Shown one piece after another: positions 1 through 64,000 of a stretch of DNA of 64,000 bases. Location of the stretch: NCBI GenBank assembly GCA_973895155.1, contig OZ316897.1, forward strand, positions 2,049,312 through 2,113,311, given 5' to 3'. The translations under genes and the position numbers were made by a program. The stretch comes from Marsupella aquatica. Its lineage: Eukaryota; Plantae; Marchantiophyta. The notes under the pieces were generated by a model, which saw nothing but the letters and a program-made list of their open reading frames with translations, had not been told where the DNA came from and ran no database searches. How positions within the stretch are numbered: the first letter of the stretch is position 1; each line of letters begins with the position of its first letter.

Positions 1-1224
1 GACTGACTGGTGCGCTCAAGGAAGAGCGCCGGATTCGCAGGAGCTTTTGCTCTGCAGTCCCTCAGAAGAGTTCAAGAGTCCGAGATTCGCAGCTGATCGG
101 CGGCGAAACCCCGTCGGTCCTTCCTCTCCTTTCCTCTGCCATCGCATCATAATTTGCTGTTCGGGCCGTCCGGTGACCGTATCGCTCTCGCTTGCTAGGA
201 GGTCCGAAATCGACGCCTAGTGTTCGGGTTTTTCGGGTTTTTAATCCCTCCCGCATGCACGCGGTGGGTGCCAGGGTGCAATCGCAAACGAGGCTGCCAT
301 TGGAAACGGGACTCATATCGTACTCAGGCTCGTCAGAAGTGGATGGGTGTCCCGTTGAGTTGGGAAGAGTGGCGGAGTGTTCAGGAGGAAGATGGCTAGG
401 TGGGGAGTGCGAGAGACGGGAAGCCGTTACTAGTTGGCCCGAGGGATACCTCGATGTTTGGCAGATTGCAGAACGGTAGGCTAAAAGTTCATTGTTGTGT
501 GCGGCACGGTGGTCTGGATTGCGGTTAAGGAGCCAGCCTCGGCGGTTTTCTCCTCTCTCGTCAGTGGAGAGTGGAGGCAGAGAGTTAGTGAGGGCAGAGA
601 GTAGTTCCTACAAAGCAAGTTTGTGGTCCAGTCGGTTGACCTGGGGGAAGAGGGGGAGGAAGGAGAGAAAACGAGTGTTTCTGTTGTTGTGAGGAGGATC
701 TCGAGGATCTCGAGGATCTCGCAGTGATAGAGCAGGGACCACACTGACGTTTCTGAAGATTGGATTCGAGAAAGTAGAAGCGGCCGGACTCCTCCAGGAA
801 GTTGCACGAACGGTGTTTCTCATCATCATCTGAGAATGGGATGGGGCAGTTGTCCAATTGGGAAGAGGATGGTCTGATGCTATTGCTGTGCGCGAGGAGG
901 TGGGGAGTGCAGTATATGGACAGATTTATATGCAGGAGGAAGGATTGTGATGAAGATGATCTGTGGGGAGAGCTCCAGTAAAGTCTCGAGATCTCGAGTC
1001 GATTAGTCCAGGGGAGCTCAAAAGGAGGTCATTTTGGGAGTCCACACTTAATTGTGTGCAGATTCTGGGCAAAAGGAGATGATCTCGATGTGCGGGATTG
1101 AAATTCAGGGGTGGGGAACAGATTAATTGTCTCATGCAGGAGGAGGCTGGCAAAATATGAGCAGGAGCAGGAAAAGACATCCTTTGAAGGAGGACCCTGA
1201 GCGTTCACAGATGTGAGAGATAAG

Positions 1225-3959
1225 ATGAGTTTACCGGATGAGCAGTCCTACAGGAGCGACAAAGTTGTGAAACGATCGGCCACAATAGGGAAGGATCCAT
1301 CGTCCCCATCGAAAATTGGGAGCTCCCCCCATCCAGATCCATTGCTACCAGTCTCCTCAGTCTACGAATCGAAGCCGTCAAGTGGCCTGGGGCTGGGGGG
1401 ATTGCTCTCGGCTAACCACACCAATCACCGGGGCGGAATTGGAAATCGAACCTTCGGCGCAGGGTTCGAGAATTGGATGCCGAAGGGGTACATTCTCGCT
1501 ATCGTTTGCGTCCTGTCCGTCGTCGCCCTCTCCGGGTCTCTGGCATTCGTACTCTCATTCAAACACTCGACCGATGTCAGGGGTATGACGGATGGCGCCT
1601 CGGTCCTCACCGGCCGCTTCCCCGCGAGCCTCTATGGCAGCGCTCGTGAGCTGGACGTGCGAGACGCCGCATGGACGAACGAAATCATGATGTCGCAGCA
1701 CCAGCCGCAGCTTGAGCGGGCTGCCGGTGACCCGGGAGTGACCTGCGATCCCAGATTTGCCGCCCTCAGGGTCTTCATGTATGACCTGCCCTCGGAGTTC
1801 CACTTTGGGATCCTCGGGGACTTCGAGCAGTCTCCGGATGCGCAGAACGTGTGGCCGAGGAATCTGTCCAGCCTGCCGAGGTACCTAGGTGGGTTGTACC
1901 AGCAGCACAGCCCGGAGTACTGGCTCACAGCGGACATTCTCACCTCCAACTTACCAGGGAGAAAGCACGAATGCACGGCAGTGAGAGTGCAAACCCCGCA
2001 GGAGGCGGATATAATGTTCGTCCCCTTTTTTGCCTCATTGAGCTACAATAAGTACACCAAAATGGAGCACAAGGACGGGCAGGATATCAACGAGGAGCTG
2101 CAGGACAAGCTTGTCAAGTACTTGAGGAAGCAGAGACCGTGGCAGGAAACTGGGGGAACTGACCATGTGATTTTGATTCACCATCCGAATAGTTTGCATA
2201 AGATGAGAGATACTCTCAGGTCGGCCATGTACGTGGTGTGTGACTTTGGACGATACCCGGAGGAGACTGCCAACATACGAAAAGACATTGTGGCCCCTTA
2301 CAAGCACGTCATTCCTGTCTATACAGATGACGACACCACCTTCGACACCCGCACTACGCTGCTTTTCTTTCAAGGGGCCATCGTCAGAAAAGAGGTGGGT
2401 AGCAATCAATCTAACTGACGAGAGCCAGGCTTTCACTTCTAGTATTGTGTGCTGCTCAATTGACTACCATTGGAAAGGTATCAGATTCAGTCACGATATC
2501 TCTGTTGTTACGTTTTAGTTGGCTTGGAGATTAGGTCGTTTGTCCTTCTGAAATGGTAGCTATGATTGCAGTCAATGTCAATTCCTCGTTCGGCCATTGT
2601 GAACAATCTTACATTATCTAACAGAAGGGGGCAAGTAGGGTGCTTCATTTCGTCCTTTGTTGCGAATAGTACTGTACTGATCTCATCAGTAGGGAGTCCG
2701 TCGGGCACTCAAGAACCAACCTGGAAATTTGTGAGCTCTTACTAAGTTCCAGTTGATAGTAAATAATTGTCTGCTACCTCAATTCCGAAACCTTTGGGTG
2801 ACAGAGTACCCAAAGTAGTCCCGTCTTGATCAATTCATTATCATCCGAATTATAGGAATGCTGAACTGTCCAAGGGTCAGACCACATTGCTAGTCTCTGG
2901 AACAGTAGTTCAACTTTTGCTCTGTAGAGTCTGGCTCTAGGTGTATGCTAGTCTCGGTACTTCAGATAATGTCATTCATCATTATTTTTATCACAATACT
3001 TGATGACTCTGTTTGTATCCAAATGCTGGTACTTCTGCTCTAATTCATTCATCATTACTTGTACCGGAGTACTTGAATAGCACTAATAACTACGATGTTC
3101 TAGTCCTTTTGGCTGTCTGTGGGTAGCACTGCTGAAATTGTTGTACTTCTTTCGACCTCTCGTCATTGCTGCTATTCGTTTGTTGTGGACTATTTCTGAA
3201 GATCTCACGATTCTACCCTTCATGTTCCCGTTGAATAATCCCAGCCAACAGATTGCTTGAGTAATCTGTGATGCATTCAATTATTGGTTTTAGTTTAAGC
3301 AGTCAAGCTACATGGCATAACACCATAGCATCTTTTGCACTTTTACTACCAAGGAATGGACTGATCTGAACGAGGTGGTATTGGAGGTGCAGGGTGGTGT
3401 AATACGTCAACATCTGGGCGAATTGCTTCAGAGCGAGGAAGGAGTCCATTTTGTGACAGGGAATACGCAAAGCAATGGTATTAAAAGTGCTACCGTCGGT
3501 ATGCGGAATTCAAAGTTTTGCTTGCATCTCGCCGGGGACACTCCCTCGTCCAACCGGCTATTCGACGCCATTGCCAGCCATTGTGTGCCCGTTGTAATAA
3601 GTGATGAGATCGAACTTCCGTTCGAGGATGCTCTCGATTACTCGGAGTTCTGCCTTTTCATCCGGTCAGCCGACGCCCTGAAGAAGGGTTTTGTAATAAA
3701 GCTCCTGCGGGCTATAGCGAAAGAGGAGTGGACCAGGATGTGGCTCCGATTGAAGGAGGTGGTCATCCATTTTGAGTACCAGCATCCAACTGAGCCAAAC
3801 GATGCGGTAAATATGGTGTGGAAAGCAATTGCAAGAAGGTCTCCAACTGTAACATACAACATCAACAAAGGCAAGCGCTATGCCAGATCAGGTTGGCCCG
3901 ATCCACGACTGCGTCGACTCCGTCGGCTAATATCAGCACGCACAGAACTCATGCTATAG
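1225..3959 (+). CDS. Exostosin-family glycosyltransferase (GT47), ARAD1-like probable arabinosyltransferase; exons 1225-2394, 3393-3959
   Basis: N-terminal TM segment (ILAIVCVLSVVALSGSLAFVL), GT47 motifs LRVFMYDLP, QHSPEYWL, AD.FVPFFASLS, KDIVAPYKH, SKFCLHLAGDTPSSNRLFDAI.SHCVPV.ISD.IELPFED. Phase-0 GT..AG intron 2395-3392 joins VRKE|GGVIR. Confidence 0.93.
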
Positions 3960-6180
3960 GAAAATATGACTGAAGAGAAGGAGAGCCAGTTTGCAGAGTG
4001 TATCTAGCTAGGTATTCTGTAAGTCAAGTTGCTGTTCAAGGTCACTGCCATGGGTTCATTTGGCCCCCGTGTAGTTCATCATCAATTCATTAATGCCTAT
4101 AAGAGCACGAATACTGTGCCAAGGGCATATGCCCCTGCATTCTTCACAATGAAATTGGAACCTGGGACTGTCATCCCGCGGACCTTCGGGTCCGCAAAAT
4201 TGATTCCGCTCGGGTAATTCTGTCCATATGTCCTCATGATTTGGAGATAATTTTTCTGCCATTCACGTGCAACTGATGTGGGAACGGACACGATCTTCGA
4301 CCAGCGTGCTTCGACCAGTATGAAGTGATTAATCTTCGACCTGTGCTACAGCTGTTTCCATACGATGATCGGGTTTGGACGGTGTTGGTCTCAAGCCACT
4401 CCCTTTTCGGTAAACCGCTGCGAATGCAGATGAGCAACAGTACACGAAGGATTCCTTACAAGGAGGAGCTTTTGATGAGGTATCATTAAGTCTCCATATC
4501 GCACATCTGTGCTTATGATATTCATCTCCGGAGTCCGATCATGCTCTGGAATTTCTTGCCCTGAGTTTCCTTCATTATTCCCTCTTGTGCTTTCGATCTC
4601 TCCACCGATGACACATCTGGCAAGAATTAGATTGCGATGAGCTAACTAGTCGCGGGCACTCAGCAGTAAACCATTATAGCGGTAGCCACCATGTAGCTAT
4701 CGCTGTAAATGCGGTCTGCAATTCATTTGGAGTGAGAAAGGAATGGTATTCAATGCAGGTTGGCTCTTTTCCAGATCCTGCTGTAACTTTCCCCGAACAG
4801 TACGATAGACTCCGCGCAAAGGAAACAGCGGTACCAGGGTGGACCGTGGATGTGCTCGATCCTAATGTCGGACACGGTGTAAAGTTCTGTTTGGTCAGAA
4901 TGTGGGTCACTGTATGTCCTCACAAGATGCAGACAAGTGCCAACTAGTGATGGAAATGCTCGAGCGTGCAGAAACGGAGATCGAATGATTGGCATCCTCC
5001 TAAAACAGATTATTCTCAAAACAGTAGACGGCATAACTGTCGATAGATGACGCAATACTGTCAGGATTGAATATAGATCTCCGGTCAGTTACAGATCTCG
5101 TATTTTGAGGAGGATCCTGATCTCGACAAACGATGCATAACAGATGTCCGATCTCAATGGTGATTTCACTCTCCGACTGATGGGCGATAGATTCCCAAAT
5201 AATCTGAGAAGTTAGTCCAGCAACCACAATCTGGAGCCTTCACGTTCTACAACTACCTTCGAGAGAAAAATTAATCAAGGTCTGGATCCGTTATAAATGT
5301 CCGGCCTTAGAATTATTTAACCTGAAGTATAAACAGACTCAATCATGGACGCCGCATAGATTTCCAATGAGCAGATTCAATCCAGGTTATGGGAGCTTTA
5401 TCGGTTTATGACAGTGGGGGGATTTGAGCTGAGCACAAAATCGTCGAGTAGAGGCTATTAATCAACCCTTCCGTTCCCTTTCATATTGTATCACTGTACT
5501 CTATGGCATTTGACCTGAGCTGAAGGAGGACGAGCAGAAGATCTTTCTTTCTTTCCTCTCGTTCACCAACTTTGGCTTGAAGGAGGATGCATCTGTAAAG
5601 TTTGCAAGCCCATTCAATGTACTCTTTTTAAAGTCCTAACAACCCATTGATCTATCAAGAAATGTGCCAGAGAATTGAACGATTCTGTTCTCGATCTGCC
5701 CATTTCGAATCACCACGAGAAATGTCTCTACAAAATAGGCCTTTGAAAACTCTTTGACAATAATTGAGCTGAGCCACGATGAGCTGGGTGTGGCACGTGA
5801 TTCACCATCAACGGACGCTTACCACGTTGCACAATTTTACTGGGATCACCGACAAACACTGGGACGAATTATTGATTGGAAACTGAGGTGGTTTGTGAGA
5901 GTACAGACCGTGGAAGTCACCAGTTCATCCACACCAAGGTCTTCCAACATGGAGTCAAACCCCCTCTTATTCCCAGATCCGTAGGGGTTACCCTCTGGTG
6001 TGGTGGTGTGGTCGTGTGGTGAGGTGTGGAGTGCATTTATAGATTTTGTTGGAGATGTGTGTGGTATGCTTCCAGGTTAAACCACACCTGCCCCTGTAAA
6101 TGGCTCATTCAGTTCACTTCATTTATGTAAGGTGGTGAACAGTGTCTCTCCATAAAAGAGGGAGCCCTTACCAATAAAAG

Positions 6181-6340
6181 GTTATGCACTCACCACCTTT
6201 TGCGTTATGCACTCACCACCTTTTGCGGAGCTCAAGTCCATTCCTGAACTTGTGAACTTTGTAATGAGAGTAGGAGTAACCAGTAGTACTCTATCGGAGT
6301 TGTAATGAGAGCTAGGGGTAACCAGTAGTACTCTATCGGA
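6181..6340. repeat. Two short tandem duplications (GTTATGCACTCACCACCTTTTGC x2; TTGTAATGAGAG..GTAACCAGTAGTACTCTATCGGAG x2)
   Basis: Direct inspection of sequence. Confidence 0.8.
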
Positions 6341-6536
6341 GCACTAGTGGTTTAACTCGACATCAAAAAGACCAAAAAGTAGCACCAACAATGTTTAGGG
6401 ATTTAGTATTGTCTTGCATGTACATCATGTTAGGCATTTACTCTTCGTTTAGGGTTACAACTGTAACCATAGTTAGGGTTTACCTGAGCCACAGACTAGG
6501 TTAGGTTAACTGAGTTACAAATTATATCTCAAATGG

Positions 6537-6777
6537 TGTTTGCTTGGATATGAGGAACTCATGTTCATTGTTACAAAACCAATTGAGAGATAGAGAGATC
6601 TTGTATTACGAAAACTCAATATGACCGACAGGCCTAGAGTACAGTAAAGCTCATATGTGTTCCTGTGGACGTAGCTTCAAGTTGAGATGAACCATGTATC
6701 TCTATGTGTTGACTACTTGTGTGTTCGATGGTTCATGAGTTTGCCGTCGTGAATGTCGTCTTTGCTCATCACATCAA
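6537..6777 (+). mobile_element. Possible decayed solo LTR / LTR fragment
   Basis: TG...CA bounded, contains GTGGACGTAG..GAACCATGTA..TGTGTT, a motif common in plant LTR U5 regions; no TSD, PBS or PPT found. Confidence 0.3.
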
Positions 6778-9749
6778 CCCTTCAGAATGCAGCCATTCAG
6801 AATGTGAAACTTTCGCAATAATTAACAACTCAATCCTACTCTCTAAATAGGGGGTCTCAATTATGAGACTGCGGATTTAGGAAACAGGAACAGCCCTGGT
6901 CCGCTATGTGTGTCTGGTCACCACCTGTGGACTCTGCAAGTAAACAAGTTGAATGGGTATTTGAACCGGCCTGCCTGGAAGGAATTTTTTTGAAATTGGG
7001 GAGTTGTTTACTTGTGCAGTGTCAGGCTTCTTAAGAGCAAATGTCGTCGGGTTCACTCACACCAAAACGGTCATGGGAACAATCGGCTCCTGGTCCTGAG
7101 GTGTGATGACCTCAGTCTCATAATCCTACACACTTTTGCGGACGTTCATTTGGGCCCTGTCCCGCGCAGGCCATACACATCCACACTCTCATATTTGATA
7201 CATGTTGAAAGCGCCAAGTAGCCCGTGTCCCTGCCATTAAGTACTGCATTACAAGGAACTATGCAGGGAATTGAGGCTGCACGACATTTAATACCTGCTT
7301 GTGGTTGTCTTATTTGACTATCAAAGGTTGGGACACTGAAGGGTTGGAGAGTTTCCGTGTCTTGGCCCTTCAAAATCCTAGATTAGTGCCTTCAGGACTG
7401 CCTCACTTAGGGGAAAGTCTTGCTCACCAAGGGGCGCCACCAGTTATGTAAAGGGCTGTGTTTTTCAGGACAACCCTTAGGCTTATCTGGCCTGGCTTAG
7501 GGTTAACTCAACCATCAAAAGGTAGCACCGACCGTGTTTAGGGTTTAGGGTTTATCTGGGTATCTTATTATAAATTTCAAACAGAAGCTAGGGAATAGGC
7601 TTCTAGAGTGAAGCCTCTAGACTGTGACTCTAGGGCCCCACCAAAATTGCAGATGGAAAGAAAGATGGGATGTATGTATGTCAAAATCAATCATGTATGA
7701 TTCATTTTTTTGGTCATCATTCTTATTAAATGTTCAAAGAATGGGCATTCAGACTTGTATAGAAAGAACACTAGTGTACAAAGAACAGCATTCAATGATA
7801 TAAGAGAACTCAGAGTTATTGTGGTCTTGAGAATGTGTCCAATGTGTGGACACCTGTGGGAGCAACACTTGAAAGAACAATTGGGTTAAACGTGATATGA
7901 GAAATCTGTCTTATACATGAATAAGTGTGACATGACAAAGTGCACTATATGGTGCTTTTCACATGTGAAAAAGGGTGATTGTGGGACTCTTGTGCCCACA
8001 GTCAGACTGTGGAATGGAAAGAAATTCAAAAAATAATTGAAGGGGGTTATTTTCAAATTGGGAGCAAAAAAGAAAAAATGTGTAAAGGCTAAACATACAA
8101 TTTCAAATAGATGAAAAACAAACAAATACCTCCATATGACAAATTAGAAATAAAGTAATAAAAACGAAGCCATAGGGAGTCTCCAAGCTTCATAGTTACA
8201 GATAATGGCTTTTGGCCGTAAACAAAATGGCCATAGCTTCTTCACAGGGTTATGTAGAGTTATTTTCTTTTGCTAGTCTCTATAGTGATTTATGGTCATG
8301 GCATATGACCAATTTTCATGGCAAATAGTTTATGGCATCCATCATGACTTTTATGCCTGTAAACTTTAACTACTAAGTTAAAGCTCATCAAACTTCTAGG
8401 TTTGAGACCCTCTAATAGCCTGAGCAGGTGGGATTGGCCATACAAGAGCTCCATTTCCATCCAAGTGTGACTGAGAAATCCTTGTTGGGAATCCTTACTA
8501 TTGCAACTTGTTTGAATTTTCTGACATTGCTCTGTTTGGAACAAAAATAGAGGTTTCATTGTCCCCAACACCACCAAATCTGGTGGTCGGGGTCTAGAAT
8601 GTAGGGGGAGGCTGAAAATGTGATAGCAGTGATGCCTCTGCAAATCTTCCACCCTGCTGAAAATGGAGGTTACAAGACTGTCGCTGGGCACCAGTAGAGA
8701 TGCTTAATCTTAACCCAATAGTTATGGTACATCAAGTTTTGAGACCCCTAGTACAGTTGTCTTTCTATAAGTGCACACTCCCAGCAAGAAGCATCCGGTG
8801 TGCACTGAACGTGGTTTATCCTCTTTGATAACTGCAAACCTATAGAATTGTGCACTTATTGGTTTTTTTGTGTATGATTTATATGTCTTTGTTAAATGTG
8901 CAAGTACGTGCAAGTATTCTGGTCAGTGAACTTTTGTGACTCTCACCCAAAATTGTAGACCGCTGCCCGACATTCAGTCCCCTACTAACAAATGCCATGC
9001 ACTTATCAGTAAGTGAAATTCAATGGGATTCTGCACTTACCAATAACTCTTCACATCCACACATCAAGAGCTTGCACTTATAAACTCATCGTTTAGCTAG
9101 GGAAAGTTTGTCAAACCCTTTTGCACTTACAAAAGGCACTAAAAAGTGCAAAAATTCATGTAAAAAGCAGGGGGAAATGGGTCACCTTGCACTTAGCAAA
9201 GTTTTGCAGTTATGGAGCATACGGGCTCCCAGGATGACACCACCAGCCAACACTTATCCATAGAATGCAGTATGCTATAAGTGTACTGAATGGCATTTAT
9301 GCAACTCTCCATATGTGAATGGTCTGCACTATCTAATAAGTGCATGGGAAATTATTTACGTGTTGAGCATAGACGACATTTGCAACGGCAAGCCCATGAA
9401 TCATCCAACGCACAATAGTCGACACAGAGAGATACATGGTTCACCTCCACATGAGGCTACGTCCACGGGAACACACAAGAGCTTTACTGCACTCTAGGCC
9501 GACTGGCCATACCAAACATCCACAGCACAAGCTCTCCCTATTTCTCAACTAGCTCCATAACAATGAGCCTTTGTTCCACCAGGGTCTGGCATCAGCCCTG
9601 GCTATATGCACAACAGCACTACCGCTAACCTTAGCTAGGTCCTAACCCGAGTTAGCCTAACTGTGGTTAGCACAAGAGTCACAAGACTAGAGCAATATCT
9701 AACATTACGCACAATTACATTGTGTTGTCAGGTCACACACATTGGCCTC

Positions 9750-10000
9750 CACTATTCAACTGGATCAGTGCATGAGACTTTTTATGTAGTTGTTTGCTGC
9801 ACTTATTAATGAATGCTTCTATCTATGCATTGCACTAATTGATACAATCATGCATGTGTACACTTATAGACAATAATGCACTTATTTATTTGTCATTTAG
9901 GGCAGTATATTGTAGTTAGTGAGGGTCAACCTGCACTTATGCAAACTGCAATGTTTGGTGCATTTACAAAGAAAATTTCTGTAATATTAGGGGACTACCG
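9750..10000 (-). repeat. Dispersed repeat (GCACTTAT-rich family), inverted homologue of 39600-39820
   Basis: Reverse complement gtagtcccctaatattacag...tagaagcattcattaataagtgca...catgcactgatccagttgaa aligns with 39600-39820; GCACTTA motifs are dense across 8750-10700. Confidence 0.6.
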
Positions 10001-11657
10001 AACCCCTAGAGTTCACTAACTAAGAGTAGAGGTAGATTGAACAACTAGAAGAATGTCAGGGATTTTGAGTGGGCTACCTTGTTGTGGCTCTTCTGGCCAT
10101 ATTTGTTTGTTTGTTGGTTAGTTTGCTTGTTTTTGCTGGCCTTCAATTCAGCTGTTTTGGTGCTTGCACCCTTTGTTCTCCTTCTTGGGTGACATTTGTT
10201 GCCTTGCATAGTATGGACTGTAAAAAACCGTCAGCTCACACTGGGCAGCTTACGCGGATCATGAAAACACACTCAATCACACCAAACCAACGAGACATCA
10301 CCGATAGAGAAATTCCTTAAAAATTCATAGCAAATGAAAACATGAATGAAGGAGAGAATGCTCTCCCTCCAATCTACACTCCCCTAGGGGAACTAAGAGG
10401 TGTGGGTCTAAAAGTAAATTAATGTTATTCTATTCTAATCTAATCAATTGATTATAGTGACTAACTTGAGTCAATTCCTCACATTATCAAGCACTCTTTT
10501 TCTTTGAAACAAATTAAAAAGGGGGGGGGGGGCTACAAGATTGGTCTACACTTATCCACTAAATGCACTTATACACACTGCGTCCTTTCTTTGAACAAAA
10601 AAAGGGGGGGACTAAAAAGATGGGTTTACACTTAACCATGAAATGCACTTATAAACGGGGTTCGCTGTAAGTCAAGATGCATCAAGTGCATCAGGCCTTC
10701 GTGAACTCGTCATGATTGCTCGAAGTTTTAATCGGCATCTCGAATGACTGGAACGACTCGAAGTAGCCGGCGAATTATGACGAAGAGGGCCTTCGATTTC
10801 AATCCTCGCTTGACCTCTCTGTTAATCAGTTCACCTCTCGAAGAAACAAATTCACAGTGTTTTCACGAATGTACGTAACTCTGATGCGTTGATTTTTGTC
10901 GCTCCATCGATTGCTCTTTTTGCTTCAATAGAGCTCGAAATTTGTGCTCTGGAAGAAAGAAAATTAGCCGGATGACTGTAGTGATGTTTAGGCGAATGTA
11001 CCCAACTCCGATAGACTGATTTCTGCCGCTTCATCGCTCGATTTCTCGATTGCTGGAGTAGAGTGTAGTGCAAGTTGAGGACTGATGCCTGGGCACGACA
11101 AGGGTAGGACATCGCGCAGTGAGGAATCTGTGAACAGTTGCTGGGTAGAGGGATCGATCGATTTCCGGATTTAGAGTTTAGACGAAGTGGGGTTCAGTGT
11201 GAATGAGAAGAGATCAAGTTTTACTGAATGGGTTTGCGTTTTCTGATGTCTGTTTTGGTGTAGATGAGATGATGTGACGATGAACGAGTTTCTGTCCTGT
11301 CCAGCTACTTAGTGATTGAGTGAGTGGGCCTGTTCACCGATGGCGAGGGAGCTCATTGCCCTCGGGGGCGGCTGCAGAGTCGTCTGGCGTGGATTTAAGC
11401 AGGCGTTGGCAGAATCGCTGCCGGTGGCTCCTCGCCCTCTTCACCACGAAGGAAATGCTCGACAACAGAAGATCGGGGAGACCATAATCGTGGCCAGAGA
11501 TTTATCATCTTCATCATCATCAGGACGAGGAGGATGGCGAGATTTTTTAGCTAAGAGGACGATGGGCAGTGGAGGAATTTCTAGTGGCGGGATAGTCGAT
11601 ACTTGTTCGGAAGGTTTGTCGACCTTACTCTCTCCGTCACGTCGACCAGATGCAACA

Positions 11658-14228
11658 ATGCTCCAGCGAACCGCCGCGGTTGTAGTTAGGAGATGTAGTC
11701 AGCAGCTCACCGGCCTACAGGGTAGATCAGCATCGAAGTCATCGGCAGCATTTGAAGGCGGGGGTCTTCATCAGAAGCTGCAATACAGCAGCAGCAGGAC
11801 TATAGCTAGTCGGTCGTCTCCCGTATCCTCGATTGTGAATGGGCAAATGGAGCAGAGCCGGCTGGTGGCTTTGATGACCGCATCAGCAGCTGCAGGCGCA
11901 CGGAGGAATCTTAGCAGCAGCTCAGGAACAGCAACGTGGGCGGAGCGGTGGAACAAGCTCAAAAATGCTATCCGTCCGAAGGAGCAGCTTCAGTCTAAGG
12001 CAGGAGGAGGAGGAGCAGCGGCTAGCCTAAACCTGAAGAAATCTCTGGGAGGACGGCTGGATGTTCTGTCTGAGGTGGCGAGCCCTATAAGGAGGACTTT
12101 CTCCCATTACAGAGAAGCAGTGGGTCTCCAGATAGAAGCGTTTTGGAAGAGGAATTATCTCGTCGTTGTGGGGCTCGTGGGCCTTGGAGTCTGTCTCCTC
12201 CTGTGGCGTCTCATGTTCGGGATTGCTAGCACCTTCATCTCCATGTCGGAAGGCTTGGCGAAGTTCGGGTTCCTGGCGCTGGCTGCAGCGATGGTGATTG
12301 TGGGGGTAAGCGAATTAGCAAACTCCTCGCCAAATTTGCTTGATTGCCGTGATTGGATTGTCAATCAAAATTTCAAGTTCTTCTATGATCTACATTATGC
12401 ATCTGAGATAGAAATGTGAATTGAAAGTAATTCTTTGCCATACAATGAGGGAGAGTCAGTTGACACACTAAAGACTAGGAATCCATTCGGCTACCTTTGT
12501 GCCAACTTATGAAGCTTGTTTAACTGTCAAGAGTAAATGTGGAACGCAAATGGCCAAATTTGAAAGGTTGCAAATATGAATTGTTGTACTTTCATAATTA
12601 AAATGAGAGTTAGGTCTAGAATACGTAAAGAGAGGAACATGACTTGCAGTAATGCCATACCTTACAATGATGGGTGAGTCTACATTGATTATCAATAAAA
12701 ATGTAGAAACATAAACTGGGGAACTTTGTGCCGAATAATGCAACTCAGGAAGCCTAAATGGTTCTGTGCTGTGAAGGGAGGCTATCAGGAAGAGAGTAGT
12801 TCACATAATGGTCCATGTCTATCATCCCGCTGATCTCTCCTCTGTAATTAGTTTGTCGAGAGATAAGACTGCCAACAGTCTTAACGGTCTGCAATTACAA
12901 ATTCGGTGTATAGATGAACTATGTGCCTGCATTTGAATTACGAAAATTTGTAACTAGTGTTCTGTAGGTCGCTTGGCATCGGCTGATCCAAGCGAACTAG
13001 ACAAAACGCCAATCCAATCCCTCATAGAATGGTTGTGTGGCCAACAATTTGTCCATTTTTTGCCTCTATTCGCCATAAAATTCGTCCACCACCTGTTCTA
13101 GCCCTGTCATAGTACTTGCGTGTCTTGTCCTGCAAAGTTCTGCTGCCTGCTTCCAGTGTCTTGTTCCCTTGATTTTCTTTGCCATTCAGGAGAGTACCTT
13201 TTGTTGGTTTTTCTCTTTTTCACAATTCTTCATGTCGACTTTTGTTCTAGATGTGCTGAATAGATAGACAAGTGACTCACATTGAAGTTCTTTCTTCTTT
13301 TCAGGGTGTTGTTCTGCGGGCAAGACACACCATAAACCCTGACGCGGTATATAGAATTGCCATGCGTAAGCTGAACACATCAGCAGGTGTTCTGGAAGTG
13401 CTGGGCGCCCCATTATCAGGCAGTGATCTGCGTGCATACATTATGTCGGGAGGGGGTTTCCGAATGAAGAATTTTAGGCCAAGAGTAGCTGGCAAACGAT
13501 GCTTCATTATATTCCCCATCCATGGAGCAGATCGTCGTGGGCTTGTAAGCATCGAGGTCAAGAAGAAGAAAGGGCAGGTGAACGAAGAGCTCTCCCTTAC
13601 GCCAATTATTCTCCTCTGAGTTTCGGGTACGACTGCCTGTTCTGTAGGCTTAGTAAGCTGGCAGACCCAGTTTCGAACCCAAACTATCATAATGGAGCTA
13701 TGCACGGTAAAAGAGAATGCTCTATCGAGTGGCGTACTCTTGTCTAAACGGGCAAGGCACTCAAAAGAAATTTAAAATATAGGCCATGAGCTTTGTTGAT
13801 ATCTTTTGTGACATTGCTGTACTTGTGTGTTGCAGTATAATTTCAAGTTACTTGCGGTAGATGTACCAACAGCTGGAGCTGATCAGCGGTTGTTTCTGAT
13901 GGGTGATGAGGAGGAATACAAAGTTGGTGGGGGCCTCATGAATGAATTGAGGGATCCCATAATCAAGGCTATGGCCGCACAGAAGGAGTTTGATGAGCTA
14001 GATCTGAGGGAAGACGAAGATGAAGAAAGGAAAGCCATGGAAGCAGAGCAACAGCGAGTACAGGAAGAGGTTGACCGGTTGGCAAAAGAACAAGAAGCTC
14101 GGGAACAAGATGAGCTTGAGCCATTGAAAGATGAACGAATAGCACTGGACGACCTCGAGACCCCAGCAGAGCATCAAGGAAAAGATGCTAAACCGATGAG
14201 GGCTCAAGTCGGATATGTAGGTCCGTGA
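11658..14228 (+). CDS. Tim21-like mitochondrial inner-membrane protein (AT2G40800/AT3G56430 family); exons 11658-12305, 13305-13577, 13836-14228 (in-frame upstream ATGs at 11340 and 11562)
   Basis: Family motifs YREAVGLQIEAFWKRN, LWR.MFGIA.TF...SEG.AK.GFLAL, TINPD.VYR.AMRKLNTSAG.LEV.GAPLSGSDLRAY, GLVS.EVKKKKGQY..KLLAVD.P, LRDP..KAMAA.KEFD; S/R-rich presequence; canonical phase-0 GT-AG introns. Start codon uncertain. Confidence 0.88.
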
Positions 14229-16745
14229 GGTAGTCAGCCACGAAGATTCTGACAATACACTTGCTGAAGACCTCAAAGCACAGACGGCTGGAGACTACCT
14301 TGGCATATGGAGGACCCTGATATTGAAACAAAATGGGGGGATCGGCAAGGCCTCTACATTAATTGATTGAGGGTATCCATTACGACCAAAGATTTGTTCT
14401 CTTAATCTAGGTCGTAGAACGAGAAGATTCTGGTAAACTGCCATTCCAGCTAGGGTTTGTTGCTTAAGAACCCGTTCAAACGAATGCTCAGTACGCAACA
14501 GTCTCAAGATGGGAAAGGGTTCGCATTCCCTAAGGGAATACAGTAGGTACGTCTGATCATAACTGTGGAGAACTTCAATCCTCAACGACGACTTTTTGAA
14601 CTCTACTGAGATCAATCCACATTTAGCCATCCTCTGTCCATGTACCAAAGTAGTAAATTGCTCGTCCGTGGTGAAACGTTTCGGTCCAAAGCATGTTCAA
14701 GACTGGAGACGTTTGGCCAGGAGTTCCGTGTTTGAGGTAGAGTTGGTTAACATCGGGTCTATAAAGTTTAAGGGCTGGATCTCGGTCTTGCTATGTTGTA
14801 CTTCACTCCTACCGCTGCTGATTTGGGATAAGGAACATACATTCACCAACCTGAGTAGCGTCAATCAGTTTTGTGGACTAATCGGAAATTAAATAGTGGA
14901 CTGAAAGGAACAGAACCGGTGCCCATAGTGGTGCCAGTTTTCCCACCTCACTGAGACTTGAGTATGAGCTACAGCTGGTTCAACGGTTCCCATTTGCACT
15001 TCCAGAAATGGACAGCATTTCATCTAGTCTTTCAAATATGAGAGTTGCCTGGAAGGAGTCTTGCCCGAGTGATTGCTTATTGTTTGCAGAGCAATGGGTT
15101 AGTCCACAAGGTTCTGCTCCTTGTGCGTCTTGTGTACGCAGGGTTCACCTTTTGAAACGGAGACAAAGTGGTAAAGCTTGATCAGTTCGCAAGTTTTGTT
15201 TTGGCTGCCTCCAATAAGTAGGGGCCATTTGTTGTTTCTTTAAGTGGGTTAGCTGCCCGGTATCTACGACAAGAGAGGGTGCTCGGCTCAGGATTGCTTA
15301 GCGCAAGCATGTACAGATTCCTAGCTGACAGGTTTGCTTAGTTCATGGATGGAAGTATTATTTGCTCCTCTCAAGTCTCCGAGGACACCTGAGGACAAGT
15401 TTGCTCTGCTAAGGATTGCTTAGCTCAAGCATGTGAAGATTCCTGGCTGAGAGGTTTATCTAGCTCATGGATGTAAACACTACCAGCGCCTTGTTAGTTG
15501 TTGGGTAACCTGTTGCAATTAATATTGAGAATAGGTTCTAAATTTTAATTGTACCGTTGTCACAAGAGGAGAACATGCTAATGTTGATGTTCTAATTTCT
15601 GTGAAGCTCTGACAGTGCTGCTTGCTCCCTGAGAGCAACTGAACGTGCCAAACATATACATCCCAGTTGTCGAGACTCATCGCCAAAATAATGAAATGAC
15701 AATACTAACATGGAACTCCAGATCACAAGATAGTGGTCTGCTTGGCATTACTTTAGATATGCAATCCTGGTTTTGATGGCAAATCTCATCCCACACTTCC
15801 CAGGGCCTGTATCATCACTACACTATTTCACTATTTCCTACAATGACCCGCAAAATACAACTTTTGACAGACTTTGTCGAACTAGGCAACAAAGAGTGAA
15901 GCACTAACGAAAGAACTTACACACACAACTGTTACACCTGGAGGAAAGAGTTACCGTTTAAGAACCTCATAAGAGACGTTCTCTAGTACTTCTTACAGAT
16001 CTCCTCATCATCGGTATTGTACTTGACAAGAGAACCTTGTTGCTGCCTGCACAACTTTCCTCCAGGCAGAAGTTTCTTACATGCTCACTGCAATTTGGAC
16101 TGTTTGCCAAAATACAAATTCAATTACATTTTGTCCCGCGCGACACCTTTTAAAATATTACTTACAAGCTGGTTTGATGAGCTTCCGTCCATTCTTTATA
16201 CCCAATTTTGGAGTATCCTCTCAATCTTGTTGTGATGTTTTGAATCGATTCTAGGTAGACACTATTTTTTAGAACGATTCTAGGTTGACACGATTTTTGG
16301 ACTAATAATCATGCTACACCGCATGTCACCAAATATATTTGTCTGTCTTACATGCGATGCTTTTGCACAACACCTTTAACGTTCGTTTAGTCGAAGAGTG
16401 ACCACCTTTTACGTTCGTCTGGTCGAAATAGTGGGAGTGCGTCTCAGCAAGCGCAAAACGAGCCGACGGCACTGCGTTTCCTGGGCTTTGATCTTCTAAT
16501 GTAACTTTGGTGGCTCGTATGAGTGGATTGCTCACAGCGTCCTTGTCTTGTAATCAGATGCACGATAAACTGTCAAAATTTGCTACACTGTCTTGCCGAC
16601 ATCTGCTTCATTTGAGTTCTTTTTGGCTCTGTCCGGATTCTACGAGCCTTGAGCTTTAGAAACGATGTGGTCGAGCTGAGAGTTAGGACTGTGCGCATGG
16701 TGAAGGCTTTGAAAAGCTCTTTTTCCTGCGGAAGAGGTTTCCGAG

Positions 16746-18846
16746 ATGGCGGGAGTCCTGGGCCGAAGCCGATTTCAGGCATTACTGTGCAGATGCAGTT
16801 GCAGCACCAGTAGCAGTAGCACTCGGCCGTGGGAGATCTTTGAGCGGCCCTTCACTCTTCGCAGTGCCAGCACTCGGAGGATGTCGTCTGGGATCGATAG
16901 CGAGGCTGGGAGAGCAGCGGCCGTTCGACAGCAGCTGGAAGCAGCAGCGCGAGAAGATCGTTTGGATCTCTTCACAGCTGCCAGGATACTGTTCTCCACC
17001 CCTGCGAAACCCAAAAAATTTGGGTGCGGCCCAAAACTCTCTCACTATCTCTCTCACTCGCTTTTTCAGTTCCGTCGTCAAGTTTGAGCAATCTTGGTGG
17101 GTTGATATCTGTGACCTCTTCCGAGTATTATGCTCTTCTTCGTCAAGGCAGCTTCGGAAACAATGGAGTTAATGATTCTCTCGATCCATTACTTCTTTTT
17201 AATTGCCTCATTTCTAGCCCTGCTTAGTTTTGTCCACCATCCACGTCTAAATTACGCTGTGTAGAACGGTGAGTCCATACAAGATAGTGAGTCCCTTGCT
17301 CCTATTGAGGTGGGCGTGCTCTAATATCAGGTTAGACAGACCGGCTGTCTACTCATGTCGTCGAAGAGTGCGATTTTTGAACGAGTCCTACCTGTTTTGT
17401 CGGCCTGCGCTTGACCCAACGATAAGGACGGTTGATTCTTGTGAAGACCTCCAGCGCTTATTTTTTTTAATCGTTTGTTTTAGGCAAAGTTTTGGAGGTC
17501 ATCGACTGTAGTAATCATATGCTGCTATTGACAAGCGCAATATGGTTGAAATTAACCGGAAGTAGGGAGCACGATGGCTATGTTATATACCTGTCTTGAG
17601 GAACTCTTGTGTTGCCTGGACTGTTCAATCTTCATTGTGGAATAAATAGGCGTTCCAGTAGTTCCGCGGTTCAATAATGAACTTTCGTTGTCTGCTTGAT
17701 TGAAGGTTTCTTGCTTGAACATTGGCCAGGCTGGACTTTCACCTATGGCAGTTCTTCGTCGCTTTGCTTCCTCCATTTGGTAATCTACTTTCTTTTTTTC
17801 TTGTCTGTGCTCAGCTTGAAACCTTTCAGTTCTGCTTCATTTGTCCCGGAGTTCCTTTTCTTGGTGTCAAGTAAATATCTGCTCGGACCTGATTAGCTGT
17901 CTGTATGTGTTAAGGCAATAGATCGAGATATCTTAACCCAGAATGCAAACTCGTGGAGGACAAGCCTCTCAGTACGGTAATGGGAGTTATTTCACCTCCT
18001 TGTTATGCTGACCGCTAATGACTCTACTTTGTTGCCTTCACAGCTGTGTACCTAACAGCCCAATATTCACGCCATGAAATGCGAAGAATGGAAAAGGTCT
18101 CCACTGATTCTACGTCCTAAATTTCTTGCTCCCAAAGTCTTTAAATCAATAATTATCCTGTGGAAGATTGACTTGAGTTTCTAAAGCGCAGACTTTTCCA
18201 ACGTCAGCTACTTTGGACAGATAAAGATCTAACTGTGTGGATGTTGAGACATGGCAGCAGATGAAATATTTTGCAACTTTCTAGCAATGAGTTTGCTAAC
18301 AGTCACTACTCCAACTCGCAGGAGAGGGAGCAAGCTGAGAAATTAAAGTTACGGACTGCTTTGGCAGAAGACTTAGGTGTACAATCGACGGATGAAGAAA
18401 GCAAGCAGCCAAGCACTTCGAAACCCCGAAGCGAATCTTCTACAAATCAACAGGAGCAAAAGGATGACTCCAAGGCCAAGAACAAAGATGAATCAGTTGT
18501 CATGCTACCCGAGAAGGACTTTCTTTCTATGAAAACTCGCCTTGATGCCATGGAAATCAAGGTGAAGTTGCTCGAGCGTGTCCGCCCAGGAACCACCTTC
18601 ATAATACCTCTTGAAGATGAAACCAATGTAGGTAGGGAACCAGCAAAGGAGAATATAGAAAAGCCTGCTCTACAAGCCGCGGATCAGGCTAAAGGAGGCA
18701 TGCAGCTTCAAAGAAACCTTGAGAAGCAAAGTAGTGAAATTCCAGCAGAAGTGCGGAACCAGAATGATCTAGAAGTTTCGCAAGGCTCTGGAAGATCTTG
18801 GTATGGGACCAGTCCAAAGCCAGAGGAAAAGGAACTCTGCAATTGA
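16746..18846 (+). CDS. Conserved plant single-TM protein, AT1G80700/AT1G80980-like (probably mitochondrial); exons 16746-17023, 17730-17779, 18044-18096, 18322-18846
   Basis: Spliced translation LDLFTAARILFSTPAKPKKFG|LDFHLWQFFVALLPPF|AVYLTAQYSRHEMRRMEK|EREQ matches the family motif LDF.TAA.ILF..P.K.KKFG.D.H..QF....P..AVYL.AQY.R; all junctions GT-AG and in frame. Confidence 0.82.
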
Positions 18847-20424
18847 GGATGAGTTGCCTTTCTTTCTGAATCATTAACTGGGCTATCGCTGCCTTGACCC
18901 CTATACAATATACTGTACTGGGTTTGTGTGATTGGGTCGAAGGTATGACTAGTTAGTTTCCGTCATGTAATGTAGTGCAATTGCGTTTGCCTGCACAGGT
19001 GGTTGAAGCTTCTTGCCTCATGCTGCGGTATATGGGTAAAAAGTGCAAATGGAGGAGGCCTGAGGACGATTATTTCATAGATGTGTCCTCCTCTCATTTT
19101 GTCAAAATAGTGTTGAGGACAATGCTGCTGGGAGATCTACCAGTAGATCAAAAGCCATCAGGAAGTTATGATTGATTAGCCTGTTTTGGGTCTTGGAAAG
19201 GAAGAATCTTACTGAACCAAATGGGAATCAAGAAGACATTCCTTACTTAGACTTCGAAAGACATTTGACACGCATAGATTTGTATGATCACTGAATTTGA
19301 TATGCAGACAGAGTGAGGGATTTCGTGCTTCTCTAGGTGAGACTCTTAGTAAATGAATATGATCGCATTTTCCCAACTTGGTGGTCAAATAGGATTACCT
19401 TGTCCATCACCATTGATATTCTGTTCAGCCTCACTTTGAATATTAATGAGCGAGCATTTGGTCGTTAATTTCACATCGTTTCATTTGGTTGGGTCTTGGG
19501 GATATCTCGCAGGTCTTTGTACTTCTCCACTGGACTGATTGTTGGGCACATTCATAGCTTCCGAAGTTGGATATGTCACGGGCATTGGCTGAACTTTACT
19601 TCAGTTTAATGATGGGGCCTCAAAACACGCCCCAACCATTACTGTCAAAATAATGGGGATGTTATTTTATACGGTCTAAACATATATATACCATTCAAAA
19701 CGAATTTGAAAGAAGTCCCCTCTCTGACTAGCTGGTTTTTCCTTCCCAAATCTGAGATTTCTTGACCCTAAAAGTTTTCCTTAAGATAGTTTATTACTTG
19801 CTCTAGGCACTGGTATAGTTTTAGCCCATTCTATCCTAAAAGGAGACCGCCATGATGACTCAGCAATGTCAGCCAAGTGCTCAGCAAGGTCAATTGTAAG
19901 CTCAGCGAGGTCAGGTGAGTGGAAAGTTTGCACCTGTCGGGGGTGTTCAGAGAAAAAAAACAGAACACAAAAATGATATTGAACGTTGGCAAGAGCCCTG
20001 AGCTCCACTGCTATCAATGACTGATGACTGATGCGGTTAACAACCTCAGTCTAGTGAAAGAGAGATCATTTTAACCTGAGGTTAGCAACAAAACAGTTAT
20101 TGAAGCAAGTGCTGGACTTTTAAATTTGGATAGAGGGGATGTACGCTAAAACAACCTAGACATGTGGTTTACTTGGGCATGCTTAACTCAATAGTGGAGC
20201 ATGTAGTTTTGTCACCCCTGCTGATGTTCTGCACAAAGTTGACCGCATGCTGTTGCCCAATGTTATTTCTAAGGATTGCTCCTCAGGTGTTACCTTAAGG
20301 GGATTCCATGCACCCCTGACCTCAATTCATGTGCGGCATTCGGCAGACTAACACTAAGTCCTTTTTGCAGCCTGGCTTCCGAGGAGAAAACTGCAGATGG
20401 GCTCCCCACCCATACCCTAGATCC

Positions 20425-22745
20425 ACGGGCTTGTGATCACTACCTGAGCTAAACCAAACCCCGGACCAGGGCTAGGTGAGGTCCTGGGTATGGTTCTGAC
20501 TGCCCCTTTCGAAACATTTGAGTGACAAAAGCAAGACAAGTTTCAAGATAAAAGCAACTAGCAGCCAGTCCTACACCCATTTCTAGCCTAACTTTAGTGA
20601 TTCTAAAATAGGAAGGGTCCATCTGCATTGGGGCAAGGTTCAACTCGGCTTCAATCTCGTTCCAAAGGTGGCCTAAAAACTTTCATGGCCTTGTAATGCC
20701 AATTGAGCCAAACTGGATACAGGACTGGGGTTAACTAAGAATTGGGTACTGGGGTTATGGCATGTGAGGAACCAGAACCTGGTGGGCAGTGGCAGTTTAA
20801 GTAGCCAGTCTGGCACCAATTTCCAGACCAACTTAGTGATGGTAAAATAGGAGGGGTTCATCTGCAAAGTTCACCTTGGATTCAGCTTCATTCCAATGGC
20901 GATCTACAAACTTTCACGGGCTTTGTAAACTCTACCTGAGCTAAACTGGATATGGGACCAGAATCTGGTGGACAGTGGCTGAATCTGGTGGACAATGGCT
21001 GTTCAAACAGCCAGCTGACCATCATTTTTAGCCTAGCTTAGTGCTTGTAAAATATGAGGGGTCCATTCAAAGTGGGTAGGGTTCACCTGGGCTTCAACTT
21101 CGTTCCAAACATGGTCTCAAATAACGTGGTCTCAAATCTTTCATGGGCTTGTAACCACTACCTAAGCTAAACTGGATACAGGACCAGGGTTATGGCACTG
21201 TAGGTGCAGGACCAGAAAGTGGTTAATAGTGGCAGTTTAGTCGGCCAGCCTGGCACCCACTTCTAGCTTAACTTTGTGATTGTAAAATATGAGGGGTCCA
21301 TCCAAAGCAAGCAAGGTTCATGTGGGCTTCAACCTCATTCCAAAGGCGGTGTCAATGCTTGGGTTGGTGTTAATGCTTGAGTGGTGTTAATGAAGGAGGA
21401 GTCCATCCGAATTGGATGGCAAGGTTAATCTCGGGCATTCCAAAGGTGGTCTAAAAACTTTCATGGGCTTTGTAAACTCCACCTGAGCTAAAACTGGATA
21501 CGGGACCAGAACTTGGTGGACAGTGGCAGTTTCACCAGCCAGTCTGGCCCCCATTTCTAGACTAACTTCATGATTGTAAGATAGGAGGGGTCAGTCCCAA
21601 TTGGGAAGGTCCTGGGCAAGGTTCATCTGAGCCATTCCAAAGGTGGCATAGAACCTTTCATGATGGGCTTTGTAAACTATATCTGAGCTAAACCAGGCTC
21701 GTGACCAGGGTTAGCTACAGAACTGTAGGTGCAGGACCAGGCCCCCATCTCTAGCCTAACTTCATGATTGTCAAATGGGAGGGGTAGATCCCAATTGGGA
21801 AGGTCCCGGGCAAGGTTCATCTGGGCCATTCCAAAGGTGGCATAGAACCAGTGTTTTTTTTTTGGCAAAAATTTGCCAAATTTCACCTCCCCAAAAATAT
21901 TTTGCTACTTTTGGCTAAAATTGGCTACTGTTTTGCTGCCTTCATTAGCCAGTGTTCCACCTAATCCCCAGGTCGCTATAGCCAGAATCTAGGGAGATCT
22001 GATGGTTAGGAAAATGAATAGTAGGGAATCATTTGAGCATCTTCTCCTTCACACACTCTACATTCAACACTCTTGGCCAAAAAGTAAAATCCTTTAAGAA
22101 TACGCTGCATAGAACCTTTCATGGGCTTTGTAAACTCTACCTGAGGTAAACCGGGCTCGGGATCGGGGTTAGCTACCGACGTGTAGGTGCAGGACCAGGC
22201 CCCCATTTCTAGCCTGGAGGGGTAATCCCAATTGGGAAGGTACTGGGCAAGGTTCATTTGGATCATTCCAAAGGTGGCATAGAACCTTTCATGGGCTTTG
22301 TAAACTCTACCTGAGTAAACCGGGCTCGGGACCAGGGTTCGCTACAGAACTGTAGGTGCAGGGCCAGCAGTAGTGAGCGACCATTTCTAGCCTAACTTCA
22401 TGATTGTAAAATAGGAGGGGTGCCATCCCAGTTGCGAATGTCCCGGGCAAGGTTCATCTGGGTCATTCCAAAGGTGGCATACAACCTTTCATGGGCTTTG
22501 TAAACTCTACCAGAGCTAAACTGGACTCGGGACCAGGGTTAGCTATGGAACTGTAGGTGCGTGACCAGACCCCCATTTCTAGACTAACTTCATGATTGTA
22601 AAATAGGAAGGGTGTACCCCGGGCAAGGTTCATTTGGATCATTCCAAAGGTGGCATAGAACCTTTCATGGGCTTTGTAAACTCTACCTGAGCTAAACCGG
22701 GCTCCGGACCGGGGTTAGCTGGAACTGTAGGTGCGGGGCCAGCAG
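20425..22745. repeat. Tandem array of ~170-260 bp units (about 10 copies) directly upstream of COPA
   Basis: Recurring unit ...CATTTCTAGCCTAACTTCATGATTGTAAAATAGGAGGGG...GGCAAGGTTCATCTGGGCCATTCCAAAGGTGGCATAGAACCTTTCATGGGCTTTGTAAACTCTACCTGAGCTAAACCGGG...; anchors near 20427, 20687, 20918, 21145, 21466, 21665, 22123, 22293, 22493, 22668. Confidence 0.93.
21849..22107. mobile_element. Non-autonomous hAT-type MITE (259 bp) inserted in the array
   Basis: 8-bp TSD CATAGAAC (21841-21848, 22108-22115); imperfect TIRs CAGTGTTTTTT / AAGAATACGCTG; removing it restores an intact array unit. Confidence 0.85.
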
Positions 22746-23271
22746 AGTAGTGAGCGACTGAGTGTCGGGCACTTCTCTGTGGGTCGCTCGAGTCAGAGGG
22801 TTTCCCTTCCCATTCTTTTCTTCGAGGAGAGAGAAAGAGAGAAGCTGCGCTTTGGCGAGCTGCAGGAGTAGATCAGCTCGAGCTCGGCACGGGAAATAAT
22901 AAAAACATGGCGGATCGGAAACAAGACGGTCGAGGTTGAGATCAGATCGGAGCGAGGCGCCCCACCGCCACCCAGCAAATAGTCCCCAGTCGAGTCTCGT
23001 GCCCAGAGGACGACGACAAAGGAGGAGTAGCGGAGGAGTGGAGGAGTTTCAGATCTGCTCTTCCTCTTTCGCTTCTGAAATTTTGATCGATTTCTCCGAC
23101 CGATTCGATTGCTCTATGATCTGCACCGCGGACGGGTGGATCTGGGAAGCTGGAGAGCGCGCGAAGAGTTCTGTGAGAGGAGAGGAGTGGAGAGAACGTG
23201 GAGCTGGACTGATCGGAGTGAGGAGTGTTTTGGAACAAACCCTATAGTGTCGGGTTGGACGGGGGGACACA

Positions 23272-26200
23272 ATGCTGACGAAGTTCGAGACGAAGAGTAA
23301 TCGGGTGAAGGGGCTGAGTTTCCACCCGCGCCGGCCATGGATTCTGGCCAGTCTGCACAGTGGAGTGATCCAATTATGGGATTACCGGATGGGAACGCTG
23401 ATCGACAGGTTCGATGAGCACGACGGGCCCGTCCGTGGAGTGCATTTTCACAAGTCGCAGCCCCTTTTCGTCTCCGGAGGTATGTTTGTCTGTCTAGTTC
23501 TCTATGTGTCGTTCACATTGTTGTTGGTTCGTTTAGGTTAAGTGTTTAGATCTGATTCGCAGAACAGCCGTGCGCATTTCTCTTGCTCTTGCTCTGTCCT
23601 TTGTTTCTTCTACCGTTCTTCCTCGCTTTGCTTCCTTTCTGCGTGTGCTTTCCTAGAAAGTAGTGGCGCATTGCTTCGTTTCTTCATTCGCATTGGATGT
23701 TCTTGATCGGCAGAATTCTGTCAGGTCCACCATTTGATGTTGTGTCTTCATTACCTGGAGCTGAGGTTGCATTACCTTATTTTTGTCTTCATTGCCTGGA
23801 GCTTAAGCTGCATTACCATACTTGTGCTTTGTTTGCCTGGAACTCAAGCTGCGTTCCCACACTAGTGTCGTGGTTGCGTGGAGCTAAAGTTGCATCACCA
23901 TACTTGTTTATGGTGGCGCGGAGCTTGTGCTGTATAATTATATTTTGTCTTTTGACTGCCTGGTACTTAAAGCTGTATTACGTTGCTTTTTGTTGCAACT
24001 GCTGTCGTGCGGGAGGCAATGCATTTGTGGGTCTTGTAGAGGTTTTTCTTCTCTTGTGGGCATCTGTTTGAGGAAATCTGATTGCTGTAAAAAACAATCA
24101 CGGGGTCCTTTGCACGGTAGAGTTGCTCTCATGTTCGAGAAGTACGGTGTGGAGAGATCCGTGAGTTTTGAACGTGTTACGGAAGCCTCCCTTCTTGTCA
24201 TCTAGATCGTGGTCCACTTGCCCTTCTGCTTGTGCCCCTCCTTCCGATCAGGAAGTTTGATCATCGTCCTAGTTAGTCTCCTATTTGGTGACCTTCTGGT
24301 CTGCAATTTCAATCATAGAATCTTGATAACCTGTGTACATTGTTCTTATCGTGGCCCTTTTTGAGTCCCGGTGGACAATGGAATTCATTGTGTTCATTCC
24401 TTGGATCTCATCGCAGGGGATGACTACAAAATCAAAGTGTGGAACTACAAGCTGCGCAGATGTCTCTTCACTCTGTTGGGGCATTTGGACTACATAAGAA
24501 CAGTGCAGTTTCACCAGGAGTATCCCTGGATCGTAAGTGCCAGCGATGATCAGACCATTCGGATCTGGAATTGGCAGTCTCGCACTTGCATATCAGTCCT
24601 CACTGGCCATAATCATTATGTGATGTGCGCTTCTTTCCATGTCAAGGAGGACTTGGTTGTTTCGGCTTCTTTGGATCAGACTGTGAGAATTTGGGACATT
24701 GGCGCGTTGAGGAAGAAGACCGTGGCTCCTGCAGAAGATATTTTGAGGCTCACGCAGATGAATACAGATCTTTTCGGTGGAGGAGATGCCGTCGTGAAGT
24801 ACGTTCTCGAAGGTCATGACAGGGGCGTGAATTGGGCCGCCTTCCACCCTACACTGCCCCTCATTGTCTCAGGTGCTGACGACCGCCAGGTTAAGCTGTG
24901 GCGAATGAATGGTAAGTGTGAAGCAAAAGTTGTGCTGTTCCTACTTTTTGGCTGAGCGTTTCCTTTGTGATCCCTTGGGGAGCTCAGTTGTAGATGCGGG
25001 AGCTCTTTGTCAGATGGATACCAGAAATTGCGACTCCCTGCTAGTTTGCAAGTGCAGGGAGGCCTGACGTTCATAAATTTAAGGAATGATCTCTCTGGTG
25101 AGCTGGTTTGAAGGTGCAGATAGGTCTTTTTTATAAATGGATTCGAGAAATAGTGATCACTCTGGGGAGGTGATTTGTATTGGAGGGAGCTTTATTATCA
25201 GCAATCAATGCATTACATAAAAAGCATGTTTGAGTATTGCTAGTGGATCTGATTGGCCGGCTTTTTTTTTAAAACCTTCCTAACCCGGGGGCTCGTTGAT
25301 ATCATAGGGACATCACTGCTCATCTGTGTGTCCTCGTGCTCCAATTCCAGCTCATTTCTACCCGTTGACTTGGATTAAATGGAGGAAAATTGCTAATGGT
25401 CTGAGTGGATGGTTGTCTTAACTTGCGTTGTTTCCTTAATTGATGTAGATACGAAAGCATGGGAGGTGGACACTCTCCGGGGTCATGTGAACAATGTCTC
25501 CTGTGTGATGTTCCATGCACGTCAGGATATTATTGTCTCAAACTCGGAAGACAAGAGCATTCGAGTGTGGGACATGTCTAAGCGCACCGGGGTTCAAACC
25601 TTCAGAAGAGAACACGACCGATTTTGGATACTTGCAGCGCACCCTGATATGAATCTTCTAGCAGCTGGGCATGACAGCGGGATGATAGTCTTCAAGTTGG
25701 AGCGGGAGAGACCCTCGTACGCTGTCCATGGAGGGACTCTTTACTTCGTGAAAGAGCGGTACCTTCGGACTTACGATTTTGCCACTGCCAGGGACAATCC
25801 TTTAATCTCTATTAGGAGAACGGGTTCCACAGGCATGAACCAGGGCCCCAGATCTATGTCTTACAATCCGGCGGAAAATGCTGTCCTTATCTGCTCGGAC
25901 GTCGATGGGGGTTCTTACGAGCTGTACACGATTCCCAAGGACACCACAGGACGGAGTGAGACCACACAAGAAGCAAAGCGTGGTTATGGAGCTTCTGCCG
26001 TTTTCGTTGCTCGTAATCGTTTTGCTGTCTTGGACAGAAATCACAACCAGGTGATCATCAAGAATCTCCGCAATGAGGTCACCAAGAAGGTGAATTTGCC
26101 CTTTGCCACCACTGATGCCGTGTTCTATGCCGGTCTTGGTAACCTACTCTGCAGGTCGGAGGACAAGGTCATCCTCTTCGACGTGCAACAGCGAAGTACG

Positions 26201-28396
26201 CTGGGCGAGCTCAATACTCCGTTCATCAAGTATGTAGTGTGGTCCAATGACATGGAGCTGGTTGCTTTGATAAGTAAGCACGCCATCATCATTGCCACAA
26301 AGAAACTCGTGCATAAATGCACTGTGCATGAGACTATCAGGGTAAAGAGCGGAGCGTGGGATGACTCTGGTGTTTTTGTCTTCACGACTCTGAATCACAT
26401 CAAGTACTGTCTGCCAAATGGAGACAGCGGCATCATCAGGACCCTTGAGGTGCCAGTTTATATTACTAAAGTCTCAGGATCCTCCGTGTACAGTCTAGAC
26501 AGGGATGGAAAGAACCGGGTCATCCAGATTGACACCACAGAGTACATGTTCAAGCTGGCTTTGATCCAGAAAAGATACGATCAAGTCCTCCAGATGATCC
26601 GTGGGTCACAGCTATGTGGGCAGTCCATAATAGCTTATCTTCAACAGAAAGGATTCCCAGAGGTGGCTTTGCACTTTGTCAAGGACGAGAGAACAAGATT
26701 CAACCTGGCTGTCGAGTGTGGAAATATTGAAGTAGCGGTAGCATCTGCTAAGGAGATTGACGAGAAGGATTATTGGTATAGACTGGGAGTGGAGGCTCTG
26801 CGCCAAGGTAACCATGAGATTGTGGAGTACTCCTATCAGAAGACCAAGAACTTTGAGAGGCTGTCCTTTTTGTATCTGATCACTGGAAACCTTGAGAAGC
26901 TTTCCAAGATGCTGAAGATTGCTGAAATGCGGAACGATGTGATGGGCCGTTTCCATAATGCTCTCTATCTTGGTGACGTCCAGGAGCGAGTGAAGATTCT
27001 GGAAGAGTCGGGGCACCTTCCTTTAGCATATGTGACTGCAGCTATTCATGGATTGACTGAAGTGTCCGAGAGACTTGCTGCAGAGCTAGGAGAGAATGTC
27101 CCACCTCTTCCGTCGGAGGAATCATCGGCATTGCTTTTGCCTCCCACACCGATCCTGAGGGATAACAACTGGCCATTGCTTTTGGTCAGTAAAGGCTTTT
27201 TCGAAGGTGCTTTTGCAGCTGATGCAGGAGCGGCCACTGAGGTAGAGGATGAGGGGGCCGAAGGTGCCTGGGGCGAGGAGTTGATTATTCCGGATGTAAC
27301 CGAAGGGGAAAATGGTGATGTGCACGTCGATGCAGAGGAGAATGGCGGAGGAGAAGACGATGAAGAAGGCGGATGGGATATGGAGGATTTGGAGCTTCCA
27401 CCAGATGTCACGCCGGATACCACTTCTACCGTGGACTCGACCTATTTTGTTGCTCCGAATCCTGGAATGCCTGTGAAGCAGATATGGGTTCAGAAATCCA
27501 ATCTCGCAGCAGAACACGCAGCTGCAGGGGCGTTTGACACGGCTATGAGACTCTTGAATCGGCAGCTAGGAATTTCAAATTTTGCACCCTTGAAGTCAGC
27601 CTTTTTGGATCTCAACCTTGCAAGCCATTCATCCCTACCCGCACTTGTGTCAGTACCTGCCTTGACATTTGCTTTGGAGAGAGGATGGACTGAGGCTGCA
27701 AGTGCAAATGTCCGTGGCCCACCAGCTTTGATATTCAAGTTGTCAGCTCTTGAAGATAAGTTGAAGGTGGCGTATAAAACCACTACTGAAGGCAAGTTCA
27801 TAGAGGCTTTGAGAGTGTTCCTCAGTATTTTGCAGACTATTCCCTTGGTAGTCGTCGAATCTCGGAAAGAGGTGGATGATGTGAAGGAGCTACTGGGGAT
27901 CGCCAAGGATTATGTTCTTGCACTCAAGATAGAGCTTAGAAGGAAAGAAGAGAGGGACAATCCAGTTCGGCAAGCAGAGCTTGCTGCGTACTTCACTCAT
28001 TGTACCCTTCAACCCACGCACTTGAAGCTCAGTCTGCAATCTGCTATGAGCATTTGTTTCAAAGCAAAGTGCTACAACACGGCAGCTTCCTTCTGTAGAC
28101 GGCTTTTGGAATTGAATCTCGCGCCAGCAGTTGCCTCGAAGGCCCGTCAAGTCTTACAAGCATGTGAGAGGACACCCCGCGATGAGTTGCAACTCAACTA
28201 CGATCCCCGTAACCCATTTGTAGTTTGCGGATCTACCTTTACCCCCATCTACCGAGGTAGTGAGGATATCTCATGCCCGTTCTGTGCAGCAAGGTTTGTG
28301 CCACAGGTCAGAGGGCAAGTTTGTCCTGTTTGCGATCTGGCTACAGTTGGAGCTGATGCTTCTGGTTTGACTTGCTCAGCTACTCAACACCGGTAG
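23272..28396 (+). CDS. COPA: Coatomer subunit alpha (alpha-COP), ~1216 aa; exons 23272-23479, 24417-24911, 25449-28396
   Basis: [40 protein letters not shown] start, WD40 repeats, C-terminal [10 protein letters not shown]...CPFC...CPVC; phase-1 GT-AG introns restore frame. Confidence 0.98.
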
Positions 28397-30905
28397 GATG
28401 GAAATTCAACATGGCTGCTGGGGGTCGCAGCTGTGAAAACCTTTTTGTTCTCTTGGAGGTAACGATAGAGGTCTTTCAGACCGCAATTACAATCACCTGG
28501 GGTGTGGTTTAGATATATGTTGTAGGGGGACACATGATTGTTTTCAAGGTGCTCAGTGGCTGGACTTCACGTCTCGACACACCAATTTCGTTTGAAAGCT
28601 GCTCGTGCAAGGCCACTAAAGAAGTTTGTCTCGTTTCCACAAATTTCCGAAACTAGGGCCTGTGGTCTTGCTTCCTTGTTCATTAATATTTTTTTAAAGT
28701 TGGAAGTTGCTCTTAGGCAATCGTGCTTCGAGCACATCGGACAAAGAATACCAATCAGGCAGTTCCAATTCTTTCCCAGTAGATGCTCCCTTTTCTTCGC
28801 AGGGGATTTGGTGGGGCTGTGGGCACATGCTTTATGACATTTCGAAGTCTAATAAAGTGTTCTGTTAGGCCCACTTGTTGTGAATCGCCTACCCATCTCC
28901 TTTGGCCTTCTCTAGTTGGAAGTTGTCTCTGTCTCTGTAGAGACAGTATACTCGGCGATGACTTGTGTATATAATTTGGACATTATATTTGATGATCTCA
29001 TCAGCCAATTTTGAGTTTTTCGACCAGTGTCATGACTGACTGTTGACGTGGCATTTGATACTCAGCTGCTACCAAAGTACCACTGGCAATGCTGACGTAT
29101 GTCAGAACTGACTCGCGTGATTGCCAGATTGCATCTTCTCAGTGAAAGGTTCTTATAACGAAAATTTCTGAGACTCTTCATAGGTTACCTTCGAAGCTAC
29201 TTGACAGTAATTTTTGGAATCATTTAGAGTCCTCTATTGGTTGGAGATTGCACATGCAGTGTCTTCTCCTGGGAATGCGATGCATTTGTTTACAACAGCA
29301 GACGGGCTTGAGTTCTAGGGTGCGAGAGTTTTCAATGTCTCATGTTTTGGCAGGATGAATCAGTCTCTACCGGAAGGTTGTGCTTTCAACTTTCAGCCGA
29401 ATGGTTTGTGCTCAGTCTTATGTGTAAGAGCCTCTTTCCATTGGCCCCTTGTCACCCACCACCCGTTCCGCTTCTGCAGCGGTACACTTGAGGGGATGAC
29501 CCTCTGTTCTTATTGTGGTCCAAATTCATTCCCAGCATCTGCGAAGATTGCAAAAGGGGGTTGGCATGGTAAATTGAAAGCGATTCTAAGTTAAACTTCG
29601 CACATTATGTAGACCCTGGCTCAGGCAGAGTGCACTGGAAGAATTGGTGGAGAGGCAAGTGTGTACAGATAGTAATAGAAGTCAGCACTAGAGACTTTCC
29701 ACATTGTGGTCTGGTTTTCTCATTTGGAAATACCAAACCTTTCTTCATTTTGCTGGCTACAAACAAACAAGCTTTCTCTTTATCTCAACGAAGACTTTGA
29801 GCAACTTGAACCAAGACTTGTATATATGAGTTTAAAACAGGAGTTGAAGACCACAACGCACAGCTTGTCCTGGAATCTGGAAGCTTCAAGGAGACATTGC
29901 AGAAAGGGACTTGGGAGGGGAAAGCTGGTCATGGTTGGTATATCCAGAACTCATTCATGAGTGTATCAAGAAATAAGCGTACAAAAGGGAGGCCCAAAAG
30001 AGGGGCTCTCCTAGAGCCAGTGACATGACCTAAGAAACCAGTGGAACCAGATGTTGTCGAGGTGACCTAGCCTAAGGAGGAAGTGGAACCAGATACAGAT
30101 GGTCAGGGGAAGAATCTGGCAAGATCCCAGCTTGTCTTGGGGGTGGGGACAAAGTCTGCTGATGAATCAAATGCTAGACAACTTGGAGCAACCTGAATCT
30201 AAAAAACATCTAATGTGGGAGGTGTGAGAGTCACCTCCAAACTCATCCTATAGAACTTACACATAGTCTATTTAGAGCTTCAAACTATTCAAACTTGAGG
30301 GCTACGTAGAACCTACATTGACTAATGTAAGGTCTGTAGGATTTAAAAAGTTCATAGTTGCAAAAGCAGCTTCATGTTTTGGCTGACTCTGTGACTACAT
30401 CCTGAAGATGGTCGATGTCTACTGCAGACGAAGGAATGCAATCCCATTTGGTTGGATGTGTTGAGGATCTATAGTTGGACAGACACTGCAATTGGCACCA
30501 GAAAACTTCCAGGTCACAATGTTGTGACTACTAGCAGGTCAAAACTACTGTACTGAGACGGGTGGGAATGCTCTAGACAACACTTGCGGACAGTGGGTCT
30601 AATATTTGGCAACTTGTGGGGGTAATTTGGTATTTTTCTGGAACTTAGTTTGCACAGTAAAAGTTGGGTGGGGGTGAGGGCACAGGTGGACTTTAGGGTA
30701 TATGTGGGCTCTATAGGCTTTGTTTTTTCTCAGCTTGGTAGTCTTCTTTTGAGGTTTGAGTTTGTTTTTTTGGTACCTCTCCTGCTCTTACTCCTTTGTA
30801 CTGTGTTTGGCCCTTAGTACATTATCTTGAGCAATCCATAGTAGATCTGTAGCAGTGGGTGCTAGTGGGCCTCAAATAGAGCCTTTCCCCCTCGAATACA
30901 TTTTG

Positions 30906-31285
30906 GGTCCATCCAATCTTTGCCAGTCCATCCTGGCTTCATATTCAAAGTAGAGGTCCATCTGGGCTTTAGTTTCTCAATTGTGGGCATCTGAGTCAGT
31001 TTAATTGTTCTCAGCAAGTCCATCTAGGCTTTGCCAGTCCATCCGGGCTTCATAGACAAAGTGGAGGTCCATCCAGGCTCGACTTTCTCAATTGTGTTAT
31101 CCAAGTCAGTTGAAATGCTCCGAGCAAGTCCATCTGGGCTTCATCGACAAAGTGGAGGTCCATCCAAGCTTTAGTTTTCTCAATTGTTTCATGTCTGGCA
31201 ATGGGGAAGTCTGAAAACCTTGGGCTTTAGTTTCTCAATTGTTTGATGTCCATCAGGGTTTTAGTTTCTCAATTGTTTGATGTGG
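30906..31285. repeat. Degenerate ~110-bp tandem array built from GTCCATCYRRGCTT and TTTCTCAATTGT subunits, upstream of ADSL
   Basis: Direct inspection; about 9 GTCCATC subunits and 5 TTTCTCAATTGT subunits. Confidence 0.85.
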
Positions 31286-31515
31286 GGGCAATGGGGAAGA
31301 ATTTAGAAAACTTTCACCAAAATTGATAAACCAGGAAAAAACAAACAAAGTGCAATGAGAGGAAAGAAAAAGAGTTCCAAAGAGGACGAACACCAAACAT
31401 CCAGTGCAATCCAAAAACAAAGGAAGAAGATAAAGGGGAAGGCTGAAAACCTTGGCGACCTTCTTCCGTCACGAGATTAGTCGCAGCAAAAGAGCTCAAT
31501 TCGTGCAATCGAAAC

Positions 31516-35056
<3,541 letters not shown>

Positions 35057-36250
35057 TTGGAGTAAAGAGCAAGATCTCAATTAAAGTAGCACGTCCATCT
35101 GGGCAAATGCCATCCAGCTACGAGTTAACTTTCTAGAAAACAGTGGAGATGATCACAATTGTACATCTACCCTGAATTCACAATTTTGACTTAACAACTA
35201 GTACCAAGAGATTGAAAACCATGGCAGTCGAAGTTTCCTAAGCAGGGTGTAAGGACTCCCCTCAAGATTGTCTTCGCTAAAATCACTTTGTTATAGATAG
35301 TTTGATAACATTTCTGTGTCCTTGAATGACCCCTTGTGTAAAAAGCTTATGGGCAGTCATGAGCAAATAATTTAATAAAATCACTTTACAGCTCAAATTG
35401 GAGAATGATTCCATGGAACTAGAAACACGAGTAGATGGCAAGCTGAGCCTCTCGCATGGACCACAATGTTGGTTTTTTGAAACCCCCATGGACCTCATCT
35501 CCCAAAATTTGAGTTTCATCATAATAACTTGTTCATAGACTCAAAATGTTTTTTTAGTTTTGAGGATATGCTAGAGGAGTAGGTAAGGTACACTTTCATG
35601 AAAGTGATACCGAAATTTTGTCCATTTTGGTTGAATTATTCACATGAAATGGGGAGAGGTAAATTCTGTTAGATTAATTTTTGTTGAGTTAATATGAAAC
35701 ATTAGCCTGAATTTTTGGCCATTTTGGTTGAATTATTCACCATGAAATTGATAGGGGTAAATTGTGTTAGATTAATTTTTTTTTTGTGTTAATATGAAAC
35801 ATTAGCTTTTGTGTTTTTTCATGTCCCCTTCTTTTGCTGCCTTGCAAGTGAAAATTTTAAAAAATATTTAATAATGATCAAATTATAAGCCCAAGACTCC
35901 TATGGACCCACCAAAATGATGTACATGGGAGCAATGTGTCCAACATGGAGGTCCATCCTAGGTTCACTTTTGTCCATGGCCATGATCAAAATTGGGATTT
36001 CGGTCAAATTTGCCTTGCCCTGGTTGGGCTTTGAGATGGGTCACACCAAGCCCCCATAGAACAGTGTAACACTAATTTTTTTAATGGGTGCCGACCATTC
36101 TTGAAGGGTACCAATGCATTTTGTGTCCGAGTTACTGACAATCAATATTTGTGCAAAACCACCGATTTTTTGTTCCTGGCCAGTCACAATTTGCGGGAAC
36201 TGCAGATTTTTGGTAGACTACCTCGGCTGGAGCATTTTGGTCAAGCAACA

Positions 36251-36656
36251 TTTTACTAAGCTGTCCCACAAATTGTCTGCATTTAGGATCCTGTCCCACA
36301 AAGGAATTTATTTGCCACAAAGCCCCCCATTCCGTATATGGGTTAGTATACAGTTAACACTGGGTTCCGAGTGCCATGTGGTGAGGTGTGAGTGGCTGTG
36401 AGTTGACCCGCTTTGACTGTGTGCAAACATTCCCTACTTTGTGAAAGTTGGACCATTTTGGCTCCTCCTGGGCCTCGCTACTTTGTGAGGGGAAGTTCGG
36501 GTTAACCCACAGCCACTCAGGCCCTGCCACATGGCACTCAGAACCCAGTGTTAATTGTATACTAACCCGTATACTGAATGGGGGGCATCTTGGCAAATAA
36601 ATTACTCTGAGGGACAGGATACTAAATTTGGACAGTTATGGGAAAGCTTAGTAAAA
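36251..36656. mobile_element. Foldback/MITE-like element with ~160-bp inverted arms
   Basis: 36251-36410 is the reverse complement of 36498-36656 (e.g. GGGTTAGTATACAGTTAACACTGGGTTCCGAGTGCCATGTGG vs CCACATGGCACTCAGAACCCAGTGTTAATTGTATACTAACCC); end of right arm tandemly duplicated to ~36712; TSD not resolved. Confidence 0.75.
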
Positions 36657-36890
36657 AGCTCTAAGGGACAGGATCCTAAAGTAGGACAGTTATGGGGGGT
36701 TAGTAAAAAGCTGTTTTGAGACAACATTGAATCTTGGTTAGGGATTGAATCTTGGTTAGAAAGATACAGGCAACGATCTATTTCAAGACTAATAAATGTA
36801 CAAGTGTGAGAGCAGCACCCAGCAAGGCCCGATGTACACATCTTGTGCGTCCGTTTCTAAAAACCAGGTACATAAATCCCATAACAAACG

Positions 36891-37445
36891 GTTCGCTACC
36901 CGGGGGACCTTTTCTACCCGTTTGCCCTTGAGGTTTTTGGTGCTCTCCACCCTACCTTTGACCAGTTCTTACGGGCCTGTGCAGTGTTTTGTATTGAGCG
37001 GAGGCCTTTCCCCCCTGTTTCTGTCCTCACCGCCTTTTTTCGACAGCGGGTGTCTGTGGCTCTTCAGCGGGCCCAGGCTTTCACCCTCCTTCGTAGGGCT
37101 GAGGCAGTAGGTTTTAGGGCTTCCCGGCAGGTTCCGTTACGTGACCCTCCTATGCGGTTTACTCCGGAGGTCTACCAGGCTTTTCAGTTCTCCGCTCAGT
37201 AGGGTGTTGGCCTTCTTGGCTCTTTTGTTGGTTCCCATTTTTGGCCCCTGCTTTTTGGTTGTCCGTTGGTTGGGTCCCCTTGGCATGTTTTTCTTGGGGC
37301 CCTTCCTCCTTTTTTCCTTCCCTTCATTGGGTTACTTTGCCACTGGGATCATTTACTCCTTTTTTTAATTCCCTTCATTGGGTTGCTTTGCCCCACTGGG
37401 ATCATGTCTCCCGGTTAGACGTTTTTTTGCCCTTGGGTAATGTGT
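36891..37445 (+). mobile_element. 5'-truncated CRE-type RLE non-LTR retrotransposon (subfamily B)
   Basis: 11-bp TSD CATAACAAACG (36880-36890, 37446-37456); frame from 36891 reads FYPFALEVFGALHPTFDQFLRACA...PPVSVLTAFFRQRVSVALQRAQA, homologous to the C-terminus of 46298-47617; T-rich 3'UTR. Confidence 0.88.
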
Positions 37446-37451
37446 CATAAC

Positions 37452-37546
37452 AAACGCGAAAGGCGTAAGGTGTAAACGCGAAAGGCAGAAGGCGAAAGGT
37501 GTAAACGCGAAGGCGGAAACGCGAAAGGCGGAAACGCGAAAGCGTG
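37452..37546. repeat. AAACGCGAAAGGCG minisatellite
   Basis: About 5-6 imperfect copies. Confidence 0.8.
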
Positions 37547-38166
37547 AATTTTAAGGCATCGTAAGTAATCGATCGTCAGGCTTTGACGATCAATTTATTT
37601 GTGCCTGATGTATATGATATGCAGACGTAATGTCAAGGGTGCTCCAGGGAGCAATACCACTGCACTGTCAGTCTAGCTTGATGTCACCGAAGAAATGAGT
37701 GTGTGCCAACGATATAATCAAATTTCGGACACTGCTCTTGACAAATGTGTGAATTACAATTCGATTACGAGGCCCAAATTGGGGCCAACACTTATCCATG
37801 CAAGGTCTCCCTTTCAAAAGACATTTCTATGCTGTCAACACTGACCTCAAATTAAGTAGCACGACACTGAGTCTCGAAACTCAATCAAAAGCGAATACCT
37901 TAATTTCAGCACACCGAAGTTGTTTATCTAGCAACCGAATAGGCTAGTGTGACGAGGTCTCTTTAGCAGCTCGTCACATTACATCTAAAGAGCTCTACTA
38001 TCCCGGTACTTCAACGGCAAAGGATCAGAGGACCATCTGTCAGTGAGCGGGAAAAGAATCTGGAAGGGCCTGATCTCAAAGCTAATTCACCAACAACAAA
38101 TGCGACTGATACCATGTACCATTTGACCTCTGTGTGGGAGCCGGTTTATATCTACGAGAAACTACT

Positions 38167-38757
38167 CTACGTGAAGCTGTGCGCCCTTTGCAGCCTTTTG
38201 GGAGGTGACATGCATTCGAGTGCCAGCTCATATTGTAACTTGCAAAGCTTGAGCTCCCATTTCAAAGCTTGGTTTTCTCGCTGCATTTCCTTTCGTGTAA
38301 GCTTCAACTCCGCTAAGACCGCAGCTTTTTCGTTTCGAGACCTAGCTGAAGACTCCCGATTCTTTAGCTTTCTTGTCTCGTTCCTATGTCTTCGTTCCTG
38401 TGCGGACTCCGGGGCTTTTCGCTTACTCCTCTCTGGTGGTGCAGCCCTGTTAACACCAAAAAGAACACCATTATTGTGTTCTAATCCTTTCGAGTCTAGA
38501 AGATGATTCTGAGCACAGCCGTTCCCAACCATAGTCCCGATCACAGGAGACGGGACGTTCCAGATAGGAGTACTCCCTACATTCTGAACACAGCCTTTCC
38601 CGAAAAGAGCCCCTAGAGGAGACGGGACGTTCCATGTAGGAGTCACTACAGAAGAAAGGAGAAGTCCATTGTCAAGACTCGCAATGGACTCCTCATATCC
38701 ACTCTTCCAATATTCATCATAGGATTCAATGGATTCACAAAGCAGAAAGTAGTCCAT
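38167..38757 (-). CDS. Intronless bZIP transcription factor, group-A (ABI5/FD)-like, 196 aa
   Basis: Basic region RRHRNETRKLKNRESSARSR (N-x7-R) with Leu at +10, heptads L/M/L and ENxxL, C-terminal LQRAHSFT resembling the group-A RxxS/T 14-3-3 motif; ATG at 38757. Confidence 0.85.
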   Translation of the reverse strand: MDYFLLCESIESYDEYWKSGYEESIASLDNGLLLSSVVTPTWNVPSPLGALFGKGCVQNVGSTPIWNVPSPVIGTMVGNGCAQNHLLDSKGLEHNNGVLFGVNRAAPPERSKRKAPESAQERRHRNETRKLKNRESSARSRNEKAAVLAELKLTRKEMQRENQALKWELKLCKLQYELALECMSPPKRLQRAHSFT

Positions 38758-40109
38758 ACTGATTATCACAACAAGACACTGATCTATATGAAATGAATGT
38801 GTCTCAGTGGTTTCTGGGCATTTATTTATTAGTGAAAACTTGCTGGTATGTCAGTGTACGACAGTGGAAAGATTGCAAAAAAAGACAGCAGCTACAGATT
38901 GGATTAGACTATTGCCTTTCCCCTTTTTGTTCAGGATATTTGTCCTCCATTTTGCGGAGAACGGAGTAGTGGTATATAAGCAACCAGAATCTCTATTTAT
39001 GGCAGGACTGGGAGTTTCCATTGGGGGAGTCCACACCACAACCCATCATCACACTGACGTCATCCCAAATATTTCTGGCTACCTCGTTGTCACTAATAAT
39101 AAGGGGGTTAACTCCGTGCCTGCTCATCACTACTATGGAAACTCTTTGTTTGATTTGGGGACAAAACGCTATTGTACTGCAAGGTACAGAGGATATCAAA
39201 TTGGGTAATGAGGAATATTGAGGATTGGTTGGGACTCAAACCTGGGCTCTATAAAAGGCAAAGTTGTCCAAGATTTTATCCTTTTTCAGATTCTTCTCCT
39301 CTACCGTGAGACGCTCCACAATTTCAGGAAAAATTACTAAAAATGGTCTAACCATGTTTTTGTAATGGCTCGAGACTCTTTAAACTAACTCCCCTCATCG
39401 GTTAGCACACGTTAATAACATACCCATCAGCGTAGTACAGTATATTAAGCATGGAGAACCAAGCCTCACGTATAGTTCTATTTCTGGAGCACCAAATAAA
39501 ATATGCAAGCTATCTTCGGCCTGTCCTTAGCACTAGAGTTTACAGTGGATAAGTGCAGCATGTATTAGTGCATTCCAAGGGTAACTGCAGGTTGGTCATG
39601 TAGTCTCCTAATATTAGAACACTTTTCTGTGTAAATAGACCACAAAAATGCACCGTTTGTAAGTGTAGTTAAACGTCACTAAAAGACAAATACACAAGCG
39701 CATTTCAGTCTATAATGCATTAATAAATTATTGCAAACACATATGGTAGAAGCATTTATTGATAAGTGCAATGGACAACTAGACACGGTAGCTTCATGCA
39801 TTTATCCAGTTGAACTGTGTAGTGTGAGGATTTCAAGTGAGGATTTCAAGTATGAGTCCAATACATATGACCTGACAAGTCACTTGCAGCAGTGCATAAG
39901 TGATGATGCACTTAGACACAGTACACTATACAGCAATTAGCGTGACATGCTACTATTGACAGGTGGGTCATGCGTGTACTAGCTGTCATGGATCATGAAA
40001 TAAATTTCTTGCTAGGATGCACATTTCTGCAGCTTGACATGCACAAGATCTAACGTCCTCACCGCTATTAGATTTAGTGACCATTACTGATCTACTTAAA
40101 TAGTTTGAA

Positions 40110-40560
40110 ATGTGAAATTAGTGTTATACCCTTCAAAGCTATTAGTGTGAGCATCTAATTATTGAGTGATCTAATTAGTGTGAGCGTGAAGTTAGTGTTA
40201 CATCCTTTCAAAACTATTAGTCTTAGTAGCTAATAGTGTGAGTGCCAAATTAGTGTTATAAACAAGGGAAATTAGAGACACTTTACTAATCTAATCAGTG
40301 CAAGTGCATATTAGGGGCACTTTACAAACCTAATTAGTTTGAGTAAAACAGGGGGTAAAACATTAGTGATACAAACAAGAGAAACACACGGCACTTTACA
40401 AATGTAATTAGTGATCTAATGGGTGTGAGTGCAAAATTAGATCACACTTTGATAGCAAAATGAGTGTTACAAACAAGGGAAACTAGGGGCACTATACAAA
40501 TCCAATAAGTGATGTAATTAGTGTTACAAACAAAGGAAAGTAGGTGCACTTTACAAATCG
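40110..40560. repeat. Degenerate tandem repeats (AATTAGTGTTACAAACAAGGGAAA...GCACTTTACAAATC)
   Basis: Motifs recur several times with decay. Confidence 0.7.
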
Positions 40561-42438
40561 AGGAATGGCAGCAGTTTATGTTTTTTCCTCGCATCTCTCC
40601 ATCTCCACGGTAGACTTAATATGGTGTTCAATTGACCAAAGTTCACTTTCCAAAAGTAATGCGAAGATGCCACTCGGTGTGAAAGTTTATCCATTAATTG
40701 TACTGTTTTTGTACTGAAATGGGTCCCAGGCCTTTTGTCTGCAGCTTCAAAAACTGAAACTATATAAATAGTTATTTCCCCGGTTGTGATATATTCAATC
40801 CCGCCATTTTGTACTCAGACATAGTCTGCTTACAAAATGCACTTTTGAAGGGAACTCATTATGACCCTTGGATTTAAGGCTTAAATTTAGATGCCCATGA
40901 GATCTATGAAAGGAAGTCAGAATAGAGAGGATGTCTTAGCTTGAGACGCGGAAAGGCTTCCACCCACACCTAGACTCATGCACTAACATCCATAAAAAAG
41001 ATTATAATCTCAAGATCATTGGAAATTGAGTGTGAGCTGACATTTGGCTATCATGGGTAGGTGGGTCTGATAAGAAAATGGAAATAGACCCCACATTACA
41101 TTTGCACACATGATTGCCACATTCACTTAAAGTAAAAGTATAGAAAGTGAACAATACAAATTAAATTTTGAGTCAAAAAGGGATCATTTACAGGAAAGTG
41201 AGAAAGATTTTAAAGTTTATTGGGAGAGATCAATTTTATTTTTATTTTTTCTATTCTCTCTTAGAAGTAGTTTTTCCAAGTTACAGTAACACCAAATCCT
41301 AATTCTTTTTGTATTAACCTTATTGACCAAGGACACAATGGCCACAACAATGAATTGGTCACATTGATAATTGATACTAACAATGAAATAGTCACAACAA
41401 TGAAAAGGTTGTAATGACAACTGTGCAACACATTGGCAACGGATTTGTATACATATCGTTTTTTAAATCAAACATTATAACAGGCTATCCTGCCTGAGAG
41501 CTTCCCTGCAGTTTACAACAGTGGAAAAGGAAATTCATGGCTCCAACCAGGCTTGTCTTTGTTTCAGTTGTGAGACTTGATGACAATTACCCATCTGCAC
41601 ACACTCATATGTAAATAACCTATGCGAATTGAACTCTAAACTGATTGTACCATGTCTTGTAACTGAGTATGTTGTGCATAATTGCATCGTTGATAATAGT
41701 TCTTTGTAAATCTTCAATGAAAGTTGTGGCCATAATCCATAACCCCCTCACCAACCTGGCATGGGGATTTGCTAATTACCCTGTGTAATTGGTGCGAATC
41801 AAGGGCTGTGGCTGTTACTCTGCGTACTTTTTCCAATGTTTATTCTTTCTTGTGTTATTGAGGTCCTAGGTTCAATTCCTAGCCGGTTGATGCTGCAGCC
41901 TGTACGAGTACCTTACAAGAACCCAAAAAGCTTGAGATATGACCAGGATGACACATGCTTTAACAATGTCTGCGTAAGCTTAATCCCTTCATCCTTCCTA
42001 TCTTGTGGCTGCTCGTATGAAGTGTTGGATCGCATTTGGGAAGTTTTGTATCTGAGCGCACCTCGAGGCAAAGAGATCGTTGAGTCAACAGTTGAGATGA
42101 TAACAATTGGCAATTGGCAATTGTGCAGCTAAGCCGAATATTTTACTTATCCAATATGAAGAGCAAAGGGCGCAAATTGGAATTCAACTCCATAGTGCAA
42201 ATTCGTCATCTGAAAATGCTTCTTAACCATGCTTGTTTAGCCATTGACGGGTATTCACAGTTTTTACTCATTGGTCTCGTGAAGCTCAAAGTAACCTAGA
42301 TCACGAGAGAACGAGTGAACTAAATCGAATATATAATTGCCACTACATACATAAGCCGGCTCTTGGATCTAGAATAACGTAGAACAACTTCAATGAACCC
42401 CTGCCAGAAGATGCTCCACCTTGCCCGTCGCCCGTCTC

Positions 42439-44630
42439 AATCATATTCACATTTCACTCGTTTAACCTCTAGAACGCACGCGGACTCTATCCTGTACACG
42501 GTTTACATGGTAGGCAAATCTGACTTTCAGAGTAAGGAAGACAAAACTGAAGGTCCAAGAACAGCAGCAGGGAATGATTGCAATCATCCAGAAAACTGAG
42601 TACCGTTCATTCGTAGCAGTGACAGTGTGACTGTTGCTACTCCCCAGGTTTCATGGCAAAACAATTCATAATATTACCTGACTTGTCGGGACTTACGAAA
42701 GCCCAATTTCTTCATCAACATTTCCGTAAAGTCTAGAATTTTCGCGCACATCTAAACGTTTTCCAGGACCTGATGTAGATAGGTCACGCTCACTGGATGA
42801 ATCTGTCGGGTCAACAAGGTCATTTGCGGCCATACCACATCGACCACATTGAATGTCGTTATTCGGTGCAGCAAGATGACTCAAATCTGTCTCACTATCA
42901 ACACTGCGAGTTGCATCGTCTGTGTCCATTCCGCTTGAGGAATCTGCGAATGGCGTGTCGATATCGATGGCATGTATTTCCGTCGGCCTTGGAACAAACA
43001 TGCTGCGTCCAAATATCAACCCCGTGGAAACTGAGTATATGCAACACCACATGCATGAGTAAAGAAATTGAGGGCAAGCTTCCATTAGATCATTGTTTTG
43101 GGCATCCAGACATGTGTTATCTCACCTGTCCAAATTCAGGCTCCTGTACCCTCTACAACGGAGTTTGAGGATGCACGGCGCAAGTTACAAGACACACTCA
43201 AAGGTCGGCACCCATTGATAGGGCATGTGGCATATGTCCATGCTAGAGGAAAATCAAAAGATGCAGTCTCTGGGTTTATTCAAAGACACAGGATAATCAA
43301 TACTGAATGCTACAGAACATATTGCTACTAGTGCCGCCTGAATTCGCGAACTTGTGAGTGAAAAAGCATCTGTGGGCTCTAGAGCGCGATCCAAACTTTG
43401 GATCGTTCTTCAAGGCGCAATAAAAAGTCATAAGCTTCTGCCGCAATCTCAAAAGGGGTGCATGATTGTAAACAGTGGAACTTCCGCTCCATGATACTCT
43501 GCTTATTCGCAGTTCCGTTCAACTCTTACTGATAAGCTCCGTCAAAACAGAGTTTTTGCGTGTACGAACGAAAAATGCATGAATACTCTGTTTCATTCGA
43601 GTTCCAGCACAAATTCATGGCCACCCAGCAGCGTTGCTGAGTGTAAGCCAATTTCTGTACAATTGCAATATCACAGGTTGACCGTAACTTAGTTGTATGG
43701 GCTGCGTCAGGTTGCTAAGAAGATCTGATCCCACCTTGCCCAATATACAATACTACCAACGGTAGCCAGCATTGCATACTATCATAGCTCGCGGCCTGAA
43801 ACCAGTTTCACTCTCTCGTTCACAGGAAGGCAAGGCTACCTTCACAAATAGCCTACTTGTACTGAATTCACAAAGACAATCAAGCTCGCCGTGTAAGAGT
43901 TGCCGGAAAGTCTGATAAGTTTTTAATCTAATCTTCACGAAAATTTGAGAAGAAAACAGAATAACTTTCACCACACCAAAGAACGCCACCATCGATACGA
44001 CGAAAATTTGAAGTGCGCGAGCTATTCATCGAAGGACGGGGGTAAAACAAGATCTGTGTACCGCATTTCGTGGTGTTCAGAACAGTATTGTGATACAAAT
44101 AACAGAGGGAGCCACCTGGGACACGAAGGATCGATGGGAAGAAAGCCAGAGGATACCAGGCATGGGATCAGTCGCAAACCAGGCAGATGGGTTTCCCGAT
44201 GGAAACAGACTGCTATTCACCGAATTCACGACGAGACGACGCAGCTTTACGAAGAGAAATCCATATACACTGGCTAATGACGAATAGTACCTGAGGAGTT
44301 GCACGTCCGCCTGCTCTTCACGTACCTCCTCAGGGACTTCTGTGATGACAGCATGAGAGCTCCTCAAAATCCTCCAAAGCCATCTGAACCACTCCCAATT
44401 GAAGACCAGGGCTCTCGTAACTACGACAAACACAGCGCTTGACAGTACCCCGGCCAGCACGTTAAAAGCAAGGGCGTCCATTCGTCCGTCGATCAGATTT
44501 CCTTCTCGTATGTCCACCGTCGATCCCCGGACTCGGAAAGAGCTCGTCTGCAGAGTACGTCGTCCTTCTGTTTGGGCCAATCTGTCACGTACAAATGGTG
44601 CGTGCGATTCGCAACAATAATAATTGGTGC
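42439..44630. repeat. Copy 1 of a ~2.2-kb direct duplication (copy 2 at 56418-59925)
   Basis: Near-identical sequence; identical ORF-track translations (e.g. MVAFFGVVKV..., GIQTCVISPV...). Confidence 0.95.
42693..44481 (-). CDS. Putative orphan gene, hydrophobic N-terminus plus acidic tail (~166 aa); exons 44481-44291 and 43002-42693
   Basis: MDALAFNVLAGVLSSAVFVVV..WEWFRWLWRI exon ends at CAG|GTACTA (CAG|GTTAGT in copy 2); phase-2 join to GACGCAG|C at 43002 is in frame with the 42693 ORF. No homology recognised. Confidence 0.3.
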
Positions 44631-44960
44631 TAGTAGCCTTGCCTCCGTGGTGCCTTGGTTACCGAATTGGTGCTAGTTGCCTTGGTGCCTTGGTTACCGA
44701 GACAGATGACGATGCCGCACTGTAGCCACGGCACTACGGCAGAGCTTGGCGCAGTGCATAGCTAATGCCCTGACCTTGCGCCTCTGTAGAATATAAGTCC
44801 AGCAGTACATTCCACGCATCATCACTACATCGGCTCCGAGCTCCACTAGTCTACAATTGCTTCGAGCATCGCCGTAGCCTTGCCTCCATGAATCTGTCTG
44901 GAGACGGCATCGGCGCGACTAACTTGCACGTCGTTCGTGCCATCGGGGAAATTCCCCGCT

Positions 44961-45105
44961 CCCATAGTCACGTCACTGCATCCCATAGTCACGTCACTGC
45001 ATCCCATAGTCACGTCACTGCATCCCATAGTCACACGTCACTGCATCCCATAGTCACGTCACTGCATCCCATAGTCACGTCACTGCATCCCATAGTCCCG
45101 TCACT
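44961..45105. repeat. 21-bp minisatellite (CCCATAGTCACGTCACTGCAT) about 7 copies
   Basis: Direct inspection; produces MGCSDVT repeats in the ORF track. Confidence 0.95.
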
Positions 45106-45146
45106 GGAGTTCACTTGAAAAGGATAATGTCCTGGTTAGAGGGCAT

Positions 45147-45297
45147 TGTGGAATATAATGCCCTGAGAAACCAAGGCAGTAGCCCTAGTTTTGAGAGTCA
45201 GCCTATAACTAGTACATTAATGTGGAATATAATGCCCTGAGAAACCAAGGCAGTAGCCCTAGTTTTGAGAGTCAGCCTATAACTAGTACATTAATGT
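45147..45297. repeat. ~73-bp tandem duplication
   Basis: TGTGGAATAT(AT)AATGCCCTGAGAAACC...CTAGTACATTAATG x2. Confidence 0.9.
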
Positions 45298-46049
45298 ATG
45301 TAAAAACTTGAGTGATTTTTTGTAACAAACAAGAAAAAGTGAATAATTCAAATTAAAAATCATCCAAGAAGTGGTTGCTATGGAATTGACCAAAAATATA
45401 TGTTTTTTAGTTATATTCTATTCATAGATATTTTGTTTGTATCAGTGTATAAGATTTGGTTATCATCTTGAGATCTTGACTAAATTTAATATTTTTTTGT
45501 GTATAGTAAAATCATATTTAATTTTTACTTTTACAATATTTATGATGTTTTGTATAATCCCCTCCTCAAAAAAAGGGGTGCATTATGGAGAATTAATGCA
45601 CTCAAATATACAAAGAGAAAATCATGAAAGGCTTTATGTGTGGTCTGCTCTCCCTACTCCCTCCTCCCATACTCCCGTCATTGCAGTGGACTTGTGTGGT
45701 CTGCTCTCCTAGAGATTAGAGCTTAGAGCTGCCACAGCCTCACGACTCTTCTGCCATGTCCCTCCCTCGCAAAGGGCCGTGCGTCACTCGCTGCAAGTAC
45801 CTTAACACAGTACCTTAACAAAGCATCCTTGCATCGGCTCTTCATTTTTAGGTACATCAGTACATCACACATATCACCCACACATACCACCCCCTGCCAC
45901 ACTATAAAAGTCTCATTCTGTGCCTCACTACCCACGATAAGAGGCGGAGCATTCTCCACCTTTGTGCCTTTGTGGAGCTCAACCTCCTTTCTACTAACTA
46001 TGAGTGTGCATTGTATAATGAGAGTTACAGGTAACCCGTAGCCCTTTAT

Positions 46050-49000
46050 AAAGTAGAGAAAATATACACATACTTTTTACAGAAAAAGGGCAAATAGAGT
46101 ACAAAAGAATAAACAAGAGAGGTCCCAAGTGGACAAAACCAAACACAAAAGAAGTGAGCAAAAGGAAACCCTAAAAACCAAGAAAGAGGAACTAAAAGAA
46201 GTGAGCAAAAGGAAACCCCTAAAAACCAAGAAAGAGGAACTAAAACTACCGCAAATGGACCGAGGTCCTCATCATACCTAGCAAATGTGGCAACAAGCTA
46301 GTGGTCTACATCAAGTGTCGAAACTAGATCGGCAAGTGGGACAGGAATGTCCCCTAGGGGGGCTAGCCGCTGCGGAGTCACACTAGCACCCACTGTCAGA
46401 GATCGACGATAGACGGCCCGAGCTTGAGCACGCTGTAAGGTGACTGAAATGCGTTGGCGAAAGTGCGTGGTCAAAACAGATAGCGGGGGCCCGGTGGGAC
46501 CCATCCGGCCGTGCACATCCCGAGCAGCTTGGCGAAGAAGCCCGTCGAACTGATGATGGAGACGCCCAAATATCTCAAGAGCAAGGGGCAGGAAGCTATC
46601 AGATGAAGCTCGTGCAACATATTTGGCCTCCTTCGTTGTTGTTGCTCGTGATGCTGCTGCCCCTGCCGTTGTTGCCGCTGTCCCAATGATGTCTTGGCGC
46701 AATGGGTTTGCCACCACTACATCTGCCAAAGTACGGTGACCGTGACGGACCATGGTAAGATCCACCCGTAACCGCTGTGATGGAGGACCAGGTAACTCGA
46801 GCACCACCTCCCGCCGTGCACAGACCAAAGAGCCAGAGAGAACCTGAGCAATCGCATCTCTCACAGCGTCGTGAACAAAAATGGTTTCGCCGCCCAAACT
46901 GCATCGAAGAAGATGGACACCTGTGGCATCACAAGGCTTCCCACAAGTGCAAGTAGGAGGTAAACCAGCAAGAAGTGGGTGGGGCAAGCCCATACGAAGA
47001 CGCATGGCTGTCGCAAACTCCGCTGAAGACATCCGTAGGTGAGGAATGACTGGATTGGCCTGAAGCCAGCCTCCTGCGCCCTTCCCTCCGGAAGAAAGAA
47101 TCCGAGCTCGGTCCGTGTCAGGTGCCTCAGTGAGGATGCTAGAAAGGGTCAAAGCGTGCATATGCCCAGCAAGGTCTGCCTGAAGACGGACAGGGTCCAA
47201 GGATAAAAACTCCTGGAATGAAGGTAACGCAGCTCGAACAGGATCGGGTAATGATGACCGCGCCGTGCGCAAATGAACCTTAAATGGGAGGGAACCCTCC
47301 TCGACCTCCATGAGAGATGAAAGTAAAAAAGGTCGATCCTCAGTAAGGAAATGATCTGCCAACAATGAGAAGGCGGCCGCCCACGCGCCCAAGAAGGCCA
47401 AAGGTGCAAGGCGCTCAGTGGAAGTAAGCCCAAAACCACCGTGAGAAATAGGAAGACTGAGCTGTCGATGAAGCCACGGAGATGAGAGTAAAGTACCTAG
47501 CCTTAAAAGAGAGGCCAAAGTCTCACAAATGGAGACATCAAACGCTCGGAGGTGTAGATAAAGATCCTCGGTAGGGGGATGTGTCCGAGCCAAATAGGAC
47601 GCACGAGGTGGATGCATCTCAACAACAACCCAAATGCTGCCTGAGAGTCTGCTAACTTAGGGAGCATAGGAGTAGGGGCTAAGGCAGCCTGGAGAGCGTC
47701 AGCAATGAAAGATGAGCAAAAGGAGGCGGTACCGACTGGGGAGCCAAGGACCCGAAGACCGTTGGCAGGACGTAAGAACCCAGGGAGAAGCGCAAGATCA
47801 GAGGGTAATCGAGCTAGACTCCATGCACGACTCTTCACCGGCTGAACTCGTAAACCGAGGGCCAACAAATGGGTGGAAAGGGTGGCGAGGGCAGAAATAA
47901 CAGCAACAGGTGGACCAATGATGTGGGTGTCATCTGAAAGGGAGGGGAAGATACACTGGGGGTGGGCCGCGGAGGCTTCTCGTAAAGCAGTAAAATGGGC
48001 AATGGCAAAAAGAGGCCCACCCAAAGGGTCACCCTGACATGTACCTTCTGCAGAAGAAAGAGTGGTATACACTCCTATAGAAGTGTGATGACTATAGAAG
48101 AGGGGGGCCTCGAACCCATACAAACAACGGACAAAGGGGATAAGGGACTGGATGTCTGGATCCGCTGCCCTCAAAGCACGAAAAATTGCTACCCGAGAAA
48201 CCGTATTGAAAGCATTGGAGACATCAACCTGGAGGACAACCCAATCAGGGTGGAGGTCCAAGGTAGTACGAATACTCGCAATAACTGTCTCACAACCGCC
48301 AGGAACGCCCACTGCAAACTGATGTGGAGAGAGATGATCCGATAGTGCAGAGTGATACTGCGATGAAAGTGCGCGAGACACCAGACGAAGAAAAACCTCT
48401 CCAATAGCTATGGGCCGAACACCCGGTGAAGACTTAGCCATGGCCAATAAACGAGAAGCAGTGCTCAAAAGCCGAGAGACTGGAGGAGGCAAACGGCCGG
48501 CAGCAATACACTGGCAAAAGGAGAAGAAAACTGGAAAACCAGACTGAGGATCCTCAGGGGGGAATAAATCACGAAAATGCTCAAAGACATAGCCAGAGGG
48601 GCCACCAGCCGCGCAACGCGGAGCATGGAGGAAAGCATAGGTGAAGTGGTCCCTACTAAACTGAAGATCCTCCTCAGGCTCAAAATCCTCCACGAACAAA
48701 GGGAGCTGATCATAGGGCTGCGGATGGAGATCCTGAAGGGCCGTCAAGGTGACCTTGCCAGGGGGGGCTGGTGTGGTGGGAGAAAGGGCCTGGACCGCAC
48801 GACGATATTCACCAGCCTGGGCTAAATGACAAGAGCAACGAAGGCGTCTGTGCTCTGGAGGATGAGAGTGGCGAGCTGGGTCAGACAAAGCACGGGTAGT
48901 AAAGGAACGGGCTCGAAGAAAGTACTCTTCCTGAAGCTGTTCCCAATCTCCCCGTAGAAAACGATGGATACGAGAGGCAGTCTCACGATGACCCACGCGA

Positions 49001-50676
49001 CCACCGTGACTAGGGAGGGTAAGAGTCCACTGTGGAAAAAGCATGAGTAAAGACCAATAGGAGACCTCGATAGGATGCGCCAAGATAAGCTGCATGAGTT
49101 GCAACAAGGATGACCGAACTAATGGGCGCAACGCTAGTGGGATGTGGTTATAAAGGCGAGGTCTAATGTACCCTGGATGGTAGGCTGGAAGGGGGTCTAG
49201 AGAGCAAACCCAACTCCATGCCTGCTCGGAAGCCTCCAAGGAAGGAGGGGCAGAGCTAACTGGGTCAAGAGGGGGCTGGGGCTGGGATTGGGCTTGCTGG
49301 CGACGTTGGCACCGGCCCCGCCCGCGGTGATGAGGAAGGGAGAGGCCAACCCAGCCACACTCAGGACAAGTATGCAGGGGACGCTCGTCTGGGGAGGGAA
49401 CAGGGAACGACTGGACAGGAGGTGGGGGGGGAACCGACGTGGATGAAGAGGCCGGAGGGGGATGTTGGAGGGGTGGAGGGGGAATGGGCTGGGGAGAGGA
49501 GCCAGGGCGTCGATGGGGTGGGCAGTAGACTGGGGGGACTGGCAGAACATCGGGCATGGGGTCATCACGAAGATGAGAGAGATCCAATGAAGAAGAGCAA
49601 ACACGAAGGCGACCACGAGGCGGGGGGGAGGAGGGGGGAGAACTGTGTTGGGGGGGCTGGGCGCTTGCCCCGCGCCAACACTCTCAACGTAGACATGACA
49701 GGTCGCAACCCGATAAAAGCAAAAGCGCATCAAGAAGCGACAAAAGGCCCAACCAAGACATGTGAAAAGAAAGGGAAGGCTATGGAGAGAGCCCACCGCG
49801 TCAAGATCCGAGAAGCGGCGCCATCGCTAGCCTAGAAAACCGTTGAGCACGTGCAGGCACAGCCGGGAACTAAGCTGGAGCTCTCGTCGATGTGTCCGTT
49901 GAGGAGTCAATGCGAGTGAATATCTCTTCGCTGATTTGAGCGTGCTGCTACAGCTCTCAAAGATGGTGGAATGCAAACTGGTCCACTAAACTTGGCAAAA
50001 ATCACCTTGTCAGAACTGAAGAAGAAAGGCAACCACCAAGCGGAGGAAAAACATGGCAAGACAGGAATGCTCCAAAGCTGATCAAGGGAAACCGTCACCA
50101 AAAATGGAGGAGTAAATCAGAATCGTAATCGGAGCCGAAAGTGGTTGATATGTCACCAAAAGGACCGCGGTAGGGATAGATGTTGCACTCCCGGACAAGA
50201 GCTGGCCAAATCACATGAGAATGCCGGATTTCGTGAACGAGGAACTGCTACAGGACCCCAAAGCTAATTGAAAGTGAGAACGGTGGAAATTGAAGAAAAA
50301 ATGTGAGAGCTAATCAAAGTCCAATCGGGGCAATAGGAGACCAATTGGACCGCTCTTGGGATCAATCTGATGCTCCCGGAGAAGAGCTATACAAAGCACT
50401 TGAGAAATCTGAAATCCGTGAAAGATTGACCGAGATATGACCGTCGAAAGGAAGACGAAAATCGCAGGAAAACGACTGAAAAATGGCGAAAATGAATGTG
50501 ACCATAAGTATGTCGATACGGCACCATTTTGGACGTGTTTTATATCGATTTGATGCGCCTCGGCAAGAGCAAGCTAATGCAACTGAGAAAATTGGATTCC
50601 GAGAAAAACTGAGTGCGGGAGGGTAGTCGAAGTGGCGCGAAAACTGTGCTAGAGTCTGAACTCCATAGCCAGGAGC
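46050..50676 (-). mobile_element. Near full-length CRE-clade-like non-LTR retrotransposon (RT + restriction-like endonuclease), subfamily A; 5' boundary approximate
   Basis: Single long ORF with zinc finger, RT and RLE (see pseudogene entry); T-rich 3'UTR ending ~46050 with no poly(A). Confidence 0.85.
46298..49587 (-). pseudogene. CRE-type ORF: Pro-rich N-terminus, zinc finger (CPEC..HH..C), reverse transcriptase, CCHC and RLE; one frameshift near 47610
   Basis: RT motifs GGPSG, RPIAIGE, QFAVG..GGCE, DVSNAFN, QGDPLG, LSDD, GL.VQ..KS, LGSPVG; RLE motifs CTCG..D..G.HLL.C, HDAVRD, RVD, ADVVV, KEAKY, FLPLALEIFG; the two ORFs overlap and join as RCI/PRASYLART. Confidence 0.9.
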
Positions 50677-50729
50677 TCAAAGACCTAAGACCCATGATAA
50701 AGTCGTTCCACATCTCCACATAAGTATGG

Positions 50730-51026
50730 GGTGGAGCTCAAACTCCTTTCTACTAACTATTAGTTTGCATTGTCTAATGAGAGCTACAAATAACACGTAG
50801 CCCTTTATGGGTGCAGTGCAGTTATAGTTTAACAAATCATCGGTTACCTGAATCTGTGTGCATTGTATAATGAGAGCTACAGGTAACAAGTAACCCTTTA
50901 TGGGTGTAGTTGTGGTTTAACAAATCATGGGCTAAGTGAATCCATGCATTTTATAATGAGAGCTACAGGGAACACATAGCACTTTATAGGTGCAGTTGTG
51001 GTTCAACAAATCATAGGCTATTCATT
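50730..51026. repeat. ~90-bp tandem repeat (TGCATTGTATAATGAGAGCTACAGGTAAC..CCCTTTATGGGTG..GTTTAACAAATCAT) x3; same family at 45840-46049 and 52379-52540
   Basis: Direct inspection. Confidence 0.85.
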
Positions 51027-52378
51027 ATTATATATATACTAGCCCCATGCCTGTGCGTTGCACAAAAGATATTGAGGTGAGGAAAGGATGTCGAGGTGAA
51101 AAAATATGTTAATAAGAGCAAAAGATGTCAAGGTGAAGGAAAGAAATCAAGGTGCGAAAAAGATATCAAGGAGAGAAAAGAGTCTATGTGTTACACAAAA
51201 GATGTTGAGGTGAGAAAAGATGTCGAGATGAGGAAATTAAAGACGTTGAGTTGAAAAAAGATGTCAAGGAGAGAGAAAAATGGCAAGGGTGAAGGAAAAA
51301 TGTTGAGATATGATGAAGATATCAAGGTGAGAAAAAGATGGCGAGATGAGAAAAGATTTCGACACTGAGAAAAAGATGGTGTGATGTGATAAAGATGTCA
51401 AGGTGAGAAAAGACCTTGAGTAAAGAAAAAGATGTTGAGTAGATAAAAGATGCTCAGGTGAGATAAAGATGGCAATGTGAGAAAGAGATTTGCTTCCAAG
51501 TAAGACCTTAAGACTATATATGGAAAATTTTGTAAGACATTCATGATTAAAAACTATAGAGAATTTTGTCACATTGGGTGTGAAAATCTCATCATTTTGA
51601 CACAATATAAATATTTAGGTATATTTTTTAAATGTTTGGGAAGTTTAAAAACACTAAATTAATTTTTTTCTCCCTTTATCATCTTTTCCCACATTCTAAT
51701 ATTTGTTCCTATCCTAACTTTTATCTTTAATTTCTTTTGTTTTTCTTTTATTTCCCCTCCTCCCCTTTTCTTGCTCCCGAGCAGTTTCTCTCTACTCTCC
51801 CCATCAATTGCATAACATAATATTTTTATGGGAGTATAATAATTGGTTGTACATTCTAGTACAACACACATTCATGGTACTTTCAAGTACAATAGTCTCA
51901 TGTGCATATACTGTGGGCATGTGTAAGGTGTCTTTTGTCCTATGTGCATGTACTTTTGGCAGGTATACCTTAAACATGCTACTACGCCTATTAGTGTTAC
52001 TATACCTATTATTGTGAAACAAAAGAGATGATGATATGGGTTTGTGTGCATCTGATGGTGGGAAATAAATAGTCAATTCAATGGATGGTCATGATTGTTT
52101 CCCGCCATTTCTGATTTTCGTAAAGGGACGAAGGACGTAAAGAGGCGGGATGCAGTATTATAGTTGTAGATATCACATTGCCCAAGGGCACAAAACCCCA
52201 AACCAGGAGACATGCTCCCAAAGGCAAAGCAACCCAATGAAGAGGAGGAAAAGAGGGGAAGGGGCCCCAAGAAAAACAAGCCAAGGGGTCCCTAACCAAA
52301 AGCCAACAAAGGAACAAGGAACAAAAAGTAACCAACAAAGGAGCCCTGAAGGCTAACACCCTAGTGAGCGGAGAACCT
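51027..52378 (-). mobile_element. 5'-truncated CRE-type subfamily B 3' end (body 52171-52378, (TA)n tail 51027-51038), split by the Helitron
   Basis: Matches 37185-37445; 9-bp TSD CTATTCATT at 51018-51026 and 52379-52387. Confidence 0.8.
51039..52170 (-). mobile_element. Non-autonomous Helitron (1132 bp)
   Basis: Minus strand begins A|TCTACAACTATAATA and ends GTGCAACGCAC hairpin + AGGCATGGGG + CTAG|T; inserted in an AT dinucleotide without TSD; internal GATGTCAAGGTGAGAAAA repeats. Confidence 0.85.
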
Positions 52379-52530
52379 CTATTCATTTGAGGTACATCAC
52401 ACATATCACCTTAACAAATTCCTTTATAGGTGCATTTGTGGTTTAATAAATCTTCAGCTATTCATTTTAGGTACATCACATATATCACCTTAACAAATCT
52501 TTGGCTATTATATTTTAGGTACATCACATA

Positions 52531-52600
52531 TATCACACTGCCAATGTACAAAAAACACCAAACCTGGGAACAGGATCCCAATGGCAAAGCAACCCAATAG
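52531..52600 (-). mobile_element. Extreme 3' fragment of CRE-type subfamily B
   Basis: Reverse complement TTGGGTTGCTTTGCCATTGGGATCCTGTTCCCAGGTTTGG...CAGTGTGATA matches 37378-37445 and 52171-52240. Confidence 0.7.
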
Positions 52601-55600
52601 GGGGTCTCAAATATTGGGCCCTCATAGGTGTTCCCAGGAGGTTATCATTGCCGGTGCATGAGGAGGGATGTGGTTGAATTTAGCGGCAGTGAGGAATTTT
52701 TGCACCTCAAGTTTTAGGCCGGTAGTGTGACTTTGGGGTGGAGGAATTAGACGCAATGGTGTTTGTTTAGCATGAGAACGCCCTCCGCACATAGAGTAGA
52801 GTGAGTAAACGTAGCCCTGGCTGATGAGGTCAAATTTGGCGAGTGGTGATGTTGGACCGAGTCTGTCCCAAGAATCAAGAGACCCCATGGGAGGAGTGTG
52901 CAGGCTAGCCTGAGGGTGTCCCACACATTTTTGGGCCATGTTTGCCCAATCCTAACAAGGACACCTGCAAAACTCCCCCAGGCTGATGTTTGAGACACCC
53001 TAATAAAGGGACGGAAGAGGAAGGGCCACTCACAACAAGACCAAAGAGGTCTACAAGTCAAGGAGTCCCCCACAACAACAACGAACAAAGCCAAAACAAA
53101 GAACCCGCTAGGTACATTGTCGTACTGTATTGTTTAGCAAAACTATAAAAAAAATGCACTATTTATTCTAGTAATCATGCCCTCCTACCATGGATGAGTG
53201 GTAGTGAGACATGGTCACAAAGGTGTCCTCCTACCATAAATGACATGTTTCCGTCATGTATACCCAAGAGAAAAGATTCTTCCATTTTCTCCTCACTATA
53301 TGGTCTTGGTCTTTAGGAGGCAAACTAAACCCTCATGGTCAATATCTTGAACTTAATTCCAATTTTGCATTGAGGCACTTCAATGGACCCCACAGAAAAC
53401 TCAGCAGAGGTCAAGGAAAGGAAAGCCGCCTACTGAGGCAAATAATTTCTATTCTACATACACCTCTACATCTGAGACTACAAAATCCACTTTTCAAAAA
53501 TTTCACTCAATTCTTAGTGAATGTTGATAATCATGGATTACAATATGGTCTCTTCAATATACTTCCAGCGTCGTATTACCCGTGAATTCCAATTACAGTT
53601 TGACTCGGCAGTTCGGCAGAAATATGGAAAATTTGCTTCATTTTAACTCTTTTAAATTTAAACTAAAATCTTTGGTCCTGCATTCTTTAGAAGTAGATTG
53701 AAGAGATCTTTCTAATGCACCATAGTACTCCCAATTTTGTTATGAATGATTAATTGACTCAAAATTCTGTTGCTGCAAAGACATGTTGGTTGAGACATGA
53801 AAATTAATTAGTTCGTGGACCCTCTGGCTACATTTTTTAGGCCTTGTCTGAGTACAAATAATGTATGTAATATTAGCTTTAGCTCAAGTTGTGAGAGTCT
53901 ATTATGGTCCAAAATGATCTGGTACAACACACATTATTATGCTGAGATAGTTTTACAAATTTTAGTGATAGTATAGGATAAATTACCTCATCCAAATGTG
54001 ATTTTGCAGTCTTCTTCATAATGACCAGGAAAATGAGGGCTTTTAGCTTGAGTTTTGATTGGCTAATATGATCCATAATGCTCTTCTAGCAGGCATTAAA
54101 ACACTTAAGATCTATAAGATATTCTAACTAATTTTAGAACATTAACAAACCCAGGGCACAGTTTTTTTAGTTAGTTGATTTGGGCATTGGATGACACTAT
54201 ATTTGACCACTAAAGTGCCATGGGCACTCAATTTGAGTTGAGAAGACTACTTTCTCAAGATCAATTGAGAAGTTTTCTTTTCTCAACAACTAATCGGCCC
54301 TAAGCTTTCCAGTAGTTGAGTCCTGTTAATTTGTAGAAGATTTGTCAATGTACCTTCAAATAATTGGAAATTCTGGAGATTTCCCTGCACTCCAACTTTG
54401 GCAAGTTTTGAACTAGAGGTTAATAGCCTCAAGACCTTGACGCAACTATTCACCAAATGGAGAAGGGCAGAGCTTAAGCTTAGAGAAGAGAAGAGAGAAC
54501 TCTTATTAGGAAGGGAAGCTGGTAGTCAACAAGTACTAGGATAGATTTTACAGTTTGCATTGTTTAGATTAGATTTTCTCACAAAATTGTTGTGGACCCA
54601 TTCAACAATGGCCTGAGCAGTTTGGCATTCTTTCAACTGCCACACTTTGCTTTGTAGGCCAAAGTCGACAGTGTGGTTATCACAAGCAGTTGTCAAAATT
54701 AGGCCTTTTTGCTACATGCAACCAAATTCTCAAGATAAGAGAGTCAGAATTCAATCCATGGCAAGTCCATTTGAAATCAGATCAATGTCTGATCAAATGA
54801 ATTGTATCAGTTCGTTGAGTTCAAGTTTGGACCATAGTTAGCAAATTTGCCTTAATTGCAAAAGACCGGAAATCTTACTCCACGTGCAGTTACCCTTTAA
54901 CAACGACGTTATCAAGTTAGTTATTAGTTATTGCTTATTATATGAAAAATACTTTTTAAATCTTTGAATTTAATTTTTAAAATTGGATAGTAACTAAAAC
55001 GGTTACATAGTGACAGTTTTATCCGTCTTGCTCTTTGCATTTCTAATTTTTTACATTTCTTTTTATAGCATGGCGTCCCAAAATTTACACCCAAATTGAC
55101 TCAAACACAAATGAAACTCTAAGTTTGATTCACAAAACTGATGAGTCTTGTTTGTTGCGGTTGTTGTTGATGTGGCACGCTCTGGTGCCAGGAATTTTGG
55201 AAGGGGCCTCTCATGGGGTCTATAAATATGGAAGAAATTGGCTTCCTTCCCTTTGGATATTGGGGAGCAGCCAAATTGGCTTCCTTCCCTTTGGATATTG
55301 GGGAGCAGCCATAGATTCATGAAAGTCATCCTCAATAACAATTGAAAACTATCAGACACAAATCACAAACTGAGTAACAAACACAACATTCCCTGATTGG
55401 ATCAAAGAAGCTCACCAAACATCATCATTGGCAATTCCAAGCTGATCTGCCGTGGGGAAAAGCTTAGTATTGTGTGAACTGGCCTCAGTTTAAGCTGGAC
55501 AGGTTCTCAAAACTCTGAATTAAATATGCTTAATGGATTGACTACAGGCTATACTGAACAGTGTACCTGCTACACCTGGTGTCCCGCTTGTTACAGGTCA

Positions 55601-55689
55601 AGTCATGGTCTTTTAAGTCTACATCATAGGTTTTGCTCAAATTCATTCAAATTTATGGAACTCTGCATGGATAATTCTTCAATGTACCA

Positions 55690-55800
55690 TTGATAATTGT
55701 TCAATGCTTTCACTCTCCACTTACATCCATTGCCAATCATGGGTTTGGGATATCGATGCAATTTGGACTTTGTTGGTCCATTGCCTCTTACGCACAATAA
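55690..55800 (+). mobile_element. Ty3/gypsy integrase remnant
   Basis: FNAFTLHLHPLPIMGLGYRCNLDFVGPLPLT matches the integrase-core start L.PLPI....W.LDF.GPLP.T. Confidence 0.7.
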
Positions 55801-58456
55801 GAGGGGGATGGGGCTTTGCTACAGTGCTAGAGGACTTTCCAAGGATTCAGAGGCTGGTTTTCTTTTTTGTACACGTTTAATATGCAATTATAGCCAATGA
55901 AATGTGGGAACAAGCCAGACTTCACCTTAAATGAACTAAGTGGGGGCACTATTGGTAAAACCATAAATTATGGATTCTACTCATGTTCTAGTGCACCCGT
56001 TGTGGGTCCCTTTCATTCCTAATGTCTCGGCTAATGTGGCCATGTTTTCTTATCAAATACGTCCAGGTTTTTGAGGTATTCTGGAGAGTGGACTGCTTGG
56101 TCCGTTTACTTCTCCAGCCTGACACTTGGTGCATTTCAGATTAATAGCTACCAGAATCTCCACTTATGTCAGGAACAAACGTATACTAACAAATCTCTGA
56201 AATCGGAAACACTCTCTTTGCAATGGATTCTTTCCAACTCTCATCAATTTAAACTATTAATTCACATGGTTTTCACATCTACAGCGATTATCCTGCACCG
56301 AGTACTTCAGCTTGCGCCTGCTGATAAATCCGAGTCAAGCTACTGTCCCTATACTGTACCTACATATAACATTCCCATTGTGAAAACTTCCTGCATTTAT
56401 CTATTTCTGACTGACCTAATCATATTCACATTTCACTCGTTTAACCTTCAGAACGCACCCGGAGTCTATCCTCTATACGGTTTACATGGTAGACAAATCT
56501 GACCTCCAGAGTGCCAAGGAAGACAAAACTGAAGGTCCAGGGAAATTGTCCTGGTCAAGTCCGTGGCCTCACTCTCAATCTCATAAAGTTACAGGGAATG
56601 ATGGAGCAATATTGCAATCACTGGAAACACCGGACAACTGAGTACCGTTCTTCCGTAGCAGTGACAGTGTGACTGTCGCTACTCTCAAGGTATCATGGCA
56701 AAACAATTCATAATGTTACCTGACTTGTCGGGACTTACGAAAGCCCAATTTCTTCATCAACATTTCCGTAAAGTCTAGAATTTTCGCGCACATCTAAACG
56801 TTTTCCAGGACCTGATGTAGATAGGTCACGCTCACTGGATGAATCTGTCGGGTCAACAAGGTCATTTGCGGCCATACCACATCGACCACATTGAATGTCG
56901 TTATTCGGTGCAGCAAGATGACTCAAATCTGTCTCACTATTAAACACTGCGAGTTGCATCGTCTGTGTCCATTCCGCTTGAGGAATCTGCGAATGGCGTG
57001 TCGATATCGATGGCGTGTATTTCCGTCGGCCTTGGAACAAACATGCTGCGTCCAAATATCAACCCCGTGGAAACTGAGTATATGCAACACCACATGCATG
57101 AGTAAAGAAATTGAGGGCAAGCTTCCATCAGATCATTGTTTTGGGCATCCAGACATGTGTTATCTCACCTGTCCAAATTCAGGCTCCTGTACCCTCTACA
57201 ACGGAGTTTGAGGATGCACGGCGCAAGTTACAAGACACACTCAAAGGTCGGCACCCATTGATAGGGCATGTGGCATATGTCCATGCTAGAGGAAAATCAA
57301 AAGATGCAGTCTCTGGGTTTATTCAAAGACACAGGATAATCAATACTGAATGCTACAGAACATATTGCTACTAGTGCCGCCTGAATTCGCGAACTTGTGA
57401 GTGAAAAAGCATCTGTGGGCTCTAGAGCGCGATCCAAACTTTGGATCGTTCTTCAAGGCGCAATAAAAAGTCATAAGCTTCTGCCGCAATCTCAAAAGGG
57501 GTGCATGATTGTAAACAGTGGAACTTCCGCTCCATGATACTCTGCTTATTCGCAGTTCCGTTCAACTCTTACTGGTAAGCTCCGTCAAAACAGTGTTTTT
57601 GCGTGTACGAACGAAAAATGCATGAATACTCTGTTTCATTCGAGTTCCAGCACAAATTCATGGCCACCCAGCAGCGTTGCTGAGTGTAAGCCAATTTCTG
57701 TACAATTGCAATATCACAGGTTGACCGTAACTCAGTTGTAGGATACGAATTGAACCTAGGAATTGAAGGAATTGAAGGAATTGAACCTATGACATGGACC
57801 GGCTAGGTTATATTCACAGGTTGACCGTAACTGAGTTGCAGGATACGAATTGTTGCACTCACCACGCACAAATGTCAGCCGTTTATACAAGACGTCCACC
57901 CACTATTGGTGAGTACTTGGTGAGTACTTCCGTATCCCACACCCTAGACCGTAACCCGTGGTGTCTCGCTTTGCCATCGTCAGCGTGAGAGTCCAAAACT
58001 TCAAGAGGTATATGACCCTCTGCCTGACCTCGGCCACTGACAGAAACAGAGGAAAACGGGTACACACAAACTTATTTCCAAAATTGTGAGGTTACACAAA
58101 GAAAGGAGAATAGAAGACGAAAGGCGGATACAAAAACCCCAAAATCTAGAGGACCAAGCACACTAAGAAGAATGAAGAAACCGGGTAATGAGAAACTGAG
58201 CTTATTTCCAAAAAATTGTGAGGTTACACAGAGAACGAACAATAGAAGAAAGAAGAAGAAAGGCAGATACAAAATCCCCAAATCCAGAAGATCAATCACG
58301 CCTAACCTATGACATGGACCGGCAACCTGTGAACGGTCAACAGGCTAGGAATTGAAGGAATTGAACCTGTGAACGGTCAACCGGCTAGGAATTGAAGGAA
58401 TTGAAGGAATTGAACCTAGGACATGGACCACGAATTGAAGGAATTGAACCTAGGAC

Positions 58457-58853
58457 ATGGACCGGCTAGGAATTGAACCTAGGACCTCCAGTGTACATCA
58501 TAGTGATCTACCACAAAGCTACAAGTCCTTCATGCCTACATCCCTCATCAGTTCAAGTGAGGTTCATTTCCAACACCCTCCCTTGAGCTGCACCTGTCAT
58601 GCCTGCATCCCTCATCAGTTCAAGTGAGGTTCATTTCCAACACCCTCCCTTGAGCCGCACCTGCTACAAGGGAAACTCCTGTTCTTTGGCTCTGATACCA
58701 TGCTAGAATTGTCAACGGCATGGACCGGGTAGGAATTGAACCTAGGACAGGCTAGGAATTGAACCTAAAACCTCCAGTGTACATCATAGTGCTCTACCAC
58801 TGAGCTACAGGCCCTTCATGCATGCATCAGTTGAGTGAGGCTCATTTCCAACA
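58457..58853 (-). mobile_element. TRIM (miniature LTR retrotransposon) with tRNA-derived LTRs, Helenus-like
   Basis: 5'LTR 58853-58701 TGTTGGAAAT...AATTCTAGCA; PBS TGGTATCAGAGCCA 58700-58687; PPT AAGGGAGGG 58651-58643; LTR restarts at 58642 and, after a 67-bp duplication, at 58575; 3'LTR end lost in filler DNA. Confidence 0.9.
58458..58528 (-). ncRNA. tRNA-like cassette in the 3' LTR (second copy 58721-58814 in the 5' LTR, with duplicated T-arm); not a functional tRNA
   Basis: 71-nt GGACTTG TA GCTT TGTGGTA GATC ... CTAGG TTCAATT CCTAG CCGGTCC A; the 5'LTR copy has a perfect D-arm GCTC-AGTGGTA-GAGC; anticodon stem does not pair. Confidence 0.8.
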
Positions 58854-60062
58854 TGCTGAGTGTAAGCCAATTTCTGTACAATTGCAATATCACAGGTTGA
58901 CCGTAACTGAGTTGTATGGGCTGCGTCAGGTTGCTAAGAAGATCTGATCCCACCTTGCCCAATATACAATACTACCAACGGTAGCCAGCATTGCATACTA
59001 TCATAGCTCGCGGCCTGAAACCAGTTTCACTCTCTCGTTCACAGGAAGGCAAGGCTACCTTCACAAATAGCCTACTTGTACTGAAATCACAAAGACAATC
59101 AAGCTCGCCGTGTAAGAGTTGCCGGAAAGTCTGATAAGTTTTTAATCTAATCTTCACGAAAATTTGAGAAGAAAACAGAATAACTTTCACCACACCAAAG
59201 AACGCCACCATCGATACGAAGAAAATTTGAAGTGCGCGAGCTATTCATCGAAGGACGGGGGTAAAACAAGACCTGTGTACCGCATTTCGTGGTGTTCAGA
59301 ACAGTATTGTGATACAAATAACAGAGCGAGCCACCTGGGACACGAAGGATCGATGGGAAAAAAGCCAGAGGATACCAGGCATGGGATCAGTCGCAAACAT
59401 GGGTTTCCCGATGGAAACAGACTGCTATTCACCGAATTAACGACGAGACGACGCAGCTTTCGTAGAGAAATCCATATACACTGGCTAATGACGAACACTA
59501 ACCTGAGGAGTAGCACGTCCGGCTGCTCTTCACGTACCTCCTCAGGGACTTCTGTGGTGACACCATGAGGGCTCCTCCAAATCCTCCAAAGCCATCTGAA
59601 CCACTCCCAATTGAAGACCAGGGCTCTCAGAACTACGACAAACACAGCGCTTGACAGTACCCCGGCCAGCACGTTAAAAGCAAGGGCGTCCATCCCTCCG
59701 TCGATCAGAGATCCTTCTTGTCTATCCGCCGTCGATCGGAGATCGTTATCGTCTGTCGTCCGTCGATCAGAGGTCCTTCTCGTATGTCCGCCGTCGATCC
59801 CCGGACTCGGAAAGAGCTCGTCTGCAGAGTACGGCGTCCTTCTGGATGGGCCAATCTGTACCGTACGCACCCCGCCTCACGTACAAATGGTGCGTGTGAT
59901 TCGCACCAATCATAATAGGTGCTCGCTGCCTCGCTGGGCTTTATAGTTTACAAGACCGAACATCATTGGTAGAGAGATTTGCTTGGTGGGGTCTCACTTG
60001 AAAGCTGCTTAACAAGACCCAAAAAGTCCAAAATGACTTGGTGGGACCGAACATCATTGGTA

Positions 60063-60782
60063 GAGAGATTTGCTTGGTGGGGTCTCACTTGAAAGCTGCT
60101 TAACAAGACCCAAAAAGTCCAAAATGACTTGGTGGGACCTCAAACGTAAGCCAGCAAGAAGTTGCCGGGCCCTGCAAGATCCTCTCGTCGCAGCATTTAC
60201 CAGCGCACAGCACAGTCACCCTAAACCCACGACATTGTTCTCAGCATGTCTGGACATTGTCCACATCACTCTCAAATGATACTCTCCGATCCTCTTTTTT
60301 TTGTTTTTGTTTTTTTGCCTTGAAAACCGAAAGCAGGCCCATCCAACAGAGGATAGACGTCCTGCTTTAGAACATGCATTTCTATGCTCTCCGCTCCTCT
60401 TAGAGCAGCGCAGCACAGCTTGGACTCCAATCAACCACAATGTATAAACATTGGGTGCAATGGCACCCCGACTTTTTGCCAGGGAACTCACGGTAGCCTT
60501 GCCTTGCCTCCCGTGAGCGATGCAGTGGGCTCCAGATAATGGGTACACTTCACCTCCTGTGAGCGATGCAGTGGGGTCCAAATAATGGGCACACAATAAG
60601 TTCTCCCTATCCTCGCTCCAATGTAGTTTTTTGCCGTTCTACAATAGGGTAAGGTGCAGGGCCGGCAAAGTCATACTAAACCCGGTCGATCCTACGTTTG
60701 AGGTCCCACCAAGTCATTTTGGACTTTTTGGGACTTCTTAAGTCGGCAGCTTTCAAGTGAGACCCCACCAAGCAAATCTCTC
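60063..60782. mobile_element. Non-autonomous Mutator-like element (MULE), ~90-bp TIRs; left end plus TSD tandemly duplicated (59954-60044)
   Basis: TIR GAGAGATTTGCTTGGTGGGGTCTCACTTGAAAGCTGC...GGGACCTCAAACGTA inverted at 60693-60782; 9-bp TSD TCATTGGTA at 60054-60062 and 60783-60791 (also 59963-59971). Confidence 0.9.
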
Positions 60783-61274
60783 TCATTGGTATGGAGAGGC
60801 CTGGTAATTGTAACTTGCCAGCAAATAGTAAAATTTTTCCTAGCACGAGCAAAAAATGTTTCTACATGACCCTTATTTTTCTACATGCAAATGCCTGGTT
60901 ATCAACTGCCTGGCTGGTAACGTCTCTTTTGGGGATTCCCTTTTGGCTAGCAGAGCTAGCTAGCCATCTGCAGCTTTTATAAAAACACAAAAAATGTAAA
61001 AGGCACCTAAAAGGAATTGAAATTTGGAACCATTATTGTCTCCTTATCAAAATCTCCTCATTATCAAAATCTTCTGTTTGCTCACAACATAGAATACCTC
61101 CGAGAGGCCAGACCGGGCCTAGCCTCTCATACAAATGATGCATGTCATTTGCTATTTGACGTCATAAAAAGCAAGGTTTGCGTGCCTTGCCCTTCTATAA
61201 TGTAACGGCAAATCTTAAATCTAGAAAAATCTGATAATCAGGAAAATAATTGAATAGGTAATCTTTTGAATATC

Positions 61275-61338
61275 TTCTCCCTCACACATTTTACATTGGT
61301 CACTCTGGCTAAAAAGTTAAATCCTTAAAAAATACGCT
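61275..61338 (+). mobile_element. 3' end of an element related to the hAT MITE at 21849-22107
   Basis: TCTCCCTCACACATTTTACATT..CACTCTGGCTAAAAAGTTAAATCCTTAAAAAATACGCT matches 22042-22107; left end not found. Confidence 0.65.
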
Positions 61339-61377
61339 CTCTAGAAAATACGCTCTCTAGAAAATTGCGGCCGGCCA

Positions 61378-62016
61378 CGTTCGTGGAGCTTGCTGACTCT
61401 TTAGCTGGATACACATCAGGGACGTTCGTGGAGCTTGCTGGCTCTTTAGCCGATACCTATCAGGGAATCACAACGTTCGTGGAGCTTGCTGGCTCTTTAG
61501 CCGATCCTGCATAGACCAACATCAAAAAGGGGTCCCTATTATTATAGTAATAGATTGCCTATTATACCCGTGTCCCTATTATTATAGTAATAGATTGCCT
61601 ATTATACCCGAGACTTGGCCGTTAGTTCGGTTGACTTGGCCTCAAAATCTAATACTATACTAACCAATCCAGCCAAAAATGGTCGGTCTTTCTCGTACAA
61701 ACTCGTCAATATTTTTAGATTTATACTGTGTTTGATCATATCCTTAGATTCGCCAAAAAGCAATCTCGGAGCACACAACCCAATGTATTTTGGTATCTAT
61801 TATTACTAATCCCGACTATGTGTTCTTTAAACCGTGAATAAAGAAGAGAATAATAAAAATACTATTATGGTACTCCCGGCTACGGCTACGGAGGGCCGTC
61901 TCAAAATTCTTCCCCCCCCCCCCTTTTAGTGGGCGTCAGCCTGGCCGCGTAGTGGTGGCTACGGCTACGGCGGGCCGTCTCAAAATTCTTTCCCCCCCCC
62001 CTTTTAGTGGGCGTCA
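61378..62016. repeat. Cluster of short tandem duplications (CGTTCGTGGAGCTTGCTGGCTCTTTAGC x3; ~39-bp x2; GGCTACGGCTACGG..CCCCTTTTAGTGGGCGTCA x2)
   Basis: Direct inspection. Confidence 0.8.
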
Positions 62017-62444
62017 TCGCGGCCCCGTCTTACGTTTCTTACTCATGTTGAGAGGATTTGGGCTATTCGGAAATTGCCGTGGAAACAGTAGAGGCTGGAA
62101 GGGAACACGGGGTGACCAGAGCCCGACAGCTGGAGGGTAGGTGCCCACGTGCTTGGTCGTTATCGGTTGCTTTGTATGAGGAATCGGGACAATTCGAGGG
62201 TATTGAATAACTGGATGCTAGGTGACTTTCCCAGTTGCAAGTGTGTGAAGTGCCCCTGTGACGTGTCCGTGAGAGTTGAGAGTCCCTTGAGGATTCTCTC
62301 TGCTAATCCCTCCCTTTCAGACCACTATGGTCTACCTGTGGCCTGTTGCTAATCCCTCCCTTTCATCCCACTATGGCCTACCTGTGGCCCGTTAGCTCCT
62401 GACTATGGCACTGTTAGCTCTTTTCCCTGTGGTTTCTTGTCTTC

Positions 62445-62582
62445 TTTCTAGGTTTTTGGGGTTTCCTTTTGCTCACTTCTTTTGAGTTTGATGTTTGTCG
62501 CTTGTGACCTCTTTTGTTTGTCCTTCCTTGTACTTTGTTTGGCACTTTTTGTAAACACCTTGTCATGTTTCTCTCTTTCATC
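62445..62582 (+). mobile_element. 3'UTR fragment homologous to CRE-type subfamily A
   Basis: GGTTTTTGGGGTTTCCTTTTGCTCACTTCTTTTG..GACCTC..TTGTACT..TTTCTCTCTTTCAT aligns with the reverse complement of 46048-46180. Confidence 0.7.
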
Positions 62583-64000
62583 GTTGAACGCTTGATTCTG
62601 ATTATCAGCAGAGGCACCATAACTAAGAACCCTAACAATAACAACCTTAAAGTTAGTGGTCAATATATCACCTCCAATCTCTATGTAGATGTTCAAGAGC
62701 CTTCTGCAGTAGTGGAACCTGTTTGAGTAGTCAGATCAATTGAAAGGCAGCAGGTTGTTGTTCATTAACTCGTGGAATGAAACACAATTAGTCTTTGGAA
62801 ATCACTTACAGAATTGGCAACGCATTTCACAGAGCAGCTGACGAACAGAAAACGAAGCCAGAAGAATCGCGTTTCTGACGTTGAAACAGAGCCCTGAAGA
62901 TAGACATGATTTGCTATTCCTTCATCCAATTTTCCCAGTTTCCCCGTTCAGAGAATGATGTTGAAAGAAACAAACGAGTTTTGTTACCATAAGGGCAACT
63001 TTAACGGACAAACTCCAATGTTTGCAAACATTGAAGGAAATCTAATGAATCAACTTTCTCGAAACTCGATTTGTCGGTAGTTGGAGCCTAGCATGGAGTT
63101 GACGGTTTACCGTCAATATTCCGAAGATTGGCATCAAGTTCAAGTTCGTATTGGAATTCGTTGGCTGATGCAGATCCTTGATAGCCAGCAAGCTATGCAC
63201 TGCTGGAGAGTTCCTCGCCTAACACGAAAACCTGTGTTGCGTTTTGGCAGGTTTTGGTGACATATATTATAAAATGGGGCGGTAAGAGCACTTGGCACTG
63301 TCTTTCAGAGGTGGTGAGGAACTCCTCTACCATGAATCCAAGGCTGGAGCAAAAACATGAAGATTTGATGAGTGTGCGCACGTGGTGTTCAGGTGCGACG
63401 TACTAAAAAACAATTGGGTTTTCTCCAAGTAGAACGCGGTTCCTATCAGGGAACTCCACAACATACTGGTATTGGTGCCTACTTCAAAGAATGATGCTCA
63501 GCAGCATATATATATATAGTCTTCACTGTTCATCATCTCCATCCTTTTACGTGACATTATGGAACATGATATTAAGACAGAAATCATGTGTGAAGTAGCT
63601 CTCATCCAAAGTGGTCACAACGTTGTGTCGTAGAATTATAATTCAGTATTTCCTTGCATCACTGGAGAATCACGGGTTGGACATTTTTGAACCTCCGAAG
63701 TCGCATTCCAGGACATGCATTCACGCGTCAATGTCTTTGTGGAAACATATGACTGGAATCAACAGAGGGCCTTGTCCACTTGTCCACAAGGCAGGAGAGT
63801 TTGAACAACCATGTGCGGGACTCAAATAAAATTCTTTCAATCTTCCAATTTCCACCCACCAAAGCATCTCAAGCTAGCAAAGTGCACGTTCAGTATGGTC
63901 GTCTCACGAGCCAAAGAAAATGCGGCCGCAACCATCAGCACAACTCACTATCAAATTCTCCAAATACTGACGGTTCTAAACACTGAAGCTTAGGTGTGGT

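What the first reader, a model, noticed from the sequence alone, without database searches (positions are those of the whole stretch)
58457..58853. Miniature LTR retroelement whose LTRs contain a tRNA-like Pol III cassette
Seen: on the minus strand a 153-bp TG..CA LTR with imperfect terminal inverted repeats (TGTTGGAA / TTCTAGCA), an adjacent PBS complementary to plant tRNA-iMet (TGGTATCAGAGCCA), only 58 bp of internal sequence ending in a PPT (AAGGGAGGG), then a second LTR. Each LTR holds a ~71-nt cloverleaf: A-box/D-arm (TAGCTCAGTGGTAGAGC, perfect in the 5' LTR), B-box/T-arm (CTAGG-TTCAATT-CCTAG) and a partly paired acceptor stem, while the anticodon arm is eroded. Known: Cassandra TRIMs carry 5S rRNA in their LTRs, and tRNA-in-LTR TRIMs have been described as 'Helenus' (recalled, not checked against this sequence). 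Inference: a ~350-bp non-coding SINE/LTR hybrid transcribed by Pol III and mobilised in trans by an iMet-primed autonomous retrotransposon; retention of promoter arms but not the anticodon arm points to selection on the promoter or fold. Likely missed or mis-called as a tRNA pseudogene by annotation, and possibly an undescribed family in this lineage.
Basis: partly seen in the sequence, partly recalled or inferred. Interest (0 to 1): 0.85.

Follow-up and report, generated by a model that had tools for sequence, protein, structure and literature searches.

The report
Decayed tRNA-bearing miniature LTR retroelement, liverwort
This is a broken copy of a many-copy, roughly 330-base non-coding LTR retroelement whose terminal repeats are built around a worn-out tRNA; the type, called Helenus, was described in 2024, but among plants only in a clubmoss, so here it turns up in a liverwort.

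Summary
On the minus strand there is a 153-bp TG..CA LTR (58853-58701), a 14-nt tRNA-iMet-type PBS, a 58-bp internal region ending in a purine tract, and a second LTR. Both LTRs carry a 71-nt segment that passes Rfam's tRNA gathering score.

Three corrections apply:
- A 67-bp tandem duplication sits between the purine tract and LTR2.
- LTR2 is cut off at 58456, about 18 nt short of its end, and runs into a T-arm minisatellite.
- No 5-bp target duplication is visible. The element lies in a 1.1-kb patchwork flanked by a 63-bp host duplication that a paralog at 43.6 kb lacks.

Public contigs from three studies pile up 10-100 times deeper on the element than on its flanks. They show the intact termini (TGTTGGAA...TTCCAACA) followed by varied flanks, so this is a real interspersed family.

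The host is a liverwort: its coatomer alpha is 88% identical to Marchantia's.

The layout meets the tested criteria of Helenus (Kojima 2024), but it is not the Selaginella family. RNA polymerase III transcription and trans-mobilisation remain untested.

The scan's first readers noted four other such elements elsewhere in this genome.

Verdict: a new member of a known kind, and this copy is dead.

The parts
58701..58853 (-). 5' LTR (LTR1), 153 bp, TGTTGGAA...TTCTAGCA. Relative to the family it has an 8-bp gap in the first 40 nt, a 23-bp T-arm duplication and two private changes in the 3' terminus.
   Evidence: Family letters at 58703, 58705 and 58717 come.
58744..58814 (-). tRNA-like segment of LTR1: intact A box and B box, acceptor stem 5 of 7 paired, and a private TTTT at 58770-58767.
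   Evidence: Rfam RF00005 at 36.8 bits against gathering score 29. T-run. Most family contigs read G,G on the + strand at 58768/58769, i.e. CC on the element's sense strand.
58687..58700 (-). Primer-binding site TGGTATCAGAGCCA, the plant initiator-Met tRNA type, directly after the LTR's CA.
   Evidence: The same 12-mer is the conserved Cassandra PBS (PMC7215508).
58643..58686 (-). Rest of the 58-bp internal region. The purine tract AAGGGAGGG lies at 58651-58643.
58576..58642 (-). Extra 67-bp tandem copy: the first 46 nt of an LTR plus the last 21 nt of the internal region, including a second purine tract.
   Evidence: family D6; period 67, 97% matches
58456..58575 (-). 3' LTR (LTR2), 120 bp, lacking its last ~18 nt.
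   Evidence: Loose ends of other copies at 58455/58456 continue to TTCCAACA and then vary.
58458..58528 (-). tRNA-like segment of LTR2. The A box has three private changes, the T arm is intact, and the acceptor stem is 6 of 7 paired.
   Evidence: Rfam RF00005 at 32.1 bits. Majority letters at 58506, 58515 and 58516 come.
58300..58455 (-). Minisatellite of T-arm pieces (periods 9, 34 and 40), interleaved with inverted 15-nt copies of host flank. It replaces the end of LTR2.
57741..58299 (.). Rest of the patchwork between the 63-bp repeats. It holds a segment that exists as its own locus elsewhere (57853-58300, with an internal ~130-bp duplication), a 40-bp partial host copy (57813-57852) and more T-arm pieces (57741-57812).
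58854..58916. Host sequence abutting the first base of LTR1. This is the upstream copy of the 63-bp duplication.
   Evidence: (D8)
57678..57740 (.). Downstream copy of the 63-bp host duplication (98% identical). The paralog at 43635-43697 has one copy and nothing in between.

Best explanation
The stretch is an old, damaged copy of a multi-copy non-autonomous LTR retrotransposon of the Helenus / TRIMp3 type, in a liverwort genome.

An intact family member is about 334 bp:
- two LTRs of about 138 bp with perfect 8-bp inverted ends (TGTTGGAA...TTCCAACA);
- a PBS for the 3' end of initiator-Met tRNA;
- about 44 nt of filler;
- a purine tract.

Each LTR has about 40-47 nt of variable leader, then a 71-nt tRNA-derived segment that keeps the A box, the B box and three of the four cloverleaf arms, then about 20 nt to the terminal CA.

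Inferred working: the tRNA-derived internal promoter in the 5' LTR recruits RNA polymerase III. Transcription then starts near 58814 and runs through the PBS and purine tract into the 3' LTR. A coding LTR retrotransposon that primes with tRNA-iMet supplies the reverse transcriptase and integrase. It is probably Copia-like, judging by the TGTTGG..CCAACA ends.

My confidence differs by step: identity as a tRNA-bearing TRIM family about 0.9, trans-mobilisation about 0.85, Pol III as the working promoter about 0.5.

This particular copy can no longer move. Its 3' LTR is truncated and its 5' LTR has gained a Pol III stop (TTTT). The element's downstream side was rebuilt, most likely by break repair that copied short nearby and distant templates. 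Any original 5-bp target duplication is either gone or hidden inside the 63-bp host repeat.
For: Structure: LTR pair, TG..CA ends, PBS and purine tract in the right order and in direct contact.

tRNA origin: the two Rfam tRNA hits above gathering score are the only Rfam hits in the 64 kb.

Family evidence, all:
- In four runs from three studies, summed contig depth over 58424-58871 is far above the flanks. X1: 1,180-6,700 against about 50. X2: 320-2,900 against about 30-37. X4: 800-10,800 against about 115-137. X5: 52-174 against about 4.
- Between 137 and 416 contigs were laid per run.
- Loose ends at 58455/58456 read an 18-nt conserved LTR end finishing in TTCCAACA, then unlike flanks.
- Loose ends after 58642 (the LTR start) are unlike each other (agreement 0.44).
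- Loose ends after 58702 show the same LTR end joined to the PBS.
- Most family contigs carry the canonical A box where LTR2 is mutated (58506, 58515, 58516).
- Most read G,G on the + strand at 58768/58769, i.e. CC on the element's sense strand, where LTR1 has its TTTT.
- The listed variable sites within the LTR1 tRNA segment (58768, 58769, 58776, 58786) lie outside the A and B boxes.

Size: 120 + 18 = 138-nt LTR, and 138 + 58 + 138 = 334 bp. This fits first-reader notes of 329-, 331- and 374-bp elements and a 137-bp solo LTR elsewhere in this genome (unchecked).

Class: the Helenus definition and TRIMp3 reasoning are in PMC10886601.

Host: coatomer alpha is 88% identical to Marchantia polymorpha's, and the next named hits are lycophytes at 78%.
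Against: - No RNA data were available, so there is no evidence of any transcript, Pol III or otherwise.
- No autonomous partner is in the window.
- No other copy could be read as sequence, so TSDs, solo LTRs and the universality of the tRNA segment are inferred from contig depth and loose ends only. Those figures also sum any unrelated tRNA-like DNA at 80% likeness or more.
- This copy has no TSD.
- Its LTRs differ by 12.5%, while the paralogous flanks differ by only 2.2-2.9% in substitutions. Either the two LTRs were never identical here, or the element decays faster than its surroundings, or the paralog lost the insertion.
- The tRNA-like RNAs do not fold better than shuffled sequence.
Confidence: 0.8

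Rival explanations
1. This copy never integrated by integrase. A linear cDNA or a copied stretch of a family member was captured as filler during repair of a chromosome break, together with the other patches between the 63-bp host repeats.
For: - The paralog has the uninterrupted site and a single copy of the 63 bp.
- The 1,113 bp in between is a mosaic of T-arm pieces, direct 40- and 63-bp host copies, inverted 15-nt host copies, and a segment with its own locus elsewhere.
- No 5-bp TSD is present.
- The LTRs are 12.5% apart against 2.2-2.9% for the flanks.
- Another short T-arm/acceptor fragment sits alone at 41858-41896.
Against: - The host/element junction falls exactly on the first base of the LTR (..CTCAGCA|TGTTGG). 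That is expected for integration or an end-complete cDNA, but not for copying from a genomic template.
- The order LTR-PBS-internal-purine tract-LTR is kept.
- The simpler two-step story fits equally well: normal insertion with TSD CAGCA, then a break in the hairpin-prone T arm of the 3' LTR. It also explains why the 63-bp repeat ends exactly at the LTR boundary.
Confidence: 0.25
2. The tRNA-derived segment is a passenger with no promoter role. The family is transcribed by RNA polymerase II, from the LTR leader or by read-through from neighbours, like ordinary TRIMs.
For: - No transcript data are available.
- Kojima (PMC10886601) states that Pol III function of Helenus is not experimentally validated.
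- The cloverleaf is not thermodynamically favoured.
- The anticodon arm is eroded.
Against: - The A and B boxes are the best-kept parts in this copy's LTR1 and in most family contigs. Private hits in LTR2's A box are not shared by the family.
- The leader upstream of the tRNA part is the least conserved part of the element, with depth 3-5 times lower, which is the opposite of what a Pol II promoter in U3 predicts.
- Apart from the private TTTT, the sense strand has no run of four T from 58853 to 58300. This is compatible with Pol III reading through, though it is weak evidence at this length.
Confidence: 0.3
3. It is not a retroelement family feature at all. It is a one-off: a tRNA-derived SINE or tRNA pseudogene that landed in, or was duplicated with, a local direct repeat.
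For: - tRNA-like hits alone would be annotated that way.
- The T-arm pieces are locally amplified into a minisatellite.
Against: - Both LTRs carry the segment at the same offset.
- The PBS and purine tract abut the repeats.
- Hundreds of contigs in four runs cover the tRNA part together with the LTR ends and internal region. They share the conserved termini and then have unlike flanks.
- First readers noted four more such elements in the same genome.
Confidence: 0.03

Closest known systems
Helenus (TRIMp3), in particular Helenus-1_SMo of Selaginella moellendorffii (Kojima 2024, PMC10886601)
   Same: - TRIM layout with a tRNA-like segment inside each LTR, flanked by a short leader and a short tail.
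- Box A TRGCY..YGG and box B GGTTC are present.
- The PBS is of the tRNA-iMet 3'-end type (tggtatcGgagc there, tggtatcAgagc here).
- The size is tiny: 325 bp there, about 334 bp here.
- The termini match: TGTTAGAA..TTCCAACA there, TGTTGGAA..TTCCAACA here.
- The 26-nt acceptor plus D-arm piece of the Selaginella LTR matches 58789-58814 with 2 mismatches. A 20-nt T-arm piece matches 58470-58489 with 2 mismatches.
   Different: - The host is a liverwort, not a lycophyte.
- Compared by eye with the sequence printed, the leader beyond about 14 nt, the anticodon region, the LTR tail and the internal region are not alignable. It is therefore a different family.
- The LTR is about 138 nt against 120, and the internal region 58 against 85.
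- The shared tRNA part could simply come from the same conserved tRNA gene.
Cassandra (5S rRNA-bearing TRIM of vascular plants; Kalendar 2008, 2020, PMC7215508)
   Same: - A non-autonomous LTR element with a small-RNA gene-derived internal Pol III promoter in both LTRs.
- An identical PBS 12-mer, TGGTATCAGAGC.
- A tendency to local tandem rearrangement.
   Different: The captured gene is a tRNA, not 5S rRNA. Rfam gives no 5S hit. Cassandra is also longer, at 565-860 bp.
tRNA-derived SINEs (SINE2)
   Same: A degenerate tRNA head with A and B boxes, short, non-coding and multi-copy.
   Different: SINEs have no LTRs, PBS or purine tract, and they are copied by LINE machinery at their 3' tail. Here the tRNA head is embedded in a terminal repeat of an LTR-type element.
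Retrozymes (plant non-autonomous LTR elements with hammerhead ribozymes in the LTRs)
   Same: A small non-coding LTR element with a structured RNA motif in each LTR and an iMet-type PBS.
   Different: No hammerhead motif is present. The only Rfam matches at E up to 1 in 56000-61000 are the two tRNA hits.

Membership tests
Helenus / TRIMp3 (Kojima 2024) | Two direct LTRs around a short non-coding internal region, with total length in the TRIM range (311-1263 bp for Helenus). | tested here: met
   LTR1 is 153 bp, the internal region 58 bp, and LTR2 is 120 bp and truncated. The canonical size is inferred to be about 334 bp.
Helenus / TRIMp3 (Kojima 2024) | A tRNA-like sequence inside the LTRs, with box A (TRGCY, YGG) and box B (GGTTC). 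| tested here: met
   Rfam RF00005 scores 36.8 and 32.1 bits against a gathering score of 29. TAGCT..TGG and GGTTC can be read.
Helenus / TRIMp3 (Kojima 2024) | A PBS just inside the 5' LTR and a purine tract just before the 3' LTR. | tested here: met
   TGGTATCAGAGCCA lies at 58700-58687, directly after ..CA. AAGGGAGGG lies directly before TGTTGG, and this junction occurs twice because of the 67-bp duplication.
Helenus / TRIMp3 (Kojima 2024) | A 5-bp target-site duplication (plant and fungal Helenus). | tested here: inconclusive
   This copy has no 5-bp TSD next to both LTRs. The paralog shows the empty site ..CTCAGCA|ACGCTG.., and CAGCA recurs only at the far end of the patchwork, inside a 63-bp repeat. 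Other copies could not be read.
Helenus / TRIMp3 (Kojima 2024) | An interspersed multi-copy family with conserved element ends and differing flanks. | tested here: met
   Contig depth is 10-100 times the flank depth in 4 runs from 3 studies. The conserved 18-nt LTR end is followed by unlike flanks. This is contig-level evidence only.
Helenus / TRIMp3 (Kojima 2024) | A working RNA polymerase III promoter. | not testable with these tools
   No RNA run holds the stretch. The source paper itself says this has not been validated experimentally for Helenus.
Helenus-1_SMo (the Selaginella family itself) | Sequence similarity along the LTR and internal region, not only in the tRNA part. | tested here: not met
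   Only the tRNA halves, about 14 nt at the 5' end, the last 8 nt, the PBS and the purine tract resemble each other. The rest is unalignable by eye against the sequence printed. No scripted alignment was made, because that sequence has no reference id.
Cassandra | A 5S rRNA-derived segment with box A and box C in the LTRs. | tested here: not met
   There is no 5S rRNA hit in the window at gathering score, nor at E up to 1 around the element.
Functional tRNA gene | A cloverleaf with an intact anticodon arm that tRNA finders call. | tested here: not met
   ARAGORN finds none at default settings. Relaxed runs give a 94-nt '???' call and an off-register Leu call. Minimum-energy folds are not cloverleaves.
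tRNA-derived SINE | A single tRNA-related head plus body and a LINE-type or A-rich tail, with no terminal repeats. | tested here: not met
   The tRNA-like part is embedded in LTRs, with a PBS and a purine tract.

The most novel reading that the evidence does not exclude
The liverwort family and Selaginella's Helenus-1_SMo descend from one ancestral tRNA-bearing TRIM. That would make a Pol III-type LTR retroelement lineage as old as land plants, parallel to Cassandra in vascular plants, rather than two independent captures of the same tRNA. The two share the position of the tRNA module in the LTR, the TGTTrGAA..TTCCAACA ends, the iMet PBS, the tiny size, and about 80-90% identity in both tRNA halves. 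None of this excludes common descent. None of it proves it either, because tRNA genes and integrase end-signals are conserved in their own right.
Probability: 0.2. Interest if true: 0.6.

Novelty: new member of a known kind. Interest (0 to 1): 0.4.

Why it matters
- **Wider host range.** Helenus-type elements were described in 2024 from fungi, animals and a single plant, a lycophyte. A well-populated family in a liverwort extends the class to bryophytes.
- **Test material.** It offers tractable material for the open question of whether these LTR elements are really driven by RNA polymerase III, and how such a transcript satisfies the end-repeat needs of reverse transcription.
- **Annotation.** The tRNA-like pieces pass Rfam's tRNA threshold, so they will inflate tRNA pseudogene counts. 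They will also be missed by LTR finders tuned to longer elements.
- **Break repair.** This copy shows the hairpin-prone T arm acting as a local source of minisatellite and repair filler.

Tried and rejected
- **Metagenome scans.** I ran two scans, one with an exact 23-mer of the T arm/acceptor and one with a degenerate A-box...B-box pattern that also covers the Selaginella element. Both returned 0 loci, so no other copy could be fetched as sequence.
- **RNA evidence.** No listed run is on record as RNA, so expression could not be examined.
- **Possible empty allele.** An X4 contig skips 57677->58854. It carries the three diagnostic letters of the paralog at 43.6 kb (57575A, 57594A, 58909T), so it is the paralog, not an empty allele.
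- **ARAGORN.** Default settings call nothing. Relaxed thresholds give only off-register pseudo-calls, so no isotype can be assigned. A literature search for the D-arm 19-mer found nothing. From memory the D arm resembles eukaryotic tRNA-Cys; this was not tested.
- **Thermodynamic folding.** It gives no support for a stable cloverleaf.
- **Coding context.** ORFs of 90 aa or more around the locus have no Pfam match.
- **Literature.** Searches for Helenus/TRIMp3 or TRIMs in liverworts found no report.
- **Alignment to Helenus-1_SMo.** I made no scripted alignment, because that sequence exists only as printed text and has no reference id. I used short patterns and comparison by eye instead.
Full report
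**What is there**

Read on the minus strand, the stretch runs as follows.
- Host sequence ends in ..CTCAGCA at 58854.
- A 153-bp repeat, TGTTGGAA...TTCTAGCA, occupies 58853-58701.
- It is followed directly by TGGTATCAGAGCCA (58700-58687).
- Then come 44 more bases ending in AAGGGAGGG (58651-58643).
- Then TGTTGGAA begins again.

The repeat finder and a pairwise alignment show that the second full repeat starts at 58575, not at 58642. The 67 bases 58642-58576 are an extra tandem copy. They consist of the first 46 nt of the LTR plus the last 21 nt of the internal region. The duplication is 97% identical with period 67.

LTR1 and LTR2 align over 112 positions with 98 identities (87.5%) and an 8-nt gap in the leader. 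LTR1 also contains a 23-bp tandem duplication of its T-arm/acceptor end (58722-58767).

The PBS 13-mer occurs only once in the 64-kb window. The same 12-mer is the conserved PBS of Cassandra elements (PMC7215508). From established knowledge it is the complement of the 3' end of plant initiator-Met tRNA.

**The tRNA-like parts**

Rfam's tRNA model hits 58744-58814(-) at 36.8 bits and 58458-58528(-) at 32.1 bits. Both are full length and above the gathering score of 29. They are the only Rfam matches in the whole window.

- In LTR1 the D arm/A box (TAGCTCAGTGGTAGAGC) and the T arm/B box (CTAGG-TTCAATT-CCTAG) are intact, and the acceptor stem pairs at 5 of 7 positions.
- In LTR2 the A box has three changes and the acceptor stem pairs at 6 of 7.
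- The anticodon arm is eroded in both.

These are not tRNA genes.
- ARAGORN calls nothing at default settings.
- With relaxed thresholds it gives only off-register pseudo-calls.
- The minimum-energy folds keep the T hairpin but are not cloverleaves, and they are no more stable than shuffled sequence (z = +0.92 and -0.71).

The word "cloverleaf" should be read as ancestry, not as a stable fold.

**It is a family, not a one-off**

No other full copy lies in the window. There is only a fragment of about 39 nt (T arm to LTR tail) at 41858-41896. Two scans of the metagenome collection found nothing.

Public sequencing runs settle the point. Five runs from three studies hold the locus or parts of it, and I laid the contigs of four of them at 80% likeness or better. 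Summed contig depth over 58424-58871 compares with the flanks as follows.

| Run | Element | Flanks |
|---|---|---|
| X1 | 1,180-6,700 | about 50 |
| X2 | 320-2,900 | about 30-37 |
| X4 | 800-10,800 | about 115-137 |
| X5 | 52-174 | about 4 |

Between 137 and 416 contigs were laid per run. These sums are not copy numbers, but they show tens of copy-equivalents or more.

X5 lacks most of the surrounding locus, so the family is present independently of this insertion.

The loose ends are the most informative part.
- Contigs that match LTR2 up to 58456 continue with a conserved 18 nt. On the element's strand these end in ..GTTCCAACA, and after them the sequences are unlike each other.
- Contigs matching the PBS continue into the same 18 nt.
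- Contigs that reach the LTR start at 58642 continue into unlike sequences (agreement 0.44).

The family therefore has defined ends, TGTTGGAA...TTCCAACA, a perfect 8-bp inverted repeat, with many different flanks.

Three conclusions follow for this copy.
- LTR2 lacks its last 18 nt.
- LTR1's odd terminus TTCTAGCA is two private substitutions away from the family's. The family letters at 58703 and 58705 confirm this.
- The canonical LTR is about 138 nt (120 + 18). LTR1's 153 nt equals 138 minus the 8-nt gap plus the 23-nt duplication.

A canonical element is then about 334 bp. First readers of this scan noted elements of 329, 331 and 374 bp and a 137-bp solo LTR with tRNA-like LTRs elsewhere in this genome. 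I could not check those notes, but the sizes agree.

I only compared this copy's letters with the majority at listed sites.

**How this copy compares with the family**

- At 58506, 58515 and 58516, most contigs carry the letters that restore the canonical A box. LTR2's A-box damage is therefore private.
- At 58768/58769 most contigs read G,G on the + strand, i.e. CC on the element's sense strand. The TTTT at 58770-58767 in LTR1 is therefore also private.
- That TTTT is the only run of four or more T on the sense strand from 58853 to 58300.
- Ten of the roughly 22 listed sites where the majority differs are A in the window against G in the family on the + strand. That means C-to-T on the element's sense strand, the pattern of deamination decay.
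- The listed variable sites inside the LTR1 tRNA segment (58768, 58769, 58776, 58786) fall between the boxes.
- The leader bins are 3-5 times shallower than the tRNA bins. Loose ends at 58826/58828 show diverged leaders.

This points toward the tRNA part being the conserved core. The list was truncated, however, and depth also sums any other tRNA-like DNA, so I count this only as soft support for selection on the promoter.

**The insertion site**

A paralogous segment at 42439-44642 matches 56418-57740 plus 58854-59934. Substitution divergence is 2.2% and 2.9%.

The paralog reads straight through ..CTCAGCA|ACGCTG.. and has one copy of a 63-bp stretch. At this locus that stretch is present twice (58854-58916 and 57678-57740, 98% identical), with 1,113 bp in between.

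The element's first base abuts the host exactly. Downstream of the truncated LTR2 come, in order:
- a minisatellite of T-arm pieces, interleaved with inverted 15-nt copies of host flank (58300-58455);
- a segment that exists as its own locus elsewhere (57853-58300, covered by an X5 contig at about 92% identity);
- a 40-bp partial host copy;
- more T-arm pieces;
- the second 63-bp copy.

There is therefore no 5-bp TSD adjoining both LTRs.

I favour a two-step reading, which is inference.
1. A normal insertion took place at ..CT[CAGCA]|ACGCTG.
2. Later a break occurred in the palindromic T arm of the 3' LTR. It was repaired by repeated short templated synthesis.
3. The last patch copied the upstream flank and re-annealed on the 5-nt TSD. 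That would explain why the 63-bp repeat ends exactly at the LTR boundary.

The alternative is capture of a cDNA or a copied element as filler in one repair event. I give it about 0.25.

The 12.5% LTR divergence against 2-3% for the flanks fits neither story neatly. It may reflect faster decay of a methylated repeat, non-identical LTRs at origin, or loss of the insertion from the paralog by recombination between the 63-bp repeats.

An X4 contig that skips the insertion carries the paralog's three diagnostic letters. It is therefore not an empty allele.

**Host and context**

The window encodes a coatomer alpha subunit (25409-28396). It is 88% identical to that of Marchantia polymorpha, and the next named relatives are lycophytes at 78%. 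The genome is therefore a liverwort other than M. polymorpha. The runs' organism names are coded.

ORFs around the element have no Pfam match, so the element lies in repeat-rich, apparently non-coding DNA.

**Comparison with what is known**

Kojima (2024, PMC10886601) defined Helenus as TRIMs with a tRNA-like sequence in the LTRs. He grouped Helenus with Cassandra (5S) and Ajax as TRIMp3, meaning TRIMs with a Pol III promoter. Key points from that paper are these.
- Helenus was found in fungi, six animal phyla and one plant, Selaginella moellendorffii (Helenus-1_SMo: LTR 120 bp, internal region 85 bp, 5-bp TSD).
- Pol III function of Helenus is unvalidated.
- The elements probably arose by SINE insertion into a TRIM LTR.

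The present family meets every structural criterion I could test. The exceptions are the TSD, which is inconclusive for this copy, and Pol III activity, which is untestable here.

It resembles Helenus-1_SMo in several ways.
- The position of the tRNA module in the LTR.
- The ends.
- The PBS type and the overall size.
- The Selaginella acceptor/D-arm 26-mer hits 58789-58814 with 2 mismatches.
- A 20-mer T-arm piece hits 58470-58489 with 2 mismatches.

By eye, against the sequence printed, the leader, anticodon region, tail and internal region do not align. It is therefore not that family. The shared tRNA halves may simply reflect capture of the same conserved tRNA.

I found no report of Helenus or TRIMp3 in liverworts in the searchable literature.

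**Verdict**

- The interpretation as a tRNA-bearing miniature LTR retroelement is supported, and the recalled name is right.
- Pol III transcription and trans-mobilisation remain inferences.
- The element type is known. Its presence as a sizeable family in a liverwort appears new, so this is a new member of a known kind.
- This copy is truncated, internally duplicated, mutated in one A box and carries a Pol III stop in the other LTR. It is a dead relic whose 3' side was rebuilt by patchwork repair.

Noticed in passing
window 42439-44642 and 56418-59934: A dispersed duplication of about 2.2-3.5 kb within the window, with 2.2-2.9% substitution divergence plus indels. The copy at 56-60 kb carries the 1.1-kb patchwork and the copy at 42-44 kb does not.
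   Followed up: partly
window 57678-58916: A patchwork insertion bounded by a 63-bp host duplication. It contains direct 40- and 63-bp host copies, tandem inverted 15-nt host copies (TTGACCGT/TCACAGG), T-arm minisatellites, and a roughly 450-bp segment that has its own locus elsewhere. It looks like multi-round templated break repair.
   Followed up: partly
window 41858-41896 (+): An isolated fragment of about 39 nt from the same LTR family, running from the variable loop through the T arm and acceptor into the LTR tail. It has no other LTR parts around it, so it is a relic or another filler patch.
   Followed up: partly
window 59954-60783: A MITE-like structure. Inverted arms of about 90 bp (60062-60148 against 60693-60783, 93-100% complementary) are separated by about 545 bp. 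The left arm is duplicated in perfect tandem (59954-60044 = 60045-60135).
   Followed up: no
window 59697-59799: A 31-bp-period tandem repeat with three copies at 80-90% identity. It is partly shared with the paralog at 44482-44642.
   Followed up: no
window 25409-28396 (+) and 1213-2418 (+): Host genes. One is a 995-aa uninterrupted ORF covering most of coatomer alpha, 88% identical to Marchantia polymorpha's. The other is a GT47 exostosin-domain ORF.
   Followed up: partly
window 46298-49587 (-): Two long overlapping ORFs. The 694-aa ORF has a reverse-transcriptase domain (RVT_1), and the 439-aa ORF has no Pfam match. It has no iMet PBS, so it is not a candidate partner for the TRIM.
   Followed up: no
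runs X1-X5 laid on window 57400-59300: Two different organism labels (A and B) hold this exact locus at 70-78% of sampled words. A third sample, labelled A, holds only 6% and is 8-10% diverged where it does match. This suggests mislabelling or deep divergence within the label.
   Followed up: no
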